From sequence record NC_029316.1: a stretch of 64,000 nt of DNA; one strand, written 5' to 3'. A program made the translations under genes and the position numbers. The notes beneath the pieces were generated by a model. The model was not told the origin of the DNA and did no database searches. It worked only from the letters and a program-made list of their open reading frames with translations. This document shows, piece after piece, positions 1 through 64,000 of the stretch (within the stretch, counting starts at the first letter, position 1; each line of letters opens with the position of its first letter).

Positions 1-111
1 CTGATTGACGACAGCCATGTTTTAGTGAAGGTCTATGAAGACGATCAACCGATTTTCACCATTAAGTTTCAGCTTAATGGTGAAAAGTTAGAAGTTGTTG
101 AGGCGTGGTAA
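1..111 (+). CDS. 3' end of a small hypothetical protein, paralog of 39116-39373
   Basis: Frame 1 reads LIDDSHVLVKVYEDDQPIFTIKFQLNGEKLEVVEAW*, which aligns by eye with VIDSDTMLIKVYGGDEPTFTIKARLVGGKLEVVDVR. Confidence 0.75.
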   Translation: MIDDSHVLVKVYEDDQPIFTIKFQLNGEKLEVVEAW

Positions 112-135
112 CATGGAAAAGCGGGGCGAAGATCC

Positions 136-519
136 GTGGAAAAAGAAATTAGTTTATTGTTAAAAATAATAAAATTCCTCCTAAAGAGCAAAAAGGAATT
201 TGAGGTTACCTATGAAGAAGGTGAAGGAGAGAAGTATGAGGAGGAAGATTTCAAAAAATTTTATTCTCCTTCTATCGAGCTAGAAATTAAGAGCGAAAAT
301 GCACTCAAACACGATATTATAGAAATGTTGGAGAAAAATGGATTTTATTTGGCTAACGGAGCTGAGAATATCGATGTTTATGAAAAGGAAATATATGAAA
401 GGACAGGGAAGAAAAGGAAGGTTGCTGTAAGGTTAGTAATCGAAGTGCATTATGATGATGATGATGTATATAAAATTGTCATTTTTGTGAAAAAATTAAT
501 ATGGAGTATAAAGAGTTGA
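136..519 (+). CDS. Hypothetical protein, paralog of 44617-45006
   Basis: 127-aa ORF; shared motif (N/L)GFY(L/P)xNGAEN with the 44617 ORF. Confidence 0.7.
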   Translation: MEKEISLLLKIIKFLLKSKKEFEVTYEEGEGEKYEEEDFKKFYSPSIELEIKSENALKHDIIEMLEKNGFYLANGAENIDVYEKEIYERTGKKRKVAVRLVIEVHYDDDDVYKIVIFVKKLIWSIKS

Positions 520-564
520 CTTTCTCCACTTAATTTATTCTCTTTTTCTAATCGGGGAGGTAGT

Positions 565-1203
565 ATGATAAATGAGAGATGGGACACGGAGAATAGACTA
601 TCGCAGTATATCCCGCTATATCTTTTGCGATTTACTCTACCTAGCAAGTTTTTAGCTAAGGAAAGGACAAGTGTTGACAAAAAGGAAGACTACACTAACA
701 TATTAATTACTATCAACAACGCGTTGGCATCTAAGCTAGAGTCAATAAGACGATCGGTGTACGAAGAAATAGGAAAGGGTTTTGTATACATAGAGTTGAT
801 GGGTTGGATAGCTGTAGACGATAATGGAGTAAATCACGCTAATATTGCCAATAAGAGGATAGTTGATGAATTAACAAAGGTCGTAGAGAGCGGAAAAGTG
901 ACTTTCAGGGACGGCAGAGTTATCTTAATCCCACCACAACTCATTGAGAAATTAAGGAGAACTATAGCAAATCATTATTACGTAAAAGCGATTAGGATAC
1001 TGGTAGACTATGATAACGCTAAGGAGATAATAGAGCAGGCGTTAAGTCAGCTGAGGGAAGGAATTGAGACTTTACAACAGAAAATTCAGGAAGCTGAAGC
1101 TGAGAAGAAATTAGCATCGCTCAGGAAATATCAGTCTGACAGACAAAAAATTGAAAGACTGTACGAGTCGTTTCTCGATTTCTATAAGGCTAGATTCTCC
1201 TAA
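565..1203 (+). CDS. Hypothetical protein with C-terminal coiled coil
   Basis: 212-aa ORF, SD-like GGGGAGGT upstream. Confidence 0.75.
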   Translation: MINERWDTENRLSQYIPLYLLRFTLPSKFLAKERTSVDKKEDYTNILITINNALASKLESIRRSVYEEIGKGFVYIELMGWIAVDDNGVNHANIANKRIVDELTKVVESGKVTFRDGRVILIPPQLIEKLRRTIANHYYVKAIRILVDYDNAKEIIEQALSQLREGIETLQQKIQEAEAEKKLASLRKYQSDRQKIERLYESFLDFYKARFS

Positions 1204-1241
1204 TTTCTGTAATCACACCTGTGTTCTCGGGGTGGTGTTTT

Positions 1242-1379
1242 ATGGAAATAAGTGAAATAAATGAGCATATAAAAGAATTAGATAAATTGGTAAGTTCAGG
1301 TAACATAAAGGATGCGTTATTTTTAGTTCAAGTAATATATGCAGAGCTATACAATATATATAAGGTTTCTGTGAGGTGA
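1242..1379 (+). CDS. Small 45-aa protein directly upstream of the Tas-like gene (not in ORF track)
   Basis: GGTGGTG SD then ATG: MEISEINEHIKELDKLVSSGNIKDALFLVQVIYAELYNIYKVSVR*; its stop overlaps the SD (GAGGTGA) of the next gene. Confidence 0.6.
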   Translation: MEISEINEHIKELDKLVSSGNIKDALFLVQVIYAELYNIYKVSVR

Positions 1380-1385
1380 GCAAAA

Positions 1386-2417
1386 ATGAGTGAGGTAGAC
1401 CTCGTACATTTAAAAGACCTAGTGGAGTTCAGGGACGACATAATAAAGTTAAGAGTAGCGTTAGGAAACAGGATAGGTGCTAAAAAAGAGAACAATAAGT
1501 GGGTATTCCTAAGGAGATATTCAGTATGCAACAACCATCATATGATATTACTCAAGGAAGACGAAAAACGCGATAAGTGTCCCCTCTGCGGTCAGCCCGT
1601 CAAAATTATTGAAGAAACACCATCTAATGACCTCATAGAGAGGTTTATGGATCTGCTCAGACAACAAGAGATAGTTGAAGGGCTTATTGGTAACGCTGTT
1701 ACGAAATTCCCAGAATTTACTAATTTCTTGGCGTTTATTCGAGGAATAGGATCTGCTAACGCTGGAAGACTTCTCGTTTATGCATACCCACCAAAGTTTC
1801 AGTACAGCATCAATAAATTCAGGAAGTACGCTGGTTTAGCCGTGATGTTCCAGTGTCCTAAATGCGGATATTATTATTACGCTGGTGAGTCCTCAAATGG
1901 TAAACCTGCCCTTCCATCAAAAGACGGTTGGCTGTGTCCAAATGACGGTACGAAACTTATTGGTACGTCAGCGAAGAACGTCAAGTACAATAGGACTGTT
2001 AAGACATTTTTACTAGGAATTCTGGCTAATAACCTCATACTGGCAGGCGGTGTTTATGCAAAGATAATAAAATCATTTAAAGAAGAAATAGCATCTAAGC
2101 ACCCAGACTGGAATAAGCTAAGAGTACAGAGGACTGCGATTAGGAAAGCAATATCCTTATTGATATCACAATACTTTGCTATCTCTTTACATTACCGCGA
2201 AGGAGTACCATTACCTGAGGCTTACAAAGTAGTGTTGGGGAAAGAATACGAAATCCTCAGAAAGCACGAAGATTTCATTGAATCGCCAATTACAGACTAT
2301 TACGTTGACACGAAGACTGTAAAATATAAAGCTAAGTTTGAAAAGATATTGGAAGAATTAGGTATAAACAGAGAGGAGGTGACAACATGGCTGAAGAAGA
2401 AAAAGATTATTAAGTAA
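1386..2417 (+). CDS. tasA: TIGR-associated Nop-domain protein (TasA-like; IS110-related, no RuvC), with two Zn-ribbon insertions
   Basis: IS110/Nop hallmarks: coiled coil LKDLVEFRDDIIKLRVALGNRI, HhH-like FIRGIGSANAGRLL, KFRKYAGL, KYNRTVKTFL and C-terminal QRTAIRKAISLL. No N-terminal DEDD domain. Inserts CNNHH..CPLC and CPKC..CPND. A dual-spacer array starts 1 nt after the stop. Confidence 0.8.
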   Translation: MSEVDLVHLKDLVEFRDDIIKLRVALGNRIGAKKENNKWVFLRRYSVCNNHHMILLKEDEKRDKCPLCGQPVKIIEETPSNDLIERFMDLLRQQEIVEGLIGNAVTKFPEFTNFLAFIRGIGSANAGRLLVYAYPPKFQYSINKFRKYAGLAVMFQCPKCGYYYYAGESSNGKPALPSKDGWLCPNDGTKLIGTSAKNVKYNRTVKTFLLGILANNLILAGGVYAKIIKSFKEEIASKHPDWNKLRVQRTAIRKAISLLISQYFAISLHYREGVPLPEAYKVVLGKEYEILRKHEDFIESPITDYYVDTKTVKYKAKFEKILEELGINREEVTTWLKKKKIIK

Positions 2418-2418
2418 C

Positions 2419-3346
2419 TGCACATAAGCAATATAGTTCGTCAATAATTGCCGTCCTGCACACGAGCAAAAAGTACGCTCAATAAACGCGATATTGCACA
2501 CAAGCAACATATACGTTCAATAAGATACCCATTGCACATAAGCAATCAGCTATTTCAATAATTAATGTACGTGCACACAAGCAACCTGATTGTTGATAAA
2601 AATACCAACTGCACACTAGCATTCTATCCTTTCCCTAAGGACTTAGTTGCACACTAGCAAAATATCCATTCAATAATATTTATATTGCACATAAGCAACA
2701 GGTCTATTCAATAATAAATACGTTGCACATAAGCAAGCTAATAATTCAATAACGATATCTTTGCACACGAGCATTATCATTCCTCAATAACCGTGAAGTT
2801 GCACAAAAGCAATAAAGAGTTTCAATAAAATTGCTCATGCACACAAGCAAGAGAAAACTTCAATAAAGACGTTTATGCACACAAGCAAAGATACAATTCA
2901 ATATCGAAAGATATGCACATAAGCAATCAGCTATTTCAATAATTAATGTACGTGCACACAAGCAATTGCTATGCTCAATAATAGTCGAATTGCACACAAG
3001 CAAAATAATCATTCAATAAACACCTTATTGCACATAAGCAATAAGTATAGTCAATAAACACCCCACTGCACACAAGCAATAACATTATTCAATAATATTT
3101 ATATTGCACATAAGCAAGAAATATCTTCAATAAAAATCACCCTGCACACAAGCAATGAGGTAAGTCAATAACAATCTACCTGCACACCAGCAAAGATAAA
3201 GATCAATAAAAAAAGTTTTGCACATAAGCAACCAGGCTATTCAATAAACCGCATATTGTACACAAGCAAATATAAAGTTCAATAACGGCAAACTTGCACA
3301 TGAGCAAGGGTTGGTTTTCAACAAGAATCCTATTGCACACCTGCCC
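2419..3346 (+). repeat. TIGR-like dual-repeat/dual-spacer array, 24 units of 38 nt (25 edge repeats, the last degenerate)
   Basis: Unit = TGCACAYAAGCAA (13 nt) + 9-nt spacer A + TCAATAA (7 nt) + 9-nt spacer B. Edge repeats at 2419, 2457, 2495, 2533, 2572 ... 3257, 3295, 3334; three units are 39 nt because one spacer is 10 nt. Confidence 0.92.
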
Positions 3347-3369
3347 TTCCAGAGCGGGGAGGAAGTCAG
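3340..3369 (+). mobile_element. IS200/IS605-type right-end remnant
   Basis: CCTGCCCTTCCAGAGCGGGGAGGAAGTCAG: GC hairpin + GGAGGAAGTCAG, typical of Sulfolobales IS605 ends; near copy on the minus strand at 39066-39094. Confidence 0.6.
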
Positions 3370-3371
3370 AA

Positions 3372-3821
3372 ATGGGCAAATTTGATAAAGAATTAATAGA
3401 TATGGTTAAAAAATTAATACAAAAATCTTCTAGTAGCCCATACACAAAAGTAGGTCTTAGCATTTCTGATGAGCATAGGCTACAAAAAATCGACCCTGAG
3501 CTCTATAAACAATATTATGACACAAAAATGATGATAGAAAAGAACAGGGCTGAATTCAAAGAAAGTATTCTTAAATTAATTGATGATATTAATAATGGAA
3601 TTCTAGATAAATATGGTGCAAGGGCGATTTTAGATAGGTTCGATGAGAACGCCATCAACCACCCAGGGTACTATTGCATATCAATAAAAATGAAGAGATT
3701 GCCACGTGAGCAGTTTACAGAGCTTGTTAACAAACTTAAGCAAATAGGGTTCAAGTTTAACGGCTATAATTGGGAATACTGTGATATTATTGGCAATTAT
3801 CCGCGTTTGAGAAAGTCTTAA
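3372..3821 (+). CDS. Hypothetical protein (149 aa)
   Basis: Start moved from 3294 (inside the array) to ATG 3372, which follows a GGAGG SD. Confidence 0.7.
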   Translation: MGKFDKELIDMVKKLIQKSSSSPYTKVGLSISDEHRLQKIDPELYKQYYDTKMMIEKNRAEFKESILKLIDDINNGILDKYGARAILDRFDENAINHPGYYCISIKMKRLPREQFTELVNKLKQIGFKFNGYNWEYCDIIGNYPRLRKS

Positions 3822-3871
3822 AACCGAAGAATCGTAAAAAGCTGAGATTAACGTTTTATATAATTTGGTAC

Positions 3872-4138
3872 CTAATTCTGAATCGTTTCGTTCTCCACTA
3901 TGTCGTCCCCATAATATTCTCTCAATTCATTTATTACAACTTTAGCTATGTCGTCCCCATAATATTCTTTCACCTTTTTGATAAGCTCCTTCAAGTCGTC
4001 ATATATTTCTGCGAAATCACCGTCAATAGTAAAGTTGACTAGTATATATTTACCATCAGTGGTCGGTATTACCATTAGACCTTGATCAATGTTTCTGATT
4101 TTAACTTCAAATGGCAGGAATTTAATTGTTAGATACAT
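3872..4138 (-). CDS. Hypothetical protein with short internal repeat (KEYYGDDI x2)
   Basis: ORF track; MYLTIKF start preferred. Confidence 0.65.
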   Translation of the reverse strand: MYLTIKFLPFEVKIRNIDQGLMVIPTTDGKYILVNFTIDGDFAEIYDDLKELIKKVKEYYGDDIAKVVINELREYYGDDIVENETIQN

Positions 4139-4307
4139 TTTCCTTCCCAAGGATTATGTTTGTTTTAAGTTTTTAAAGATAGTAGTTGTGGGCTAGCTCT
4201 ATCATGATTGAAGTGTAGGGACAAACGGAAATCGGGGGTGTTGTTTCAAATGGAAGAAATTGAAAAGTTAAAAAAGTTGAATGGAAAGGAGACAAAAAAG
4301 GTGATGG

Positions 4308-4565
4308 ATGGTGAAGGTTAAGATACCATATAAATTCCTAGAGGAAAATACATGGTGCGATAGTGACTACTATGGTTGTAGTGGTAGTTGTAGCCACTGC
4401 TATCCGTATGCTGAGAATACTGTTTATGAAGCAGATATTGACGACGTCAAGTTTGATAGAATTGACCTGGAAGATATAGTTGATGAGTACTTAGATGACA
4501 TTATAGATATACTAATGACGAAACATAGGAAGGAATTAGAAAGGAGGATGAACAATGGAACGTGA
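4308..4565 (+). CDS. Small Cys-rich, acidic hypothetical protein
   Basis: CDSDYYGCSGSCSHC cluster; GGTGA SD. Confidence 0.65.
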   Translation: MVKVKIPYKFLEENTWCDSDYYGCSGSCSHCYPYAENTVYEADIDDVKFDRIDLEDIVDEYLDDIIDILMTKHRKELERRMNNGT

Positions 4566-4890
4566 AGACTTTATAGAATACCTTGCAAATTCTGCGTCAG
4601 CTATATTTGACCATAATCAGACAAAGAAGCTTATCGATTATTTTCTCTCGATCTATGGATTATACAAAATGAGAGGGGTTACCATGTCTGCTGATAAGAT
4701 TTACAGATACATTATTAGATCTGTAAAACTCCCATATAGACAACAAGTAATCTTGTACAGCATTTTTTCCGATTATAGTATGCTGACACATGAAGAGAAA
4801 GGAAAATTTTTATACGTACTTATAGAAAAAATGATAGACAAGTTATTGGAGGGTGCTGATGAAGCGGATAATAAACCTCGCATATTCTAG
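4555..4890 (+). CDS. Hypothetical protein
   Basis: 111-aa ORF overlapping the previous stop. Confidence 0.65.
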   Translation: MEREDFIEYLANSASAIFDHNQTKKLIDYFLSIYGLYKMRGVTMSADKIYRYIIRSVKLPYRQQVILYSIFSDYSMLTHEEKGKFLYVLIEKMIDKLLEGADEADNKPRIF

Positions 4891-5117
4891 GGAAGAACTA
4901 AAAGTGCCGACTAAAAGTTTATATTTTTCGGGAAAGAAGTTAAAATAAGGAAGAACTAAAAGATGGGGAGAGCGGGAGGGGTCGTCGTAGCGGGAAGTTG
5001 CCCCGCCTCTTCCAAGGGCGGGGTAAAATTTTAGTTGAAATAAGGAAGAACTGAAATAAAACTAAATGGGAATACTCAACATTCCACTATATAGTTGAAA
5101 TAAGTAAGAACTGAAAG
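4881..5117 (+). CRISPR. Candidate virus-borne mini-CRISPR array (3 full 24-nt repeats + 1 degenerate)
   Basis: GTTAAAATAAGGAAGAACTAAAAG 4939-4962, GTTGAAATAAGGAAGAACTGAAAT 5034-5057, GTTGAAATAAGTAAGAACTGAAAG 5094-5117, partial ending 4904; spacers 34, 71 and 36 nt; 3' GAAAG as in Sulfolobales repeats; no cas genes in the window. Confidence 0.6.
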
Positions 5118-5171
5118 ATGTCAGCTCTAGTTATTCGTTTTTATAAAGGGTGAATTGGTATTTTTCTCGGG

Positions 5172-5951
5172 GTGTTAAATGTGGAAAGTCCTTCCCCTTC
5201 TCCTTATACTGTCTCTAAAGAAGCAATGAACTTTCTCAATGTTTTCTTTTCAAATAAGCCGATAAAAAACGAGAAGGTTATAATAAACGCTCTTAAAAAT
5301 GGGTTTGTAAGCAGTGTTATCCTTGATATATCTCCTAATGCGTTAAGCGAATTTGAGGATATCATAAAGAAATATTTTGATGTAGACCTTATCGACGACG
5401 AATATTACAAAACTGTAGAGCTGGGTATTATAGCGATGGTAATAACACTACTGGCTCATAGAGTAAGGTTAATTGAACTGCAAGATTTAGCCGAACCGCT
5501 AAATAAATACGCTTCTTACCTTTCATCACTAAGGTTTAAAGCACCTAAAAAGGACGTAATGCCATTGTTAGCCCTAGGTCTTGTAACTGAAGAAGGTGGT
5601 GGGTTCTATAAGGTTACTGGTCTTGCATTGTATCTCATTAATTTTTTATTAACAGTAAATATGAGCATCACATTACCTAAGGCATGCCTGAAAGAGCTTA
5701 TTGAAGATTTGAATAACATACTGTTGTTTCATAAATTTATGGTCGAACGTGTGACTAGCTTGCTTTATGAAGCACCTTGGTCATTGTATTCAGCGTATCA
5801 CGGTTCCAGCAGTTACGATGACTTAATGGCTGAGCTTGATTTCGAAAGCATATTAAATACGCTAAATCTATTGAGGGAAAAACTAAAACCACCGTACAAA
5901 TATGAAATACCAGTAATTATGGGAGAAAGGAAACTTTCTCAATTAATTTAA
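5172..5951 (+). CDS. Hypothetical protein
   Basis: 259-aa ORF, GTG start. Confidence 0.7.
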   Translation: MLNVESPSPSPYTVSKEAMNFLNVFFSNKPIKNEKVIINALKNGFVSSVILDISPNALSEFEDIIKKYFDVDLIDDEYYKTVELGIIAMVITLLAHRVRLIELQDLAEPLNKYASYLSSLRFKAPKKDVMPLLALGLVTEEGGGFYKVTGLALYLINFLLTVNMSITLPKACLKELIEDLNNILLFHKFMVERVTSLLYEAPWSLYSAYHGSSSYDDLMAELDFESILNTLNLLREKLKPPYKYEIPVIMGERKLSQLI

Positions 5952-5966
5952 AACGGGGCGAAAAAA

Positions 5967-6848
5967 ATGAAAGTTGAACTAGTTTCTTATACAAAAGATG
6001 GAGAAAGAGTTGTTGCCATTGCTTCTAAGATGAGCAGGTCTAGAAAGGGTTGGGATTACCACGAGAAGACAATGACGGATGAGGAAGTAGAAGTATGGAT
6101 CCGTGACGCTATCATTCACGGCTATTGGTCACCACTAGAACACAGTAGTTATACCTTCTCAATAGAGGGTATAAGCAGAGTTGCCTCTCATCAGCTAGTG
6201 AGACACCGCATTGCATCATACACTCAAATGAGCCATAGGTTTGCTAAGCCCGTTGATGAGTACTACCAACCAGTAACTCCGCCTTCTGCGGAAAAGAGGA
6301 ACGAGGAACTAGTTAAGAAGGCTTACGACGACGCTTACAAATACTACTACGAGCTATTACAGAACGGTGTTCCAGAGGAAGATGCCAGATACGTCCTACC
6401 TAATGGAGTAAATACAAACATCGTTGTGACAATGAACGCCAGAGAGTTATACAACTTCTTTGCCCTAAGACTATGCTCAAGAGCACAGTGGGAAATACGT
6501 CAAGTTGCTTGGAAAATGCTAGAAGAAGTAAAGAAAGTCCATCCCCGTCTATTTAAGTATGCTGGGGCTAATTGTATAATATTAAACAATTTAACTAGTG
6601 ACAGACTGATGACTGTAGAGAACGTCCTTAACGGAATATGGAGATTTGAGATTAGCAGGTGTCCAGAAGGCGTATATCGTGATGGAATACCTAAGTGCAT
6701 ACTTTCCAGCATGGGTCTTGCTGACCTATATCAGTGCATTCATGACTGCAAAGTTCATTTTGGCGACCCTGGTGACGACGACAGTGGTTGCATAGCCTGG
6801 TGTAAGAAAAAGTACGCTGACGGCTTCATAGGACAAGGTGGGGCATGA
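5967..6848 (+). CDS. thyX: FAD-dependent thymidylate synthase ThyX
   Basis: ThyX signature [14 protein letters not shown]; HWSPLEH-like GYWSPLEH; EDARYVLP; [23 protein letters not shown]. Confidence 0.95.
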
Positions 6849-7507
6849 TGGTTTCAGTAGTAGATTTAATAAAAGAACATTTAGATTTTTTAAGCATAAA
6901 ATATATTATAACTAGAGAAGCCGATACAGAATTCACTTTTCATCTCGATTACATCTCTAAAAACAAAGTTAATGTACTGTCAAAAATACTAAGCGAGAAC
7001 GGATTTTTTGTGACTTTCAATAATAGTCAATACATAGTAATGATGGATAAAAATGGGCAACGTGTAAGTTTTATGTTTGGTGATGATTTGCTGTATAAAA
7101 TAAGGGTTTATACTACAGCAAAGCCTAAGCATTTTGCAGTAAAGGTGCATAGGTTAAGGAGTGTTAGGGTACAATATAGAGACGATATTGTTGAACACAA
7201 CAACATTATAATTACATTAAAGATCTCAAAGAAAATCAAGGATTTGCTTATTTTATATTCACGCAAAATAGGTAAAACTGCTGGCGAATTAATACGCTGT
7301 ACGCTTGCTAATACTATTTTAAAAGAGTTTGATGCCGATTACGATGATAAGAAGCTTCTTGACGGTGATATTAGTGTGTTGTCGTTAAAGATAAATAAGA
7401 AGTTGTTAGAGAAGCTCGACAATTTTGCAACAAATCATAAAGTTACGAGGTCTGCAGTGGTAAGGTACATAGTGTACTTGATACTTAAAAACGCAGGAGT
7501 ATTCTAA
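6845..7507 (+). CDS. Protein with two C-terminal ribbon-helix-helix-like repeats
   Basis: [13 protein letters not shown]...TAGELIR and [17 protein letters not shown]...[10 protein letters not shown]. Confidence 0.65.
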
Positions 7508-7552
7508 CGGTTTTTTCTTCTGCAAACACAGATGTGATTTCGGGGAGAAGCC

Positions 7553-8044
7553 ATGCTCCAAAATATGTTGTTAAAAAATATAAATACCCCTCCTAAGGAG
7601 GAAATAGAGAAATTTAGGCAAATGCTGTTTTTTAAGGTAGCTGAATGCACTAAAGATAAAAATTTTGCTAAGTGTGTTATCAACAATATAATTGAGAATC
7701 TGAAGTACATAGACGTTTCTATTCTTTTATACCCACAAACAAAGCGTAAGTGTAGGATGATAAAAGGTTTTGAAAACTCCCAGGCTGAGGTTATAAAATA
7801 CGACGACGAGCCTTATTTACTCTGCACGGACGTCCTTTTAGTTTACAAGCTACCAGATAGCATAATGACGTTATTATTTACGCTTTCAGGCAACGAGATT
7901 ATATCATCCTATGTAGTTTCTAATATTCCGCAATTGCCTTTAAAGATAGAGGTACCTTTTAATATAGAGGTTGTTGGGGACAACCATATATATACTGTGT
8001 ATAGAAGAAACTCTTCATATGGGGTGAAAATAAATGAAGAATAA
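7553..8044 (+). CDS. Hypothetical protein
   Basis: 163-aa ORF. Confidence 0.65.
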   Translation: MLQNMLLKNINTPPKEEIEKFRQMLFFKVAECTKDKNFAKCVINNIIENLKYIDVSILLYPQTKRKCRMIKGFENSQAEVIKYDDEPYLLCTDVLLVYKLPDSIMTLLFTLSGNEIISSYVVSNIPQLPLKIEVPFNIEVVGDNHIYTVYRRNSSYGVKINEE

Positions 8045-8450
8045 CGGTGTAGAATTACTCATCATCTTGCCTAGAAATAATTGCACCATAAAGAAGAACA
8101 AGTATCTCAGCTACGTAATAAAAGATAACAAATGTTACGTTTATCTTGTCTATTCTAACAAGTATTATCTTACTACCTCTTTACCTTCTAACCTCATCTT
8201 AAACGGTAGAGAAGCTACAAAAATTTTGCACCACATGCTGAATAAGAGCGATGAGGAACTGTATAACGCTATCCTCTCGTCTGGGGATACGGCAAGTAAA
8301 AAGACTTATAGAATAAACCTTACAGTATCTCCTATAGTTGCTCCAAAGTTATTCAAACTAGCCTTCATGTTCAATGTAAAAATTTCTACAATCATCCGCA
8401 TGTTAATATTATCATATTACCGTTCCACGACGATAAAGTTAGCACCTTAA
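8034..8450 (+). CDS. Hypothetical protein with C-terminal RHH-like motif
   Basis: YRINLTVSPIVAPKLFKLAFMFNVKISTIIRMLI. Confidence 0.55.
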   Translation: MKNNGVELLIILPRNNCTIKKNKYLSYVIKDNKCYVYLVYSNKYYLTTSLPSNLILNGREATKILHHMLNKSDEELYNAILSSGDTASKKTYRINLTVSPIVAPKLFKLAFMFNVKISTIIRMLILSYYRSTTIKLAP

Positions 8451-8495
8451 TTTTTTATGCACTATTTTTCTCACATTTTGGATAATATTACTCCT

Positions 8496-9392
8496 TTATT
8501 TCTTTCTATAGAATATCAGGATTTTGCCATTTTTGTTAGTTAAACTAAAACCGAGTTCTTCTACTTCTTTTATAGGTGGCTTCTTATGGTATTCCATTAT
8601 TATCTTCTCAAAATACTTAAGTGACTCCTTCTCATGTCTCAGTATATCGTACTCACAACCTTCACAGTCCATCTTTATCATGAACGGGTTATCTAATTCT
8701 CTAACTAAATCGCTTATCGTAACGCTCTTAACTGCGATACCTGACCCCTTCGGTCTAACATAGACTCCTGCACTGCCTACGGCGTCATGATCCTTAATTT
8801 TCACTACACGGGATTCATAATTTATTATTGCATTCAGTATCCTTACTCTGTTGTTTAATTCGTTTAGCTTGATATTTTCTAATGCAATGTTATAAGGAGT
8901 CGGTAAAGGTTCTATTCCCAGAACTTTACTTGCACCCCATAATGCAAAGAAGATAGGCGAATCACCTATTCCTGCACCTATATCAACTACGTCTCCTTTG
9001 ATTTCTCTAAAGTCGTTATAAATTTGCTCATCAAACACCTCGTGGATAGTTTGCTCTAGGGCTAATTTTCCCTTATAATACTTAAGTAACTTGACAGAAC
9101 CTAAATCTAGATTTTTATACATATAATTATCTTTAGTCTTCCATTCATGGTACTTTAGAAAACATAATATAAAACATTCAAGCGGAGTTTTACATTCTCC
9201 TTCGCAGTCTTCTATTTCTCTCGGGTACTCACGCATTTCCCTGTAGTACTCACTCAACGCTTTTAGTGCAGGTGCTGATAAATATACTGTCCTACCATTT
9301 CTTAACTCAGCCTTTGACTTTCTATTCAATATAACATTAAAAAGTACTTCTGGATAGTTTTTATATACCATAACAAATTTCCAGATATCCAT
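8496..9392 (-). CDS. FkbM-family SAM-dependent methyltransferase
   Basis: VVDIGAGIGDS motif I, KVLGIEP, IKMDCEGCEY; ATG 9392 lies about 30 nt after TTTAAATA. Confidence 0.85.
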   Translation of the reverse strand: MDIWKFVMVYKNYPEVLFNVILNRKSKAELRNGRTVYLSAPALKALSEYYREMREYPREIEDCEGECKTPLECFILCFLKYHEWKTKDNYMYKNLDLGSVKLLKYYKGKLALEQTIHEVFDEQIYNDFREIKGDVVDIGAGIGDSPIFFALWGASKVLGIEPLPTPYNIALENIKLNELNNRVRILNAIINYESRVVKIKDHDAVGSAGVYVRPKGSGIAVKSVTISDLVRELDNPFMIKMDCEGCEYDILRHEKESLKYFEKIIMEYHKKPPIKEVEELGFSLTNKNGKILIFYRKK

Positions 9393-9497
9393 TGCAGGTG
9401 AAATGGATTGCGAGTATTTAAACAGATTTCGCACTTTTGCAGAACTTCAACGGGGAGGAGGTCAGTTATTATACTCTGTTTGGAGAAACGGAAAAGC

Positions 9498-10355
9498 TCA
9501 CCCTAACATGTCTAATTTATTCTTCACAGTGTTAATAACATATTCTACTTGGTTTTTTATCGAATCTGTAATATCTTTTACTACCTTATCTTCTACTTTA
9601 ACGTGCTTACCATTAATGGTCACATTTTCCCCTTCAATTTCAATTTCATAATCGTTTGTCTTTATCTTTGATTGTAGGACTAAATTTATTACCTTAGATA
9701 AAATACGCCTTGAATATTTATCGATACCAATCTCAATTCTGAAAGCTTCTTTAGGTTCATCGTTACCTTGTTTTTTGTAAATAGTGAGTGTATCTCCATA
9801 AGTGTATGAAACATTATAAATATACTCTGGAGTGTAAGCCCAATAACCGTTCAACTTAGGATTTCTAAATTCATATTGGTAATATATAATAACTTTATCA
9901 AAATCTAACGTAAAGTGACAGGATGAGAAATTGTTCTTGACATAAGAGAGTATAGTATCGAAAAGTTTGTCTATCAAATTTATCATTTTATTGTTGTCTA
10001 CTGTTATCTCTTCACCATTAATCTTTGCCTCAGAAGAAGCTTTAGTGTATGTTAAATCCACTGAATTACCAAACTTACTTAAAATCTTCATAATCTGTTG
10101 TGAAAAATTAGAATTATCAATATTTCGATTAACCAATACAAAACTTCCCAACTCATAATCGTCCACGCTTACCTTATAACCATTTTTGTTTATAGTGAAT
10201 GTAATATCTCCACCATCATATTCTAATCTAAGGAAAAGTATCTCGTCTGGAAGTACGTTGTAACGGATAACAGATGTATATAGATCATTCTTTGCTAAAA
10301 ATGCATTTTTTTCCCGTATTTGTTGCTTATTTTCGTCCCAGAATTCCTGTGCCAT
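9498..10355 (-). CDS. Hypothetical protein
   Basis: 285-aa ORF with TATA-like TTTAATAA upstream. Confidence 0.75.
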   Translation of the reverse strand: MAQEFWDENKQQIREKNAFLAKNDLYTSVIRYNVLPDEILFLRLEYDGGDITFTINKNGYKVSVDDYELGSFVLVNRNIDNSNFSQQIMKILSKFGNSVDLTYTKASSEAKINGEEITVDNNKMINLIDKLFDTILSYVKNNFSSCHFTLDFDKVIIYYQYEFRNPKLNGYWAYTPEYIYNVSYTYGDTLTIYKKQGNDEPKEAFRIEIGIDKYSRRILSKVINLVLQSKIKTNDYEIEIEGENVTINGKHVKVEDKVVKDITDSIKNQVEYVINTVKNKLDMLG

Positions 10356-10448
10356 TTTTATACCATGTTTCTATTCTCAAACAGTTATTAAATATATATT
10401 TTTGTTATAGTATCCCAGCTTCTACGTTTAATCTTTCTGGGGGTTAAG

Positions 10449-10753
10449 GGGGCGGAAGTCCCCCTCCGTAAGGTGGGGGATGGATAGCCACCTTATAGAA
10501 ACCTTTTATACTAAAAAAGAGATAATTCTTAGACCTCTGGCTGTAAGAGCTGAGGTCGTACCCTCGGGACTGGGGGAACTTACGCCTGTGGAGAGTGACC
10601 CTCCGTAACCCCTCTTCCACACGGGGCATTACAGAACGGTTCCGTTCGATGGAACCTCCGCTGTGGGTGAAGGGGGATCGAGGTTGCTCTGAGAAGCAGG
10701 AAATCCTCACCGTGAGGTGGGGATGCCCCGTCCGTGAGGGCGGGGTAGTTCAC
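10449..10753 (+). mobile_element. Non-autonomous IS200/IS605 derivative (PATE-like): left end + tnpB 3' end/omegaRNA-like right end, no ORF
   Basis: TTAAG at 10444, left hairpin CCCCCTCCGTAAGGTGGGGG, then CGCCTGTGGAG...GAAGCAGGAAATCCTCACCGTGAGG...CCCCGTCCGTGAGGGCGGGGTAGTTCAC. Confidence 0.75.
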
Positions 10754-10882
10754 TCATGAGCGAACATAAAATGATTGAGATGAAAGTGTATGAACAAACG
10801 GTTAGCCTAAGATAGTTAAGATTTTATACACTATTTTTCTCATATTTTGGATAATATCTCTATTATATTAGAATCAATAAAA

Positions 10883-11152
10883 TTAAAACATAATCTCTTC
10901 ATTCTCTTCTTCGCTTTCATTATCATTTCCATTATTAGTAATTTCTCTAAAAGAAGAAATGGCAGAAGAGATCTGGTTGTTTACCATTATAAAATGAGGT
11001 GCATCTATGTCCAAACACCTTATTTTTTTGTTTCCTATTTTTCTGCAGTTGAACGTAGAAACTGAGTCGTAAATTTGATTTATAAGCGTGGGAGTATCGC
11101 TTTCTATCTCCAGAACTCTTTTTATTATATCATAACTGGTGCTTATCTTCAT
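10883..11152 (-). CDS. Small hypothetical protein, acidic C-terminus
   Basis: ORF track; ATG 11152 follows the conserved GGTCTCAGGTGTCAAAG leader. Confidence 0.65.
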   Translation of the reverse strand: MKISTSYDIIKRVLEIESDTPTLINQIYDSVSTFNCRKIGNKKIRCLDIDAPHFIMVNNQISSAISSFREITNNGNDNESEEENEEIMF

Positions 11153-11182
11153 CTTTGACACCTGAGACCAAGCCCGCTTCCC

Positions 11183-11659
11183 CTATAGCGTGTTGGGTAT
11201 AATACCCAATACCATTAATATGTATATTACTTGTGCAATTCCTACTATGCTGTCTATTACACCTATGAGATATATTGCTTGAGTTGCTATTGCTAACCCA
11301 GAACTGGAAATTACTGTGGTTGCCCATACCAGGAACCAGTCAAGGTTTCCAAATATTAGCGAAGCGTAAACTGCATACATGCTAGCTTGTATATAGCTTT
11401 CTACACTTGACGATAAGGATACGACGAAGGACACTATTGCACCTACTCCAGACAACGCTACTGACACGAATGGGTTGTGAAGTATATTGAAGAGGAAATT
11501 TAGGAGAGTCATTGATGAGATTGTTGCATAAACGCTTGGTGGTATTGAGGTTTGTATGCAAGGTATTAAGTTTACTAGGATATTTATAGCAAGCCCAGCT
11601 ATTGTTACGCCCTCACCAGCTAGGAAAACGCTATTTACAAGGTTATATAGTATTCCCAT
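11183..11659 (-). CDS. Multi-pass membrane protein
   Basis: 158 aa, nearly all hydrophobic helices. Confidence 0.7.
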   Translation of the reverse strand: MGILYNLVNSVFLAGEGVTIAGLAINILVNLIPCIQTSIPPSVYATISSMTLLNFLFNILHNPFVSVALSGVGAIVSFVVSLSSSVESYIQASMYAVYASLIFGNLDWFLVWATTVISSSGLAIATQAIYLIGVIDSIVGIAQVIYILMVLGIIPNTL

Positions 11660-12590
11660 ATTTCTTAATAAGAAATGATGAGATTAAAAATTGAGTCAAT
11701 GAATACACTCCAGGGCTTGATAATAATACCATTATATTCCTGCTAATGAAGAACGTTACTATAAGTACAAGTATACTAATTAAAGGTAATGTAATTGAAA
11801 CATTGTACTCTCTATATTTCTTATATCTTATCAACTTCTTTGCGTTATCTATAGCTAAGAAAGAGAACGCAGTAAAGAACACAGCCAAACCTAGATAGAA
11901 ATAAAACGGAGTTAGTGCAACACCGATCAACATTACGCCTATTGCTAACTTCTTAGGGTTCTCATCTATTCTATTTGTAGTTTCACTCAGTTCGTTTATT
12001 GTCTTAATGCCCTTATTGAATACGAAGAATAGTGGGGAAGGGTTGAATATGCTCGCTATTATGCACTGAGTCCTTCCTTTTATTAATCCTAATATATTAT
12101 TAGGATATAGTTTTAGGTTCTCTATAAAGAAATTCTTATCAAAGCCTGGCTTAACAAATCCAGGTTTTAGAAATATGAGTCTTGCTATTACGTAAATGTA
12201 ATAGCTTACAAGCAGGTTCCCAGAGATAAGCGAAAGTGAAAGTAAAATGTTGGGGATTGTGTAAAAGTACTTTAGCATACGGTCATCTGCAACGTTAACG
12301 TAAATATCCGTGAAAGTGAAAATGAACACTGCAGGGAGATAGCACAATAACGAATGAATTAACAATAACGACACAAACGAGAAAAGAGTGTAAAAATATA
12401 ACATGCAGACCTTCTTCTCATATCTTAGCTTTACTGCATTCAACGGCATTAAATGTGTTGATAATGATTCTGCAGTATTAATTATAAGTAATTCTGACAA
12501 AATATCTGGATATTTTACAAGTACAAATATGTATACGACAAAAGAAATTAACAGCACGATTAGTTTCAACACAACAAGCTTCAATAGCAT
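11643..12590 (-). CDS. Multi-pass membrane protein
   Basis: 315 aa, many hydrophobic segments. Confidence 0.7.
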   Translation of the reverse strand: MLLKLVVLKLIVLLISFVVYIFVLVKYPDILSELLIINTAESLSTHLMPLNAVKLRYEKKVCMLYFYTLFSFVSLLLIHSLLCYLPAVFIFTFTDIYVNVADDRMLKYFYTIPNILLSLSLISGNLLVSYYIYVIARLIFLKPGFVKPGFDKNFFIENLKLYPNNILGLIKGRTQCIIASIFNPSPLFFVFNKGIKTINELSETTNRIDENPKKLAIGVMLIGVALTPFYFYLGLAVFFTAFSFLAIDNAKKLIRYKKYREYNVSITLPLISILVLIVTFFISRNIMVLLSSPGVYSLTQFLISSFLIKKYGNTI

Positions 12591-12769
12591 AATGAACTAA
12601 CGAAATGTGTGTTTAAAAACGGATACGCTGATTGGTTGGATAAATATCGAACCATATACTAAAAATTTAGCGTCATTTTTTGAAGAAAAAGTTCGAAGTG
12701 GTATATAGTACAAAAAGTTCGAAGTTAGAACCAGCTATTGCTTAACCCCACACCAGCGAGGTTTTCTGG

Positions 12770-13171
12770 CTATTGCGTTATTACTCTAGGCAATGCAGAT
12801 ACAGAGTTGTTATACTCGAAGGGTAACTGAAAGGTGTTATTTACTTTGATTAACTTTGGGAGGATATATTGTGAAACAAATTGTAGCCCTGCCTGAATTG
12901 CGAATACTTCTGGGGCAACGTTAGCCATTTCACTTTCTGAAATAAATTCTGGAAGTTTATTCACTATATCTAAAGTTACATTAACAAGTTTAGGTAACTT
13001 AGATATCGGTACAGCCTGCTCTGTTCTTTTAGTTAATTCCTCTAAAAATGTCTGGTTTACCTCTGGTACTGCTTGCTGTATAAATGATATAGTAATTGTT
13101 TTGTATTCGTCAGGCAAGGAATTGACTATTATCGAAAAATTATTCACAGCCCTTTCAAACAAGTTTTCCAT
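12770..13171 (-). CDS. Hypothetical protein
   Basis: 133-aa ORF with TATA-like TTTTATT upstream. Confidence 0.7.
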   Translation of the reverse strand: MENLFERAVNNFSIIVNSLPDEYKTITISFIQQAVPEVNQTFLEELTKRTEQAVPISKLPKLVNVTLDIVNKLPEFISESEMANVAPEVFAIQAGLQFVSQYILPKLIKVNNTFQLPFEYNNSVSALPRVITQ

Positions 13172-13208
13172 AACAATGGCTAACAGTGCTAGAATAAAAG
13201 CGTTCCGC

Positions 13209-14840
13209 TTATGTTGAGATCTTAGTTAGGAGTTCGCCCTTTATATCTTCTAACATTCTCTTTTTAAAATCATTAATGTCAGCAGACGTAACTAAGCCAG
13301 CGTTATTAAGCATTCTTTTGAAGAGTGCTTTGCTCATATTGTCTTCAATACCGTTATTATATGCAACATATACGTCATAGACGTCACTGATGATTGTTGC
13401 TATGAGCGGTATTGCAGACTGTAGTTTCTTCTGTATTTCCAGCTTTTTCTGCATATCCAACATGTTTATCATATCTTTATCATAAAGCGATACAATTTTC
13501 CTAATCAGCTTGAATACGGGTTTATTAACACCGTAAAGACCGAAGTTGAATAACTGGAAATCGCTCAGTTTTCCTTCTTTGCTTAATATGTTAAGTAAGG
13601 TGTCAACGTGGATTATTATATCATTACTTTCTACAGTTATAACATCCTTCACATGAGTTGGGATTTTCTTAATGCTTATAAGTGCGTTAGATAAAAACCT
13701 GATTATCATTTCTGCCTCGTTCAGCATCTTATCATTAAATGTAGGTTGGACTACTTTAGGCAATAGGTCACGGATTATGTTAAGGATCTTCTTTTGCAGT
13801 ATGCTTATCCCCTCCTCACGTGACTTTATATAGAGCGGGAAATATTGCTCGTCTGGAATTATGAAAAACCACGAGATAGCCTTAGCTATGTTTACCTCAT
13901 CGTAATAACCGAGCATACGCAATAACGCAAGGGTAGGCGGTAACAATTGCAACTTCCTCATTGACGACTTTACAGGAAACAATACTTCTCTATCCCCAAC
14001 ATATTTTTTAAATATATCCGCAAGAGGTTTAGATAGTTCGTCAACCGTAATTTTGATTAACCTATTTTCCCCTATTTTATCCATGTTGAACGCAGAATAG
14101 ATTTTCTTAGCTATCAAAATGTCAGTTTGGTTAACTTCAGATAACGCTACTCTTGCAAGCTCTATTATTTCTTCTCTATCCAATTTAGGCTTCTTACTAT
14201 TGACAGTAATTGGAATAACTTCAACATTACCGTCACCATCATCAAGTTTTCTATTTAATATCTCAACACCCTTCTCATACACAGCTTCAAATTCATCCGA
14301 GTTCGGTGGAAAAGTAACGATAGAATACGTGAACCTATCATAAACTGCGTCAAACTTACTATCTAAGTTAACAAAATTTGTAGCCCCGACAACAGTTAGC
14401 GTTCTCGTCTTCATTTTAGCTGTTATTTGGTCTATGAAAAATTCCCTATCAAGAAGATATGAGAGAATTGAGTGTAGCATTATATCATTAGCCCTACCTA
14501 TCTCATCTAAAAACGCTATATCAGCGTAACTTAACGATGAAGGATTTACCTCTACTTTATTCTCCTTAATCAGCTTTATCTGGTCTATATAGTAAAGTGA
14601 AGAAGACGGAAGCATGGTAGGAGTAAGGACGAGTTCCCCATAGCTAAGGTTTAGAGTCCTGCAGAACTCCTTTACTAAAGAACTCTTTGCCGTACCAGGG
14701 TATCCTATTAATAGCATATTCGCACCTAGCTTCCCTAGTACAAGAGAAGATGTAAGTGCAAGGACGTCTTCCTCCCTGTCTACAAACTTATTCGACAAAG
14801 ACAAAATTGCGTCCTTTAGTACACTCAATGAGTTCATCAA
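13209..14840 (-). CDS. moxR: MoxR/RavA-type AAA+ ATPase
   Basis: FVDREEDV N-terminus, Walker A GYPGTAKS, Walker B IAFLDEIGRA, VVGATN, AVYDRF, C-terminal SSMRKL. Confidence 0.85.
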   Translation of the reverse strand: MMNSLSVLKDAILSLSNKFVDREEDVLALTSSLVLGKLGANMLLIGYPGTAKSSLVKEFCRTLNLSYGELVLTPTMLPSSSLYYIDQIKLIKENKVEVNPSSLSYADIAFLDEIGRANDIMLHSILSYLLDREFFIDQITAKMKTRTLTVVGATNFVNLDSKFDAVYDRFTYSIVTFPPNSDEFEAVYEKGVEILNRKLDDGDGNVEVIPITVNSKKPKLDREEIIELARVALSEVNQTDILIAKKIYSAFNMDKIGENRLIKITVDELSKPLADIFKKYVGDREVLFPVKSSMRKLQLLPPTLALLRMLGYYDEVNIAKAISWFFIIPDEQYFPLYIKSREEGISILQKKILNIIRDLLPKVVQPTFNDKMLNEAEMIIRFLSNALISIKKIPTHVKDVITVESNDIIIHVDTLLNILSKEGKLSDFQLFNFGLYGVNKPVFKLIRKIVSLYDKDMINMLDMQKKLEIQKKLQSAIPLIATIISDVYDVYVAYNNGIEDNMSKALFKRMLNNAGLVTSADINDFKKRMLEDIKGELLTKIST

Positions 14841-14893
14841 AATGAATAATAAAAGAGGTAATTAAAAGCAGACATACAAAGAAAGGAGTTAAG

Positions 14894-15200
14894 TGAGTGG
14901 AAAGCTTCGCCAGGAGATGGATAACTCCTTATATTTAAGGAGGTGTTATATTTAATAGGACGAAAATGGTGGTAGCTAACAAGTTAACCGAAGAACAGAA
15001 AAAGATCCTAGAGAGGATGCATAACAGAGTAGATTATATTATCAAAGCTTACAAGGAATATTTAGATGCATTAGCAGAATTTGATAGAACTGGAGTATTG
15101 AAAATTCATGAGAAAGTCCTTTATGTAAGAAAATATAATAATCAAGAAAATGAGCCACCCAAATGAGAAATGTAAGCCCGATGAGGGGAACTCCCTAGAG
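14894..15200 (+). mobile_element. SMN1-like non-autonomous element (IS605-type left end + small ORF); right boundary approximate
   Basis: TTAAG 14889 + TGAGTGGAAAGCTTCGCCAGGAGATGGATAAC left end, 66-aa ORF, about 300 bp; right end eroded. Confidence 0.45.
14966..15166 (+). CDS. Small protein carried by the non-autonomous element
   Basis: MVVANKLTEEQKKILERMHNRVDYII...; resembles small ORFs in Sulfolobus mobile elements (from memory). Confidence 0.65.
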   Translation: MVVANKLTEEQKKILERMHNRVDYIIKAYKEYLDALAEFDRTGVLKIHEKVLYVRKYNNQENEPPK

Positions 15201-15515
15201 CGTTAGCTTCCCTACCCTTGCTCTATGTATTATTCTGTTTTTATATTCATTAACTAGTTTCAATATTGCATTCCTTACTACCTCTGAACGTGTAACTCCA
15301 TTTTCCTCCGCAATTTTATCAATATAATCAAGAAGGTCTTTCGTAACGTAGAATATCACAACCTTATTCTTCTTTCCTCCGTCGTCTTCGTTAATAATAG
15401 GTATTTCTTCTTTTAACGCAACCCTAAGTGCTTGACTACGTGTCATACCGTTTTCTTCAGCGTATGCGTCAAGTAGCTCCAATATATAGTCCTCAAGCTT
15501 AACTGCAAGTTTCAT
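15195..15515 (-). CDS. Double ribbon-helix-helix (CopG-like) DNA-binding protein
   Basis: LAVKLEDYILELLDAYAEENGMTRSQALRVAL and VIFYVTKDLLDYIDKIAEENGVTRSEVVRNAI. Confidence 0.85.
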   Translation of the reverse strand: MKLAVKLEDYILELLDAYAEENGMTRSQALRVALKEEIPIINEDDGGKKNKVVIFYVTKDLLDYIDKIAEENGVTRSEVVRNAILKLVNEYKNRIIHRARVGKLTL

Positions 15516-15640
15516 CTTTTGACACCTGAGACCCCACCCTTACGGACGGGATAGTTACGCATGGAATCTCAAGTGTGCAAATTTAACGATTTTGCTTCGC
15601 ATGAAAACACAGATGTGATTTCAATAGAAGGAAAAAACAG

Positions 15641-18600
15641 TCACTTACTTGATATCCATAACGCATAAACTCCTATAACAAACGACACTATCTCAGTAGG
15701 TATTATTATAGGCGATGGGAATCCTAACTGCAATAATCCAGGGGCAATAAATACTGCATATGTTATACCTCCCATTCCCATTAGCCTTAGGTCGTTTCTT
15801 AATAATGCAGATAATGCGAAAGAGCCGAAGAAGAGGAATACTAGGATACAGCCGAAAGGTGCAAGAGGAGTACCGCTCAAAGCACAATGTACTGCTTTTT
15901 TGACATTACAATAGAAGTTATGTAATTGAACAGGACATAGGGTAAACTTGATAGTCTCGTTTAACGCAGAGATGCATACTGTTGACGTAGAATTAACTAC
16001 AGGTATCTTAACTATGCTATTTACTGGGACTGTCTCATCTACTATAGTCTTCCCATTACATGTAATTTTGAAAGTAACATCGAATTTGGCAGACGTATTG
16101 TAATCGTATAGATAGAAGTACGCACCAGACGAATTAGTGAAAGGCAAAGCGTACATTACATTATTATATTTTACAATTTCTGGGTACGTAGGTATATCCA
16201 AAGTCAGACTTAGACTCCCGTTATATTCTATTTTCATACTATTAGGCTCTATAACTACGCATGAGGATGATGAAGAAGAAGAAGGTGGTGGTGTAGAAGT
16301 TGTTGACGGTGGTGGAGGAGGTGGTGCAGTAGTAATATAAGAAGGCAAGACAAACGTACTTGCAGAACAAAGTATTATAGTAGGGTCTTCATATATGAAA
16401 GACCCGCTTTGTGGCATACCAGTGTCTGTAACTATCTCCGAATATCTGGGTGCATCTATCTCAAACCCATTAGAAGTCGCATCAAATATCACGTAAGGAC
16501 AGTTCAATATTACTAACACTGCAGACTTTGAAGTAGTATTAACATATGCAAAACTGCTTGCAACAAAACCAGAGCCAGGTATAACTATGCTATTAAATCC
16601 AGAAGATAATTTAGTTTTACATACGCATACTACAGTCTCATTAATTATATAATTGAGAGAATACGGAGAGTAGAATGTATTTACATTAGTTGCACCTCTT
16701 TGTGTGACTAACGGAATTGAGTTGACGCCGAAGTAGGAGACGTAGAATAAGTTACCAATATCGCCTCTTATTCCCACATAACCTATCCAACTCCACGGGA
16801 AAGGAATGTTTAAATTTACGGAGTAAGCCGTTGAGTTAATGTACACAGTAGACACAGTAACGTTACCCGCTGAATTCTCCGTAAGGATTACAGTCATTGT
16901 GAACGGGTAGTTAGGGTTGGGTTGAGGCAGAGAAGAGTCAGGCTGTCCCCAACCAGATGTTGGAGTGTGGTAGAATATTGAGTTTCCATAGAAGTCAACT
17001 AATAACACGTAAAAACCACTCGCACCGTCATATGACTGGTCTCCTACGTTAGGTGAGAGGATCTCAATACCAGGATTGCCATTTCTGGATGGGAACGATG
17101 TCACGTGAATGGTTATGTTAATGACGTTTGATATTGGTGAATATTTCCAGGCTATGTACTGACCATAAATACTTGCTCCAGTACTGTTTATCACCAGTTC
17201 TCCATCTTCCCAGTAAGGATAGACCCTCCAACTTGTACTTTCAACTGTTGGAATGTTCGCATAAATCTGGTTACCTACAGCTAACGTAGTTAGGAATAAC
17301 GGTATGTTGTAACTACCCGCAGTAGAGTAGAAGCCGTAGTAATACCAGTTCTCACCGAGAGTTGCCCCTATCACTGGTACACCGCTTTCAAACATCTGTG
17401 TGTTGACTGTGAAAGTTAGGGAAGAAGCAGTAGTCTTTATCTCGTTAAACGTAGCGTTGTATGGTGTTACCCCAGCCGTTGAGGAAGGTATGAAGTTATC
17501 TGGGAATACTACAGTTGAAGTACCAGTCAGCCCGCTTAGTGTAATTGTATTACCGCTTACACTACCGCTCTTTACTGTCCCGTTCACGAGGAAGTTCGGG
17601 ACGGTATTCGTAGAGAGAGAGACGGAAGTCCACGCACCTATTGAAGGGATGACTGTACCGCTACTCACCGTAACGGATCCAGAAGTAGTCCATATATTTA
17701 TGACGCCGAAGTTCGCGTTAGTCGAAATCACGGGGTAGAGCGTGGTCGTTGAAGTAAATGAAGGTGAGAACATGGGGAGAGGAGACTGAGAGTTTACAAT
17801 CGGTGCTGGTGATACGTAAACGTCGTAGCTGATAGGGTATGGGAAGACTGCTACGTAAACTGTGCCAGTGTAAGGTGTGTTTGTGGTAGGGTTGGTAACA
17901 AGAGAGTATGCGTCTAACATCTGTGTAACGCTGAAATAGGAAACGTAGAATAAGTCATTCCAATCGCCTCTTATTCCCACGTAGCCTATACATTTCCACG
18001 GGAAAGGAGTGTTTACATTTACGGAGTATGCTGTGCCGTTAATGTACACAGTAGACACTGTAACGTTACCAGCACTGTTCTCAGTAAAAATTACAGTCAT
18101 TGTGAACGGATAATTAGGGTTTGGTTGAGGTAAAGAAGAATAAAGCTGTGTGAAACCAGATGTTGGAGAATGGAAGTATATCGAGTCACCATAGAAGTCA
18201 ACTAATAACACGTAGAAACCACTATCACCATCACTAGTTTGGTCTCCTATGTTGGGTGAAAGGATATCGATACCAGGATTACCATATCTGGATGGGAACG
18301 ATGTCATGTGGATAGTTATGTTGATAACGTTACTTACTGGTGAATATCTCCAAGCTATGTATTGACCATAAGTACTTGCCCCAGTACTATTCACTACTAG
18401 TTCGCCGTTCTGCCAATATGGATAGATTTTCCATGACGTAGACTCCACGTTGTTTACAAATTGTTCATCATTGTAATAGGGAGAAGGAGAGACGCTGAAG
18501 TAGGAGACGTAGAATAGGTTATTGATATCGCCTCTTATCCCTATCCAATAAATTTGGTTCCACGGGAAGGGTATGTTGATATCAGGAGAGCTGTAGAGCG

Positions 18601-19288
18601 TCCCGTTAACGTAGATCTGTGATATTGTTATATTACCAGCACTGTTCTCAGTGAGGATTACGGTTTCTGTAAACACTTTACCCATCAAGTTAGGTATAGA
18701 AGAGGAAGAAATTGGTGAAGTTACACCAGATGTGGGAGTTTCATACTGATAATAACCAGACCACTGTATTGCAAGCCAATAATAATTACCACTTTGAACA
18801 TCAGAAGTCGTAGACGGATTTGCCGAGAATATATCAATACCAGGATTATAATCCTGTTCTGGGAACGATGTCACGTGGATGGTGACGTTGATGGTGTTAC
18901 TTACTGGCGAATATCTCCATGCAATATACTGCCCACCATTACTTGCTCCAGTACTATTCACTACTAGTTCACCATTTTCCCAATATGGATAGGTTTTCCA
19001 TGATGTGGACTCCACGTCGTTCACAGTGGGTGTCGTTTGCGGTAGTTGTTGTTCGTATGCGTACAGCTGTCCCGTCAAGTTAGGGTATTGGAAGAAACGT
19101 ATGTTTGAGCCTAGTTGGTTTATCGCTGGTAACGTCGTATTTAAGATGAACGGGTTTGAAGACACACTAATGCTCCCAACATATGCTGAAGCTGAAGGTG
19201 GCGTTTGTGAATTAGTGACAATTGTTGGTGCTAATTCAATTAAGAATAACAGGAATAGGATACCAACCAGTGCTTTCTTCTTGTCCAT
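15641..19288 (-). CDS. Large membrane-anchored beta-rich protein (virion/host-attachment candidate) with three internal domain repeats
   Basis: Signal peptide MDKKKALVGILFLLFLIELA (start 19288); three copies of VESTSW..YPYW.NGELV.NSTGAS..GQYIAW.YSP; Pro/Ser linker; C-terminal TM helices. Confidence 0.8.
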   Translation of the reverse strand: MDKKKALVGILFLLFLIELAPTIVTNSQTPPSASAYVGSISVSSNPFILNTTLPAINQLGSNIRFFQYPNLTGQLYAYEQQLPQTTPTVNDVESTSWKTYPYWENGELVVNSTGASNGGQYIAWRYSPVSNTINVTIHVTSFPEQDYNPGIDIFSANPSTTSDVQSGNYYWLAIQWSGYYQYETPTSGVTSPISSSSIPNLMGKVFTETVILTENSAGNITISQIYVNGTLYSSPDINIPFPWNQIYWIGIRGDINNLFYVSYFSVSPSPYYNDEQFVNNVESTSWKIYPYWQNGELVVNSTGASTYGQYIAWRYSPVSNVINITIHMTSFPSRYGNPGIDILSPNIGDQTSDGDSGFYVLLVDFYGDSIYFHSPTSGFTQLYSSLPQPNPNYPFTMTVIFTENSAGNVTVSTVYINGTAYSVNVNTPFPWKCIGYVGIRGDWNDLFYVSYFSVTQMLDAYSLVTNPTTNTPYTGTVYVAVFPYPISYDVYVSPAPIVNSQSPLPMFSPSFTSTTTLYPVISTNANFGVINIWTTSGSVTVSSGTVIPSIGAWTSVSLSTNTVPNFLVNGTVKSGSVSGNTITLSGLTGTSTVVFPDNFIPSSTAGVTPYNATFNEIKTTASSLTFTVNTQMFESGVPVIGATLGENWYYYGFYSTAGSYNIPLFLTTLAVGNQIYANIPTVESTSWRVYPYWEDGELVINSTGASIYGQYIAWKYSPISNVINITIHVTSFPSRNGNPGIEILSPNVGDQSYDGASGFYVLLVDFYGNSIFYHTPTSGWGQPDSSLPQPNPNYPFTMTVILTENSAGNVTVSTVYINSTAYSVNLNIPFPWSWIGYVGIRGDIGNLFYVSYFGVNSIPLVTQRGATNVNTFYSPYSLNYIINETVVCVCKTKLSSGFNSIVIPGSGFVASSFAYVNTTSKSAVLVILNCPYVIFDATSNGFEIDAPRYSEIVTDTGMPQSGSFIYEDPTIILCSASTFVLPSYITTAPPPPPPSTTSTPPPSSSSSSSCVVIEPNSMKIEYNGSLSLTLDIPTYPEIVKYNNVMYALPFTNSSGAYFYLYDYNTSAKFDVTFKITCNGKTIVDETVPVNSIVKIPVVNSTSTVCISALNETIKFTLCPVQLHNFYCNVKKAVHCALSGTPLAPFGCILVFLFFGSFALSALLRNDLRLMGMGGITYAVFIAPGLLQLGFPSPIIIPTEIVSFVIGVYALWISSK

Positions 19289-19362
19289 AGTCAAAAGATA
19301 TAAATCTGAGCTAAAAAATCTAAAAGTGCTAAAACTATTGCTGGGGTTTAGGGGTTTGGGCT

Positions 19363-20652
19363 TCATAGGATTTCATAATATTTAATATCAATCCTTAGCC
19401 CTTGGGCTTCAACAGAGTCACGGGGAAACCCGTTACCCCTCCGCCCCTTTAGCGGGATAACCCCAACCCACAACCTTGGAATTCCAAGGATGTGGGGAAA
19501 CCCGCACATCTTGAGGTATATGTTGAGAGATGCATTCAATTGCCTATCTAGAGTGAACCCACACCTCTCACACCTAAAAGTCCTGCCGACCTTTCGGGAA
19601 ACCCATCCACATCTGGGGCAGGACTTTGAAGTGAGGTGTGGGTCAACCTCCTTAACGAAAGAACCGTATAAGGGAGCCTTGTATTTAAGCACGCGATGAA
19701 TTGTCCTCCATACAGTCCTTGAAACCTTCTTAGACAGCTTGTCATTAGCGTCTTGGAACATTGACTGTTTATTCAACTTTTCAACAGCAAAAATCGTCAC
19801 AGGATAAATTTCCAGCAACTTATTCACGAACTTGTGAACGTAATCCAACACGCGATTCCTCTCCCTATGAGAGTATTTCCTCATCAACACCTTCCCCTTC
19901 CTACCGTGTTTAGAGGCAAAGGACTGTATTCTACTCCTCTTCAGCTCCATACCGAATTTTAGGCTATACAACTCCTTCATCGAGAAAGTGATGAATTTCT
20001 CCCCATCATAAGCGTCCAATGTGTAAAGGTTACTATCAATAGATAGAAAGTCAAGGGGAGTTGACCAAGGTAACTTATAACGAAATGGTAGGTGAACCTT
20101 ATCCTCCTTTATCACTGGCTCACCCAACTCAAGTCCTTCAACCCTTCTAGAGAACCATTTGTGAGACCAAGAGAAGGTGACGTATTCGTAAGGTCTTACT
20201 GTAATCCTTACGCTCTCACCCTCAACCTTCCTAAGAGTTGACTTAACCCTAACGTAAACCTTCCTCAGTGTTGGTTTCCTCAATGACGCTTGTCCTTTTT
20301 CAGCCCTCCTCCTCCAACTATTCAAGATTGAGTAAGCGTCGCTTATTGCCTTGTCAACATAATGGGAAGCTAGCTTGTTAATCTTCTCTAACTCATCCCT
20401 TAACGTCTTGTAAACCTCCTTCTTCTTAGGCAGGGTTATCTTAATCTTCGTTAGGACTTTCTTACCTTTCTTTACTTCCTTCCTCTCTATCTTAGTCCTC
20501 TCCCATAACCAGTCTAGAGCTTTCTGCAATAGGACTCTGTAATTCTCCAGTAGTATTTTCGTCTCCTCCTTCTTATTATTCTTCAGAGAGTACGTTAGGT
20601 AAACGTATTCCTCTTGTGGTTGAAAGTTATTAAGCCTTAAGTTCTTCAACAC
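19363..20652 (-). CDS. tnpB: TnpB (RNA-guided RuvC protein), IS607 type
   Basis: RuvC-I FLSIDSN, RuvC-II FAVEKL, Zn finger CPRCG..CERCG, RuvC-III region DRQLNASLNI. Confidence 0.92.
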   Translation of the reverse strand: MLKNLRLNNFQPQEEYVYLTYSLKNNKKEETKILLENYRVLLQKALDWLWERTKIERKEVKKGKKVLTKIKITLPKKKEVYKTLRDELEKINKLASHYVDKAISDAYSILNSWRRRAEKGQASLRKPTLRKVYVRVKSTLRKVEGESVRITVRPYEYVTFSWSHKWFSRRVEGLELGEPVIKEDKVHLPFRYKLPWSTPLDFLSIDSNLYTLDAYDGEKFITFSMKELYSLKFGMELKRSRIQSFASKHGRKGKVLMRKYSHRERNRVLDYVHKFVNKLLEIYPVTIFAVEKLNKQSMFQDANDKLSKKVSRTVWRTIHRVLKYKAPLYGSFVKEVDPHLTSKSCPRCGWVSRKVGRTFRCERCGFTLDRQLNASLNIYLKMCGFPHILGIPRLWVGVIPLKGRRGNGFPRDSVEAQGLRIDIKYYEIL

Positions 20653-21214
20653 ACTTCTTCACCTTTTCGTATTTGTGACTCCTCATTCCGTAGAGTTTTC
20701 CACTGAATGATACTAGGATCGAGATCAAATCTTCGATTAGTTCTTGTTCTGGTGTTTTGTCCTCCTTGTTTATCACCACTATCTCGCAGTTGTGTGCTTT
20801 GCATACCTCCTCAAGTATCTCGAAACCGAACCTTACTAATCTGTCGGGATAAGCTACAACGACCTTTGAAACTTCGTTGTTTAGTATCATTTTCAGTAAT
20901 TTGATGAATCCTTTTCTCTTCATGTTTAATCCAGATCCAATGTCTGTTATTACTTGGTCGTAGTCCTTAACATTCTCCTCCAAGTATTTTACTTGGTTTA
21001 TTAAATCATCTTTCTGCGTGTTTGATGATACCCTAGCGTATAATACTACTTTCCTCTTCCTAACAATCCCCATCAGTCTTTCGACGTCTTCTTCCTTGAA
21101 CCTCCATTTCCCGCTCTGTAATATCACGGGTTTTATGTACCCTTTCTTAACGTATTCTCTGAGTGTTGCGTATGAAATTCCTAGTCTTTGGCACACTTCT
21201 TTAGGTCTTAGCAT
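20630..21214 (-). CDS. tnpA: IS607 serine recombinase/transposase
   Basis: MerR-like HTH MLRPKEVCQRLGIS, catalytic VLYARVSS, DIGSGLN, DRLVRFG. Confidence 0.95.
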   Translation of the reverse strand: MLRPKEVCQRLGISYATLREYVKKGYIKPVILQSGKWRFKEEDVERLMGIVRKRKVVLYARVSSNTQKDDLINQVKYLEENVKDYDQVITDIGSGLNMKRKGFIKLLKMILNNEVSKVVVAYPDRLVRFGFEILEEVCKAHNCEIVVINKEDKTPEQELIEDLISILVSFSGKLYGMRSHKYEKVKKCVEELKA

Positions 21215-21364
21215 TGTATGAAATTTTATGACGAAATAATATAAACTTTACGGTTTATCTGAAACTGCTAACAACGGCTTCGATCTGAAGTGCATGGAGC
21301 CTCTTTTCTGAAATCACAGTTGTGATAACAAACTACAAACCTTCGTCCCCTCTAGAGTAAGAAG

Positions 21365-21760
21365 TCAGAACAATTTTTCTAGAATTATGCTCGTAGGTAG
21401 CTCTTTTTTAACTATGTACACTCCAGGCAATGTGGCTTCTTTAGTTCCGAACACTAAACGTAATATATTATTTCCTTCGTTAAGCACGGTAGTTATAGGA
21501 AAAGAAGGGTTTACTAGTACTCTTGTTTTTGAAGTTATTTCTTTATATGGTGATATGGTAATAAATAACGCGTCTGATAGATAAACATTAGTTATTAGCC
21601 CTACTATTGGTAAGTATACCCTAACATATTTTGGCACTTTTTGGAAATATACTGCAACATCAATTCTTTGCTCATTTTTGAAGATTATTCTTTGCTCGTA
21701 TTTTGTTTGCTCGCATATAGGACAAATTACAAACTTTTTTGACCTTATAAAGATACTCAC
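21365..21760 (-). CDS. Hypothetical protein
   Basis: 131-aa ORF coupled to the VWA gene. Confidence 0.65.
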   Translation of the reverse strand: MSIFIRSKKFVICPICEQTKYEQRIIFKNEQRIDVAVYFQKVPKYVRVYLPIVGLITNVYLSDALFITISPYKEITSKTRVLVNPSFPITTVLNEGNNILRLVFGTKEATLPGVYIVKKELPTSIILEKLF

Positions 21761-22854
21761 ATTATTATTTTATTCTTTAGCTCTTTTAAATCATTGACGG
21801 TGACATAAAGACCACCAGTGCTTTTAGTTATTGTAACTAACCTTTCGTTGTAAACCCCGAAGAGCTGTATTACATTGAGTATTATCCTTTTTGCCTTAAG
21901 TTTTGTAATAATGTTCCCGCTTATTTCGTCTAACGCATCGGTTATTAGGAGGACGGAACTTGCAGGTTCGGCTATTTCAATAAATTGTGATAATGAGTAT
22001 TCTATATCAGTGACCCCTTCTGCTTCGATTTTCAGGAATCTTTCTAAAGATTCCTGAGTTTTAAGTTCAATTATTTCCCTTAATGCCTCGTTAAAGAAAC
22101 CTACCCTTACCTTATATTTATTTATCAAAGAATTCTTAACTACTGCAAGTGCTATTGCCTTTGCAGTACTTAATCTGTTAAGTACGGACATGCTCTGTGA
22201 GGAATCTATAAGCACATATACGGATGGGAAACCTTTAGAATATCCTGGATATTTTTTGAACCCGTTGAGTAGCTTATATATTAATATATCATCGTCTATA
22301 AGTGCAAGTGCCTTCTCATTTCTATTTGCATCGTAAAAGTTTTGTGTGAAGTCTAATCCCTCAAAACCTGGGTAAATTCCGTTTATTTTTGTGTTACTAC
22401 CTATGCTTCCTTCTATTATTTTCAACCCTCTAATTATGTCTTTAACGTTAGGTATCTTCTCAAGTTTTTGCGGGCTGATAAAAACTCCAGAATACTTATA
22501 CAGAACATATGCGGTCTTCTTTTGTTCGTGGTATTTGTTTATTACTTCCTGTATTATTTCATACGCGTCTCCCTTCTTTCCTCCTTTCAAACTGAGTATT
22601 ATTAATGCGGATATTCTAATCAGATAATCGTCTGGTAGTTCGCTCTCTAATATAACACGTAGTATTTCTTCATTCTCTCTGAAGAATTCATTTATCTTTT
22701 CAACGAGTTTTTTCCCTTCTTCTGTAACTTCCTTACCTTTTAGTATGAAGAAAACGTCTGCTATAAGTTCTGCAATAGTGTCGTCAATTCTGTACTTACT
22801 CTTTATCATCGATAAAGCTTTCTCCATCTCCTCCTTCTCTACTTTTGTCCACAT
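21757..22854 (-). CDS. von Willebrand factor A domain protein (MoxR partner)
   Basis: MIDAS VLIDSSQSM, AEGVTDI, LLITDA. Confidence 0.85.
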   Translation of the reverse strand: MWTKVEKEEMEKALSMIKSKYRIDDTIAELIADVFFILKGKEVTEEGKKLVEKINEFFRENEEILRVILESELPDDYLIRISALIILSLKGGKKGDAYEIIQEVINKYHEQKKTAYVLYKYSGVFISPQKLEKIPNVKDIIRGLKIIEGSIGSNTKINGIYPGFEGLDFTQNFYDANRNEKALALIDDDILIYKLLNGFKKYPGYSKGFPSVYVLIDSSQSMSVLNRLSTAKAIALAVVKNSLINKYKVRVGFFNEALREIIELKTQESLERFLKIEAEGVTDIEYSLSQFIEIAEPASSVLLITDALDEISGNIITKLKAKRIILNVIQLFGVYNERLVTITKSTGGLYVTVNDLKELKNKIIM

Positions 22855-23791
22855 TTATTCTCTTCCTCGATAAGGACTGTATAAGTGTAATATAGTTTTC
22901 CCTAATAGTATTATAAATATTGTAAATATTGTCTGGTAAATACTTGGAAAATATCCCTTCCCTTGACTTATAAGGTACAACGTTACCGTTTGCGTCAAGT
23001 TCGTTGTACTCAACATAATAACTAACGAAACGGTTTCTGCTAGTTTTTGTATACATTCTGTATCTGCTGTAATCGTAACTGCTAACACCAAGTGCTATCC
23101 CAGTGAACCTGTCTATATCATTAACTTTCGTTAGTATTATTCCTTCCATTCTTTTAATTGTTGAGTTCAACACTGCAATGTCTGTAGGAAGAGTCATAAC
23201 CAATGTCATTATATTGCTCCTTATCAACGTTAATAGGTTAGATGTATGAACGTACAAATCCCTATTTGTAAAGTATACGTTAGTGGAGAACAATAACTGA
23301 GCGTCGTCTATTATATAATAAGGAGACCTCAGTCCATGCTCCTTAAGGAATTCTATAAAATTATTCAACTCTATTGGGTCAATGCCGATATGATACAGGG
23401 TTATAATGTAATTAATGAACCTTTCCTCGACAGGAAGGTTTTCATTCATATCGTTGAGTGCATAGATATTAGCACCAGCCTTAATTGCCAGTACGGACTT
23501 CCCAACTCCTTGACCACCTACTACGACAACTAACCTCTGTACTTGTATCCTCTTTCTATACCCCTGAAAACACATCCTCACAAATGGTGTAAGAGAAGGG
23601 ACTATTTCGCCGTTCTTTGTCACAAACCCAGGAGTGATTAAAATGCTCAACTCACCGCTTCTTAGGGAAGTATAAAGGTAATCCAAATATCTTAACAGTT
23701 TTCCTCCCATCGCGTTCTCATAATCTACATAAAGGAACCCTTTATCAGGGTCTCTGTCTTGAATTACAAAATCTCCGATTTTAACTTCCAT
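22796..23791 (-). CDS. P-loop NTPase
   Basis: Walker A VVVVGGQGVGKS, Walker B YYIIDDAQ. Confidence 0.75.
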   Translation of the reverse strand: MEVKIGDFVIQDRDPDKGFLYVDYENAMGGKLLRYLDYLYTSLRSGELSILITPGFVTKNGEIVPSLTPFVRMCFQGYRKRIQVQRLVVVVGGQGVGKSVLAIKAGANIYALNDMNENLPVEERFINYIITLYHIGIDPIELNNFIEFLKEHGLRSPYYIIDDAQLLFSTNVYFTNRDLYVHTSNLLTLIRSNIMTLVMTLPTDIAVLNSTIKRMEGIILTKVNDIDRFTGIALGVSSYDYSRYRMYTKTSRNRFVSYYVEYNELDANGNVVPYKSREGIFSKYLPDNIYNIYNTIRENYITLIQSLSRKRINVDKSREGGDGESFIDDKE

Positions 23792-24152
23792 AAATATAGT
23801 CGAGTTTCACTTGCATATAAACAGATTTCTCGCCACCCTTACCACTTATCCTTATGTTTACTACAGATATTACAATTGTATAACAAAACGTATGGATCCT
23901 GAGTATCGGTACTTCACCCTTGCATTTAAGCAGGGACTTCAATGCCAACTCCTTCCTATTCTCCTGTATGAACTCTACTCTATAAGCTCTGTCAAAATCA
24001 TGAGGTATAATGTCCTTTAACAGATTCTTTATCTTTTTCCTAATTTTCCTTATTGAGTATACACCATGTTTTGAGAAGCATTTGAGTATGACATAAAATT
24101 GGTTTAAACTAATATTTATTTCACGTATCGATGAGAGTAATTGAGCCTCCAT
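23781..24152 (-). CDS. Basic hypothetical protein
   Basis: 123-aa ORF overlapping the next start. Confidence 0.55.
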   Translation of the reverse strand: MEAQLLSSIREINISLNQFYVILKCFSKHGVYSIRKIRKKIKNLLKDIIPHDFDRAYRVEFIQENRKELALKSLLKCKGEVPILRIHTFCYTIVISVVNIRISGKGGEKSVYMQVKLDYIYGS

Positions 24153-24221
24153 TGTTTAGAAAAGTTATATAGAAGTATATAAGAAGAGCTGGAGTGGAAA
24201 GAAAACACAAAAAATTTACCT

Positions 24222-24713
24222 TTAGAATTTTACGTTGAACTTCTGGAATATTATTCCTACTAATAGGAATATTACAGCTATTATTACTACTGTAAATAGT
24301 ACGTCCTCAACTGTTGGCAAACTGTTTACAGACCCCACTATCCCGTGTACTACTGCAGTGCTTAAGTTATACTGTGCTGATCCTGGAGAGTATGAGGATG
24401 GGTTAATTTCGTTCAGCAATTGTATTCCAAGGAACCCAGAAACGAAGAATACCATGACGAAGATTATTACTAAAGCACCAACAACTACAGCAACTGTTTT
24501 TACAGTCTCTATATGATTCTTTACGTCGCCATTATCTCCACCATTACTGGAATATATAAGTCTCGCTCTTATTGTTGCTAGGTAGTTATGGTACTTGTTG
24601 GCAAACATTGACACCGCTTTGTGTATCATGCTTAGCAGTAAATTATAGTACACTATGTAGATTGCATAGACTATGAATAACACAGGTTTTACCTGATTGC
24701 TTGACCTATTCAT
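24222..24713 (-). CDS. Two-hydrophobic-helix protein, candidate spindle-shell capsid subunit; start uncertain
   Basis: Two long hydrophobic helices joined by a loop with sequon NLS, basic C-terminus. Confidence 0.6.
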   Translation of the reverse strand: MNRSSNQVKPVLFIVYAIYIVYYNLLLSMIHKAVSMFANKYHNYLATIRARLIYSSNGGDNGDVKNHIETVKTVAVVVGALVIIFVMVFFVSGFLGIQLLNEINPSSYSPGSAQYNLSTAVVHGIVGSVNSLPTVEDVLFTVVIIAVIFLLVGIIFQKFNVKF

Positions 24714-24770
24714 TTGCCTTCAGTATGAAAACAAATTCTTCGTTTAAAAATAGATATGCAGTAAACCTCG

Positions 24771-26984
24771 TTAGCGGTTAAGGTATTTTGCAACATATGC
24801 CAAAGCGAAACCGAATACCGCACCAGGTAGCAATGCATAAAACCCAAAAATTAACGAAATTGCTATACTAAGTAAACTCCATATCATTAACCCGTACCAT
24901 AGGACTCCAGTTATGTTATAGTTCCTGTTGATAAGATATATCGCGATACCACCGCCTATATAGTAAATTATTATATCCATAAGCTGGTTTGAATTGATAC
25001 TTATACTGAACGGGTTCTTAATTGGTGGTGGCGTAAGTGATGTACTACTATTAACCTTAGTTGAATTGAGGTTAACTAGTTTGTTAACATAAGGCTGAGA
25101 GGTTTGTATACCGTTGGCATCTATTGTTACTGTCCTACTTGTAGGCGATATTGCTAATACAAACGGCGTATTAGCAGGTATATTCAGCGGGTAGAAGCAC
25201 GAAGACACGATGAATTGCTCCTGGACGTTTTGGTAAACTAAAGTTACTGAGTCACCGTCCATACCCTTCAATATAAGTGAAGAAGAGGAGTTAGAAACAT
25301 GATAACACGACAGTTTACCGTGAGAGTAACAAACTACTAACCCAGGACTTGTTATTCCGTTTATTATTGCGGAACATGCTTGGAACGGAGAAGTGACAGA
25401 GGTCTTTATTATTCCAGATATTTCGTCATATAAGCCAGTTGCTAGAGTGACACCTATCTTACTAATAATGAGAGGAGTATTACTATACGTCACATAGTGA
25501 ATGTACGGAACTACGTTGTAAATCGTATAAGGTGATGCAGAAATGAATTGGGTAACACCGTGATCTGTTACTACTTGAACTAGAAGATACTGCGTGTTTC
25601 CTACTCCTTGTACACCTATAATTACGTCTGCTGGAAAAGTAACATTTCCTAGTGAAGTTAATACAGTGCCGTTAACACATAAATACGCTTTGCCGTTACA
25701 AATGTTAACATAGTATGCACGCACAAAATCGGTGAACCCTATCTTTGCGTCATATTTAATGTTGGAACATGGAGGATAAATTAATATGTCCGAAATACCG
25801 CTACCATAACCTATTACCAAATTATCTTCAGCTATTCCCACATTATTTACCTTATTAGAGACATATATGCATTCAGACGTACCGTTTGAATACGATACAA
25901 TAACCTTACTACCTACTGGTACGCCGAATATTCTCACACATGATGTATTGAACGCACAGTATGCTACAAAGACCTTAGGTTTAGATGAGACCACAACGTC
26001 GCACACCACCTTCCCAAGGTTTACCATTTTTCCGTTCTCGTATGCATAAAAACAATTTCCTTCTATTAATGAGGGCGTAAATATTACGCTTGCTTTACCC
26101 TCTATGCATTGGGAACATGAAGGCTTGCAGTAATATACTGCAATAAGATTGGTAGAAATATTACAGCACGGCTTTTCCGATGGGGATCCTTGAATTACTG
26201 TACCGCATACTATAGTGCATTTACCCTCTTCGCTTATTTTAACAAAGCATGTTAATTTCGTGTATAATTCTGCACTATTTACCTTTACAAACCCGCTCTG
26301 TTCTACATCAAAATTATTGCTTAGTATACAGTTTGTGAATATAGTTTCGTACTTACCAGAGAATATGTAATAAGAAGGTATTTTCACTTTTTGTGATGTC
26401 TGCAAATAATCGAAGAATACCCCAGTACCAGGCTTTACATTAGCTATCTCATAAAAATTATTGGTAGACACTGAGGAAGGAAGGATGTTATACATAAACA
26501 CAACAGAGCTGGAAATATAACGGCTAATAGACGGCTGGAAATAGAGATGCGAATTATTACCCATTGTAAGCAGACCGTCAGCCTGGACATTAGTTGCGTT
26601 CCAAAGTGTGGTGTTTAATATATAGAATGTAAATAGGTTACTAAATACGTTACATGTAACATATTCACTAGTTACTCCAGTTCCATATGTTAGTAGTAGT
26701 GACTCGTTATTCAACCCAGCTATATAGTATACTAAGTATGGCGGATATGTTGAAAACAGGTAGCTATCGACATAGTACCCGCACTGATTTATAACATAAT
26801 ACTGGCTTTGTATATTTGCACTTGGTGGGAGTGGGGCAAATAGTATTATATCGCTACCAGCCAACGATGAAGGGGCATTTACTGTTATTTGTATTTGATA
26901 GCTTACTGCAGTAGAATTTAACGAAAGTAATAGTAGAAATAGGAAAGAGAATAGTATGAGTGAAGAAACTAATTTCTTTAACAT
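24771..26984 (-). CDS. Secreted/membrane-anchored beta-rich structural protein
   Basis: 737 aa; signal peptide, many N-x-S/T sequons, Cys-rich, three C-terminal TM helices. Confidence 0.8.
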   Translation of the reverse strand: MLKKLVSSLILFSFLFLLLLSLNSTAVSYQIQITVNAPSSLAGSDIILFAPLPPSANIQSQYYVINQCGYYVDSYLFSTYPPYLVYYIAGLNNESLLLTYGTGVTSEYVTCNVFSNLFTFYILNTTLWNATNVQADGLLTMGNNSHLYFQPSISRYISSSVVFMYNILPSSVSTNNFYEIANVKPGTGVFFDYLQTSQKVKIPSYYIFSGKYETIFTNCILSNNFDVEQSGFVKVNSAELYTKLTCFVKISEEGKCTIVCGTVIQGSPSEKPCCNISTNLIAVYYCKPSCSQCIEGKASVIFTPSLIEGNCFYAYENGKMVNLGKVVCDVVVSSKPKVFVAYCAFNTSCVRIFGVPVGSKVIVSYSNGTSECIYVSNKVNNVGIAEDNLVIGYGSGISDILIYPPCSNIKYDAKIGFTDFVRAYYVNICNGKAYLCVNGTVLTSLGNVTFPADVIIGVQGVGNTQYLLVQVVTDHGVTQFISASPYTIYNVVPYIHYVTYSNTPLIISKIGVTLATGLYDEISGIIKTSVTSPFQACSAIINGITSPGLVVCYSHGKLSCYHVSNSSSSLILKGMDGDSVTLVYQNVQEQFIVSSCFYPLNIPANTPFVLAISPTSRTVTIDANGIQTSQPYVNKLVNLNSTKVNSSTSLTPPPIKNPFSISINSNQLMDIIIYYIGGGIAIYLINRNYNITGVLWYGLMIWSLLSIAISLIFGFYALLPGAVFGFALAYVAKYLNR

Positions 26985-27031
26985 AAGCTAATGAGAGAAA
27001 TAGAGGAAATAAAGATGTTGTAAAAAATAGG

Positions 27032-27547
<516 letters not shown>

Positions 27548-27573
27548 TTACGCCCCCTAACCCCTTTCTACAA

Positions 27574-27921
27574 TTAGGGGTTCTTCTTATTCAAGAATAA
27601 CGCAGACAACACAATAGATATGCCTATCAAGACACCAAGCGTGATAGGGTTTCTAAAGATGCACGCAATATAAACGAAGAACGAACCAGCGAGGTATTGA
27701 GGTTGATTGTATGAACCGTTAATGTAATATATACTTATGTTTCCTTCTGATAGAACGTTAATACTCTGGTTATCGTCCTTTGCTATAAGCGTTGTTACGT
27801 TGTTTAATGAATTAGTGGAAGCAGATATAGAAAAACTGAAGAACATTGCTAAAGGTACTATAATAAGTCCCGCTAAGATTAGTATAAACACAATCGTCGT
27901 AGTGCTGTATGGTGGTGTCAT
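27574..27921 (-). CDS. Small two-TM glycoprotein-like protein
   Basis: MTPPYSTTTIVFILILAG..., several sequons, C-terminal TM; upstream part of the track ORF overlaps the opposite-strand gene. Confidence 0.6.
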   Translation of the reverse strand: MTPPYSTTTIVFILILAGLIIVPLAMFFSFSISASTNSLNNVTTLIAKDDNQSINVLSEGNISIYYINGSYNQPQYLAGSFFVYIACIFRNPITLGVLIGISIVLSALFLNKKNP

Positions 27922-27961
27922 AAATACTATATTTATAATGTAATATATTAACCTATTATCC

Positions 27962-28510
27962 ATGGCAAAAGAGAAGGATGAAGAAAAAGATGAGAAAACT
28001 GCAGACGAAATATTCAAGCTTATTACAATCGATCCAGTGCAGACCCAACAACTGTATAATAACGCAAACCAAGACAATATACCACCAGATATTTATGATA
28101 CAGAAATAAGGACTACATCTGAAGATGTAGTAAACCTTGCAAAATACATTATGAAAAGCATTACAGAACAATTTAAACAATACGATATAAAATATTCCGT
28201 CACACCGAGTAGTATAGATGAGGCGTTCAAAAGACTTCTCACGTCGGCTGTGAATAATTATATGGCACTAAACTCATCAATAATGACTTATTATCAAGCA
28301 AACATTAGGAAAGCGATTAGAGAGAAGAACATTAGTGACGTTTTGATGTACATGGAGAAGATGAAAAAAATAACTATTGCAATTTTAATGTCTATTCATA
28401 TGACAATAAACGAGATAATGGGTATAATAGGAATAAATCTACCGTTAGAGATTACATCACAATTGTATAAACATACTGTACTTGGGATAGATCACATAGA
28501 AGCTAAGTGA
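27962..28510 (+). CDS. Helical hypothetical protein
   Basis: 182-aa ORF, TATA-like TTTATAAT upstream. Confidence 0.75.
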   Translation: MAKEKDEEKDEKTADEIFKLITIDPVQTQQLYNNANQDNIPPDIYDTEIRTTSEDVVNLAKYIMKSITEQFKQYDIKYSVTPSSIDEAFKRLLTSAVNNYMALNSSIMTYYQANIRKAIREKNISDVLMYMEKMKKITIAILMSIHMTINEIMGIIGINLPLEITSQLYKHTVLGIDHIEAK

Positions 28511-28535
28511 AGACTACGGTCTCAGGTGTCAAAAG

Positions 28536-28868
28536 ATGAGCAATTCTTCCAATCCTTTTTCATTATATTTTTGGTTTATTATATTCATAGGCATAATTGT
28601 TTCTACCATAATCTTCATCTATTTCCTTATCGTGCCATTTTTACAATCCGTTCAGTGTCATTATGTCCTTAACGCTTCTGCTGATAAGGATGTTAATTTC
28701 AATAATTCGGTTGTGTCGTCTTTTGTAACCCAATATAGACAGGGATATGGTTCTATTGCATCAGCGGGTCTTAATGAAATTATAATAGTACTTACAATAA
28801 TAGTACTTGGGTTATTTGCAATATTTCTGTATTTATATGTAACGGCGATAAGAAAACCTGGTTCCTAA
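28536..28868 (+). CDS. Two-TM protein
   Basis: 110 aa, two hydrophobic helices; conserved leader GGTCTCAGGTGTCAAAAG. Confidence 0.7.
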   Translation: MSNSSNPFSLYFWFIIFIGIIVSTIIFIYFLIVPFLQSVQCHYVLNASADKDVNFNNSVVSSFVTQYRQGYGSIASAGLNEIIIVLTIIVLGLFAIFLYLYVTAIRKPGS

Positions 28869-28900
28869 CTACTTATTATATAAAATGTATTATTACACAC

Positions 28901-29368
28901 ATGCCTGGAAGTACACCTGGAAGCAACAAAAAACATGCTAGTGACGATAGCGATAAAATTGTTCCGATATTGAAAAAATTATTTCTAAAGAATGAAATGG
29001 TAATGAATGCGAGCGGAGTAGAAGTGTTAAATAAAATTTTTGAAAAAATTGAAACTAAAGAGGGGAGAAATTATATAAAATATGTGTTACTTAGTCTGTT
29101 TCTTCCTTCAAACTTAAGACTTGTACCAGGTACTGGAGAGGTGAAGGATATAATATTTATTGGTTCAGAAGATAAAAATACGAAAAAATGCGGTACTTTC
29201 AAAATTTTAGCGGTAGATAATGGCAAAAATTACGAGTACTGCTTAGAGGTGTGCGGGTCACTATCTATTACAATTAACCTCATACCATGCACTGAAGTGC
29301 GTAACACCGTAAAGCAAACAGACAGAGTAAACATGTCTGAATTAGAGTTCAGTAAATTAGATCTGTAA
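28901..29368 (+). CDS. Hypothetical protein
   Basis: 155-aa ORF. Confidence 0.7.
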   Translation: MPGSTPGSNKKHASDDSDKIVPILKKLFLKNEMVMNASGVEVLNKIFEKIETKEGRNYIKYVLLSLFLPSNLRLVPGTGEVKDIIFIGSEDKNTKKCGTFKILAVDNGKNYEYCLEVCGSLSITINLIPCTEVRNTVKQTDRVNMSELEFSKLDL

Positions 29369-29378
29369 GGGAGAGAAA

Positions 29379-29960
29379 ATGTTGTTCCTAAAGAAAAAGA
29401 ACAACATAGACTATTCCCCGTATGTAAAATATGTCGCTCATGCGTTCCTTTTAGATAGAAAAATAACGTGGAACGCTACGTCATTTGTAAGGAGTAAATT
29501 CGGTTTTGGGTTTATAGTATTTGGGAAGCAGAGGAAAAACTTCAGTTTTAATAAAGCATATATTGACGACCTAGACGTCCTAAAAATGTTCATATTACTT
29601 TATAATAACACGACTCATAATACTGTATTCTTCTATTATACTACAAAATTGACAAAAAAAGTAATAAATTATTCTATTAAAACCCAAAAGAAAAATAAGG
29701 ATTTATCTGTTAATACTATAAGGAAGCTTCTATTAATGTGTGGCGAGAGGTATTTATGCACTATTGATGAGAATTATAATATTTCTGAAGGATTTGACTA
29801 TAAGAAATATGTGAATGATGAGAACGGAGAAGAGAGACTTAAAACAAAATTATTACTATTCAGTAAAACTGACATAACAACTTTGCGTAATTATACAATA
29901 TTTATATCTCTAAGATCTTTATATACGCATTCCAAACAAGAACAGATATTCTCTAGTTAA
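29379..29960 (+). CDS. Basic hypothetical protein
   Basis: 193-aa ORF. Confidence 0.65.
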   Translation: MLFLKKKNNIDYSPYVKYVAHAFLLDRKITWNATSFVRSKFGFGFIVFGKQRKNFSFNKAYIDDLDVLKMFILLYNNTTHNTVFFYYTTKLTKKVINYSIKTQKKNKDLSVNTIRKLLLMCGERYLCTIDENYNISEGFDYKKYVNDENGEERLKTKLLLFSKTDITTLRNYTIFISLRSLYTHSKQEQIFSS

Positions 29961-29999
29961 TGTACAAAATTGCCCGAACGTTCGTGCAAATTCGGTAGA

Positions 30000-30485
30000 C
30001 TAATAAAAAATAATTACTTTTTTAAGACTTTTTGATAAGACGCCCATGATCTTATCGTCTACAATGTCTGTCATAATAACGATATCGCTACTGCTTGAAA
30101 AATAATAGCTAAGCACTGCATTACATATGCAGTTACCTTTCCCGTGTAGTATCAGGATGCCGTCTGTTTTTAATTTATTAATATATTCACTTATTTCCTT
30201 ATCTCCACCCAGTTCGCACTTTATTATGCTCCCTTTTCCGTACAACGTAACTGGTAAATGATGGATATTAGGGTAAATTTCAAACTCGCTATCTCCTAAT
30301 ATCCCCTCTGCGATTCTAAAGGTCGTATACCCTTGCATCACCATCCTGGTTGATACATGAGAGTAACAGATGTTCTTCATTATTTCGTTCTCAAAATTAC
30401 ACCTAATTGTAAGAATTTCGGCGTCTAAAGGAGGGACAAACTCTCTTAATTTTTCCTTACTATCGATAACTATTGTACTCATCAA
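30000..30485 (-). CDS. Hypothetical protein
   Basis: 161-aa ORF. Confidence 0.7.
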   Translation of the reverse strand: MMSTIVIDSKEKLREFVPPLDAEILTIRCNFENEIMKNICYSHVSTRMVMQGYTTFRIAEGILGDSEFEIYPNIHHLPVTLYGKGSIIKCELGGDKEISEYINKLKTDGILILHGKGNCICNAVLSYYFSSSSDIVIMTDIVDDKIMGVLSKSLKKVIIFY

Positions 30486-30517
30486 CTGGATTTATTCTAG
30501 TTATCTAAAAACCAGTT

Positions 30518-31114
30518 ATGCAGAATTACACAGAATTGGAAGGTCTTTTCACTAAAATTGTTGATGTATGCCTCTCAAATGAAATAGACCTTCATCCTGT
30601 TCAATCATTCTATAAGCTGATTATTTTATCTTCACCAATACCTGGGATTGACACTATACTTAACAATACAAAGAAAGAGTTGGTGCTTGCTAGCACAAAA
30701 CAACAACAATCCAAGGTAATTAGATCGTTTTGTATAAATCTTGTAAGAAAAATGAACTCTTTATCTTCTGTAGATAGTAGCATAATCGATGGAATTGAGG
30801 GAGATATAAGCACATATAATATAGATAGCGTGATCAATGAGTCTAACAGAATAATGCAGAGAGTTGAAGAAGCGTTCACAACTAAGAACGTAAGGGACTC
30901 AATAAAGCAATTTGAGTTAGCAGTAATTGAAACAAAAGCCTTACTAATAAGAATAAAGGACAGCATGATATATGAGGAGGTTACGAAACTAACTGGAATA
31001 AACGAGAATAATATAACTGACGTGCTACATTTTAATGACTACACTGAGGGTAAATATACAATTGCAGAGAAATTAATGCAGATACTACTGTTTATTAAAA
31101 CGCATTTCAAGTAA
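30518..31114 (+). CDS. Helical hypothetical protein
   Basis: 198-aa ORF. Confidence 0.7.
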   Translation: MQNYTELEGLFTKIVDVCLSNEIDLHPVQSFYKLIILSSPIPGIDTILNNTKKELVLASTKQQQSKVIRSFCINLVRKMNSLSSVDSSIIDGIEGDISTYNIDSVINESNRIMQRVEEAFTTKNVRDSIKQFELAVIETKALLIRIKDSMIYEEVTKLTGINENNITDVLHFNDYTEGKYTIAEKLMQILLFIKTHFK

Positions 31115-31120
31115 AAACGT

Positions 31121-31897
31121 ATGTTTGTAATTACGATGCACGGTGTAGACGAAATAGATGAACTGAAAGCTTACCTCTTCTTTTCTTCGATTGGCGTATA
31201 TCCTAACATCAAATTTGACGGTAAGAATAACGTTATTAGTATACATATACCGAAATATAGAGATTTCATAAGAGTCCTAAGCGAGATAGACAAGCCGTTC
31301 ATACCTAGCGTATTAAGGCTTGATAACGAAATAGAGAAAAACGCTAAGCTGGATTTATCAATGAAAGAAAACACTATTTCTAGAAAATTACACGTAATAA
31401 TTAAGTTAATGAAATTAGGTTCAACATACACTAGGTTAGTACTGGATGTTAACGTTGCTGGCATAGAACGAGATATTCTTGAATATATCCTGAGGAACCT
31501 TATTGGGGATGAAGATCTGTATGTAACTAGTACTGCGTCTAGACATATTGTAGTGTGGGGTAAAGCGGATAAGATACGTTTACTAAGAAGCGTTAATCTT
31601 ACACGTTACATCTATGGTTCTCACGAATACGAATGCCCTGTATGCGGGTATAAATCACAAACCTTAGCAGAATTACAATTACACTACTTTACAGAGCATA
31701 ATAGTGGTGTATGCCCACTTGACGGCTTACCTACAGACGAACACATGTTAAGCGATATGAAACACCTAGCATACGCATTTTTAGCACTATTACCGATGAA
31801 TTCACACCTAAACAGAACAAAATTGTATAAAAAATCTTACATTCTTGCAAAATTCACATTTAATGTTAAACCACTTATTGTTCAACGTGACTTATAG
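31121..31897 (+). CDS. C2H2 zinc-finger protein
   Basis: YECPVCGYKSQTLAELQLHYFTEH plus partial CPLDG..EH..H. Confidence 0.7.
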   Translation: MFVITMHGVDEIDELKAYLFFSSIGVYPNIKFDGKNNVISIHIPKYRDFIRVLSEIDKPFIPSVLRLDNEIEKNAKLDLSMKENTISRKLHVIIKLMKLGSTYTRLVLDVNVAGIERDILEYILRNLIGDEDLYVTSTASRHIVVWGKADKIRLLRSVNLTRYIYGSHEYECPVCGYKSQTLAELQLHYFTEHNSGVCPLDGLPTDEHMLSDMKHLAYAFLALLPMNSHLNRTKLYKKSYILAKFTFNVKPLIVQRDL

Positions 31898-32124
31898 TAC
31901 ATTATTAATATAACTATAGACAGAATAAAACCTATTACCGCAAACACATTGAGATATATTACGAATCTGGATAACGTTGCATAGTAATCATTAGCGTACT
32001 GCTGTCCATCTACGAGGGTTATGGTGTGGGCATATTGGAATTGTAAAAAATAAATCACGTCAAATATAATAATTGTTGCAAAAGCCATCACAAATACTAA
32101 AACAAATACAGTGAACGGGGACAT
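31882..32124 (-). CDS. Small two-TM protein
   Basis: 80 aa, two hydrophobic helices. Confidence 0.6.
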   Translation of the reverse strand: MSPFTVFVLVFVMAFATIIIFDVIYFLQFQYAHTITLVDGQQYANDYYATLSRFVIYLNVFAVIGFILSIVILIMYYKSR

Positions 32125-33192
32125 TCAAACCACCTTGAAATACTTAAACGCAGTTCCGTCAGGTAACTCATTTTCAAGTATCGTCTTGATAGAATAGAAA
32201 AGATCCCTATCTATCTCAACTTCCTCATTCTTCTTAACTTTCTCCTCAAGCTTATCTATAAATTTTCTAAAAGACACTAAGTCAACATATTTACAAAGTT
32301 CTTCCTTGTTAATATATTGCTGTTGAACTGCGTTACTGTTTTTCTCTATTCTCCTTTCTTCTTTCTTATTATCACTTTCCTTACGGTCGTCCTTATGGTC
32401 ACCACTTCTTTTCTTTTCTGTTTTCACACTCAATTTCTCTGTTTTTTTGGCTTTTTCTCTTTCTAATAATTCTCCAAGTTTTGACATAAATTCCCCAGCA
32501 TTCTTAGCATTTTTAAGTTCAGCATAATAATCTGTAATAACCTTGCGGATATTTGAGAAAATCAAATCTAAATCTTCATCAGTGAAATCATTGGCAAAAT
32601 TCTTAGTTAAACTCAGTAATTTCTCTATTTCCCTCTTATTAAATACTATTCCTTTCTTTTTCGTATAATTATAAATGTGGGGATAATGCGATTTTACCCA
32701 TAACACCATATATTTAACGTCGTCTATAGATACTTTCTTTTTTGTAATGTTTTGAAGTGTTTCCTCTATCTTCTTATCTATATCATTATCTATCCTCGCT
32801 GTTTGACTAGTTGATCCTCTGATCTTATATATCTCCTCAATATAATTAGTGAGTTCCTCGAGTTTCATCGGTCTTCTTATTACATTTAGAACGAGTGCTA
32901 ACAACTTTGCGGTTTGCGGATCCTTGGTTATTCTTAAGTCTGTATATTGAAGCGTGAGGACTTTAGAATATTCATCGCTCTCCTTAGCTAACTCTTTTAG
33001 TACTAGGTATCTCGTCATTCCGTCTATTATGTAATTGTCTGAGTCGACAACTATAGGTTCCCTTAACCCATCTTTTTTTATGCTTTCCTTTAGTTCCTCC
33101 ATTATACGTTGGTCTCTTGGGAATAAATTAAAAATAGGGTCGTATATTTTTAAATCGCCTAATCTCGAAACTTTAAGAAGAACATTATACAT
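32125..33192 (-). CDS. ParB/Srx-domain protein
   Basis: ELKESIKKDGLREPIVVDSDNYIIDGMTRYLVL is a ParB-like N-terminal motif. Confidence 0.8.
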   Translation of the reverse strand: MYNVLLKVSRLGDLKIYDPIFNLFPRDQRIMEELKESIKKDGLREPIVVDSDNYIIDGMTRYLVLKELAKESDEYSKVLTLQYTDLRITKDPQTAKLLALVLNVIRRPMKLEELTNYIEEIYKIRGSTSQTARIDNDIDKKIEETLQNITKKKVSIDDVKYMVLWVKSHYPHIYNYTKKKGIVFNKREIEKLLSLTKNFANDFTDEDLDLIFSNIRKVITDYYAELKNAKNAGEFMSKLGELLEREKAKKTEKLSVKTEKKRSGDHKDDRKESDNKKEERRIEKNSNAVQQQYINKEELCKYVDLVSFRKFIDKLEEKVKKNEEVEIDRDLFYSIKTILENELPDGTAFKYFKVV

Positions 33193-33215
33193 ATATTTTA
33201 ATTGGAAAAAATAAC

Positions 33216-34772
33216 CTAATATTTATTTGGGTTTTTAAATGAGGGTTTCTTTAGAAAGTTTTCGAAACCGTATAGGAATTTTGAAATTGAAGTATCGTCG
33301 TATGAGTCTGCTATTCTCACTTCTATCCCAGCAATGTCCTCAAATGTCTGTTTGCTAGATGCTTCGCCTCTCAGTATAATTTCTTTTACATCTATGCCGT
33401 AAAAATTCAATACTGCTCTGATGAGGTTTTTCGCTCTTTTTATCCTTTCGTCAAGTAGCGAGGACGACATATATTTCCTAATCGATGATACTATCTTCTG
33501 GTCGTCTACCGTGTACATATATGATTGTGCTATTTTGTCGAAATTCGAATTTTGTTGCGTGAACATAATGACGTTCTTATGATAATCGGAAATTATCTCT
33601 GCAAGACCAGACAGTTTGCTATTATCAACGAGTAAAGGCTGTTCAACTAATACTATAGACTTCCTATACATTTCAATATTGAATAAGAATTCCTTTATCG
33701 ATGAGTCTATTGTAGGCTGGAATATTATATAATTACAAACATCAACTAGGATGGAGCTGATTATGGCTTTTACTGTGAGCGGATATCTCGTTGTAATTAA
33801 GATCTTTATGGGCATCTCGCATGTAACTATTTCGCTTAACGAATCCTTCATTTCAAGTAAGGAATTAATATCCTGGTTTCTCATGCTCACTACACGCCTT
33901 GCCACATCCTTGTTAACTATTGTAAAAGTCTCTGGAGAACGTACAAAAAGCGAGATATCCCTAAAACTCATACCGTTGTTCACGAAGTAGCGTGCTATAT
34001 CATCTGCACTCTTATACTCTATACCGTTTATGCTGATATTACTAATTCCCTTTATTTTCAAATATGCAGACACTGCTTCTAGGTCTGGTAATGTGTAGTA
34101 AACCTTCTCTTTTACTCTGCTAATTAATGCTGGGTCTATAGTGTCTACTTTAACGTTTGTTGCAAGTATTACTATTATATCATAATTCTTAACGTTATAC
34201 AAGTTTAGATATTTCAGCATTAAGTTCATTAGATTTGTATAAAGCGTGTGGTTCTTATCTTCTGATGTAAGATCCCTTTTTGTTATTATCCACTCAGCAT
34301 CATCGAAGAACAGTATGATGGGTTGGCTACGAATAGCTTTGAGGAAAATATTTCTCAGCTCATTTTCTGTTTCTCCTACATATTTTGATAAAATCTCAGT
34401 ACCTACATAACGGAGCTTCCAACCTTTTACCTTTGCCAACAGTTCTGCGAAGGACGTCTTTCCAGTGCCTGGTGCACCGTATAATAGTATGTTAGAGTTA
34501 CCTTTCTTTTTATTTACTAATTCTTTAAATACATTGTATATTTCTTTTGGAAATATGTAAAAATCTCCATTACTTAACTTTATTATCACATTATCATGCA
34601 GTTCCGTAACGTCGTACGTTAACGGTTTAATTATTTTCACAACTTTAGTTATATATTCATTGTAAATGCATGGGTCTGGTATTGCATAAAGTATTGTACT
34701 ATCTACAGTATTTACTTCCTCACCTTGTTTTATTTTTCTTGTAGTGTAGATTTTTTGACAAACTTCAGTCAT
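33216..34772 (-). CDS. Classic AAA+ ATPase (Cdc48/Vps4-like clade)
   Basis: LLYGAPGTGKTS, ILSKYVGETE, LFFDDAE, VILATN, IDPALISR. Confidence 0.88.
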   Translation of the reverse strand: MTEVCQKIYTTRKIKQGEEVNTVDSTILYAIPDPCIYNEYITKVVKIIKPLTYDVTELHDNVIIKLSNGDFYIFPKEIYNVFKELVNKKKGNSNILLYGAPGTGKTSFAELLAKVKGWKLRYVGTEILSKYVGETENELRNIFLKAIRSQPIILFFDDAEWIITKRDLTSEDKNHTLYTNLMNLMLKYLNLYNVKNYDIIVILATNVKVDTIDPALISRVKEKVYYTLPDLEAVSAYLKIKGISNISINGIEYKSADDIARYFVNNGMSFRDISLFVRSPETFTIVNKDVARRVVSMRNQDINSLLEMKDSLSEIVTCEMPIKILITTRYPLTVKAIISSILVDVCNYIIFQPTIDSSIKEFLFNIEMYRKSIVLVEQPLLVDNSKLSGLAEIISDYHKNVIMFTQQNSNFDKIAQSYMYTVDDQKIVSSIRKYMSSSLLDERIKRAKNLIRAVLNFYGIDVKEIILRGEASSKQTFEDIAGIEVRIADSYDDTSISKFLYGFENFLKKPSFKNPNKY

Positions 34773-34773
34773 T

Positions 34774-35592
34774 TTACTTCCCTACTATGTGTAGTAATAT
34801 GTATACGAATGCTAGGATTATTGGGATAGTTAACGCTAGTGCAAGGATTAACTTAGTCTTATTTGTTGCTAATACTGTTTGTAACTTCTGCTTTGCTAAT
34901 GATATCTTCTGCAGGTTAGTTATTTCATTACCAGCACTTGTAAGTAAGTGAATTATATTCTCTGCACTGCTGGTTTGGAGTGATATGAGGTAGTCATCTA
35001 GTACACTAGATAGATCTGTAGTTATAGCGAGCTTGTATTGACCTACGACAAAGCTTGAAGTATACTGAGTAGATCCTGAAAGGATATCTGCTATCAACTC
35101 AGAGAAGCTTTTGTCACTGAAAATCCTAGCAGTAGCCAGGTCTGACAATGTGTACAAATTCATCGTCAGGAATACTGTAGTCTCACCAACCGCAAAATAG
35201 AACGGTTTGTTTATACCATGAATGTAAAAGGGAGTTATGTCAGGCTTTACTGCTATAATATAAATGTCGTTGTCACTCGTGTTACCTATGAAGAGACCTG
35301 TAGCTATATACCTTGCGGGTACAAGGACTACCTTTTTGGTTTTTTTCTGAACTACTAGAAATATAGCGTCGGCATTCCTTGCATTAATATCAAACAACTG
35401 GACATTACGGTGAGACTTCAGCTTAATAATCAGTAACATCATTACGAATCCTACTACTACTGCAATAAGTATAATTGACAAAAAATTGAAAGAAAAAAGG
35501 CTAGTTACTGCAGATGTAGGGCTTATGTGTATTGTTGGGGACGGTGTAGTAGAAACGTGAGGCGTTGTAGAGTTAGGAGGTGGTAGTGGCAT
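34774..35592 (-). CDS. Membrane protein with Pro/Thr-rich N-terminus
   Basis: 272 aa, N- and C-terminal TM helices. Confidence 0.7.
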   Translation of the reverse strand: MPLPPPNSTTPHVSTTPSPTIHISPTSAVTSLFSFNFLSIILIAVVVGFVMMLLIIKLKSHRNVQLFDINARNADAIFLVVQKKTKKVVLVPARYIATGLFIGNTSDNDIYIIAVKPDITPFYIHGINKPFYFAVGETTVFLTMNLYTLSDLATARIFSDKSFSELIADILSGSTQYTSSFVVGQYKLAITTDLSSVLDDYLISLQTSSAENIIHLLTSAGNEITNLQKISLAKQKLQTVLATNKTKLILALALTIPIILAFVYILLHIVGK

Positions 35593-35655
35593 ATGTGTTT
35601 TGTTAAAAACGATATTAAAAGTAGAGAAAAAACTTTTGAAAACACAGATGTGTTT

Positions 35656-35937
35656 TCAGGTGTTGTACATCACTGACTTTATCATTTGAGAATAGATGCG
35701 GTTAGTCATTTCATCTAATTTTCTCTTATCATAATTCTCTATTTCGTTAATTGGTATTTTTTCTAATGCTATAGTTCTTGCTAAGTTTTTAGCGAATGTG
35801 CTAAAATTGTACTTATCTATTGCAGTTACTTTCCCGTCTGGATTTGTAATATAACACAACTCATCGTCGCACTCTACCTTATATCTACCGATTTTCATAT
35901 GTTCGAATAGACGCATCAGAATAAATATGTATAGCAA
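35656..35937 (-). CDS. Small hypothetical protein; start uncertain
   Basis: ORF track. Confidence 0.55.
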   Translation of the reverse strand: MLYIFILMRLFEHMKIGRYKVECDDELCYITNPDGKVTAIDKYNFSTFAKNLARTIALEKIPINEIENYDKRKLDEMTNRIYSQMIKSVMYNT

Positions 35938-35948
35938 TTAATCCTCCT

Positions 35949-37541
35949 ATGCAAACCCGCATTTTCTTCGTTGCGATTTCTTACTCTATGTTAGTATACG
36001 TCATAATGTTTTTCGAATATTATTCACTCAATATACCAGTCTGGGACATGGGTCACGCATTACAGACACTATATAATATCCATAACTGCCATGGCAGTCT
36101 TACGTTCTTCATATCTACTATTCTTTACCAGGGTGATAGGTTCCTCTTGTTCTTCGTACCGACTAACGTTAACAGTTTGATACTATTACAAGCGTTATCA
36201 GTAGGTCTTGCAATAATTCCATTATATTATATAACAAAAATTAAGTTGAAGGACGAAAAACTAAGGATACTTACTGTCATACTCTTTATGCTATACGCAC
36301 CGCTGTGGGGCAATTATTTCTTCCCTTACCACTTTCAATCTCTGTTTACGTTATTTTTCTTCTCTATGTATTACTTCACACTTAAGGATAACAAGATACT
36401 AAGCATAATCTTCTCAATTCTTGCGTCCCTGGTTAGGTTTCCTTTCGTTATACTGATAGTCTTCTACTCTGCAGTAGAGTTAGCATTCAGAAAGAATGTG
36501 AAAATCAACAAATACGTGCTTGCAGTATCTGCAATAATCCTGATAGCAAGTTATGTCATGTCAAACGTCTGTCCTACAATAATCCCTGGAATAGAGAAAG
36601 AAGCCAAATTGGACGCAACGCCTAGTTACAAAATACCTCTCATAGATAAAATCCTAACAATACCAGCATTATTACTCCCGTTCAGCATGGTTCCGTTATT
36701 AAGTTATTTTATAATAAACTTGGTTCCATATACTGTGCTTATTTTCATAACATGCTCCGCTGGGTTCGTTTTTCCTAAGCTTTTCATATTCCAATATTCT
36801 TCATTGTATACTTATGCTGTATTTATAGCGTTCATAGACGCTATATCTAAATTCAGAATAAAGGAAATAATTAGTATCGCAATAATATTATTAACATTCT
36901 TCTCATTCTTCATGTTCTCATACGTTTCGCCGTTTTACCCATATGCTAATTACCCTGCAGTGTTCTTCACGCCTAATAACGCTAGAGAATTATGCTACGT
37001 CGTGAACATCATCCCAAGAAACGCAACAATACTAGTGCAAGATAATATGCCAGAATTCTATCCGAGGACTTACCTACCTGACAATTATCCTCTAGTTATA
37101 GGGGATACAGAACTTGTGTATAGTAACTATTCATTTGAGCATAATAATTACCTGGTAGTGTTCTGCTTAGGAAAGTTCAATACTAGCATATGCTATGTAG
37201 CAGTTGATACTGTTAACGATTTCTTTTGGCAATCACTTAACATGACAAATTTATTCTATTCTCACGGGTACGGAATATACATTATTTATGATTACATAAT
37301 AATTCTGAAGTACAATTACTCGTCTCCACCAATAATAAACACTGGATATTCTTTTGTTATACCAGGGCATGTAAGTGTGGATTTACCGCTTATTCCTGGA
37401 ATTTACGAACTTAATGCTACTGCATGTGTATGTGGTAGGTACACAAATTTCGTAATAATGAAAGACTTCGGGTTTGTCCATATTTCTACAAACAGCAGAA
37501 CAGAGCTGACCTTGATAGATGTGTTTGACATAAAAGCATGA
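35949..37541 (+). CDS. Multi-pass membrane protein, GT-C/DUF2079-like glycosyltransferase candidate
   Basis: WDMGHALQTLYN after TM1, PYHFQSL loop, about 10 TMs, soluble C-terminal domain. Confidence 0.6.
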   Translation: MQTRIFFVAISYSMLVYVIMFFEYYSLNIPVWDMGHALQTLYNIHNCHGSLTFFISTILYQGDRFLLFFVPTNVNSLILLQALSVGLAIIPLYYITKIKLKDEKLRILTVILFMLYAPLWGNYFFPYHFQSLFTLFFFSMYYFTLKDNKILSIIFSILASLVRFPFVILIVFYSAVELAFRKNVKINKYVLAVSAIILIASYVMSNVCPTIIPGIEKEAKLDATPSYKIPLIDKILTIPALLLPFSMVPLLSYFIINLVPYTVLIFITCSAGFVFPKLFIFQYSSLYTYAVFIAFIDAISKFRIKEIISIAIILLTFFSFFMFSYVSPFYPYANYPAVFFTPNNARELCYVVNIIPRNATILVQDNMPEFYPRTYLPDNYPLVIGDTELVYSNYSFEHNNYLVVFCLGKFNTSICYVAVDTVNDFFWQSLNMTNLFYSHGYGIYIIYDYIIILKYNYSSPPIINTGYSFVIPGHVSVDLPLIPGIYELNATACVCGRYTNFVIMKDFGFVHISTNSRTELTLIDVFDIKA

Positions 37542-37608
37542 CAGCGAGGGAAGTCAGCTAAAAGCACTATCTTTTTAAACTCTTAACGGGAGAGAAAGGA
37601 GAGAAAAT

Positions 37609-38031
37609 ATGGCTACTCTCAAAGCTTCAGAAAAGGTTAAAGCGTGGAATAAAAGAATAGTATCGTTATTAAGGGACGTGTTAAAGCAGGCTGACCAAAA
37701 CGGCTTGTTAATAGACTTAACACAACTCACCAGAGCGTTAGCAGGACTAAAGGCTTACTTCTCCTTCCAAGCTAAAAATGCTAAAGACGAGAAGGTTAAG
37801 GAAGCTTACAAGAAACTAATAGAAGAAGTTACAGAAATACAAAAACAACTAGAGCCACTCAAGAAGTCACACAAGTGGGTTAAAATCTCACCAGAACTCT
37901 ACAATAAGTTGAAGAGCTATAAGGAAAAATTAGAGAACGAACAAATAGAGTTACCATACGTTTATTTCGCATTCGAACAACCACAACCAACAACTACGAG
38001 AAAGAAGAAACAGACTATGCTTCAAGCTTAG
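37609..38031 (+). CDS. Basic helical hypothetical protein
   Basis: 140-aa ORF, TATA-like TTTTTAAA upstream. Confidence 0.75.
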   Translation: MATLKASEKVKAWNKRIVSLLRDVLKQADQNGLLIDLTQLTRALAGLKAYFSFQAKNAKDEKVKEAYKKLIEEVTEIQKQLEPLKKSHKWVKISPELYNKLKSYKEKLENEQIELPYVYFAFEQPQPTTTRKKKQTMLQA

Positions 38032-39034
38032 AATATATTTTTTTGTATTCTTCTCTTTCTCTATCTTCTAAAAAGTACTCATTAAGTTTAGCCTTCATAT
38101 AACTTGCTTTTATTATAGCTGGGACGAAGTCTTCCTCTCTTACTAATAAAATTCCACCATTATTGAATGAATATATCTCCCTATGTGCGGATATATCTCT
38201 TGCAACAACTGGTAACGAATTTGCTAATGCTTCAATAATAGGTATGTTGAACCCTTCATCGATAGAAGGAGCAAAATATACATCACTAGCAATATATAAT
38301 TTAATGAGGAGTTCATCATCTATGCCTAGGAAGTACTTATCACCGCGTTTGTTATTAACTGTTATAATCATAAAGCCGAGCTTATGTAATTCTTCACGTA
38401 TCTTATCTATTACACTCAGTCCCTTTCTTGGTTCATCATGTGCAACGTTAATTACAATCTTCTTATCTTTAGGCAAACCTAGTTCTTCACGGATCCTCAT
38501 AACGTTTCCGTCTCTTTCGTTTACAAAACCCCTCGGAACGCTATGGTGGATTACTATAACCTTAGGTAATTCAATACCGTTCTCGTCTGCATACCTCTTC
38601 AGCTGTCTTGCTGTATAGAAGCTAGGGACGACAACGAGTTCCAGGTTTTTGATTTGTGTTATTTCATGCCTGAAATAAAGCCTGTAATAGAACGGGTAAT
38701 ATGAACTCACAGCTGTGTTTTCAGATAGTGGGAACAGATCGTGAACTGTTCCTATACCACCGTTTGCTACATGGAAGAAATCTGGCGAAACTAAGTGAAG
38801 CAGTTTTTTAGACGCAAATTTACTGAACTTACCCCTCTTTGTAATTAGATCGTAAATTATTCCTAGTTTGTTAAAATATTTATATTGTACAACTTCATCA
38901 AAACCGTCAGGCTCCTCCCACGGTTTCATTCTAAAAAGAACCAATTTACTATTTGGGAAGTAAGAATGCAATCTGCTTGCATAACGCCCGATACCTGACT
39001 TTAGTTTTGAATTGCTAACGATATATAGCATCAT
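38015..39034 (-). CDS. GT4 (GT-B) glycosyltransferase
   Basis: SGIGRYA N-terminus; DEGFNIPIIEALANSLPVVARDI (E-x7-E motif). Confidence 0.9.
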   Translation of the reverse strand: MMLYIVSNSKLKSGIGRYASRLHSYFPNSKLVLFRMKPWEEPDGFDEVVQYKYFNKLGIIYDLITKRGKFSKFASKKLLHLVSPDFFHVANGGIGTVHDLFPLSENTAVSSYYPFYYRLYFRHEITQIKNLELVVVPSFYTARQLKRYADENGIELPKVIVIHHSVPRGFVNERDGNVMRIREELGLPKDKKIVINVAHDEPRKGLSVIDKIREELHKLGFMIITVNNKRGDKYFLGIDDELLIKLYIASDVYFAPSIDEGFNIPIIEALANSLPVVARDISAHREIYSFNNGGILLVREEDFVPAIIKASYMKAKLNEYFLEDREREEYKKIYSKLEA

Positions 39035-39065
39035 TTAATAGGGTAATTATGTGTTTTTAAGGAGA

Positions 39066-39094
39066 TGACTTCCTACCCGCTCTGAAGAGAGTGG
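39066..39094 (-). mobile_element. IS605-type right-end remnant
   Basis: Reverse complement CCACTCTCTTCAGAGCGGGTAGGAAGTCA. Confidence 0.55.
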
Positions 39095-39115
39095 TTATCG
39101 TTCGTTTTGTCAGTG

Positions 39116-39373
39116 CTATCGCACGTCAACGACTTCTAACTTTCCACCTACTAGCCTCGCTTTTATCGTGAACGTTGGCTCGTCCCCACCATAGACCTTG
39201 ATTAACATCGTATCGCTATCAATGACGAAGTAGCTATACTTGTTCCATGTCCTCATATGATCGTTTAGGAACGATTCGATTAGTTCTTCGACGTAATCCC
39301 AATCTGCATTTAAGAGATTAGAGGAAATACTTTCTTCTCCTTCTTGATCTTTTGAAACAAATTCTTGAGACAT
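39116..39373 (-). CDS. Small hypothetical protein, paralog of the ORF ending at 111
   Basis: Shared C-terminal beta-rich motif. Confidence 0.7.
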   Translation of the reverse strand: MSQEFVSKDQEGEESISSNLLNADWDYVEELIESFLNDHMRTWNKYSYFVIDSDTMLIKVYGGDEPTFTIKARLVGGKLEVVDVR

Positions 39374-39452
39374 ATGCTCACAGTAGTACTATTCAAAACC
39401 TAGTATATAAAAACACAAACAGTTGTTTTAGATTGAGAAAATTAAAAAAATG

Positions 39453-39863
39453 TCAGCCTATCTTATTTCTAATGTTCTCTCCTTCTTCTAAACTGTTAAA
39501 CAATGAGTTTATTTCATCTGTTATGCCTAGCCTTTCAGCCATTATCATTATTATGCTCCTTATTGTTGTGTAGATGAAGAGAGTTTGATAATTATTATCC
39601 ATTATCCTTTGGTCTAGCTTCGCAAGGTCGTATGCTCTACTCCTGATAAAGTTAATTATTGCCGATATAACATGAGAGGGCATTTTTGCGTTTGACAAAT
39701 CTAAACTTCCAACAATACTCAGAATACTATGTGAGAAATAACTTACTGTAGCCTTCTTCAATTCTGTTAGTATAAGATCGTCCGAAAAAAGTTTTGACGA
39801 AATTCCGTAATTAATGGAGTCAAGGTAAAAGGAAACCTGCTTTATTATATCCAGCTTATCCAT
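39453..39863 (-). CDS. Hypothetical protein
   Basis: 136-aa ORF in a tightly coupled minus-strand operon. Confidence 0.7.
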   Translation of the reverse strand: MDKLDIIKQVSFYLDSINYGISSKLFSDDLILTELKKATVSYFSHSILSIVGSLDLSNAKMPSHVISAIINFIRSRAYDLAKLDQRIMDNNYQTLFIYTTIRSIIMIMAERLGITDEINSLFNSLEEGENIRNKIG

Positions 39864-40232
39864 TTAGAAGAACCTCTTTGCAACGTATTGTATTATTTCA
39901 TAAATTATGAGTAAAGTAGATGCTATAGCTATGCCGAAAGATAGGTAGAATACAGTATAATAGAAGTCTAACGGTTGGTCTACAACGGTAGTAGTATTGT
40001 ACGGGTTCGTTAATGTCACGTTATAATCGGTAGGCGTAGTGAACGCAAACCCGCTTTCGTACATAATTATGTATGATGAGAACATAAGTAAAGATAGGAT
40101 GCCTATTTTTCTGAAGAATCCGTGGAAATACAGCCAAATAATTACGGCAAGAAATGCAATAACCAAAAATGAGAAAATATAAAAATAGACTAATTGTGCT
40201 TGTGAAGCCACTATGATTATTGTTTGACCCAT
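39864..40232 (-). CDS. Three-TM membrane protein
   Basis: 122 aa, hydrophobic, sequons NVT and NTT. Confidence 0.7.
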   Translation of the reverse strand: MGQTIIIVASQAQLVYFYIFSFLVIAFLAVIIWLYFHGFFRKIGILSLLMFSSYIIMYESGFAFTTPTDYNVTLTNPYNTTTVVDQPLDFYYTVFYLSFGIAIASTLLIIYEIIQYVAKRFF

Positions 40233-40570
40233 TTCAGCTCCTCACATAATTGTAAGGATACAACATAATAATCTGTATAGTTTATCGTGACTATCTGGTA
40301 TAATTTAGTATTTACTGGCTTTTCCAGGTAAAATGCTGGTTTTTTTAATTTATTGAGTGCGTCACAAAAACTATAAATTAATTGATTAATATTTAGTTCT
40401 AACTCTTTCAGTTTTTGCTGTAGTTCATCAATTTGCTTCTTGAGTTTCTCATTCTCGTCTTCTAGAGACTTAATACGCTTAAGTAACTCATCATTACTTC
40501 TGTTCTCCTCACTCTTCTTAAGCTTCTTAACGTCGCTCTCTCTAATTACTTTCTCCAATTGCCTCCCCAC
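40217..40570 (-). CDS. Coiled-coil protein
   Basis: Heptads IKSLEDENEKLKKQIDELQQKLKELE. Confidence 0.7.
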   Translation of the reverse strand: MGRQLEKVIRESDVKKLKKSEENRSNDELLKRIKSLEDENEKLKKQIDELQQKLKELELNINQLIYSFCDALNKLKKPAFYLEKPVNTKLYQIVTINYTDYYVVSLQLCEELKWVKQ

Positions 40571-40802
40571 ATATCTTCATCATTTTGTTTATCTTACTGA
40601 CGTGCAGTGAATCCAATTTTTCAGCAATTCTGGAAACTTTGTTTATGAACTCCGCATCGTCTTTTATTTTATTTCCTTCTTCATCGTAATACCCTAGCTT
40701 TACTAATACGTTATATGCTACTGCTTTCCATCTGTCTGGGATATTATACTTCTGCATGTTTTGCTCATATTCAACCTTGAGTAACTCGCAAATATTACTC
40801 AT
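40542..40802 (-). CDS. Hypothetical protein
   Basis: 86-aa ORF, GGAGGT SD upstream. Confidence 0.65.
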   Translation of the reverse strand: MSNICELLKVEYEQNMQKYNIPDRWKAVAYNVLVKLGYYDEEGNKIKDDAEFINKVSRIAEKLDSLHVSKINKMMKICGEAIGESN

Positions 40803-41046
40803 TTGTAATTACCTCCTCGTCATTTGTATCCTCGTCGTCACTAAGCTCAGTTAGCTTCTTCTTCTTCTTAAGTGCGTTTTGTTTTTCTTTATTTACGAGT
40901 GACATAAGTAAAAGGTGGCTAAGGAGTTAAAAAGCAGATAGGGTTGGAGCTAAGCTTTTTCCCTATTTTCTAATTTTTCTGCCCCCTCACGCCTAACATT
41001 TATATATATTTATTTATCTAGCTAATTAATTAGGGTAGTTCTCGTC

Positions 41047-41574
41047 ATGTATATTTACAAGAAAAAAATATTGAGAAAATTTTTGCGTATGGTAAACGGG
41101 AAAATTATTACGGTTAAAAAAGACATAGTTGATCTGATATCACGCCATTCATTTACTATTCAGAGAATAAATGATGATGAAATTTTTTTGAAGATAGATG
41201 ATGAGAATGGGATAAAATTTGAAAAAACTTCTAAAGGTGCTATATTGAAATTAAAAGATTCTAAAGGAATAGAACACTATAGGTATTTAATTTTTCCATG
41301 TGGAATTCTCCTATTAAGAGTAAAAACAACAAGAGGAGATATATTCTATTTCACTCACTCATTGGTATTTGAAAGAGTTTCTTCAATTGAAATAAAAAGA
41401 GATGAAGAAAAAATAGAGGTTACAGGAAAGCCTGGAGATAAAAACGTAAGGATACATTTGAAAGACGTTGTACTTGTAAGGAAAACTGGAGATAATACGT
41501 ATTATATATATAGCAAAAACAAGAAACTAGAAAGAGAATTAAGAAGAAAATTAAAGAAAAAGTTGGGGTTCTAA
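41047..41574 (+). CDS. Basic beta-rich hypothetical protein
   Basis: 175-aa ORF (alternative start 41089). Confidence 0.65.
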
Positions 41575-41753
41575 TGATTGAGTTTTTGCAATAATTCTTG
41601 TGGGGCTTCTTTAAGGCTTAATGCTCCTCTACCAGTCTTACCGTTGTCGTCGTAGGTGAACGATACCATATTCCCTACTTTCCAAACCTTCTTTATCTTT
41701 GAAATATCTACTTCCTTCTCCTCTCCCTTATACTTGAACTTTATACTCACCAT
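41571..41753 (-). CDS. sul7d: Sul7d (Sso7d/Sac7d) chromatin protein homolog
   Basis: [40 protein letters not shown] is near-identical to the Sul7d core. Confidence 0.93.
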
Positions 41754-41812
41754 TTTCTCTCAAGGATAAATTGAGAGAATGACACTAATAAATCTTGTGT
41801 TGTTAAGTTAAG

Positions 41813-41850
41813 GGAGCGTAAAGTAACGCCCTTTAGGCGAGGTAGCTCAT
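41813..41850 (+). mobile_element. Miniature IS605-end remnant
   Basis: TTAAG|GGAGCGTAAAGTAACGCCCTTTAGGCGAGGTAGCTCAT: left-end start fused to a right-end-like hairpin. Confidence 0.5.
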
Positions 41851-41931
41851 AGATGGAAGTATAGGTGATAAAAAGATGACCGAAGATGTATTTTTAAAGA
41901 CTTAAAAAGATGAAAGTATGGGGAAAAACGA

Positions 41932-43677
41932 GTGACTGAAGTATACCTATTAAATCTATACCCAGGAACGATAACGGTAACTGTAACGGACAAAACAAAC
42001 GGTAACTCAGAAACATACACGCTGTCAGAATACCAAACTATCGATATAACCAACCTTATTTCATCATGTTATGATTGTCTATGTATCAAGGTGAACGGAA
42101 ATTCACGTGGTTGGACTTTGCCACTAAGCCTATTTCCTAGCAGGGCTATTACCATTACTCCTCTAGCTTCACCTGACGGTTCCCCACAGATTAGTATTTG
42201 GAGTACTTCACCCGAAGTTGCACTAAGAGACTGGCTTACAGGTGTAATAGCAGGAAATATACCAACATATCTTTCTGACGCATATCAGGAAATCTCGTCC
42301 TTGATTTCGTTATACAAATCTGGGTCTAGTATATCAACTGCAAAACTCAAGTCAATACTTCAAGAAATATATGACTGCTTGCAGAACGCAATAAACTTCC
42401 AAAAACAGGCTGGAGTTAATTTCGAAGCCATAAGTGCGTGGAGCCAAATTTATCAAAATCTTACAACAATATGTGAGGAACTAAATAATGGAAAACTAAC
42501 TGCAAGTAGCTTACAAAGTCTAAGGTTACCTTCTTACTCTTGTAATTTAGCACAAGCATGTGCAAAAGAATATTGTAATAATCTGAATAACTTCATTTCC
42601 TCTTTAAGTACAACGCAAAGTTCTACGTCGTCAACTAATACGACACCAACTAGCTCTACGCCTTCACCAACTAGTACGACACAGCCGACATCATCTAGCT
42701 CTACACAGAGTTCTACGTCGTCAACTAGTACAACACCGTCTAGTACTACTAGTTCCTCTTCTAGTTCTACACCATCGTCTAGTACTACAAAGACACAGCC
42801 GACATCATCTAGCTCTACACAAAGCAGTACTACACAAAGTACTACGCCATCGTCACCGTCTAGTACGCCATCGCCTAGTACAACGTCATCATCTAGCACT
42901 ACACCATCGTCTAGTACTACTACACCAACTAGCTCTACGCCTTCACCAACTAGTACGACACAGCCGACATCATCTAGCTCTACACAGAGTTCTACGTCGT
43001 CAACTAGTACAACACCGTCTAGTACTACTAGTTCCTCTTCTAGTTCTACACCATCGTCTAGTACTACGCCGTCGTCACCAACTAGTCCTACAACCACACA
43101 ACAGACATCATCTAGTACTACTAGTACAACGCCTTTACAACTATTGCAGGAGGCAACGCCGTCTAGTTCTACACAAAGTTCTACATCATCAACTAGTACA
43201 ACGCCGTCATCTAGCTCTACACAAAGCAGTACTACACAACAGACACCATCTAGTCCTGCAACGCCTTTACAACTACTGCTGGAGAACGATTATATTACAT
43301 TCGAAAATGAATATCCGCAGTATGCAACGTTAGCAAATGTTCTTCAAAATACTCCTGGTCTTACGTTGTCTCAAAAAATATCTACACTTAAACAACAGTT
43401 TTCTGCATATGCACAGCAAGCTTACCAGGCTTTACTTGGTGGGGATAAGCGTAGTGCTAAATATTATGCTAAACAAGCTAACTGTATATTGAATGCGTTA
43501 CAACAATACTCTCAACTATCTGGACAGGACTGCTTAAGTGAATTACAACAATATATACAAGAGCTTAGTAACGTAAATAACGTAGTTTACGATACTGCAT
43601 CACAAGTACAACCTTTAGTGTTAGGCACACAGCCAGCCCCAGTTAGACCTGCACCTAATATAGAAATATTACAATAA
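41932..43677 (+). CDS. Three-part protein: N-terminal domain, Ser/Thr-rich linker, ESCRT-III/PspA-like C-terminal helices
   Basis: GTG start; long S/T/P tract; C-terminal AQQAYQALLGGDKRSAKYYAKQ resembles the ESCRT-III/PspA helical hairpin; matches my recollection of an ATSV gene. Confidence 0.7.
   Translation: MTEVYLLNLYPGTITVTVTDKTNGNSETYTLSEYQTIDITNLISSCYDCLCIKVNGNSRGWTLPLSLFPSRAITITPLASPDGSPQISIWSTSPEVALRDWLTGVIAGNIPTYLSDAYQEISSLISLYKSGSSISTAKLKSILQEIYDCLQNAINFQKQAGVNFEAISAWSQIYQNLTTICEELNNGKLTASSLQSLRLPSYSCNLAQACAKEYCNNLNNFISSLSTTQSSTSSTNTTPTSSTPSPTSTTQPTSSSSTQSSTSSTSTTPSSTTSSSSSSTPSSSTTKTQPTSSSSTQSSTTQSTTPSSPSSTPSPSTTSSSSTTPSSSTTTPTSSTPSPTSTTQPTSSSSTQSSTSSTSTTPSSTTSSSSSSTPSSSTTPSSPTSPTTTQQTSSSTTSTTPLQLLQEATPSSSTQSSTSSTSTTPSSSSTQSSTTQQTPSSPATPLQLLLENDYITFENEYPQYATLANVLQNTPGLTLSQKISTLKQQFSAYAQQAYQALLGGDKRSAKYYAKQANCILNALQQYSQLSGQDCLSELQQYIQELSNVNNVVYDTASQVQPLVLGTQPAPVRPAPNIEILQ
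42643..43067 (+). repeat. 146-bp direct duplication inside the Ser/Thr linker
   Basis: 42643-42788 repeated at 42922-43067. Confidence 0.85.
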
Positions 43678-43770
43678 GTGAATGGTTGAGGGATAAGTCC
43701 CTACACTAAATGATGGACAAAAGGCTAAGTGGAGCAAAAGGGTTTTATTTTTTCCATGTTATGACTGATT

Positions 43771-44121
43771 ATGCCACTTCATCCAGAGAAGTATGCAAGA
43801 CATGTTTTAAGAGACCTTAGATTATTTCTAGAGGGAAAAATAGATTACCCAGACATAGACCTCAGACTGGCTGGAGAAGAAGCGTGGACTGATGCCTTCC
43901 CTGAGTTAAGAGACGCTATACACAGAATAATAGAGACGATACATAAATTTGCAAGGGAGTACGATTTAGACGCTGGTGGCAGATTGGACTTTGAGGCTGA
44001 AATGGAACTGATTAATGAAATAAAGCCAGAACTGGAGATAGTGGAGAAGTTTGCCATGGGCGATGCGAGGGAAGAGGAAGAATACGAAGAAGAATTAGAA
44101 GAAGAACAAGGGTGTTGTTAG
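43771..44121 (+). CDS. Acidic helical protein; shares a LxLAGEEA motif with the coat protein
   Basis: YPDIDLRLAGEEAW versus coat [14 protein letters not shown]. Confidence 0.7.
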   Translation: MPLHPEKYARHVLRDLRLFLEGKIDYPDIDLRLAGEEAWTDAFPELRDAIHRIIETIHKFAREYDLDAGGRLDFEAEMELINEIKPELEIVEKFAMGDAREEEEYEEELEEEQGCC

Positions 44122-44543
44122 CCTTTTGATGCAGGTTCATTCTCCTTTTTTCTAACCTTCTTCTCGCTCTGTGTTTGTTTTATCACAGCTGTGATTGCAG
44201 ATAACCTTAACAAGTATATTACTAGATCTTGCCTATTACGATTCTCTCTTAATGCGAAATTTACCCATTTCTCTACATTGTCAAACCCACTCCACTTAAC
44301 GATAAACTTAGCGGACTTTATGCTATATTTCCCTATGACTATACCTTTCACCTGCCTTCCGTTAACCGTTGTATTTATCGGCTCTCCTAATTCGAACGTA
44401 TTATCTTTCTTTATAACTGCTATTAATGCAAAAGATGAGCGAGAAAGTTGGTTTAAAACGAATTTTTGTTGTAGCTTTGATTTAAATAAACTAGTTTTTA
44501 GCATTAAACAAGATACTTTGTTAGTATTTAAAAAGATTTTCAT
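44118..44543 (-). CDS. Hypothetical protein (ASCH/PUA-like possible)
   Basis: 141-aa ORF; fold guess weak. Confidence 0.5.
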   Translation of the reverse strand: MKIFLNTNKVSCLMLKTSLFKSKLQQKFVLNQLSRSSFALIAVIKKDNTFELGEPINTTVNGRQVKGIVIGKYSIKSAKFIVKWSGFDNVEKWVNFALRENRNRQDLVIYLLRLSAITAVIKQTQSEKKVRKKENEPASKG

Positions 44544-44582
44544 TTTTTGGAAACAGAGACCAGTCCGTGAAGGTGGAGAGGA

Positions 44583-44615
44583 CTGACCTACTCCCCGTCC
44601 TAAAGGACGAGGCTT
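44583..44615 (-). mobile_element. IS605-type right-end remnant
   Basis: Reverse complement AAGCCTCGTCCTTTAGGACGGGGAGTAGGTCAG. Confidence 0.6.
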
Positions 44616-44616
44616 G

Positions 44617-45006
44617 TTAAAGTTCGTTCGTATTTTCCTGTATGTTTAGCTCAACCTCTATCTTCTTAATAAAGAACGTAGTTTTGCCTCCTGTACAAAC
44701 TTTAGTATAATAAACAATAACTTCATCACCGTCATCGTTCTCGAACTCGTCAACACCTACCCAACTTTTATAACCGATGTAATTATTTACCTGGTTTTCT
44801 GCACCGTTAATAGGGTAAAAACCTAAGTTATCTAGAAAATCATATAAGTCGTCATATTCCTCTTCTGTTAGCTCTATAGGTTCTTTGAAATCAACTACGA
44901 TTGAAATCGTATTATTTTCAGTTTTTTGTGGTTGACCTACGTTAAATTCTGCATTCTTTGAGTTGAAGAATTCTTTAATGGTTTGAATTACTTCTTCGTA
45001 ATCCAT
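44617..45006 (-). CDS. Hypothetical protein, paralog of 136-519
   Basis: LGFYPINGAEN motif. Confidence 0.75.
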   Translation of the reverse strand: MDYEEVIQTIKEFFNSKNAEFNVGQPQKTENNTISIVVDFKEPIELTEEEYDDLYDFLDNLGFYPINGAENQVNNYIGYKSWVGVDEFENDDGDEVIVYYTKVCTGGKTTFFIKKIEVELNIQENTNEL

Positions 45007-45141
45007 GCGTCTAGTTTATAGTGGGAGTTTAAAAGGATTTTTATCGCTCACGTTATCGCTCATGAAATCACATCTGTGTTTTCACGCAAAGCAATATCCT
45101 TAAAAACTCACATCCCGTCAATTTTGTAAGGTGTAAATAAT

Positions 45142-45474
45142 ATGGCACAAAACAAATTAACTGGAACGTATGGGAAAACTCTAGTTCAATTAGCAGTAAA
45201 CGAAGCAATAAACTGGTGTGAAAAGCACGAACCATACGACGTACCACATTGCTTGAAGACGTTCAAAGACATGGGACTACAGTATACGATAGATGTCCTA
45301 AGCGAGGAAGGGAAATTACCACCAATAGACTTAGGCACAAGTGTAGGGGCAGAAAGATTGAAGAAGAGATTCTCAACTTTAATGAAATACTATATAAACT
45401 ACTATAACGATAACTATGGAGATTACAATGAAAACTGGAATGAAGAAGGAGGTTGTTGCAATGAACAATACTAA
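45142..45474 (+). CDS. Hypothetical protein
   Basis: 110-aa ORF. Confidence 0.7.
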   Translation: MAQNKLTGTYGKTLVQLAVNEAINWCEKHEPYDVPHCLKTFKDMGLQYTIDVLSEEGKLPPIDLGTSVGAERLKKRFSTLMKYYINYYNDNYGDYNENWNEEGGCCNEQY

Positions 45475-45627
45475 ATTATTTTTTGATCAACAAGGGGGGG
45501 AGTGGGGTCAAGATAGTAGAGGTGGTTATGCCGTGGGAGGTGATTCCGCCGTGACACCCACAGGCACAGCAGATACAGCAGAGGTGGATACAGAGATGTT
45601 TAAGGAGATACAGGAGGTGGTTATGCC

Positions 45628-46551
45628 GTGACACCCACTCCAATTAATAACTCGAATAAAAGAGATAATAAGCCTTTTGGTGATGCAGAAAAGTTAGCAA
45701 GAATTGTAGACCAGGCTATAATGCAGGCAAAGTTGCAAAGAATATACGACGTCGTTAAAGACTATCAAGTTAACGATACTACTTCTATTATTACTGATGA
45801 CGACCGTGTTGGTGATAATGAGGAGAAAGTAGAAGATGAAGAGGAGGTATTAAGCAAAAGCAAACAACTGGATATCAATGACTTTAACGTTACATTTAGA
45901 GTTCCCAAAAATCTAAGGCTGTACGACCAGGCTAAGTTCACCATATCAATGCTGAAGAGTTTCATTGAGGATCTAGGAGTTAAAGTGAAATATATTGTAA
46001 GCGATAAAAGGAAACTGTGTGCAATAGAGATAGATCTAGGTCAGAAAATGCACACATCTCATGAGCGTTACGTCCTCTCGTTTATCGTAAACGAACAAAC
46101 TTCAAAGAACATTGTTCCTTCTGAGGTAAAGAAAAGGTTTGAGAATGAGTGGAAGTACCTAATGAGGCAGTTGAAGATAACTGGATTTGATTCAATGACC
46201 TACGTCTTTGTAGCTAAGAGGAAGTTCACTTACGGTGCTTACAAACTTGTTGAGAAGATGAATAAGGGTGTAGGGAATATAATATACTCTACAGACATCG
46301 TGTCTGCAATAACCAGGTTCTTCACTAACAATAAATTCCTCGCAATAAGGCTGTACAACTACCTATACAAGATAAAAGGCAACCTGACTGCAAATAACAT
46401 AATGAAAATAACTGGGCTGATATCGATTATCAACGCAATTTATCGCCTGCTCACTGGTAAAGTCGTCGTAGATAAATTAATACTAAAGACGTTAAAGACG
46501 CCTGATGACGTAATCAAGGTGTTGGACAAATTCTTTAGAAAGAAAAAGTAG
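45628..46551 (+). CDS. Hypothetical protein, possible PD-(D/E)xK-like fold
   Basis: 307 aa; beta/alpha core AIEIDL...FIVNEQ...YVFVAKRKFTYGA. Confidence 0.65.
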   Translation: MTPTPINNSNKRDNKPFGDAEKLARIVDQAIMQAKLQRIYDVVKDYQVNDTTSIITDDDRVGDNEEKVEDEEEVLSKSKQLDINDFNVTFRVPKNLRLYDQAKFTISMLKSFIEDLGVKVKYIVSDKRKLCAIEIDLGQKMHTSHERYVLSFIVNEQTSKNIVPSEVKKRFENEWKYLMRQLKITGFDSMTYVFVAKRKFTYGAYKLVEKMNKGVGNIIYSTDIVSAITRFFTNNKFLAIRLYNYLYKIKGNLTANNIMKITGLISIINAIYRLLTGKVVVDKLILKTLKTPDDVIKVLDKFFRKKK

Positions 46552-46559
46552 TTCTAAAC

Positions 46560-47120
46560 TGCAAACACACCTGTGATTTCACTCCCTCTCTTTTCTTAGC
46601 ATATCTTATTAAATAATTTTTCTCAGATTTTGGATAATATTTCTTTAAAGTGTTAAAGTGTTAGCAATAGAAGGTTATATTCAACTGTTTATGGTGAAAA
46701 TGTATTAACTTAGTGATTTTTTTAGATTATGTTGAAAATGTATATGAAATGAATGAGGGTTGACTTTCAGTATATGAAATTTCACTTTATCTATATGTTC
46801 TGTTTAAATCTGTTTGTAACTTGTTCTAAAGCAGTTAATGTATAAAAACTGTATAACTGAAAGTGAATTGAAAGGTTGATTTTTTCACTGTAAATAAAAA
46901 ATCTGTTGTGAATTGAAAGAATATGAAACGATTTACATGTTAAATTGAAAGTGTATGAGGGTATATGAAACAAATTAATGTGTAATTGAAAGTTGCTATT
47001 ATACTATATTTAATAGTAGTGAATAACTATATTATACATACTCACAGTGAAGTGAAGAAGCACTACTTTTGTTCCGTTCACTACTTTATTTGCCCTTTAC
47101 TTTTTCTTTTCCTGCGAACA
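46560..47120. other. Long AT-rich non-coding region with short TGAAA-containing repeats; candidate replication origin
   Basis: No credible ORF; AATTGAAAG x4 and ATATGAAA x4; bounded by palindrome copies at 46561 and 47114. Confidence 0.45.
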
Positions 47121-47271
47121 CAGCTGTGATAACAAACGACAACCCCGTTAGAATAGCTCTCCGTACAAAACCCTTAAATACTCCTACCAGGAGATTCTCA
47201 CATGCCTCATTTGTTTAACCAAGACCAGTACACAGCACTGAAATCACAGCTGTGTTCTCACGTGGAGGTGG

Positions 47272-47625
47272 TTGTTGACGATTAAGTGCTTTGATAACGG
47301 GAACGAAATAGTTTGCATAGACGACGAGTCCCAACGCCTTATTAACCTTACAAAGAAATCTACTAAGTTCTTATTGCCTGAAGAAATTGACAAGTTAATA
47401 AAACAGCTTCTTGATAATGAGATCGAAGTAAATGAAGTAGAGTCTCATAGGTACGAGCCGAGGACTTACTATACTATATACAAAGTACGTGGTAAAAAGC
47501 CCTTGTACTTTATGGAAGTTTATGATGGCTCTAGTGCTTCATATAGATATTACTTCTGCAGGTCTAAGAATCAGTGCTTGAAAATAATGGAGGATCTTGA
47601 AGAGGATAATGTGATGCTATATTGA
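47272..47625 (+). CDS. Hypothetical protein
   Basis: 117-aa ORF, TTG start after GGAGGTGG SD. Confidence 0.65.
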   Translation: MLTIKCFDNGNEIVCIDDESQRLINLTKKSTKFLLPEEIDKLIKQLLDNEIEVNEVESHRYEPRTYYTIYKVRGKKPLYFMEVYDGSSASYRYYFCRSKNQCLKIMEDLEEDNVMLY

Positions 47626-47988
47626 CAGTTTGCAGTTGTTTATCACAGCTGTGTTTGCAGACAGAAAGAGCAACACATTTCAGAGCAGGTAAGGTCGAAT
47701 TTCTAAACCAGTATCTATTTTTATAGTTGTTCCTAATTAGTTAAGATATGCAGATCTTAGCAATAATCCTCGTGCTCTTTCTTATATTTTTAGCAGTATT
47801 AGTAGGTCTTCTCCCATATTTTTACGCTAAAACAGAGATGGGTAGAAAGAAAAATAAGGATGAAGAGGAGAAGAAGCTCTACAATTAGCGAAAACTGGGC
47901 TGAATCCTTTTTCACGTTAATAGTTTTCACGTTAATAGAAATCTTTTTTGACTTCAAATAGGTTTTAAACAAAGGAGAGTGGAGGAAA

Positions 47989-48507
47989 ATGATGTTGATT
48001 TTGGATCTAGACGGTACACTTTTCGATACTTCTGCCAGGTGGAACGAATGTGAGAAGATATCTAACAAAAACAAACGCCTGTTTTGGGCACCAGACCGTG
48101 TGTTTTGGGAATGTTATCAATCACCGAGGTTCATGAACCTGGACGAACCTAAGTGGGAAGTTATCAGGTTTGTTAAACGGTTAATTGAGGAGAAAAAGCC
48201 AGAAGTGATAGCAGTAGTCAGCGGTCGTTCAGAAAAACAACGCGAAGCCACTCTCAAACAGCTCTCGGAGATAGGGATAGAGCCGAACGAGGTCGTGCTG
48301 AGGGGCGAGAAGGACTTCAGGAAAGATTATGAGTTTAAGAAATTCGCCATAAAGGAGTTAATGGAAAAATATGACCAGGATAAGGTCATAGTGATAGATG
48401 ATAGTGACGCAGTGCTAGAACACCTGGAAGAAGAAGGGCTGATAGAAATAATCGATGCAAAAACGATAAAGAAAAGAGAGAAAAAGGAGAACATGAATAC
48501 CCCTTAA
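47989..48507 (+). CDS. HAD-family phosphatase (polynucleotide kinase 3'-phosphatase-like)
   Basis: Motif I ILDLDGTL, motif II VSGRSE, K in motif III, motif IV VIDDSDAV. Confidence 0.85.
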   Translation: MMLILDLDGTLFDTSARWNECEKISNKNKRLFWAPDRVFWECYQSPRFMNLDEPKWEVIRFVKRLIEEKKPEVIAVVSGRSEKQREATLKQLSEIGIEPNEVVLRGEKDFRKDYEFKKFAIKELMEKYDQDKVIVIDDSDAVLEHLEEEGLIEIIDAKTIKKREKKENMNTP

Positions 48508-48554
48508 GGAGAGAAAAATTAAGAAGAAGAGATTTTACAAAAATAGGAGTTAAG

Positions 48555-48588
48555 TGAGCGAAAAGCCTCGCAGACGAGAGGGAGTCAG
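48555..48588 (+). mobile_element. Miniature IS605-end remnant
   Basis: TTAAG|TGAGCGAAAAGCCTCGCAGACGAGAGGGAGTCAG. Confidence 0.5.
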
Positions 48589-48697
48589 CAATGTAGGTTA
48601 GAATAGCTCCTCGCACAAAATCCTTTTAAAAACACTACTCTACATATGTTTGAATATGGAACCAGATAAAATAGCTAAAATCGTATTTGATTGAGTA

Positions 48698-49276
48698 TTG
48701 GATTATTGCAGAAATAACCATGACGCAATGTTAGAATGCGTAGTAAGCCATAGCCCAGACCTATTATCAGTGTTCATAAATTCGTATCTTAAAAACAAAA
48801 AGGCGATAGAAAATTCCGACCAAAAGTTCTGGGAATCAGTCAAAAAAGAGTACGAGAAGTTGTGGAAAAAATGGATGAGAGAAGAAGTCGCCTATTATCT
48901 AGGCGATATTTTGGTACCAGTAGATATAATACAAAATAATGAGCTTAACAACGCCTGTAAAGTTGGATATCTAAAAGCTTACGAAGAGGTATTAAATGAG
49001 TTCGCCGATAGGATCAAGAGTGCATTGCAAGAAGGGGTGCCATTATGCGGGGAATATTTATATGACTGGTACATGAAGATGGCTGATGTTGTCCCAATCA
49101 AAAGACCTGAATATAATGAGCAAGTGTCATATTTTCTGGACTTTTACAATATGTTTGATGACAGTGAGAAATTAGAGGTATTAAGCATTTTGCTAGATGA
49201 GATAGATAGTGCATTGTATGAGATAGAAGAAGAGTATGAGCGTAATTTAGAAGCCTTAATAAATAATAATAGTTAA
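48698..49276 (+). CDS. Acidic helical hypothetical protein; start uncertain
   Basis: 192-aa ORF. Confidence 0.65.
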   Translation: MDYCRNNHDAMLECVVSHSPDLLSVFINSYLKNKKAIENSDQKFWESVKKEYEKLWKKWMREEVAYYLGDILVPVDIIQNNELNNACKVGYLKAYEEVLNEFADRIKSALQEGVPLCGEYLYDWYMKMADVVPIKRPEYNEQVSYFLDFYNMFDDSEKLEVLSILLDEIDSALYEIEEEYERNLEALINNNS

Positions 49277-49426
49277 ACTTTTTTAAAAAAATAATAGTAT
49301 TTATTATAAACAGATACAAAAAGGAGAAACCAACCCCAAAGCAGAATCCTTTTAAGTATTAGAACGTTTGTTTTTGCATGGAACGTATAGAAGTAGAAAT
49401 CGATAATCCTGAAATTTTAGAAGTAT

Positions 49427-49813
49427 TTAAAGGTAGTTACGCATTAGACTTGGATTCTGATTATACATTTCCTTTAATTTTTCTAAAGCTTCTCTAAACG
49501 GATTATTACATTCACCTTCTTCTTCGTCACAGCCATATTTTTCTATCATTCTGTCCCAGTTCCTTTCTGCATCTTCAAGTGCATCATCGGCAGTATCACC
49601 TACACCCCACACACGTTCATTAGCCCCGTCATCGAATGTCGCGATATAGAAATCGCCGAATAGTAAGTTGTCGTCATTATTCTCTATTTTGTACACAACA
49701 ACAGCACTAGGAACATTATTAAACCCATAACTTTCCTCAGTGTCAAACCAGAGTACTTCTTTTACGGTTACTTTCCCAGTTTGACCTTTCCCAGTTAAGT
49801 CTTCTACTTTCAT
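49427..49813 (-). CDS. Acidic hypothetical protein
   Basis: MKVEDL start preferred. Confidence 0.7.
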   Translation of the reverse strand: MKVEDLTGKGQTGKVTVKEVLWFDTEESYGFNNVPSAVVVYKIENNDDNLLFGDFYIATFDDGANERVWGVGDTADDALEDAERNWDRMIEKYGCDEEEGECNNPFREALEKLKEMYNQNPSLMRNYL

Positions 49814-50022
49814 TCCTAACCCCTGAGTATACCTCTTAACAAGCAAATATTTAAATACATATGTTTGAGCTTTTGTTAAGTATTCTGCTGACTTCCTCCC
49901 TGCTGGCTTTTTCTTTGCCTTGGAATGGTGAAGCTTTCCACTCTTTACACAAAATCCTTAAATTGAAGTCTGGAAAAGTGCGGAAACAGAATCCTTTTAT
50001 ATACTGAAACGTTTGTTTTCGC

Positions 50023-51375
50023 ATGGAACGTATAGAGGTAGAAATCAATAATCCTGAAATTTTAGAATATATTAAAAAATTAGGCACAAATAACGTATAT
50101 CTTGTCGGCGGTACTGTTAGGGACATCCTGACTGGCAAGAAGCCCAAAGACTTAGATTTTGTTGTTACAGATTTTGATAAAGCGTTAAAGTTAGCAGAAG
50201 AGATGAACTTACCTATTCATGAGGACGGTATACGCTTCGGAGTCCTTAGAATAGGAGATAAATATGATTTTGCTTCATTGAGGAAGGAGAGATACGACAC
50301 TGTTAGTAAGCCTACCGTTGAGCTCGGTGCTTCTTTGGAAGAAGATGCGAGGAGGAGGGATTTTACAATTAATGACCTCTACGGCAAGATAGTAGGTATT
50401 CATGGAAATAAATTGGTAATGGAGATACTTGATTTTAATAACGGTTTGGAGGATCTGCGTAATCATACGTTAAGGTTCGTAGGAAACCCGCAGGAGAGAA
50501 TAGACGAGGATCCGCTTAGGATACTGAGGGGAATAAGGTTTATCCTTTACGGCTATAAAATGTCACCAGACCAACTGGAAATTATGAAGAAGAACATTAG
50601 TAAGCTGGATAAATTACCTATAGAGAGAATAAGGGATGAGATACTAAAAATACTAAAGGTTAACCCTGCGGAGGGGTTTAAACTACTCGACGAGTTCGGT
50701 CTGTTAAAATATCTCTATGGAGAACATTACGAGGCATTAAAGAATACCTATCACGATAATAGGGGAGCACACCACGGTGAGGATGTTATAGAGCACACAT
50801 ATGAGGCGTTAAAGAGGCTTAGAAACCCAGATATTGAAACGATATTAGCAGTAATTTACCACGATGTAGGCAAACCTTATACTAGGAGCGAAAAAAACGG
50901 GAAGATAATGTTCATAGGTCACGCTAAAAAGAGTGCGGAAATTGCGAAGGAATTAATGAAGAGACTAAAGTTACCTAACAACATAATAAAGGACGTTACT
51001 AACTTAATAGAAATGCACATGGACTTCAATCTAGCACAGAATAACGAGAAGAACCAGGCACAATTAATTACCAAGTTAATGTCACTGTATTATTGGAACC
51101 CTGAGAAAGTAAGAGAGATATATAATAAACTAGTAGAGCTATCTCACGCTGATACTGGAAGTGAGAATATACTTAACATGTCCAACAGAATAACAGAACC
51201 GATTATAACTGGAGAAGAAATAGCAAATACTTTTGGTGTGAGCGGAAACATATTGAAGCATTTGAAGGAGAGAGCATATACTCTACAACTGCTAGGATAT
51301 GATAAAGACGAGATAATGAAGATGTTGAAAGGTGACCACAAGTTGTATGAGTTTAAGAAGCTTTTAGAAAATTGA
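50023..51375 (+). CDS. cca: Class II (bacterial-type) tRNA nucleotidyltransferase/CCA-adding family enzyme with HD domain
   Basis: YLVGGTVRD..KDLDF, RFG, EEDARRRDFTIN, EDPLRILRGIRF, ERIRDEILK; HD domain EHT...YHDVGKP...GHAKKS. Confidence 0.9.
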   Translation: MERIEVEINNPEILEYIKKLGTNNVYLVGGTVRDILTGKKPKDLDFVVTDFDKALKLAEEMNLPIHEDGIRFGVLRIGDKYDFASLRKERYDTVSKPTVELGASLEEDARRRDFTINDLYGKIVGIHGNKLVMEILDFNNGLEDLRNHTLRFVGNPQERIDEDPLRILRGIRFILYGYKMSPDQLEIMKKNISKLDKLPIERIRDEILKILKVNPAEGFKLLDEFGLLKYLYGEHYEALKNTYHDNRGAHHGEDVIEHTYEALKRLRNPDIETILAVIYHDVGKPYTRSEKNGKIMFIGHAKKSAEIAKELMKRLKLPNNIIKDVTNLIEMHMDFNLAQNNEKNQAQLITKLMSLYYWNPEKVREIYNKLVELSHADTGSENILNMSNRITEPIITGEEIANTFGVSGNILKHLKERAYTLQLLGYDKDEIMKMLKGDHKLYEFKKLLEN

Positions 51376-51394
51376 AGCGAAAGAGCCTGTAAAG

Positions 51395-51658
51395 TCAAAT
51401 TTCGCTTCTTAGAACTCTCACAAAAGGCTTTAGTTGTATTGCACCGAATTCCTCCATTTTTTTAAGCAACTTATAGCTGTCAATTGCCTCTAGCCCAGTT
51501 AATATTCTTACTGCGTTTATCAACTCTGTCCAGTCAATGTCCACTATTCCAGTCCTTGGGTCTGCTATACTGTTTAGTGTCCTCAACACTCTGTTGGCAA
51601 AGTTCCTCTCATTTTCTGTCATAGTTGCAATGTAATACCTTCTAATTGGAGTTTCCAT
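51395..51658 (-). CDS. Small winged-helix-like protein
   Basis: 87 aa; ..YKLLKKMEEFGAIQLK wing-like end. Confidence 0.6.
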   Translation of the reverse strand: METPIRRYYIATMTENERNFANRVLRTLNSIADPRTGIVDIDWTELINAVRILTGLEAIDSYKLLKKMEEFGAIQLKPFVRVLRSEI

Positions 51659-51838
51659 ATGTTTAGCTTTAATTTTGTGATTAAAAAATATTTCTTCATT
51701 TCATTAAATTTTAGACCGTATTATTTGAAAACACAACTGTGTTTTCAGGAAGTTTGTTTAACTTTCTAGACGTAAAGCCTCACAGTTTTCGATAAACCAT
51801 GAAGTTTATATACTTTAAGAGATTTAGTAGAGATAAGC

Positions 51839-52006
51839 ATGGACGTAGGGATATTATTCTTAATAGCAATAGCGTTGTCTGTATTTGAAATAATTTTAGG
51901 TATCTTAATCCATATTACAACTAAAGAAGATGCAGATTTTATTGCAATACTTGCAGGTGTTTTAGGGCTAATATGGATATTTCTAATATCTGCACAAATT
52001 ATCTAG
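51839..52006 (+). CDS. 55-aa two-TM protein (not in ORF track)
   Basis: MDVGILFLIAIALSVFEIILGILIHITTKEDADFIAILAGVLGLIWIFLISAQII*; TTTATATA upstream. Confidence 0.6.
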   Translation: MDVGILFLIAIALSVFEIILGILIHITTKEDADFIAILAGVLGLIWIFLISAQII

Positions 52007-52053
52007 CAAAAATTTGTTCTACTTTCTGACGAAATAAAAAAAACGAATTAACT

Positions 52054-52224
52054 TTAGACCTTCATGACGAAACGCCTATCGACGAATTCTTTCACGGCTA
52101 ATCTGTATACGTCGCTAATCGCGATATGGTTCTTTTCCGCTAAGTCCTTTATCTGCTCATGCCATTCGCGTGGCACGTAGAACGATATCTTAACGCCGTC
52201 CGTGATTTTGTTCATTTTTCTCAT
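52054..52224 (-). CDS. 56-aa ribbon-helix-helix (CopG-like) regulator (not in ORF track)
   Basis: MRKMNKITDGVKISFYVPREWHEQIKDLAEKNHIAISDVYRLAVKEFVDRRFVMKV*. Confidence 0.75.
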   Translation of the reverse strand: MRKMNKITDGVKISFYVPREWHEQIKDLAEKNHIAISDVYRLAVKEFVDRRFVMKV

Positions 52225-52260
52225 ATCTAATTTCGCCTCACGCCTTTTTTAATACATGCC

Positions 52261-52295
52261 GTCGGATTCCCGACTATATCGTCGGGATTCCCGAC
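52261..52295. promoter_or_regulatory. Tandem palindromic operator upstream of the RHH gene
   Basis: GTCGGATTCCCGAC 52261-52274 and GTCGGGATTCCCGAC 52281-52295. Confidence 0.55.
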
Positions 52296-52504
52296 GACAA
52301 AGAACGTATTTTTAACGCTTTGCATTTTTCTCATCCTTCGCGTCAATTATTGTCGATACGTCAATTTTACGACTTCTCATCTTTTTAAGCAATGCCTTCG
52401 TAATCGTTGTTAAGTGGGATATCTATAATCCGCATTGGGGCGGAAGCGGAACTTCATGAAGATTTATAATTCCGATTTTGAACGTAAATATGGGGAAAAG
52501 CGGA

Positions 52505-53065
52505 ATGGAAAATAAGGGAGATTTAAGTCAAACTCCTAAAAACCAAATTCAATTTTTTTGGGATTTACTTAATTTTAATAAAGATAAACTAAAGGATCTC
52601 GAACCACAGCGTCTTTTTGATAGTCTATATAATCACCTTACTCGTCTTGCTGAGATTTTGAAAGGAGATAGTTACAGAGATAGTTACAAAAGGAAAATAT
52701 TCGTTTACCAAATGTTAAAATCTGTAATGTCTTCCTTATGTTATATAGCTCCTCTTCCAATTATAATATATTCTTCAAATACAAAATTTTATGAATTCGG
52801 TGTAATAAGAAGAAATGAAATACCAGTAGCTGTAGTTTTAGAATATGATGTTGAAGATAATAATGCTAAACCTTCTTCTATATATGAGATAAACGAATGC
52901 AACGAACCCGTAGACCCTGACAATGTTGGAAATGTAAGGATGGGGACTGGGTTTGATTACGCTGATGTGCTAAATTTAGAGATACCTGGAGTATATAAGA
53001 AAATTAGAATTGAGTTTGGTGACGATGATAAAATAGAAATAAAGAAAATTGAAGAAGAGGAATGA
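52505..53065 (+). CDS. Hypothetical protein
   Basis: ORF track, MENKGD start preferred. Confidence 0.65.
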   Translation: MENKGDLSQTPKNQIQFFWDLLNFNKDKLKDLEPQRLFDSLYNHLTRLAEILKGDSYRDSYKRKIFVYQMLKSVMSSLCYIAPLPIIIYSSNTKFYEFGVIRRNEIPVAVVLEYDVEDNNAKPSSIYEINECNEPVDPDNVGNVRMGTGFDYADVLNLEIPGVYKKIRIEFGDDDKIEIKKIEEEE

Positions 53066-53076
53066 GGTGACTTGAC

Positions 53077-53859
53077 ATGGATCTGCTAGCAGTAAAGGAA
53101 GAGGCTAAGAAGATCTTACTCGGGTTCAAGGAAATCTATGTCATGTTCAGCGGTGGCAGAGACTCGTTAGTAGCACTGCACTTAACGCACTCCATTTATC
53201 CCGAAAAGACAAAGGCATTATTCATTAACACGGGTATCGCTACACCGGGGCTGTTGGATTACGTAGAGGGAGTGACTAAAGAGTTGGGTATTGAGCTTAC
53301 CATTATAGGATCTAAATACAACTATTTTGAGTTGGTGAATAAGATAGGTTTCCCTACACTAACAAAGAGGTGGTGTAAACGTTACCTCAAATTAGAGCCT
53401 CTACAAGATTTCGTTAAAGACAAAAAGGACATAATATTGATAACCGGAGTGAGGAAGAGTGAATCATGGATGAAGAGTAGGGCAAGTAAACTCTACTATA
53501 ATGAAAAAATTGGGGCATTAAGTTATGCGATCGTTTATGATTTTACTGAGCAGGACGTAGAGGAGTACATAAAGGCTAACGGTCTAAAGAAGAATTACCT
53601 TTATGACATTTACGGAAAAGCTTACGACTGTTGGTGCTCTGCTTACAAGACACCGGCAGACTTTGCAGTACTAGCGTTAAAGAACCCGGAGTTCTTCCAA
53701 AAGTTCGTAGAGGCTGAGGCTAAGCTGAGGAAAGGAGGATCGGGGCTATTTTACAACCACCAAAGGATATACTTCCGAGATATTCAAAAGGATCCTAAAT
53801 TGTACCTAGAAAGTTATGAGAGAAATTACAAGTGTCCATTGTGTAGAACCCTAATTTAA
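53077..53859 (+). CDS. PAPS-reductase-family (PP-loop) protein
   Basis: VMFSGGRDS PP-loop, FINTG, RWCKRYLKLEP, ITGVRKSES, CWCS. Confidence 0.88.
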   Translation: MDLLAVKEEAKKILLGFKEIYVMFSGGRDSLVALHLTHSIYPEKTKALFINTGIATPGLLDYVEGVTKELGIELTIIGSKYNYFELVNKIGFPTLTKRWCKRYLKLEPLQDFVKDKKDIILITGVRKSESWMKSRASKLYYNEKIGALSYAIVYDFTEQDVEEYIKANGLKKNYLYDIYGKAYDCWCSAYKTPADFAVLALKNPEFFQKFVEAEAKLRKGGSGLFYNHQRIYFRDIQKDPKLYLESYERNYKCPLCRTLI

Positions 53860-53892
53860 TTTTTGTTCTTCTTTCTTTTAGGAGGAGCGAAA

Positions 53893-54621
53893 ATGGACAA
53901 GGATGAACTTAAGCAGATAATACAAAACTTACCAGATAACTCACCTAAGCTTCTGGAGTACCTTAAAGAAGCTAAGGAGAAGGGATGGAAGGATATCGTT
54001 GATATGATAGCTGTAAAACTAGGACTTAAGGAAGAGGGGAAGAAAGAGAAAAGAGAGAAGACTGAAATACTCAAGAATATTCTGAAGCCCTTGGGAAAAA
54101 AGAAGATAGAACATGCATGGGATTACAGCGTAGATTTTATTGAAGCTAAGAAAGTACTTACGTCTGCGTACAAACAGCTGTTTGATATGAATCTAATGCC
54201 CTATGAAGCATACGTTGCTATTCTCTTGATACAACTAGTCAACGGTGCTAGGATAGGTGAGGCAATTAGGGCTTTCAAAACGTTCGTTGAATCAGGGCAA
54301 AGAGAATTCCAGCTTCAAGCAGAAAAGCACGGTAATACAAGGTTCTTTGTTATTCCAGACATAATAAGGACGAAGATAACATACAGAACAATGCTTACAA
54401 TTGATGACACACTGCTAGAAGATAGAATAAGAAAATTCGCACGTAAGTATCTAAAGACTAATACACATTCGCTACGTTACGCTTTGATCTCATACTTGGC
54501 TAAGAATGCTGTAGACCCTGCGATCATCGCGAAGATAACAGGACACAAAAAGCTCGATAGAATTATACAGTATACTCAAACTAAAGATGCAATAGATATT
54601 TTGCGTAAGCTTTCCGACTGA
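53893..54621 (+). CDS. int: Tyrosine recombinase/integrase
   Basis: Catalytic R (NGARIGEA), HSLR, GH, Y (IIQY); GGAGGAG SD before ATG 53893. Confidence 0.88.
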   Translation: MDKDELKQIIQNLPDNSPKLLEYLKEAKEKGWKDIVDMIAVKLGLKEEGKKEKREKTEILKNILKPLGKKKIEHAWDYSVDFIEAKKVLTSAYKQLFDMNLMPYEAYVAILLIQLVNGARIGEAIRAFKTFVESGQREFQLQAEKHGNTRFFVIPDIIRTKITYRTMLTIDDTLLEDRIRKFARKYLKTNTHSLRYALISYLAKNAVDPAIIAKITGHKKLDRIIQYTQTKDAIDILRKLSD

Positions 54622-54942
54622 TTAAGGAACCTTATGAAGATGTATTATTTTTCTTTCTTTATCAAAAGTTATTATGTAAAATCCCTTTTCAATTATCGCT
54701 CTTATTATTACACTGTCCTTTTTTCTTCCTAGCTTCGCTTTATATACGGGTTTCGAGAACGATATTGCGTATCCATAATCAGTTTTCATTATATTATAAT
54801 ATGTATAATTTGTTATTTCATCATCTACTACAAAGCTTAAGCCGATACGCTTTCCTTTTGTTATTCTAATTGCTATCTCACACTCATCTGTTTTGCATTC
54901 GTAATGTCTAAAGATCTGTTGCTCTTCTTTCTCTACCATCAT
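54622..54942 (-). CDS. Hypothetical protein
   Basis: 106-aa ORF. Confidence 0.6.
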   Translation of the reverse strand: MMVEKEEQQIFRHYECKTDECEIAIRITKGKRIGLSFVVDDEITNYTYYNIMKTDYGYAISFSKPVYKAKLGRKKDSVIIRAIIEKGFYIITFDKERKIIHLHKVP

Positions 54943-55105
54943 TGAACACCACCATCACGTCGTCAACTAGCGGTATTATTCTCTTTATATCTGCTACGTT
55001 TCTCCTCACGTACTTATAATAACCTCCACTAGTTTTTATTTTAAAAACTACCTGGTCACCATCTGCTAATACGGTGACCTTTTCAGTTGTTATTAATGTT
55101 TCCAT
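54908..55105 (-). CDS. Small hypothetical protein
   Basis: 65-aa ORF. Confidence 0.55.
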   Translation of the reverse strand: METLITTEKVTVLADGDQVVFKIKTSGGYYKYVRRNVADIKRIIPLVDDVMVVFNDGRERRATDL

Positions 55106-55202
55106 AAGTTTTATCCCTGCACTTTTGCTTAAAAATAGAACGCTTGAAAGGACGAAGGTTTGTCGTTCGTTATCACAGCTGTGATTTCAGAACAAGCTTT
55201 AA

Positions 55203-55508
55203 ATGTGGCGTATTCTATTTTCCTGCATGGATAAGCTAAACTCTATAAGGGAACTCCTAAGGGATTTAAGAGATCTCACATTAGCTTCGTTTTATATTTT
55301 ACTTTTAACGTTTTTGCTTTTAGTGAGCACGAGCAGTTTTGCTTTTAGAAATGCATATATTAAACGCCTTAATAAATGCAATGGCGATTATAATTGTATT
55401 CAAAAAGCATTTGAGTGGTGTGCAACTGAAAGTGAGTGGAAAGCTGACCCTGCCCGTGTTTATAACGATATTTGTTTGCATTATTACAAAAAATTACAAA
55501 GAAAGTAG
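55203..55508 (+). CDS. Small membrane protein with Cys-rich C-terminus
   Basis: One TM, CNGDYNC..WC..C. Confidence 0.55.
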   Translation: MWRILFSCMDKLNSIRELLRDLRDLTLASFYILLLTFLLLVSTSSFAFRNAYIKRLNKCNGDYNCIQKAFEWCATESEWKADPARVYNDICLHYYKKLQRK

Positions 55509-55514
55509 ATTAAG

Positions 55515-55548
55515 GAGCGTAAAGCCTCGCCAGGGGTTGGATAGCCCC
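55515..55548 (+). mobile_element. IS605-type left-end remnant
   Basis: TTAAG|GAGCGTAAAGCCTCGCCAGGGGTTGGATAGCCCC. Confidence 0.55.
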
Positions 55549-55592
55549 TTAACTGCCAATATCTTTTTAAGCACTCAATCACCCGTATTCGT

Positions 55593-58500
55593 ATGAGTGA
55601 AGCGGTAGCGAACACGGTGCTTAATAACATCAACGTTGTAGACGGTCTGCTTAATGATTATCAACCAATACCTAACCCACCTTCTTTACCTCCTTCGATT
55701 CCTCAGGGTGAAGTAGATAGAATATTAGCACAGTATTACGGCTCTCTATATAAATACTATTATCAATACGAGCCAGTAGCCTCTAGTGATATTAAACTCC
55801 TGAAGAAAGTAGTAAGTATCCTAAAAAATACCATAAAATTAGCAGAGAATTTGAAAAACGATAACCTAGTGCAAACATTAAACCAATACTTATCTAATTA
55901 TGAAAATGCGTTATCAGGACTAAGGTCTTTTGCCAAAGTTAATCCTTCAGTATTCGAACTATTATCTACCGCTTACTCTAACCTTGCTCAAATCCAAAAT
56001 TTCCCACAATTACCACAATCCCCATCAAACCCCTCTCTCTCGACCCTCGTACAATATTATGCAGAATTAGCATCATATTACCAACAAGTAAAAGAGATTG
56101 CTAAAGAGGATATACAGAAGATTAATAATGCAATAATGAATTTTCAACAGGCTGGAGCAAATATAAGTAAGCTTACATCTGTACTCTCTCAATATAAAGA
56201 AATTTATAAAGAAGCACCAGAGTTTTCGCAGTTCTATTCTGCCCTTGCTGAAGTTTATAACTTCCTTACTCAGTATGCAAATATTCCAAAACCACCTAAG
56301 CCACCTGAAATAGAAAAATCACAGGCTATTCCGTTGCACAATAATCCCTGTTTCGAAGAACTAGCACAATATTATGCAGAGTTATCTAGTTGGTTTAGTG
56401 AGAACGAGAAGAACATAAAGAACAATATTTCAGTATTATCGAATGCCATATCAACACTTAAGTCAGCTATCTCCATCGGTCAATCGTTAGGCGTAGATGT
56501 GTCTTCATTACAGCAATCACTAGAATGCTATTGTAATTCGTTGAAACAATTAGAAAGCCTCAATAATCCAAATTATGCACAGTTCTATTCAGCATTATCT
56601 AACGCGTACTCATGCTTAGCTAAGTTTATCAACCTACCAGATTTGCCAACTCAGCCTGAGAACCCAACTGCAGAGCAGGTATCTGAATACTATGCAGAGT
56701 TGTCTAGTTGGTTTAGTGAGAATGAGAAGAACATAAAGAATAATATTTCAGCATTATCGAATGCTATACCTGAACTTAATTCAGCGATCTCTATCGGTCA
56801 GTCTTTAGGCGTAGATGTGTCTTCATTACAGCAATCACTAGAATGCTATTGTAAAATTGAGAAGAGCCTAGAGAAGCTCACATCTAAAGATTATGCAAAA
56901 ATATATGGCAAATTATCAAAGGCATACGAGGCAATAGCACAAGCAGAAGATTGCATGCAGAGCGGGAACTATCAGAGTGCGTACGATATTCTTACGTCTG
57001 CGTTACAATCGTTGTTTGAAATAGAGACTGGAAACATAGGTAAGCATGTCGGAAGAGCAGAAATGGAAACTGCACAGACCAATCCTTCATCCTATACGCC
57101 TCCACCAACTCCTCCTAGCGTTAATGAATGTTGTGAATGTGCGATAAAACTGATGTGGAACATGGCAGGTGCGTCTTATCATATCGCAGTTGCGAATAAT
57201 ATTATGCAAGGTCTCAACGTTGGTCAGATAAAATCTCTTGCAGAGGCAAGCTCTTACTTCACTTCTCTTAAGGAAGCCCTAGCTAATGTAATACCGCAAC
57301 TATCTACTGCTAACCAGTACCTCCAGGCACTCAATTCCCAACCTATTGACATAGGAGATTATAATAACGCTTATCAGATAGCGTCAATATTAGCGGACGG
57401 GTTTACTACACTTAATAATGTAGTTACTGAGCTTAACAACACAGTTTCTAAAAGTGATCCTAATGAAGCAATAAAAACTATAGAACAGCTTAAAGAACAA
57501 GTAGCTAAGTATACGAATGTAACATATGAAGCATCTGGAACTGTTTCACAACAAGTAGCTCAAGCAGTACCTTCACTTACGCAAACCGCACAATGCGTTT
57601 GCACAACTCTAACTGCACTCCAAGAAATAGAACAACTGGAAGCCGAAGCACAAGATATGCTTAATAATCTACCACAACCACCATCAAATTCTACTTATGC
57701 AAATACTGCAAATTATTATCAATCAACATCTACTATCTTCACGAGGGTATCTTCATTATATAGCCAAGCATCAGCTATCGCTTCTCAAGTCCAATCTTTA
57801 TCTTCTGCATCTGAACAGCTTTCACAATATGCACAATATTACAGTGTAGTAGGTAAGGCTTATTCGTATTTAGCACAAGCATACGACGAACTTTGCAATA
57901 CTAATAACACTCAAAGCTTCGAAGGACTTGCTTCTATTTATAAAACCGCAAATGACCTTGTAAGTAAGGCTATAGATTGTTTATGTAATAATAAGATTAA
58001 CAACGAGCAGATAGAGCAGTGCGTACAAAAATTAGCTCACTGCCTGAGCGATTTTAATCATCACTTGTACTACCTCTACGAATTCTATTCGTATATGCAT
58101 TCCCACCACAGTGAATTGAACTACATAATTAACACGTTAAATGGCTACATGCAGAACGTTCCTTTCAGCCAATCCGAAGGATATAACCTGGTAAAAAGCG
58201 GGAACCCACGCCAACAGATAATAAATAAATACCTAGAGCCCGTACAGAGTAAGCTGAATTCGTTAGTATCTGGAATGAACGGGGATATACAACAAATTTT
58301 TATGCAGAACTACGGAAATAAACTGAATTGTTTAATTACAGCGTTATCTTACTACTTGACTGCAGTAGCTTATTTAGATTCAGCACAATGCTCACACAGT
58401 TCAATTCCTACCGTTGTTTCGTACTTACAAAACGCAGAAAGCTGTTTCAAAAACGCAGTCCCATACTTCAAGAACATAGGAGGGGACGTAAGCCAGTTAT

Positions 58501-61500
58501 ATAGCGAGATTCAAAAGCTCAATAATCAAGTAAATCTGCTGAATAATTTGCAGAATAGAATGGATAATTTGCAGAATTTAATGAACCAAATAAATACGCA
58601 ATATACTACTCCGCAGTCTGCAGAGTCACTTACTTCTAATTTAATGAATCTGTCGCAGAAAGCTATGAATTGTATAAACTGCATAAAAAACATTTATGCA
58701 CAGCTGGGACAGAGCGTCCCTAATTGCCTTTGTGATATGTACAATAAACTTAACAGTATATATACAAACGCAAAGAATGAGTACGAATCCCTGACATATC
58801 AGAACACAAATTCGTCGAACATATTAGTAGACCTTGTAAACGCAATAAGCGATACAGCAGAGAATGTATATGCGAATCTAGCGAGTGTTGTAGGTACTGC
58901 GTTTAATGATGCAATGAACGACCTCAGCAATTTCATCACCTCCCATATACCTGGCTTACTTGGTCAGATAATAGCTGGAGTAGTAATAGGGGCGTTATTC
59001 GTAGTTGCACAACTAGTCCCAGGTCTTGATGTAGCTGTAGACGTTGCAGGTGTTTTGTCAATAATCGCTAGTATACAAGACCTATATCTACAAGGAGTAA
59101 GCAACCCTATCCAGATAGCAAGTGACCTTGCTCATGCATTCCTATCCCCAGAATCTATAGCTATGGTAATAACTGGTATACTAGGTGGAATAGGAATAAG
59201 TAGAGTATTAGCTAGCAGAGTATCACCGCTTACAACAAAATTATCAACAGATATTAAGGACGTAGGTGACGACGCAGTAACTGACATAGGGACTAAGGTT
59301 GATACGCTTATAAAATCCGTTGAAGATTCGGTAAAAGACGATATAAAGAATAACACCGTAGTTGAAGATATCAAGACCACATTTGATGACATTAAAGCTA
59401 AGTTCGATAATCTCACTACCGACCTCACAAAGACTGACTTTGCGAAAGATGTAACAACAAAGTTCGACGAATTTGATGCTAAATTCAAATCTGTAATAGA
59501 TAAAATCTCCACAAAGCTAACAGAGCCAAAGGAAGTAAAGCTAAGCACAGATGATTTACAAATAAGCCCAACAGAACTAAAGATATTGCAGTTAGAGAAG
59601 GAAATTTTATCGAATAAGGAGATAATTTCCGTAAAATCCCTCGATGTAAGCGAGATAAAGGACTTCCTAACATACGAAACTGGAGAAAGGGAGGCTACAC
59701 TTATAGGTAAAATAAATGAGTCTATTGGAGAAGGAGAAGTATCTTCTAAGCTTATTATAAACAAGGAAGGAGAAATTGGCGTAACAACACCAGAATCCCA
59801 AGCGTTGGTCAAACCTCCTACTGAAACCTCTCCAGGAGAAATAATAACGAGGCAAGCAAACCTCATAAGAGAAACTCAGGGTGCTAAAGTCGTAACTGCA
59901 AATATTGAGAACGGCAAGGTAATTTACAGCGAGGTAGTACAGGGAATAGGCGATATGATACCAGTCCTCAAGGACGATATTGCTAAAATTGTTACGGACA
60001 AATACACAACATTACAGAATCTGTATGCAGAAAAAGGAGTAGAACTACCAGACAGCGTTTCTAGGATAATATTATCTAAATTACAGAACTTACAGAGCGA
60101 AATAAACTCACTTATATATACATCAACAGACGACCTTAACGGAGTATTAGGTACGTTAAAAGACATTGCAGGCAAACTAGAAGGAACAAAGTTTGAAGAT
60201 TTAATGTTGCAGAAATTAGAAGCGATAGAAGGGAACTTTGGGCATGAACAATTATTCGCTAACTTGATTACCACTATAGAAGATGTTAAAGATTTAATTA
60301 ATATTGCGATTAAATCGGATCCGAAACTGGCAGATTCTCTTAGCGGTGATCTAGACGACTTGGATTCATATTTATCATCTCTTGAAGACCTAAGCAAAAA
60401 CTTGAACGACGTATATGATCGTCTGGGCGACCTTACAAATGCGATCAAAAAGCTCAGCCTTAATACGGACTTACTATCTGTTATGAAAAAACTTGACATT
60501 AACGATTTAAGCAACTTGGTAAGTGACTATCTTGACGGCAAGGTTACAATAGATGATTTAATAAGCAAAGTATACGATGAAGCTTTCAATAAGCTTAAGA
60601 TCGTTGGAGACAGCCTACCACCCGATTTAGGCAAAGCGTTTATGAAAGTTGTTGATGATATTAAGAACACACCAAACAAGTTGGACGCACTACACGATAT
60701 TGACGATCTCGTCACTAAATTTGAAAAGTTCAAGGACACTGTAACAGATATGGAAAATGTAGATCCCGAACTCTTCAGGAAGTACCTGCAAGGAAATATA
60801 AGCCTATTTCAGTTGTTAAATGATGTAAAGATATACGGAGATGACTTAACAACCCTGAGGCAATTGATAAAGCTAGAAGGAAAAGATGCAGAGATGTTAG
60901 ATAATCTATATATTAAGCTAATAGAGAAAATGGAGAATGACGGCGAAGTTCCTCTAAAATCCAGAGTAGAAAGCCTAGGTAATGATAAAGCGTTACAAAA
61001 ATTCTTAGTTGAAGCGATTAAGAGCGGTAATAGTGAAGTTGTTAATCTACTTGAGAAATATTTAACTGGAGACCTTACAAAGAACGACCTAGTAGACAAT
61101 TTAGGTATAAATGTTAAGGAAGGAGAGCTGTCTGCACAGCTCAAGCTACCAACACAGAACAGTATCAAAGTTTATGAGAGTCTAGAAGAGGAAGTAGGGA
61201 AAATCATGGAGAAGTATTTAGACGCACTGGAGATTTTAGACGAGAAAGACCCTAACTCCATATATCAGATATTCAATGACGCTGTAGACAGACTTGCACA
61301 GGACAACAATTTTGACGTAGAGGATTTCATAAAAGACCAAATAATGACGAGGCTGAGGAGCTACCTTGAGGACTTTGAGGACGACTTTAGGGCTCTTCAC
61401 CTCAATAAACTAGAAGATTTCCTGAAGGGTGTAAACGTTTCCCTAGAAGATATTATAAAGGACATAAAGACTTTAACAGACTTTAAGGAGGTATTTAAGG

Positions 61501-62333
61501 ACATAGATGAAGGAAAAATAGAAGACGCAATAGATAAATTAAAAGGGATGACGTATAACGACGTAGCTAAGGATCTATTAGAATTCTTAACTAAGGCGTT
61601 AGACGAAATAAAAGCAGAAAAAATAACTCAGATAGCGTCTAATTTAGGCGTAGACGTAAAGAGCATAGAATCTTACGTCAACAGCACTGATGTTGCAACT
61701 CTAACTAACGTACTCAGCGAAATCTCAGTAAAGAATATACCAATCAACCTGGAGGATATAAATATAAGCACAAAGTTAGACCTCTTATTCTTCATCAGGC
61801 AAGTGCTCATCAAATTAAACAAGCTTGAAATTGAAGACAGTGCAGTACTCACACAAATAGCAACGATACTGCAGAAGTACGGGATTTTGACGGAGAACGC
61901 AACTAACTTAACAGTAGGTCAGTTACTTTCGTATATCAACGACTATATTTACGATACGGATATTTCAGTCCTCGTTAACGATCAATTCGGCAATATAATT
62001 AACGATGTTAACAGGATACCTATAAAGCTTAGGAGAAAGTTCAAACTGCAGATCTATCCAATTAACGTTAATAGTAGTGTAAGCTCTACCACACCACCAT
62101 CATCAGTATCTGAAACAATACCACAAGTCAATACTCAGACAACATTACAGAATCTGCAAACCACCACAACAATAACCCCACCAACTCCGACACCCCCACC
62201 ACCTTCACCTCCACCTAACAATAACAACAATAATAACAACAATAATGAAAACACACCTGTGATTATAAATGCACAAAACAATACATCCACTCCAGTGAGC
62301 GGAAAACAACAGAAACAGATACTAATAATTTAA
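55593..62333 (+). CDS. Giant helical/coiled-coil virion-associated protein (ATV/STSV large-ORF type)
   Basis: 2246 aa; N-terminal repeats of about 106 aa, central hydrophobic segment, acidic coiled-coil half, Pro/Asn-rich tail. Confidence 0.85.
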   Translation: MSEAVANTVLNNINVVDGLLNDYQPIPNPPSLPPSIPQGEVDRILAQYYGSLYKYYYQYEPVASSDIKLLKKVVSILKNTIKLAENLKNDNLVQTLNQYLSNYENALSGLRSFAKVNPSVFELLSTAYSNLAQIQNFPQLPQSPSNPSLSTLVQYYAELASYYQQVKEIAKEDIQKINNAIMNFQQAGANISKLTSVLSQYKEIYKEAPEFSQFYSALAEVYNFLTQYANIPKPPKPPEIEKSQAIPLHNNPCFEELAQYYAELSSWFSENEKNIKNNISVLSNAISTLKSAISIGQSLGVDVSSLQQSLECYCNSLKQLESLNNPNYAQFYSALSNAYSCLAKFINLPDLPTQPENPTAEQVSEYYAELSSWFSENEKNIKNNISALSNAIPELNSAISIGQSLGVDVSSLQQSLECYCKIEKSLEKLTSKDYAKIYGKLSKAYEAIAQAEDCMQSGNYQSAYDILTSALQSLFEIETGNIGKHVGRAEMETAQTNPSSYTPPPTPPSVNECCECAIKLMWNMAGASYHIAVANNIMQGLNVGQIKSLAEASSYFTSLKEALANVIPQLSTANQYLQALNSQPIDIGDYNNAYQIASILADGFTTLNNVVTELNNTVSKSDPNEAIKTIEQLKEQVAKYTNVTYEASGTVSQQVAQAVPSLTQTAQCVCTTLTALQEIEQLEAEAQDMLNNLPQPPSNSTYANTANYYQSTSTIFTRVSSLYSQASAIASQVQSLSSASEQLSQYAQYYSVVGKAYSYLAQAYDELCNTNNTQSFEGLASIYKTANDLVSKAIDCLCNNKINNEQIEQCVQKLAHCLSDFNHHLYYLYEFYSYMHSHHSELNYIINTLNGYMQNVPFSQSEGYNLVKSGNPRQQIINKYLEPVQSKLNSLVSGMNGDIQQIFMQNYGNKLNCLITALSYYLTAVAYLDSAQCSHSSIPTVVSYLQNAESCFKNAVPYFKNIGGDVSQLYSEIQKLNNQVNLLNNLQNRMDNLQNLMNQINTQYTTPQSAESLTSNLMNLSQKAMNCINCIKNIYAQLGQSVPNCLCDMYNKLNSIYTNAKNEYESLTYQNTNSSNILVDLVNAISDTAENVYANLASVVGTAFNDAMNDLSNFITSHIPGLLGQIIAGVVIGALFVVAQLVPGLDVAVDVAGVLSIIASIQDLYLQGVSNPIQIASDLAHAFLSPESIAMVITGILGGIGISRVLASRVSPLTTKLSTDIKDVGDDAVTDIGTKVDTLIKSVEDSVKDDIKNNTVVEDIKTTFDDIKAKFDNLTTDLTKTDFAKDVTTKFDEFDAKFKSVIDKISTKLTEPKEVKLSTDDLQISPTELKILQLEKEILSNKEIISVKSLDVSEIKDFLTYETGEREATLIGKINESIGEGEVSSKLIINKEGEIGVTTPESQALVKPPTETSPGEIITRQANLIRETQGAKVVTANIENGKVIYSEVVQGIGDMIPVLKDDIAKIVTDKYTTLQNLYAEKGVELPDSVSRIILSKLQNLQSEINSLIYTSTDDLNGVLGTLKDIAGKLEGTKFEDLMLQKLEAIEGNFGHEQLFANLITTIEDVKDLINIAIKSDPKLADSLSGDLDDLDSYLSSLEDLSKNLNDVYDRLGDLTNAIKKLSLNTDLLSVMKKLDINDLSNLVSDYLDGKVTIDDLISKVYDEAFNKLKIVGDSLPPDLGKAFMKVVDDIKNTPNKLDALHDIDDLVTKFEKFKDTVTDMENVDPELFRKYLQGNISLFQLLNDVKIYGDDLTTLRQLIKLEGKDAEMLDNLYIKLIEKMENDGEVPLKSRVESLGNDKALQKFLVEAIKSGNSEVVNLLEKYLTGDLTKNDLVDNLGINVKEGELSAQLKLPTQNSIKVYESLEEEVGKIMEKYLDALEILDEKDPNSIYQIFNDAVDRLAQDNNFDVEDFIKDQIMTRLRSYLEDFEDDFRALHLNKLEDFLKGVNVSLEDIIKDIKTLTDFKEVFKDIDEGKIEDAIDKLKGMTYNDVAKDLLEFLTKALDEIKAEKITQIASNLGVDVKSIESYVNSTDVATLTNVLSEISVKNIPINLEDINISTKLDLLFFIRQVLIKLNKLEIEDSAVLTQIATILQKYGILTENATNLTVGQLLSYINDYIYDTDISVLVNDQFGNIINDVNRIPIKLRRKFKLQIYPINVNSSVSSTTPPSSVSETIPQVNTQTTLQNLQTTTTITPPTPTPPPPSPPPNNNNNNNNNNENTPVIINAQNNTSTPVSGKQQKQILII

Positions 62334-62358
62334 ATACTCTTTTTCCGTTCTTCTAATT

Positions 62359-63144
62359 ATGAATGAAAAAATAACTGTAATTTTAACCCTCAGAATGCAA
62401 AAAGTCCCTACACCCGAAGAGCTCAACCGCTCTTTTTACAAACTCTTCCACATCAAGACATCTTTCAAAGAGAAACCGTTACCTTCTACTGAGGAAGTTA
62501 AGAAAGCGTTCTACACTTTCATCAACTCCGATCTTGCAGACTACATGAAAAAGTATGGAATTAATAATGATGTAATTACCTTTTATACACATACAGAACG
62601 TTATATAAAATGGTTTAATGAACTTTTTAATAGCAAGAACTTCACGATAGAAGTAAAAGGAAGCATAATTATTCTAAAGTATGTTTTAGATAACGAAAAC
62701 GAAATAAATGTGCTACTGCTACTGCACCACATTATAGACCCAGGTTACGAGGGGACAATTTTTACAGATTTTGGCAACATTCGTTTCATTGCTAGTGTTA
62801 TAGCGGAAGCGATAAGGAAGTATATATCGCGTGATATCTCTGTTTCCAATAATTTCTTAGTTAAGATTAAGGAAGGAGACTTACCAGACGAGGCGAAAGA
62901 ATTAGTGGAGCAGATACCAAAAGAAGGAGGTTTTGCGGTTGCTCGTGAAGGAAAAGAACTCAGACAAATACCAGGCATACCTTTCTACAGGCTAACTATA
63001 AGAGGAAATCATGTAACATGTTATGTATTTGGGTTTGAGCGTGGCTTCGCATGGTACGGTAATCCTGCAGAGGAGAAGATACGTGAAATTAAAGAGAAAC
63101 TTAGGCAAATCATGCGTGAAAGAGGATATATTAAGTATGTCTAA
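62359..63144 (+). CDS. Hypothetical protein
   Basis: 261-aa ORF. Confidence 0.7.
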   Translation: MNEKITVILTLRMQKVPTPEELNRSFYKLFHIKTSFKEKPLPSTEEVKKAFYTFINSDLADYMKKYGINNDVITFYTHTERYIKWFNELFNSKNFTIEVKGSIIILKYVLDNENEINVLLLLHHIIDPGYEGTIFTDFGNIRFIASVIAEAIRKYISRDISVSNNFLVKIKEGDLPDEAKELVEQIPKEGGFAVAREGKELRQIPGIPFYRLTIRGNHVTCYVFGFERGFAWYGNPAEEKIREIKEKLRQIMRERGYIKYV

Positions 63145-63260
63145 ACAAACTACAAACACCACTTCAGGAAGTCGATAATTTTTCTAATCACAGCTATGAT
63201 TGCTTAATAGTCCAAGAGTTATTGAGCTTAGAATGTGGTTACAGAAGCTAGGGGGTTAAG

Positions 63261-63311
63261 TGGTGGAAAGCCTCACCAGGGAATGGATAGCCACCTTATA
63301 GAAACCTTTTT
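63261..63311 (+). mobile_element. IS605-type left-end remnant
   Basis: TTAAG|TGGTGGAAAGCCTCACCAGGGAATGGATAGCCACCTTATAGAAACCTTTT; tail shared with 10480-10507. Confidence 0.6.
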
Positions 63312-63355
63312 AAACACGAAATTTATTTTTTAACTGAAACAAGGTTGGAACAAAA

Positions 63356-64000
63356 ATGGAAATAACATATTTCCTTTGCAAATTTTTAGAAGAAAATAAG
63401 GTTTTTGAAGGAAGGTTTAGGGCATGTAGAGGGTACATATATGTCGGAAATAACGTAAAAATTGGGGAAGAATATGCGGGGTATAAAGAGGGGTATATAT
63501 GTAGCGAAGAAATAATATGGAAAAAAGACGGTACGTTAGAATGGAGACGTCGTAAGTTAAGAAAAAGGACATTAGAAATAGTTGAAGAGATCAGACCTTT
63601 ATGGGGGTTAAAGATAGATGACATATACCTAAAGGATATTGATGAAGATATACATATAAAGGTCAACAGATTTCAGTATAAAACGTTCTGGAAATCGAAG
63701 TTCATCATAGCCGAAGCTGAGGATAACAAATATATAATCGTAGATAATCCTTATCTAGATAGTATAAAAAAGGAAAAATATATTGAAATTGATATCAAAA
63801 AGGGAACATATCCAGTAGTCAAGGTGTATAATAAGGAGTATATGTCTGAATATTTAGGGGTGATTGGGAAAATTATATTACATGAATATCATGGTTATAA
63901 TCCGGCATATGAGGACTATCTTGCCACTTTATTTGTTCATTATGTAGGGTATTTATTTAGTTTAAAAGAGAAAAGTGGTAAAGATATCGCAAGATTATAA
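63356..64000 (+). CDS. Hypothetical protein
   Basis: 214-aa ORF ending in TAA at the window end. Confidence 0.7.
   Translation: MEITYFLCKFLEENKVFEGRFRACRGYIYVGNNVKIGEEYAGYKEGYICSEEIIWKKDGTLEWRRRKLRKRTLEIVEEIRPLWGLKIDDIYLKDIDEDIHIKVNRFQYKTFWKSKFIIAEAEDNKYIIVDNPYLDSIKKEKYIEIDIKKGTYPVVKVYNKEYMSEYLGVIGKIILHEYHGYNPAYEDYLATLFVHYVGYLFSLKEKSGKDIARL

What the first reader, a model, noticed from the sequence alone, without database searches (positions are those of the whole stretch)
1386..3346. TIGR-Tas-like RNA-guided system in an archaeal spindle virus
Seen: a Nop/IS110-fold gene whose stop is followed 1 nt later by 24 tandem 38-nt units, each with two constant repeats (TGCACAYAAGCAA and TCAATAA) alternating with two variable 9-nt spacers. 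Known: TIGR arrays have this edge-repeat/spacer A/loop-repeat/spacer B layout with about 9-nt spacers, lie beside Nop-domain Tas proteins, and are processed into guides whose two spacers read opposite DNA strands without a PAM. Inference: the virus makes 23 distinct guides (one unit is duplicated) for programmable DNA targeting of the host or competing elements. Standard annotation would likely call this an IS110 transposase plus a repeat. I cannot tell whether this locus has already been catalogued.
Basis: partly seen in the sequence, partly recalled or inferred. Interest (0 to 1): 0.95.

Follow-up and report, generated by a model that had tools for sequence, protein, structure and literature searches.

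The report
Known TIGR-TasA system in ATSV
The repeat array and its neighbouring gene in Acidianus tailed spindle virus are a genuine TIGR-Tas RNA-guide system of the nuclease-free TasA type, but this locus is already in the 2025 paper that defined the family, and what its guides target is still unknown.

Summary
The window is Acidianus tailed spindle virus (ATSV). ORF 1386-2417 (ATSV_B343) is followed 1 nt later by 24 units of 38/39 nt: TGCACAYAAGCAA, 9 nt, TCAATAA, 9 nt. That gives 23 distinct guides.

A family profile hits the solved TasR (9MTY, E 3e-44) and TasH (3e-25). A confident AlphaFold model also matches TasR best. There is no nuclease domain, so this is a TasA: RNA-guided DNA binding, not cutting.

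It is not new. Faure et al. 2025 cite the ATSV array, and their seed alignment for the TIGR profile contains A0A125SJ55, which is 100% identical to this protein.

Beyond that paper I found four things:
- 26 of 26 held loci of the ATSV-type clade (15 distinct arrays) have the array directly 3' of the gene.
- One 37-unit array is identical in six assemblies.
- Some guides are conserved between diverged viruses, and half-spacers get re-paired.
- No target was found for 256 guides in about 440 kb of Sulfolobales viral DNA, or for five conserved guides in the large collections scanned (one in viral, genome and metagenome collections; four in viral contigs only).

The system differs from the canonical one in its 38-nt unit, two zinc-ribbon insertions and a Lys at the processing-His position.

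The parts
1386..2417 (+). tasA gene (ATSV_B343, 343 aa; UniProt A0A125SJ55): solo Nop-domain Tas protein with no nuclease domain
   Evidence: ORF. GenBank 'hypothetical protein'. Profile hits to TasR 9MTY at 2.8e-44 and TasH at 3.3e-25. AF2 model pLDDT 85.6 / pTM 0.80. Foldseek top hits are TasR, TasH, then IS621. 100% identical to BFVD A0A125SJ55.
1389..1700 (+). Predicted coiled-coil arm (helices aa 2-30 and 81-105) with a zinc-ribbon insertion at its tip (aa 32-77; invariant C48, H52, C65, C68)
   Evidence: Secondary structure of the model. Invariant residues in a 20-sequence alignment. Weak zinc-ribbon Pfam/PDB hits. The helix starts at residue 2, so there is no room for an N-terminal nuclease.
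1710..2261 (+). Nop C-terminal domain core (aa 109-292), including the helix-hairpin-helix GIG motif (G120, G122)
   Evidence: Aligned to TasR residues 123-214 and 218-326 and to TasH 69-297. G120, G122 and Y224 are invariant in 50 distant relatives.
1842..1970 (+). Second zinc-ribbon insertion (aa 153-195; invariant C157, C160, C184) at the position of the TasR 'wedge' loop
   Evidence: The insertion lies between the two TasR-aligned blocks, after the YAGL motif. TasR wedge = G210-K230 per preprint 10.64898/2026.09.09.750476. Beta strands in the model.
2223..2267 (+). Candidate tigRNA-processing residues: Y280 (2223-2225), K286 (2241-2243), H294 (2265-2267)
   Evidence: Y280 aligns with SpTasH Y289 and is Y in 46/50 relatives. 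The SpTasH H296 column is K286 in ATSV (invariant in the family). H294 is invariant inside a clade-specific insertion.
2419..3333 (+). TIGR array: 24 units of edge repeat TGCACAYAAGCAA + spacer A (9) + loop repeat TCAATAA + spacer B (9)
   Evidence: GenBank repeat_region 9232-10146. No ORF spans it and the 38-nt period is not a multiple of 3. No Rfam family matches.
2533..2571 (+). Unit 4 (TCAGCTATT | TTAATGTACG), duplicated as unit 14 (2914-2952) and also present in a relative whose Tas is 89% identical
2572..2647 (+). Units 5 and 6 with degenerate loop repeats (TTGATAA, TCCCTAA); possibly non-functional guides
   Evidence: Both are retained in the 99%-identical relative L006.
3143..3180 (+). 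Unit 20 (TGAGGTAAG | CAATCTACC): guide conserved 18/18 in L009 although tasA third-codon identity is only 0.69. Predicted target: TGAGGTAAGGGTAGATTG
   Evidence: Target geometry. No relevant database hit.
3295..3340 (+). Conserved terminal unit (GGGTTGGTTT | TCAACAA | GAATCCTAT) with a small hairpin plus T-run (3293-3318), then a 3'-truncated edge repeat TGCACAC (3334-3340)
   Evidence: Near-identical terminal units in the L009, L010 and L002 arrays.

Best explanation
This is a dual-repeat TIGR-Tas system of the TasA (nuclease-free) type, carried by the archaeal virus ATSV.

Shown here:
- The gene encodes a Nop-domain Tas protein.
- The array has the TIGR layout.
- Gene and array travel together as one module.

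Inferred by analogy with studied TIGR systems:
- The array is transcribed with, or just after, tasA on the + strand.
- A TasA dimer binds the precursor. It is cut inside the variable centre of each 13-nt edge repeat, giving ~38-nt tigRNAs of the form (Y)AAGCAA - spacer A - UCAAUAA - spacer B - UGCACA.
- Each tigRNA directs the dimer to an 18-bp DNA site that reads spacer A + reverse complement of spacer B, with one spacer pairing to each strand.
- With no nuclease, the complex most likely sits on the DNA and blocks transcription or replication of a host or rival-element target.

The repertoire looks inherited and slowly reshuffled rather than rapidly acquired.
For: Identity:
- Profile A1 (ATSV family only) hits TasR 9MTY at E 8e-5.
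- The broadened profile A2 hits TasR at 2.8e-44 and TasH at 3.3e-25, against IS621 at 9e-5.
- Foldseek ranks TasR (2.7e-5), then TasH, then IS621. 9MTY is the TaTasR structure.
- The protein is in the published TIGR seed alignment.

Array:
- Edge repeat UGC-ACAYAA-GCAA mirrors TaTasR UGC-GA-GCCA, with the same G:C and C:G closing pairs. These are the only recurring pairs when units are folded.

Linkage:
- All 26 held loci of the ATSV-type clade (15 distinct arrays of 2-50 units) have the array directly 3' of the gene on the same strand, while flanking genes differ.
- ATV has the same upstream gene pair but neither gene nor array.

Function of TasA:
- Nuclease-free TasA proteins bind target DNA and repress transcription in the literature (bioRxiv 10.64898/2026.09.09.750476).

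Constraint:
- Five guides shared by ATSV and L009 are 86/90 nt identical, while tasA third-codon positions are 69% identical.
Against: - No expression, processing or binding data exist for this locus.
- No target was found. 256 guides against 271 kb of ATSV-like DNA, and against 168 kb of five other Sulfolobales viruses, gave hit counts equal to mis-paired controls.
- Exact scans of five conserved guides returned only unrelated sequences at about chance frequency. One guide was scanned in viral, genome and metagenome collections; the other four in viral contigs only.
- The loop repeat (UCAAUAA, 7 nt) does not show the UG...CCA motif or a closing pair like the edge repeat. The published rule that edge and loop motifs covary is therefore only partly met.
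- The processing His of SpTasH aligns with a Lys.
- Frequent re-pairing of half-spacers would destroy 18-bp specificity, which sits awkwardly with every guide being functional.
Confidence: 0.85

Rival explanations
1. The complex guides DNA cutting or recombination after all. A nuclease, integrase or other effector would be recruited in trans by the TasA-tigRNA complex, for example to bias inheritance of rival elements or to help integration through the sharp DNA bend.
For: Faure et al. raise both ideas for TasA. The two zinc-ribbon insertions could be protein-protein or DNA contacts.
Against: No partner gene is conserved next to the module; the neighbours differ between relatives. Studied TasA proteins act as plain binders or repressors.
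Confidence: 0.1
2. The guides act on RNA, not DNA: a box C/D-like system that binds or modifies host or viral RNAs through 9-nt pairings.
For: The Nop domain is shared with box C/D snoRNP proteins, and archaea use such guides.
Against: - No box C (RUGAUGA) or box D (CUGA) motifs and no Rfam snoRNA hit.
- No N-terminal fibrillarin-binding domain.
- Sequence and fold are far closer to DNA-targeting TasR/TasH.
Confidence: 0.04
3. The array is largely a relic or a structural DNA element (for example protein-binding iterons, or a recombination hotspot). Most units would not be used as guides.
For: - No targets were found.
- Half-spacers are re-paired by recombination.
- Some units are degenerate.
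- One array is unchanged in six assemblies.
Against: - Repeats are kept near-perfect over about 500 copies in 15 arrays while spacers are free to vary.
- Linkage and orientation to tasA are strict.
- Retained guides evolve more slowly than synonymous sites.
- Comparable arrays are processed into guides in three tested systems.
Confidence: 0.05
4. It is a CRISPR array or an IS110-type mobile element.
For: The GenBank record flags a 'possible viral CRISPR locus' nearby. The protein shares a domain with IS110 transposases.
Against: - The CRISPR note refers to a different locus (window 4888-5120).
- TIGR repeats are 13 and 7 nt with 9-nt spacers, not 24-37-nt repeats.
- The protein lacks the DEDD/RuvC and serine-recombinase parts of IS110, and Pfam PF01548/PF02371 do not hit.
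- IS621 matches only the Nop-like part, about 40 orders of magnitude more weakly than TasR.
Confidence: 0.01

Closest known systems
TIGR-TasA systems (FpTasA, PlTasA, MbTasA; Faure et al. 2025, PMC12045711; bioRxiv 10.64898/2026.09.09.750476 and 10.64898/2026.08.11.744272)
   Same: Solo Nop-domain protein with a coiled-coil arm and no nuclease. An adjacent array of dual-spacer units. Expected RNA-guided binding of a split 18-bp DNA site.
   Different: - 38-nt unit (13-nt edge, 7-nt loop) instead of 36 nt.
- Zinc ribbons inserted at the coiled-coil tip and at the wedge position.
- Lys at the processing-His column.
- Hyperthermophilic archaeal virus host.
- PlTasA, MbTasA and BlTasA use stem-loop arrays, whereas this array is of the dual-repeat type.
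TaTasR (PDB 9MTY), dual-repeat TIGR from a Thermoproteota archaeon
   Same: Best sequence and fold match. The edge repeat is built the same way (UGC...GCCA vs UGC...GCAA). 9-nt spacers. Archaeal thermophile origin.
   Different: TasR carries an active N-terminal RuvC nuclease and cuts both strands. ATSV_B343 starts directly with the coiled coil.
SpTasH (PDB 9W03 and others), Salicola phage
   Same: Virus-encoded dual-repeat TIGR. The processing Tyr is conserved (Y289 = ATSV Y280).
   Different: N-terminal HNH nuclease, 8-nt spacers, His296 present.
IS110/IS621 bridge-RNA recombinases (PDB 8WT6)
   Same: Share the RNA-binding Nop-like domain.
   Different: They have DEDD and serine-recombinase catalytic domains, a single bridge RNA and no array. 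The match to ATSV is weak (E ~1e-4).
Virus-borne mini-CRISPR arrays of Sulfolobales viruses
   Same: Guide arrays carried by archaeal viruses, thought to serve conflicts between viruses. ATSV has a candidate of this kind 1.5 kb downstream.
   Different: They depend on host Cas proteins and have long repeats and spacers, and their spacers match related viruses. ATSV-type TIGR guides do not match related viruses.

Membership tests
TIGR-Tas (dual-repeat type) | [quoted passage not shown] | tested here: met
   24 units, 20 of them exactly 13+9+7+9. Spacer columns carry <=0.6 bit. Across 229 distinct 9/9 guides from relatives every spacer column carries <=0.32 bit.
TIGR-Tas (dual-repeat type) | Nop-domain Tas protein encoded next to the array | tested here: met
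   TasR 9MTY E 2.8e-44 and TasH 3.3e-25 by profile. Foldseek top hits are TasR/TasH. The array starts 1 nt after the stop codon. Linkage holds in 26/26 held loci of the ATSV-type clade.
TIGR-Tas (dual-repeat type) | Listed in the published family data set | tested here: met
   A0A125SJ55 is in Data S1, the seed alignment of the custom TIGR HMM, and is 100% identical over 343 aa. The ATSV genome paper is cited for the array.
TIGR-Tas (dual-repeat type) | Coiled-coil dimerisation arm preceding the Nop core | tested here: inconclusive
   Two long helices (aa 2-30, 81-105) are predicted and align to the TasH/TasR arm. Dimer formation itself was not modelled.
TIGR-Tas (dual-repeat type) | Repeats start with box D (UG) and end with box C (CCA) that pair, and the motifs covary between edge and loop repeats | tested here: inconclusive
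   Edge repeat: UG...CAA with G2:C11 and C3:G10 pairs, as in TaTasR. Loop repeat UCAAUAA shares only the U and the terminal AA, and it cannot form the closing pair.
TIGR-Tas (dual-repeat type) | Tyr/His dyad for tigRNA processing on the loop after the last Nop helix (SpTasH Y289/H296) | tested here: inconclusive
   Y280 is aligned and conserved in 46/50 relatives. The His column is K286. An invariant H294 lies 8 residues downstream in a clade-specific insertion.
TIGR-Tas (dual-repeat type) | Typical (descriptive, not defining) dimensions: 8-12-nt repeats, 36-nt unit | tested here: not met
   Edge repeat 13 nt, loop repeat 7 nt, unit 38 nt. The authors describe ranges with exceptions and still include this locus.
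TIGR-Tas (dual-repeat type) | [quoted passage not shown] | tested here: met
   Truncated TGCACAC at 3334-3340. A hairpin plus T-run lies in the conserved terminal unit, 3293-3318. The array begins with a full, not 5'-truncated, edge repeat.
TIGR-Tas (dual-repeat type) | Array transcribed and processed to unit-length tigRNAs that co-purify with Tas | not testable with these tools
   Needs small-RNA sequencing or pull-down.
TIGR-Tas (dual-repeat type) | tigRNA directs binding to a split 18-bp DNA target (spacer A + revcomp spacer B) | not testable with these tools
   The geometry was taken from published oligos. No natural target was found.
TasA subtype | No HNH or RuvC nuclease domain | tested here: met
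   The coiled-coil helix begins at residue 2. There are no nuclease Pfam hits.
IS110 transposase | N-terminal DEDD/RuvC-like domain plus C-terminal catalytic serine domain; terminal inverted or sub-terminal ends; bridge RNA | tested here: not met
   No N-terminal domain. PF01548/PF02371 are not hit. IS621 aligns only over about 90 Nop-like residues at E 9e-5.
CRISPR array | Single repeat of ~24-37 nt alternating with ~30-40-nt spacers | tested here: not met
   Two alternating repeats of 13 and 7 nt with 9-nt spacers. No Rfam CRISPR-DR hit.
Box C/D sRNA + Nop5 | C box RUGAUGA and D box CUGA forming K-turns; Nop5 N-terminal fibrillarin-binding domain | tested here: not met
   The motifs are absent from the units. 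No Rfam snoRNA hit. No N-terminal domain.

The most novel reading that the evidence does not exclude
ATSV-type viruses keep a heritable, slowly reshuffled library of TasA guides. A subset of guides is under purifying selection and aimed at host (Acidianus) chromosomal or unrelated-element DNA rather than at sibling viruses. This would be a virus-encoded RNA-guided repressor set that reprograms the host. It would work at about 80 C through a distinct TasA clade with a 38-nt guide, zinc-ribbon tip and wedge, and a Tyr/Lys or Tyr/His294 processing site. New guide combinations would arise by unequal recombination at either repeat.
Probability: 0.3. Interest if true: 0.6.

Novelty: already known. 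Interest (0 to 1): 0.3.

Why it matters
TIGR-Tas is a recently described, compact, PAM-free RNA-guided DNA-targeting family of high interest for genome tools. Its natural role is unknown.

ATSV is one of the few TIGR carriers that is a named, imaged virus with an identified host, so it is a good place to ask what the guides are for. That has been evident since the 2025 paper, so the locus itself is not a discovery.

The small additions here narrow the question:
- strict module linkage
- array stability across assemblies
- conserved guides despite scrambled order
- half-spacer re-pairing
- no targets in sibling viruses

They argue against CRISPR-like rapid adaptation and against sibling-virus exclusion. 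They point to the host genome as the place to look.

Tried and rejected
1. Single-sequence Pfam and PDB searches gave only weak zinc-ribbon hits. A family profile was needed.
2. Self-regulation: no ATSV site lies within 1 mismatch of any guide.
3. Sibling-virus targeting: 256 guides against 271 kb of ATSV-like DNA gave 0 hits at <=1 mismatch. Two-mismatch hits numbered 10, against 6-12 in controls.
4. Other Sulfolobales viruses (STIV1, AFV1, ARV2, ATV, SMV4; 168 kb): one 17/18 match to SMV4 from a relative's guide. About 0.1 is expected by chance, so it is not significant.
5. Exact scans of five conserved or near-hit guide targets. One target was scanned in IMG/VR, GTDB genomes and JGI metagenomes; the other four in IMG/VR only. 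All hits were in unrelated taxa at or below chance frequency, with no protein similarity to archaeal viruses.
6. Conserved partner genes: the downstream B149 and the upstream genes are not conserved across relatives.
7. Rfam: no family matches either repeat locus.
8. Sister clade P0072 (39% identity): the contig ends 640 nt upstream of the gene and no array is visible, so it is uninformative. P0073's contig is too short.
9. The Hochstein 2016 paper could not be read. Table S1 of Faure et al. is truncated in the held copy.
Full report
**Where the window comes from.** Bases 1-6000 are 100% identical to Acidianus tailed spindle virus (ATSV; KU645528 / NC_029316, 70.8-kb circular genome, host Acidianus sp. 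CHAS). Window position = record position minus 6812. In that record the ORF is ATSV_B343, 'hypothetical protein'. The array is an unlabelled repeat_region (record 9232-10146).

**The observation.** It is correct in every particular.
- The ORF runs 1386-2417, with its stop at 2415-2417. One base later, at 2419, the first repeat begins.
- There are 24 units in strict register. 21 are 38 nt and three are 39 nt.
- Column statistics show a 13-nt edge repeat TGCACAYAAGCAA whose two central positions vary. It is followed by a free 9-nt block, a 7-nt loop repeat TCAATAA, and another free 9-nt block.
- Units 4 and 14 are identical, which leaves 23 distinct guides.
- Units 5 and 6 have degenerate loop repeats. 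A truncated 25th edge repeat closes the array at 3334-3340.
- The edge repeat occurs nowhere else in the 64-kb window: 24 matches against 2.8 expected, and 0 of 100 shuffles reach that.
- The period is not a multiple of three and no ORF spans the array, so it is not coding.

**The protein.**
- On its own the sequence gives only weak zinc-ribbon hits.
- Seventy-one close homologues (60-99% identity), all from hot-spring metagenomes, were found.
- A profile of 20 of them hits PDB 9MTY at E 8e-5. 9MTY is the TaTasR cryo-EM structure of the founding TIGR paper.
- A search of 1.8 billion cluster representatives found 310 distant relatives.
- A profile that includes 44 of those relatives hits TasR at 2.8e-44 and SpTasH at 3.3e-25. 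The IS621 and ISCro4 recombinases reach only ~1e-4.
- An AlphaFold2 model is confident (pLDDT 85.6, pTM 0.80). Its best PDB matches are TasR, then TasH, then IS621.
- The model starts with a long helix at residue 2, so there is no N-terminal RuvC or HNH domain. The protein is therefore a TasA.
- It has two zinc-ribbon insertions. One sits at the tip of the coiled-coil arm (aa 32-77; C48, H52, C65, C68 invariant). The other sits where TasR has its strand-separating wedge loop (aa 153-195).
- In dual-repeat Tas proteins a Tyr/His dyad cuts the precursor (SpTasH Y289/H296).
  - The tyrosine is conserved here: Y280, which is Y in 46 of 50 relatives.
  - The aligned histidine column is an invariant lysine (K286).
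  - An invariant H294 lies eight residues on, in an insertion peculiar to this clade.

**The RNA side.** The published TaTasR tigRNA1 is AGCCA-UGCAAGCCC-UGAAACCCA-UUGCCUUAG-UGCG. Its edge repeat therefore reads UGC-GA-GCCA. ATSV's reads UGC-ACAYAA-GCAA, with the same start, the same end and the same two closing pairs, but a centre four bases longer. Folding modelled units shows no stable structure except that closing GCA/UGC helix, as described for dual-repeat tigRNAs. The 7-nt loop repeat UCAAUAA is shorter than usual and cannot form the equivalent pair, so the 'edge and loop motifs covary' rule is only partly met. No Rfam family matches.

**Already known.** Faure et al. [quoted passage not shown] They cite the ATSV genome paper for that, and cite it again for TIGR loci in archaeal viruses. 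Their Data S1 is the seed alignment for the custom TIGR HMM, and it contains 'A0A125SJ55.pdb'. The BFVD model of that accession is 343 aa, 100% identical to the window protein, with TM 0.98 to my model. This exact gene therefore helped define the family.

**What comparison adds.**
- I collected 26 loci of the ATSV-type clade, the window included, from metagenomes and IMG/VR. Every one has the array directly 3' of the gene on the same strand. They make up 15 distinct arrays of 2 to 50 units.
- A more distant relative (P0072, 39% identity) sits on a contig that ends 640 nt upstream of its gene and shows no array in the part held, so it says nothing either way.
- Flanking genes differ between relatives. 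The related virus ATV has the same upstream gene pair but neither gene nor array. The module is therefore tasA plus its array.
- Arrays are not fast-changing. One 37-unit array is identical in six assemblies from different samples.
- ATSV and a relative with a 99%-identical protein differ by a few point changes and one one-period deletion between loop repeats. That deletion fused spacer A of unit 2 to spacer B of unit 3.
- Such re-pairing is common. Among 221 guides, 10 A halves and 15 B halves have more than one partner, against 0.7 and 0.2 in shuffles. Some of these cases are point variants rather than recombinants.
- Against L009 (89% protein identity) only five ATSV guides survive, and in scrambled order. 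Those five are 86/90 nt identical, while tasA third-codon positions are 69% identical.
- Retained guides thus look constrained, or recently exchanged between viruses.
- The terminal unit is conserved between arrays and carries a hairpin plus T-run.

**Targets.** From the published oligos, the target strand reads spacer A + reverse complement of spacer B.
- No guide has a site within one mismatch in ATSV itself or in 271 kb of ATSV-like DNA. Two-mismatch counts equal those of mis-paired and wrong-geometry controls.
- Five other Sulfolobales viruses (168 kb) gave one 17/18 match, from a relative's guide to SMV4. That is about what chance allows.
- Exact scans of the best-conserved guides gave only unrelated hits at or below chance frequency. 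One target was scanned in IMG/VR, GTDB genomes and JGI metagenomes; the other four in IMG/VR only.
- The guides are therefore not aimed at the virus itself or its siblings. The host chromosome and unrelated elements could not be searched properly with the tools at hand.

**Verdict.** The correction is that this is a nuclease-free TasA, so binding or repression is expected rather than cutting. It is, however, a published example of a published family. What remains open, and interesting, is its biological role in an archaeal virus.

Noticed in passing
window 4888-5120: Four copies of a ~25-nt repeat (AGTTGAAATAAGGAAGAACTGAAAG) with 58/95/60-nt spacing. It ends in CTGAAAG, which from memory resembles Sulfolobales CRISPR repeats. 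This, not the TIGR array, is the record's 'possible viral CRISPR locus'. No Rfam hit. ATSV may therefore carry both a mini-CRISPR-like array and a TIGR array within 2.5 kb.
   Followed up: partly
window 3344-3366; L002 101-123(-); L044 4101-4123(-); L054 565-587(+): A 23-nt motif, CCCTTCCAGNNCGGGGAGGAAGT, sits directly after the ATSV array and 5 nt before the B149 start codon. It recurs exactly in other gene contexts in related viruses, including just upstream of a 39%-identical tas gene. It could be a shared regulatory or ribosome-binding element.
   Followed up: partly
L048 (ATV, NC_007409) 6820-8517: ATV has an ORF211/ORF45 pair of the same sizes and order as ATSV C212/B45. No tas gene or edge repeat follows it, so it looks like a natural empty site for the module. 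Homology of the pair was judged from size and order only.
   Followed up: partly
L002 7058-9112; L010 3088-4620; L040 14541-14730: Some relatives' arrays contain an internal copy of the conserved 'terminal' unit, so they look like two arrays joined end to end. L040 has an extra 5-unit array 2.5 kb downstream of the main one.
   Followed up: no
L049 (SMV4, NC_029011) 30418-30435: A guide of relative L036 (TAGATCTAA|GAATTTGAC) matches SMV4 at 17 of 18 positions. The site is inside an unannotated 34-codon ORF between gp27 and gp28. About 0.1 such hits are expected by chance. The exact target occurs only in unrelated IMG/VR contigs.
   Followed up: yes
L009 9355-10179 and 12026-12931: In the 89%-identical relative, a 274-aa gene lies between the array and the B149 homologue, and a DDE transposase gene lies further downstream. 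Both are absent from ATSV at those positions.
   Followed up: no
L038 1-328 and 6865-7192: This IMG/VR contig carries the array at one end and an inverted copy at the other. It is probably an assembly artefact at a repeat.
   Followed up: no

Follow-up and report, generated by a model that had tools for sequence, protein, structure and literature searches.

The window analysed here (64,000 nucleotides of record NC_029316.1) is, over its first 6 kb, 100% identical to Acidianus tailed spindle virus (ATSV), whose 70.8-kb circular record (KU645528.1) has its base 6813 at base 1 of the window. The open reading frame at 1386-2417 (+) is ATSV_B343, a protein of 343 amino acids that GenBank labels "hypothetical protein" and that is 100% identical to UniProt A0A125SJ55, the match found in a search of BFVD. 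The stretch immediately 3´ of the gene carries only the GenBank label "repeat_region". Based on the reading frame, the GenBank record, Foldseek, profile matches and NCBIfam, we annotate the gene as tasA, encoding a nuclease-free TIGR-associated Nop-domain protein. The repeats that follow it (2419-3340, +) are annotated as a dual-repeat TIGR array of 24 units plus a terminal truncated edge repeat, as judged from the repeat sequences, their period and their conservation in homologous loci.

The array begins one base after the tasA stop codon. Each unit consists of the edge repeat TGCACAYAAGCAA (13 nt), spacer A (9 nt), the loop repeat TCAATAA (7 nt) and spacer B (9 nt), giving a period of 38 nt (39 nt in three units), and the edge motif TGCACAYRAGCAA, allowing up to one mismatch, occurs 23 times versus 0.29 expected. 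This is the arrangement of a TIGR array, with two alternating repeats and two ~9-nt spacers adjacent to the gene, at a period of 38 nt where 36 nt is canonical. Apart from the 13-nt edge repeat and the 2 nt added per unit, it matches the dual-repeat architecture reported by Faure et al. 2025. Between the end of the array and the ATG of ATSV_B149 lies a conserved 25-nt motif, CCTTCCAGAGCGGGGAGGAAGTCAG (3345-3369, +), found once in the window versus 0 expected. The motif is also present upstream of a 39%-identical tasA homologue (locus L005) and of an unrelated gene in contig L002, and its link to the TIGR-Tas system is uncertain. The second region that GenBank lists as a "possible viral CRISPR locus" (4891-5180) was considered as a second array and rejected, being neither TIGR-like nor CRISPR-like and having no Rfam match.

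Single-sequence searches of Pfam and the PDB with ATSV_B343 returned weak zinc-ribbon matches only, and the homology of the protein therefore had to be approached through profiles. A large clustered protein collection contained 71 homologue clusters, nearly all metagenomic, with the full-length members 60-99% identical, and an exhaustive profile search returned 305 remote relatives at E<=1e-3. A profile built from ATSV and 58 relatives matched TaTasR (E=1e-51), SpTasH (2.6e-29) and IS621 (3e-6). Against the NCBIfam model TIGR_Tas_endo, ATSV_B343 itself scored E=1.8e-11 and 44 bits, under the curated cut-off of 100, and two of its remote relatives scored above the cut-off. An AF2 model built on the homologue alignment was confident (pLDDT 87, pTM 0.75), and its best Foldseek match in the PDB was TasR (9mty, E=1.3e-5), followed by TasH (9vzx, 7.7e-4; 9w03; 21kl), with the bridge recombinases IS621 (8wt6/8wt9, 4e-3) and ISCro4 also among the matches. 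In the BFVD fold search, the model matched itself and then phage "IS110-family" proteins. An earlier note made from the letters alone had called the product a Tas protein, and this is borne out by the fold matches to TasR, TasH and IS621 and by the family profile. The Foldseek and profile matches also identify a Nop-type C-terminal RNA-binding domain homologous to that of TasR and TasH.

The order of elements in the model, assigned by DSSP, is a helix (residues 3-30), an all-beta segment (31-78), a second helix (81-105), short helices (109-149), another all-beta segment (154-197), a helical core (203-292), a floppy loop (293-310) and final helices (311-338). The two long helices form a coiled-coil hairpin ahead of the Nop domain, the kind of hairpin through which Tas proteins dimerise, both at high pLDDT: helix 1 is encoded at 1392-1475 (+; pLDDT 86-96), and helix 2, at 1626-1700 (+), is the counterpart in the alignment of the helix leading into the Nop C-terminal domain of TaTasR and SpTasH. 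The first part of that domain (residues 106-153; 1701-1844, +) was placed by alignment and by the Pfam matches of relatives, which hit Transposase_20 (the IS110 C-terminal domain) in this region. It carries G120-x-G122 and Y148-A-G-L151, and G120 and G122 are the sole invariant columns among 59 distant relatives. The helical core of the domain (residues 198-275; 1977-2210, +), comprising helices 203-220, 223-238 and 244-272, aligned to TaTasR and SpTasH.

Just two residues precede the coiled coil in the model, which leaves no space for a domain at the N-terminus, nor is one predicted. For HNH, RuvC and DEDD domains, no Pfam match to ATSV_B343 was obtained even at E<=10. The model and the Pfam search thus confirm the initial reading that the protein starts at the coiled coil and has no RuvC, DEDD or HNH domain, and the absence of any HNH or RuvC fused to the Nop domain is the mark of the TasA subtype. 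Membership in the IS110 family, defined by a DEDD N-terminal domain and a catalytic Ser, does not apply, given that there is no N-terminal domain and that the only candidate Ser pair is unconserved outside the ATSV family; the NCBIfam model transpos_IS110 gave 13.8 bits versus a cut-off of 140. Nuclease-free Tas proteins have already been described as TasA, the commonest TIGR effector (PMC12045711), and the protein is therefore not the new subtype that had been suggested. DNA binding and transcription repression by TasA without cleavage are documented experimentally, with reporters repressed or activated by TasA in two 2026 preprints (bioRxiv 10.64898/2026.09.09.750476; 10.64898/2026.08.11.744272). 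We consider it probable that ATSV carries a dual-repeat TIGR-Tas system whose effector, ATSV_B343, belongs to the nuclease-free TasA class, with occupancy rather than cleavage of the target as the outcome. The binding-only reading rests on finding no nuclease and, as proposed from the letters, a repressor or roadblock would be the best description by analogy with TasA relatives that bind or repress without cleavage. ATSV TasA is an uncharacterised representative of a known class, with lineage-specific decorations. Faure et al. 2025 (PMC12045711) already include A0A125SJ55 in a supplementary alignment and refer to the ATSV paper in connection with the array and with TIGR loci of archaeal viruses.

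The decorations include two inserts, for which we judged ligand conservation in an alignment of 23 homologues of ATSV_B343. The first, zinc ribbon 1, is at the tip of the coiled-coil hairpin (residues 31-80; 1476-1625, +) and is all-beta in the AF2 model. Its letters are C48-N-N-H51-H52 ... C65-P-L-C68; C48, H52, C65 and C68 are invariant in the 23 homologues and H51 is variable, which gives the motif C-x3-H...C-x2-C. The module and its position within the coiled coil had been correctly recognized in the earlier note, while the motif given there, C-x2-H/H...C-x2-C, has to be revised. In remote relatives, the position of H52 is occupied by Cys (CPAC, CESC, CPVC, CHKC and others).

The second insert, zinc ribbon 2 (residues 154-197; 1845-1976, +), is the loop after YAGL, a putative "wedge", placed by alignment and by its all-beta model. 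Its ligand set, C157-P-K-C160 ... C184-P-N-D187, begins five residues past Y148-A-G-L151, and all four ligands are invariant in the 23 homologues, as is the loop G-E-S-S-N-G-K-P-A. CPxC-G replaces CPxD-G in relatives, with D187 being Cys in the nearest outgroups. Profile alignment sets the insert opposite the Ser loop of IS621 (...AGLTPRRYESGSS...) and a 16-residue loop of TaTasR, in agreement with the original suggestion of a second metal insert after YAGL at the IS110 Ser-loop position. The S169-S170 pair is invariant in the ATSV family and is not kept outside it. A model of the wedge by itself (pLDDT 82) was all-beta, and a Foldseek search of the PDB with this model found nothing better than E=0.9 and no nuclease; the weak matches were zinc modules of MCM, TFIIE, eIF2-gamma and Trm1.

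CxxC pairs often frame HNH domains, the wedge insert lies exactly at the position of ...YESGSS... in IS621 in the profile alignment, and ...GESSNG... is invariant within it. These observations would fit a protein that cuts or recombines DNA through a catalytic centre hidden in an insert, either an HNH-like tip (C-x3-H...C-x2-C) or a nucleophile at S169/S170. We regard this as very improbable. Neither the tip nor the wedge module contains a helix, which makes a beta-beta-alpha-metal fold impossible, since this fold has, besides its catalytic His, a metal-binding Asn or His that is borne by a helix. At 50 and 44 amino acids, both are also too small for RuvC. The interchange of H52, the only invariant His of the inserts, with Cys in many relatives, and of D187 with Cys in outgroups, points to structural metal ligands rather than catalytic residues. 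S169/S170 are not conserved in two relatives (P0072 and P0073), the hairpin is far shorter in other zinc-wedge relatives, and there is no DEDD domain to complete a composite site of the IS110 type. Nuclease matches were likewise absent from Pfam and from Foldseek with the whole model or the wedge alone. A cryptic nuclease in the inserts was accordingly rejected on the Pfam results, the all-beta models, the ligand interchange and the wedge-only Foldseek search. The caveat attached to the first reading, that a cryptic HNH or RuvC fold might reside in the inserts, thus came out negative, by fold search for the wedge insert and by sequence and ligand logic for both.

Both inserts look like metal-binding, structural zinc modules, judging from the ligand patterns and the predicted models. 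The published anatomy of Tas proteins includes a "tip" insertion in the coiled coil and a "wedge" insertion between CTD1 and CTD2, and inserts 1 and 2 of ATSV TasA are taken here as the putative equivalents by position. Among the nearest 145 cluster representatives, a two-knuckle tip module is present in 24, a two-knuckle wedge module in 17 and both in 11, and in sister sequences YAGL is followed by a plain loop of 27 aa. The zinc ribbons would be structural additions to the Tas scaffold at two variable places, the coiled-coil tip and the post-YAGL loop. Most likely they would stiffen tip and loop at about 80 C, and they may also provide a larger surface for holding the heteroduplex and for parting the DNA strands. 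The TIGR-Tas papers compared, including Faure et al. 2025 and the TasA preprints, make no mention of zinc, and no pairing of tigRNA with zinc was found. Within that literature, the zinc modules are the part of ATSV TasA without prior description. The clade of TasA proteins with these modules is also an exception to the statement, made in a 2026 survey, that dual-repeat Tas proteins retain a compact core.

The C-terminus contains a further candidate functional element. SpTasH processes its own guides via Y289 and H296 in a flexible C-terminal loop (PMC13421893), and the Tyr/His dyad, which acts in metal-independent pre-tigRNA processing in the CTD5 loop, is reported to be conserved in dual-repeat systems. 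The alignment of ATSV_B343 with TaTasR and SpTasH reaches about residue 300, and the CTD5 region (2211-2315, +), assigned by alignment to SpTasH, includes a flexible loop at residues 293-310, with low pLDDT at 301-320. SpTasH Y289 and H296 align with pY......H of the profile, and ATSV Y280 and H294 occupy these columns with a 7-aa insertion between them, so that the Tyr-His spacing is unlike that of SpTasH. H294 is invariant and aligns with H296. Y280 is in the aligned column, 14 residues before H294, and Y288 lies 6 residues before it and is kept together with H294 in the closest outgroups. Part of the C-terminus is thus a candidate Tyr/His processing loop, with the choice of Y280 or Y288 as the Tyr being ambiguous. 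About 45 amino acids follow the conserved His, of which about 33 (residues 311-343; 2316-2414, +) are truly extra and form a clade-specific two-helix hairpin (311-325 and 329-338) with a basic tail. Remote relatives of the zinc clade, P0077 and P0081 among them, have the hairpin too, and most other relatives lack it. An unexplained C-terminal extension of ~70 aa had been noted previously; its size was overestimated, part of it is the candidate CTD5 Tyr/His loop, and the extra segment is the hairpin at 311-343.

At the RNA level, the edge repeat has the form UG...CAA and the loop repeat UC...UAA, with an initial U and a final AA in each. At these box C/D-like ends, we saw no obvious covariation at G-C versus C/U, unlike the description of TasR arrays. 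Folding of single units gave only a closing stem of 3-4 bp, GCA(A)/(U)UGC, between the edge halves; one more closing pair would account for the extra 2 nt per unit. The array had no match in Rfam, including none to a C/D sRNA. Tas proteins are homologous to Nop5/Nop56/58 and the archaeal host possesses box C/D sRNPs, such that the system could conceivably act on RNA or on the host box C/D machinery, through RNA targets or by competition with Nop5 sRNPs. Several results speak against this: the AF2 model of ATSV_B343 is without an N-terminal fibrillarin-binding domain, the units are without K-turn-type C/D boxes and fold weakly beyond the closing stem, and the Rfam search was negative. In addition, every characterised Tas targets dsDNA, with its two spacers on opposite strands (including bioRxiv 10.64898/2026.08.11.744272). 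An action on RNA or box C/D sRNPs is extremely improbable in our judgment, more so than a hidden catalytic centre.

Related loci show the same pairing of gene and array. The same repeats and period were found on the same strand 3´ of tasA in 12 of 12 IMG/VR loci and in two 50-kb JGI contigs (L002 and L003), the encoded proteins being 72-89% identical to ATSV_B343, and the more distant homologue in L004, at 65% identity, is accompanied by such an array with 3 units. The related arrays (n=15) contain 205 distinct spacer pairs, almost all lineage-specific, which together with the shared repeats indicates repeat conservation with spacer turnover. The remote zinc-clade relatives P0077 and P0083, the two examined, adjoin ordinary 36-nt dual-repeat arrays. 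The flanking genes of ATSV are shared by one locus only, an ATSV strain, and the flanks differ in 11 of the 12 related loci. No conserved partner gene, ParB-like or other, was detected beside tasA in the related loci, and the neighbours gave no informative Pfam matches. With the flanks differing and tasA alone shared, tasA and its array constitute a self-contained mobile cassette that has no conserved partner gene, and this cassette moves between otherwise unrelated hot-spring viral contigs.

The absence of a conserved neighbour bears on whether the RNP might serve as a recruiter, with the zinc ribbons, the C-terminal hairpin or both docking a host or viral factor such as a nuclease, helicase, transcription factor or integrase. 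Homologues of 60-99% identity show little or no variation in G-E-S-S-N-G-K-P-A, at W182 or in the C-terminal hairpin, which suggests a specific interaction surface, and the weak fold matches of the wedge are protein- or DNA-binding zinc modules of MCM, TFIIE and eIF2gamma. Similar ideas for TasA, aid to an integrase and a ParB-like partner, were put forward by Faure et al. (PMC12045711). Given that no neighbour is conserved with the cassette, however, any partner would need to come from the host. TasA relatives, moreover, repress alone (bioRxiv 10.64898/2026.09.09.750476), and within one clade the zinc wedge is either present or replaced by the 27-aa loop, a pattern that speaks for a decoration the protein can do without. 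Recruitment of a partner is thus quite unlikely, and occupancy by TasA and its guide is the reading we prefer.

For targets, we searched the whole ATSV genome with the 24 ATSV guides in both half-site orders and found no excess of self-targets over shuffled spacer pairs. The best self-site, with 9/9 and 7/9 matches at window position 25828, inside a 737-aa ORF, was not above the shuffled-pair control. The 205 guide pairs likewise showed no enrichment of 18-mers over shuffled pairs, in either half-site order, when matched to related viral DNA totalling about 250 kb. In IMG/VR, six scans for exact 18-mers of the most conserved guides gave 0, 3, 0, 1, 3 and 0 matches, a chance level, all on contigs resembling neither ATSV-like DNA nor each other in context, with one match inside an ordinary protein-coding region. 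The same trouble in finding natural TIGR targets is reported in the literature (PMC12045711).

As inferred from the characterised TasA, TasR and TasH systems, the array would be co-transcribed with tasA. By the same analogy, a TasA dimer would bind each unit through its edge and loop repeats, and the CTD5 Tyr/His loop would cut within the edge repeats to release tigRNAs of ~38 nt. [quoted passage not shown] Without a nuclease, the outcome would be occupancy, blocking transcription or replication of a competitor element, the host or viral genes.

The closest parallels are with other TasA systems. FpTasA, MbTasA and PlTasA share with ATSV TasA the coiled-coil hairpin and Nop C-terminal domain without a nuclease, an adjoining array with two spacers per unit (dual-repeat, as in FpTasA), the Tyr/His processing loop, for which ATSV has a candidate, and being virus-encoded. 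ATSV differs from them in carrying zinc ribbons both at the coiled-coil tip (50 aa) and after YAGL (44 aa), in a unit of 38 nt rather than 36 nt with a 13-nt edge repeat, in the C-terminal two-helix hairpin and in belonging to a hyperthermophilic archaeal virus. TaTasR (9mty) and SpTasH (9w03, 9vzx), the best fold and profile matches of ATSV TasA, have the GxG and YAG motifs, the helical core and the C-terminal His in common with it. However, they carry N-terminal RuvC or HNH nucleases of their own that are missing in ATSV TasA, and there is no metal site in their short post-YAG loop, which measures about 16 aa in TaTasR and is also short in SpTasH.

More distant systems share parts of this architecture. 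The IS110 bridge-RNA recombinases IS621 and ISCro4 resemble ATSV TasA in the fold of the RNA-binding C-terminal domain, with similarity running via GxG...AGL, whereas ATSV TasA lacks both a DEDD/RuvC-like N-terminal domain and a conserved catalytic Ser. Its locus has no transposon ends and, where those systems use a single bridge RNA, an array of short guides. Archaeal Nop5 and eukaryotic Nop56/58 have a Nop domain, a coiled-coil dimer architecture and two guide segments flanked by short conserved boxes, as in ATSV. The ATSV system differs in having no fibrillarin-binding N-terminal domain and no K-turn/L7Ae-type RNA, and its relatives target DNA.

A bolder proposal is that the zinc tip and wedge, the 38-nt guide and the C-terminal hairpin define a functionally distinct TasA lineage adapted to hyperthermophiles, in which an enlarged wedge, stabilised by metal and rich in aromatic residues (Y162-Y165, W182), would take an active part in melting DNA, or would serve as a docking site for a host factor, at about 80 C. 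We consider this unlikely. If it were true, the ATSV RNP would do more than passively occupy DNA, and ATSV would for the first time make a TIGR system accessible to experiment in an archaeal virus and its host.

The identification itself carries little weight as a discovery: TIGR-Tas, the TasA class and repression by TasA are published, and the ATSV locus and protein are already present in the references and supplement of Faure et al. The value of the analysis is in documenting a deep clade of dual-repeat TasA with zinc ribbons at the coiled-coil tip and the post-YAGL loop, together with the movement of tasA-array cassettes between unrelated hot-spring viruses. It also links a thermostable TasA to a cultivable host, a pairing that could be used to study how TasA benefits the virus.

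Within the ATSV TIGR array, one complete guide, that is, one pair of spacers, is present twice: TCAGCTATT (spacer A) and TAATGTACG (spacer B) occur together at window 2533-2570 and again at 2914-2951. The same spacer A was detected in L007, an ATSV strain, and possibly in other lineages, with the accompanying spacer B shifted, altered by 1 nt or different. Two other ATSV units share spacer B TATTTATAT and differ in spacer A. When the duplicated guide was matched against ATSV itself, its highest-scoring site, at window 25828-25845 (9/9 + 7/9) within an ORF of 737 aa (24771-26984, minus strand), was not above chance.

The region annotated in GenBank as a "possible viral CRISPR locus" (window 4891-5180) was considered both as a TIGR array and as a CRISPR-like locus, and both identities were rejected. 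It contains four to five copies of (TAGTTGAAA)TAAGGAAGAACTRAAA at irregular intervals as well as a GC-rich hairpin (CCCCGCC...GGCGGGG), and no Rfam match was found for it. Separately, imperfect tandem repeats of 18 nt and 36 nt are located at window 42838-43076.

A 25-nt motif, CCTTCCAGNNCGGGGAGGAAGTCAG, was found once in each of three viral contigs: in ATSV between the end of the array and the start codon of ATSV_B149 (window 3345-3369), in L005 at 566-590, upstream of a tasA homologue with 39% identity, and in L002 at 4098-4122 (minus strand), upstream of a MarR-like gene. This motif may be a promoter or leader element common to these contigs. The TasA relative P0072, encoded on L005 (JGI 3300005861), is the nearest outgroup, with 39% identity and both zinc modules, and no recognisable repeat array was detected across the whole 8.5-kb contig.

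For L011 (IMGVR_UViG_3300005860_000274), we observed two inverted copies of tasA with arrays, at 355-1362 (minus strand) and 5831-6838 (plus strand). The contig is palindromic and probably results from an assembly artefact. When the ATSV gene neighbourhood (window 1-6900) was compared with L002, L004 and L008-L016, the tasA-plus-array cassette was the sole common content, with protein identities to ATSV TasA of 72-89% in these loci, but 65% in L004. Among the loci compared with this interval, synteny with ATSV was seen for L007 only. Hot-spring viruses thus appear to exchange the tasA-plus-array cassette horizontally.

Follow-up and report, generated by a model that had tools for sequence, protein, structure and literature searches.

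The closest described counterparts of the locus studied here are the dual-repeat TIGR-TasA systems, such as that of Flavonifractor plautii (FpTasA), in which a solo Nop-type Tas protein lacking a nuclease domain stands beside an array of two alternating short repeats with 9-nt spacers A and B, and both DNA strands are read in tandem (PMC12045711). Two further groups of Tas proteins are relevant. MbTasA and a catalytically dead TasR, which belong to stem-loop systems of CPR bacteria, were combined with designed guides in E. coli, where nuclease-free Tas and tigRNA silenced the targeted gene reversibly; their natural targets were stated to be unknown, and host silencing or suppression of competing mobile elements was proposed as the natural role (Xu et al. 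2026, bioRxiv 10.64898/2026.09.09.750476). TaTasR (PDB 9mty) and SpTasH (PDB 9w03 and others), in contrast, carry an N-terminal RuvC or HNH domain and cut DNA. The TIGR papers leave two questions open, namely which natural targets the systems have, and how the arrays gain or change spacers.

The window, a stretch of 64,000 nt from record NC_029316.1, belongs to Acidianus tailed spindle virus (ATSV, KU645528.1; 70,812 bp, circular, recorded host Acidianus sp. CHAS). The reading frame at 1386-2417 (343 aa) matches an ATSV "hypothetical protein" with 100% identity, and a window position equals the KU645528 record position minus 6812. The repeat_region annotated in KU645528 at 9232-10146 corresponds to window 2420-3334. 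The stretch 2419-3340 is a dual-repeat TIGR array, and the system as such was already known: in the TIGR discovery paper, the ATSV paper is credited with having seen the array type earlier, and the ATSV array is mentioned as a "similar array in an archaeal virus" and illustrates the presence of TIGR loci in such viruses (Faure et al. 2025, PMC12045711). The features used below are the following.

1386..2417, forward strand: tasA-type gene ATSV_B343, 343 aa (KU645528 8198-9229, 100% identity); RNA-binding protein, Nop/IS110-C-terminal-like, with two inserted zinc ribbons and lacking a nuclease domain
2419..3340, forward strand: dual-repeat TIGR array, 24 units closed by a truncated edge repeat at 3334-3340 (repeat parse; KU645528 annotation)
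2457..2532, forward strand: units 2 and 3 (spacers A and B AAAGTACGC and ACGCGATAT in unit 2, CATATACGT and GATACCCAT in unit 3), parents of a chimeric unit in relative L009 (array comparison)
2533..2584, forward strand: unit 4 and the next edge repeat, a 52-nt block identical to 2914-2965
2668..2698, forward strand: 31-nt block of unit 7 (end of spacer A, loop, spacer B TATTTATAT, next edge repeat), identical to 3087-3117
2914..2965, forward strand: unit 14 and the next edge repeat, second copy of the 52-nt block, identical to 2533-2584
3087..3117, forward strand: second copy of the 31-nt block, in unit 18, identical to 2668-2698
3295..3333, forward strand: unit 24 (GGGTTGGTTT, loop TCAACAA, GAATCCTAT), a guide conserved in four distinct arrays and the sole guide with a traced candidate target

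From position 2419 onwards, the 24 units follow each other with a period of 38 nt (39 nt in two cases). Each consists of an edge repeat TGCACAYAAGCAA (13 nt), spacer A (9 nt), a loop repeat TCAATAA (7 nt) and spacer B (9 nt), and only three spacers are 10 nt long. The first edge repeat is complete, i.e. not truncated at its 5' end, while the array closes with the truncated edge repeat TGCACAC (3334-3340), after which non-repeat sequence begins. For unit 24, a better parse has a 10-nt spacer A, GGGTTGGTTT, the loop variant TCAACAA, and GAATCCTAT as spacer B. The last position is T-biased in both spacers, and positions 2-4 of spacer A are A-rich. The edge repeat starts with UG and ends with GCAA, the loop repeat starts with UC and ends with UAA; these letters differ from the TasR consensus (UG...CCA), but the layout is analogous.

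Compared with the published dual-repeat systems, the ATSV unit is longer (38 vs 36 nt), and against the published repeat range of 8-12 nt its edge repeat is one nucleotide longer and its loop repeat one shorter. The ATSV repeats end in CAA/UAA instead of CCA, and the loop repeat starts with UC instead of UG. Furthermore, the ATSV protein has two zinc-ribbon inserts, and the aligned TasH processing histidine is replaced by a lysine. Unlike MbTasA and dead TasR, the ATSV system is of the dual-repeat type, resides in an archaeal virus, and has a candidate natural target.

Duplicated blocks are present within the array. Units 7 and 18 had been noted to share spacer B, and this spacer (TATTTATAT) lies within a 31-nt identical block. 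Similarly, the reported identity of units 4 and 14, including a 10-nt spacer B, extends over 52 nt; the counterpart of these units occurs once in relatives L003/L004, with a 9-nt spacer B. Units 16 and 17 do share ACACC, with which both of their spacers B begin, yet this is not beyond chance (1 pair vs 0.40 expected, P=0.33).

Our overall reading, to which we assign a probability of roughly 0.7, is that the ATSV TIGR array guides a nuclease-free Tas dimer to sites of the form A + revcomp(B), which would be bound and not cut, that the unit-24 guide family is directed at a gene of an integrated element, that guide halves are re-paired during array evolution, and that the TATA-like words in the joined guides are no sign of promoter targeting.

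The Tas protein B343 and the expected target site

Searched alone against Pfam, B343 gave nothing useful, and no HNH or RuvC match. A full HMMER search with B343 retrieved 207 relatives, some with the IS110 C-terminal domain (Pfam Transposase_20). A profile built from 69 homologues matched, in the PDB, TasR (9mty, E=7e-47), TasH (E=9e-28), and the IS621/ISCro4 recombinases (about 1e-5). The alignment of the profile to TasR begins only at TasR residue 112, past its RuvC. The AlphaFold model (pLDDT 93.9) has TasR, TasH and IS621 as its top folds, and no nuclease fold was found among its matches. Both by profile and by fold, TaTasR and SpTasH are the best matches, over the coiled coil and the Nop domain. 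In the model, residues 3-30 form the first coiled-coil helix, so that B343 begins directly with the coiled coil, where TaTasR and SpTasH have their nuclease domain. B343 is a member of the Tas family without a nuclease domain (TasA subtype), and the "nuclease-less effector" of the initial annotation agrees with the Pfam, profile and fold results, all of which are free of RuvC and HNH.

Two beta-rich inserts with conserved Cys and His residues, at 32-77 and 154-194, are read as zinc ribbons. In the first insert, H52, C65 and C68 are invariant and C48 is near-invariant. The CxxHH...CxxC stretch was also considered as a remnant of an HNH domain; this was rejected in favour of a zinc ribbon, based on Pfam, conservation, the AlphaFold model and the fold matches. 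In SpTasH, a Tyr/His dyad (Y289 and H296) on a C-terminal loop processes the precursor; Y289 aligns to Y280 of B343. The column of SpTasH H296 holds K286 in B343, and an invariant histidine (H294) is located eight residues further on the same loop.

The orientation in which the two spacers are joined can be deduced from TasR, which leaves 8-nt 3' overhangs according to published data. Because cuts made in each heteroduplex yield 3' overhangs only when every spacer is paired to the 3' half of its strand, we infer that the site reads B + revcomp(A), or A + revcomp(B) on the other strand. The initial annotation had assumed the same join, and the natural matches described below have the same arrangement: they read A + revcomp(B) without a gap over 18/18 and 19/19 positions, with the halves on opposite strands. 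These matches would imply the target geometry of TaTasR and SpTasH also for B343.

The array starts one base past the stop codon of the tas gene, and is therefore likely co-transcribed with it. By analogy with published TIGR systems, the transcript of the upstream tasA-type gene and the array would probably be cut inside the edge repeats, yielding tigRNAs of about 38 nt with two 9-nt spacers each. In a Tas dimer, spacers A and B may then pair with opposite DNA strands, within a contiguous site of 18-19 bp, A + revcomp(B). Binding without cutting could block transcription, or another use of the DNA, as suggested by the repression which nuclease-free TasA causes in E. coli (Xu et al. 2026, bioRxiv 10.64898/2026.09.09.750476).

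TATA-like words and spacer composition

The joined strings quoted in the initial annotation for units 7, 18, 23 and 12 were reproduced exactly. Their TATA-like words had suggested that the guides aim at TATA-box promoters of host or rival genes, where a nuclease-free Tas could block binding of TBP/TFB and the initiation of transcription. At first sight, the counts in ATSV agree with this idea, as TTTATA or TATAAA is found in 4 of the 23 distinct joined targets vs 0.5-0.9 expected (nominal P 0.002-0.007). Two individual sites point in the same direction. The target of unit 18 has an intergenic site with two mismatches just downstream of the candidate target gene (see below) in contig L179, and unit 14 of relative L012 has an AT-rich site with one mismatch at a gene boundary in pHVE14.

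However, three of the four TATA-like words lie wholly within one 9-nt half, two of them are one and the same spacer, and joining the halves in the opposite, wrong orientation gives 3-4 TATA-like targets as well. For a broader view, ten related arrays were compared, nine from IMG/VR and that of Sulfolobales virus YNP1. Their repeats are the same, the number of units ranges from 8 to 51, and the Tas proteins are 72-89% identical. Among their 188 distinct guides, 8-10 contain TATA-like words vs 4-7 expected (P 0.07-0.15), so that enrichment is absent across the family. The 2-mismatch sites mean little for the AT-rich targets of units 7 and 18, because these are low-information words with more than 100 exact matches each in IMG/VR, including giant-virus bins.

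The composition of the spacers also argues against promoters. Using crude gene calls, the 4-mer log-ratio of intergenic vs coding DNA is -0.07 for the spacers, near that of coding 9-mers (-0.13±0.04) and far from that of intergenic 9-mers (+0.19±0.04). In k-mer content, the spacers resemble the coding DNA of these viruses, and not the intergenic DNA. Finally, the only guide with a traced target does have TTTATA at the centre of its site, where it spells the codons TTT-ATA (Phe-Ile), about 205 nt inside a reading frame of 435 nt. The one traceable guide hence falls in a coding region, an outcome which the initial annotation had itself named as contrary to its view, and contradicts the promoter idea, which is not supported by our data and which we consider improbable. 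The occurrence of TATA-like words is mainly due to the AT-richness of the spacers and to the preference for T at the last position of both, which creates a T|A step in the middle of the site. The initial annotation had given the caveat that AT-richness alone can produce such words. As a lesson of method, TATA-like words in AT-rich 9-nt spacers are no evidence for promoter targeting.

Target searches and the unit-24 guide family

Phage-encoded regulators of this kind are common, and the guides might accordingly control the virus's own genes, for example their timing, or hit close ATSV relatives in superinfection exclusion. We regard this as very improbable, given the results of the searches. 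In the 70.8-kb ATSV genome there was no site at up to two mismatches, and at three mismatches 13 sites vs 15 in the wrong geometry, in line with the earlier remark that no convincing self-target was seen. The 204 parsed units (188 distinct) had no site at up to one mismatch, and 13 vs 8 at two, in about 210 kb of the family, comprising ATSV, Sulfolobales virus YNP1, and the nine relatives (relatives as flanks only). Furthermore, the exact 18-mers of all 23 ATSV targets had no archaeal-virus match among 50,697 phage and archaeal-virus records; only chance matches to bacterial phages were found, while a control 18-mer was recovered.

The wider collections contained mostly chance matches. In IMG/VR, unit 24 had two, in unrelated and more GC-rich sequence, unit 23 had one match, and units 19, 20 and 4 matched only unrelated phage families, with a gap in all cases but one (L031, unit 4, GC 0.44). 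In six free Sulfolobales conjugative plasmids (225 kb), 20 matches had the right geometry vs 18 the wrong one, with 12-23 in re-paired controls, and thus no excess. One candidate, ATSV unit 11 and L010 unit 8 on contig L178 (position 11433, two mismatches), was rejected, as all 13 protein homologues have KEFEK or KEFKK, and never the Q or R encoded by the guide. A target was identified for one of the 23 distinct ATSV guides, which represents one family among the 188.

This guide is unit 24, the most conserved one, with variants in L003/L004 (units 9 and 27), L007 (unit 4) and L009 (unit 9). Metagenomes were scanned for its A + revcomp(B) with a degenerate pattern admitting both alleles, and more than 120 matches were listed, mostly due to chance. 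Two homologous low-GC archaeal contigs, L146 and L057, were among the matches listed, with the site in the same 144-aa reading frame. The other low-GC matches, L059 and L140, were discarded as chance occurrences in unrelated repetitive DNA. L146 is archaeal chromosomal DNA, encoding CTP synthase, PGM, pyrF, DUF2153, Trm112 and LSM, with Sulfolobus_pRN also near the target reading frame. The LSM protein of L146 has identical counterparts in S. islandicus and S. solfataricus genomes, whereas its CTP synthase shares 81% identity with the one encoded by a Saccharolobus MAG.

The target gene encodes a membrane protein of 141-146 aa, directly downstream of a Sulfolobus_pRN (PlrA-type) regulator. All 14 homologues of the protein come from Sulfolobus/Saccharolobus or from metagenomes. 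On the S. islandicus chromosome CP001731.1 and in Sulfolobus sp. SCGC AB-777_G06, the gene is found amid fragments of an SSV-type integrase, DUF1286, and a DUF87 conjugation ATPase, the latter 44-52% identical to those of pNOB8-family plasmids. Free plasmids have the same layout of DUF1286, PlrA, a reading frame and integrase. No homologue of the target gene was found in plasmid and phage collections, or in GTDB genomes by peptide patterns, and the gene is absent from the syntenic region of a Saccharolobus MAG. PADLOC gave no defence-family match for the target protein.

The correspondence between guides and target extends to the level of alleles. Seven alleles of the site are described by [ATA/ATG] GG[G/T/C] TGG TTT ATA G[G/T][A/G] TT[C/T], which encodes (I/M)GWFI(G/V)F, and the site of the unit-24 family can be written as GG(T/G)TGGTTTATAGG(A/G)TTC. 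The guide of L007/L009 (GGG...GGA) is exact on L146 (18/18), and that of L003 unit 9 (G-GGT...GGG) is exact on L057 (19/19). ATSV unit 24 itself (G-GGT...GGA) has one mismatch, at the 5'-most base of spacer A, on the closest alleles (L178), and L003 unit 27 (G-GGC...GGA) has one mismatch on L179. All differences among the guide variants fall on two synonymous third-codon positions, which are polymorphic in the target gene, where the same bases are used. Given the first match, the chance of such covariation is about 0.006 by our own arithmetic, and the weight of the match rests on this estimate and on the taxon specificity, not on a formal database-wide test.

As candidate target of the unit-24 family, these results point to a membrane-protein gene carried by integrated pNOB8-like conjugative elements of Sulfolobus/Saccharolobus, with the site midway in its coding sequence. 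The genomes which bear the target belong to Sulfolobus/Saccharolobus; the recorded host of ATSV is Acidianus. We can speculate that the virus would gain from silencing the protein, which might, for example, have an exclusion function. A more specific version, for which we see a little under even odds, is that ATSV-type viruses use TIGR-TasA to silence this one gene for a small membrane protein beside PlrA, in conjugative plasmids integrated in their hosts, with guide variants tracking its synonymous alleles and new guides arising from re-paired halves. L003/L004 carry two unit-24 variants at once. The earlier proposal that host or rival promoters are silenced would then hold in part: a rival or host-resident element emerges as target class, for one guide family, while the aim at promoters and TATA boxes does not; silencing itself is deduced from published TasA. 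Should the specific version above be true, a natural target and a route of diversification would have been described for the first time in a TIGR system.

The candidate target, located in a rival integrated element, gives a useful lead that can be tested. One guide now has a concrete candidate, a defined site of 18-19 bp in a gene on a sequenced chromosome of Saccharolobus islandicus, a genetically tractable species. Guides directed by one mobile element against another are also carried by type IV CRISPR-Cas systems on plasmids, which interfere without cutting DNA, and by the virus-borne mini-CRISPR arrays of Sulfolobales viruses. Unlike these, ATSV has no Cas proteins; its proteins and RNA architecture are different, and each of its guides consists of 2 x 9 nt reading opposite strands.

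Re-pairing of guide halves among related arrays

The initial annotation had also proposed that half-guides are shuffled and diversified by recombination between repeats, and this idea gained support from the ten related arrays, which hold chimeric units. The clearest example is unit 13 of L009, which combines spacer A of ATSV unit 2 (AAAGTACGC) with spacer B of the adjacent unit 3 (GATACCCAT), exactly what the loss of one 38-nt period between two loop repeats produces. Unit 8 of L006 has spacer A of ATSV unit 12 and spacer B of unit 1, with one mismatch per half. In L003 unit 12, spacer A of ATSV unit 18 (TAACATTAT) is combined with another spacer B (ACTCATGAC), and the B of unit 18 is found again in ATSV unit 7. 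Likewise, L005 unit 9 carries spacer B of ATSV unit 10 together with another A.

Exact half-matches with an unrelated partner, defined as a partner half with five or more mismatches, number 6 vs 0.40 expected from letter shuffles (maximum 2 in 200). One of the six, between L010 units 22 and 26, involves a single spacer B and its indel variant, so that five remain. At up to one mismatch, there were 43 half-matches vs 8.9 expected. Exact cross-type matches of an A with a B were not found among the arrays (0). With chimeras across related viruses far above the shuffle and cross-type controls, the sequence comparisons lend good support to a re-pairing of halves by recombination between repeats. 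Unit duplication, unit loss, and crossover in the 7-nt loop and 13-nt edge repeats are shown by the array comparisons as the routes by which the arrays of this virus family evolve.

The free exchange of halves between units could also mean that each half of 9-10 nt acts alone, for example on ssDNA or RNA, similar to the two guides of a box C/D sRNA. In that case, re-pairing is expected to be neutral, and recognition would not operate on the 18-bp site as a whole. Consistent with this, TasR is published to cut single-stranded DNA matching one spacer only, and the positional composition of A and B differs, with the A-rich positions 2-4 found in spacer A. Archaeal box C/D sRNPs (Nop5-fibrillarin-L7Ae) are likewise built on a coiled-coil dimer with Nop domains, and their RNA has two short guides flanked by box C/D-like motifs. 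B343, however, has no fibrillarin-binding N-terminal domain, the ATSV repeats have no k-turn motifs, and the match is to double-stranded DNA, on both strands. Moreover, the natural match runs contiguously over both halves, on opposite strands and without a gap, two independent variants match 18/18 and 19/19, and published Tas proteins need both spacers for double-stranded DNA (PMC12045711). Halves acting on their own are thus unlikely, if slightly less so than promoter targeting, and we prefer recognition of the joined site, with re-pairing as a source of new guides.

In the published TIGR discussion, the origin and expansion of the arrays are described as unknown, and their short repeats were suggested to minimise recombination. 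With existing halves re-paired inside the repeats, the ATSV-type array is less stable than had been expected from its short repeats. We know of no acquisition machinery for this type of guide system. Shared units are collinear in close relatives (L007/L009, L012/L013), and scrambled between ATSV and L003.

Spacer asymmetry and paired guides

Spacers A and B are compositionally asymmetric across all arrays compared, namely the ATSV array (window 2419-3333) and those of its relatives (L002-L013). Positions 2-4 of spacer A are rich in A, which occupies position 2 in 102 of 167, and spacer B lacks this enrichment. Both spacers prefer T at their last position, where G is almost absent from spacer B.

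Two variants of the unit-24-type guide, GGGTTGGTTT/GAACCCTAT and GGGCTGGTTT/GAATCCTAT, occur within a single virus, the IMG/VR relative L003 (1570-1608 and 2256-2294), and likewise within L004. When arrays and alleles are compared, each variant suits a different allele of the target gene, a membrane-protein gene of integrated conjugative elements. From the sequences, it is as if the pair covered both alleles.

Plasmid matches and arrays of relatives

The guide GAAAAAAGT/AATTTAAAA, which is unit 14 of relative L012 and is also present in L013, has a 1-mismatch site on the conjugative plasmid pHVE14 (L414, 5526-5543) and a 2-mismatch site on another such plasmid, pNOB8 (L413, 29590-29607). Both sites lie at homologous gene boundaries. 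Because this guide is AT-rich and of low complexity, these matches may be due to chance.

One relative carries a second array, whose unit 26 has the same spacer A as unit 22 in the main array:
L010 10541-10730, extra short array of 5 units, about 2.6 kb downstream of the L010 main array

In the IMG/VR contig L008 (array at 6865-7170), repeat and guide matches are found at mirrored positions on both strands, and the contig is therefore probably a palindromic assembly artefact.

Further repeats and genes in ATSV and YNP1

Downstream of the TIGR array, ATSV carries another set of repeats, labelled 'possible viral CRISPR locus' in GenBank:
window 4888-5117, TAGTTGAAATAAGGAAGAACTGAAA-like repeat, about 25 nt long and present four times, with the copies spaced 58-95 nt apart

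By appearance, they look like a mini-CRISPR array; cas genes are absent from their neighbourhood.

Some TasA loci form operons with ParB homologues (Faure et al. 2025, PMC12045711), whereas the ParB-like gene of ATSV is 29 kb away from tas:
window 32125-33192, minus strand, ParB-like protein (weak PHROG matches)

In Sulfolobales virus YNP1 (L002), a transcription factor gene is annotated on the same strand as the tas homologue, about 2.2 kb upstream of it:
L002 35401-36405, 'putative Transcription initiation factor B'

No gene of that name is found in the ATSV annotation at record positions 1-18226, a range covering the genes upstream of tas.

Three further ATSV genes were assigned by family matches:
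window 5967-6848, ThyX thymidylate synthase (Pfam, E=1e-66)
window 50023-51375, CCA-adding tRNA nucleotidyltransferase (PHROG, E=9e-82)
window 19363-20652, minus strand, transposase-family ORF of 429 aa (phrog_506)

The transposase-family ORF is of the IS200/IS605-TnpB kind, which is found on Sulfolobales plasmids as well, and it adjoins an ORF of 1241 aa (15641-19366).
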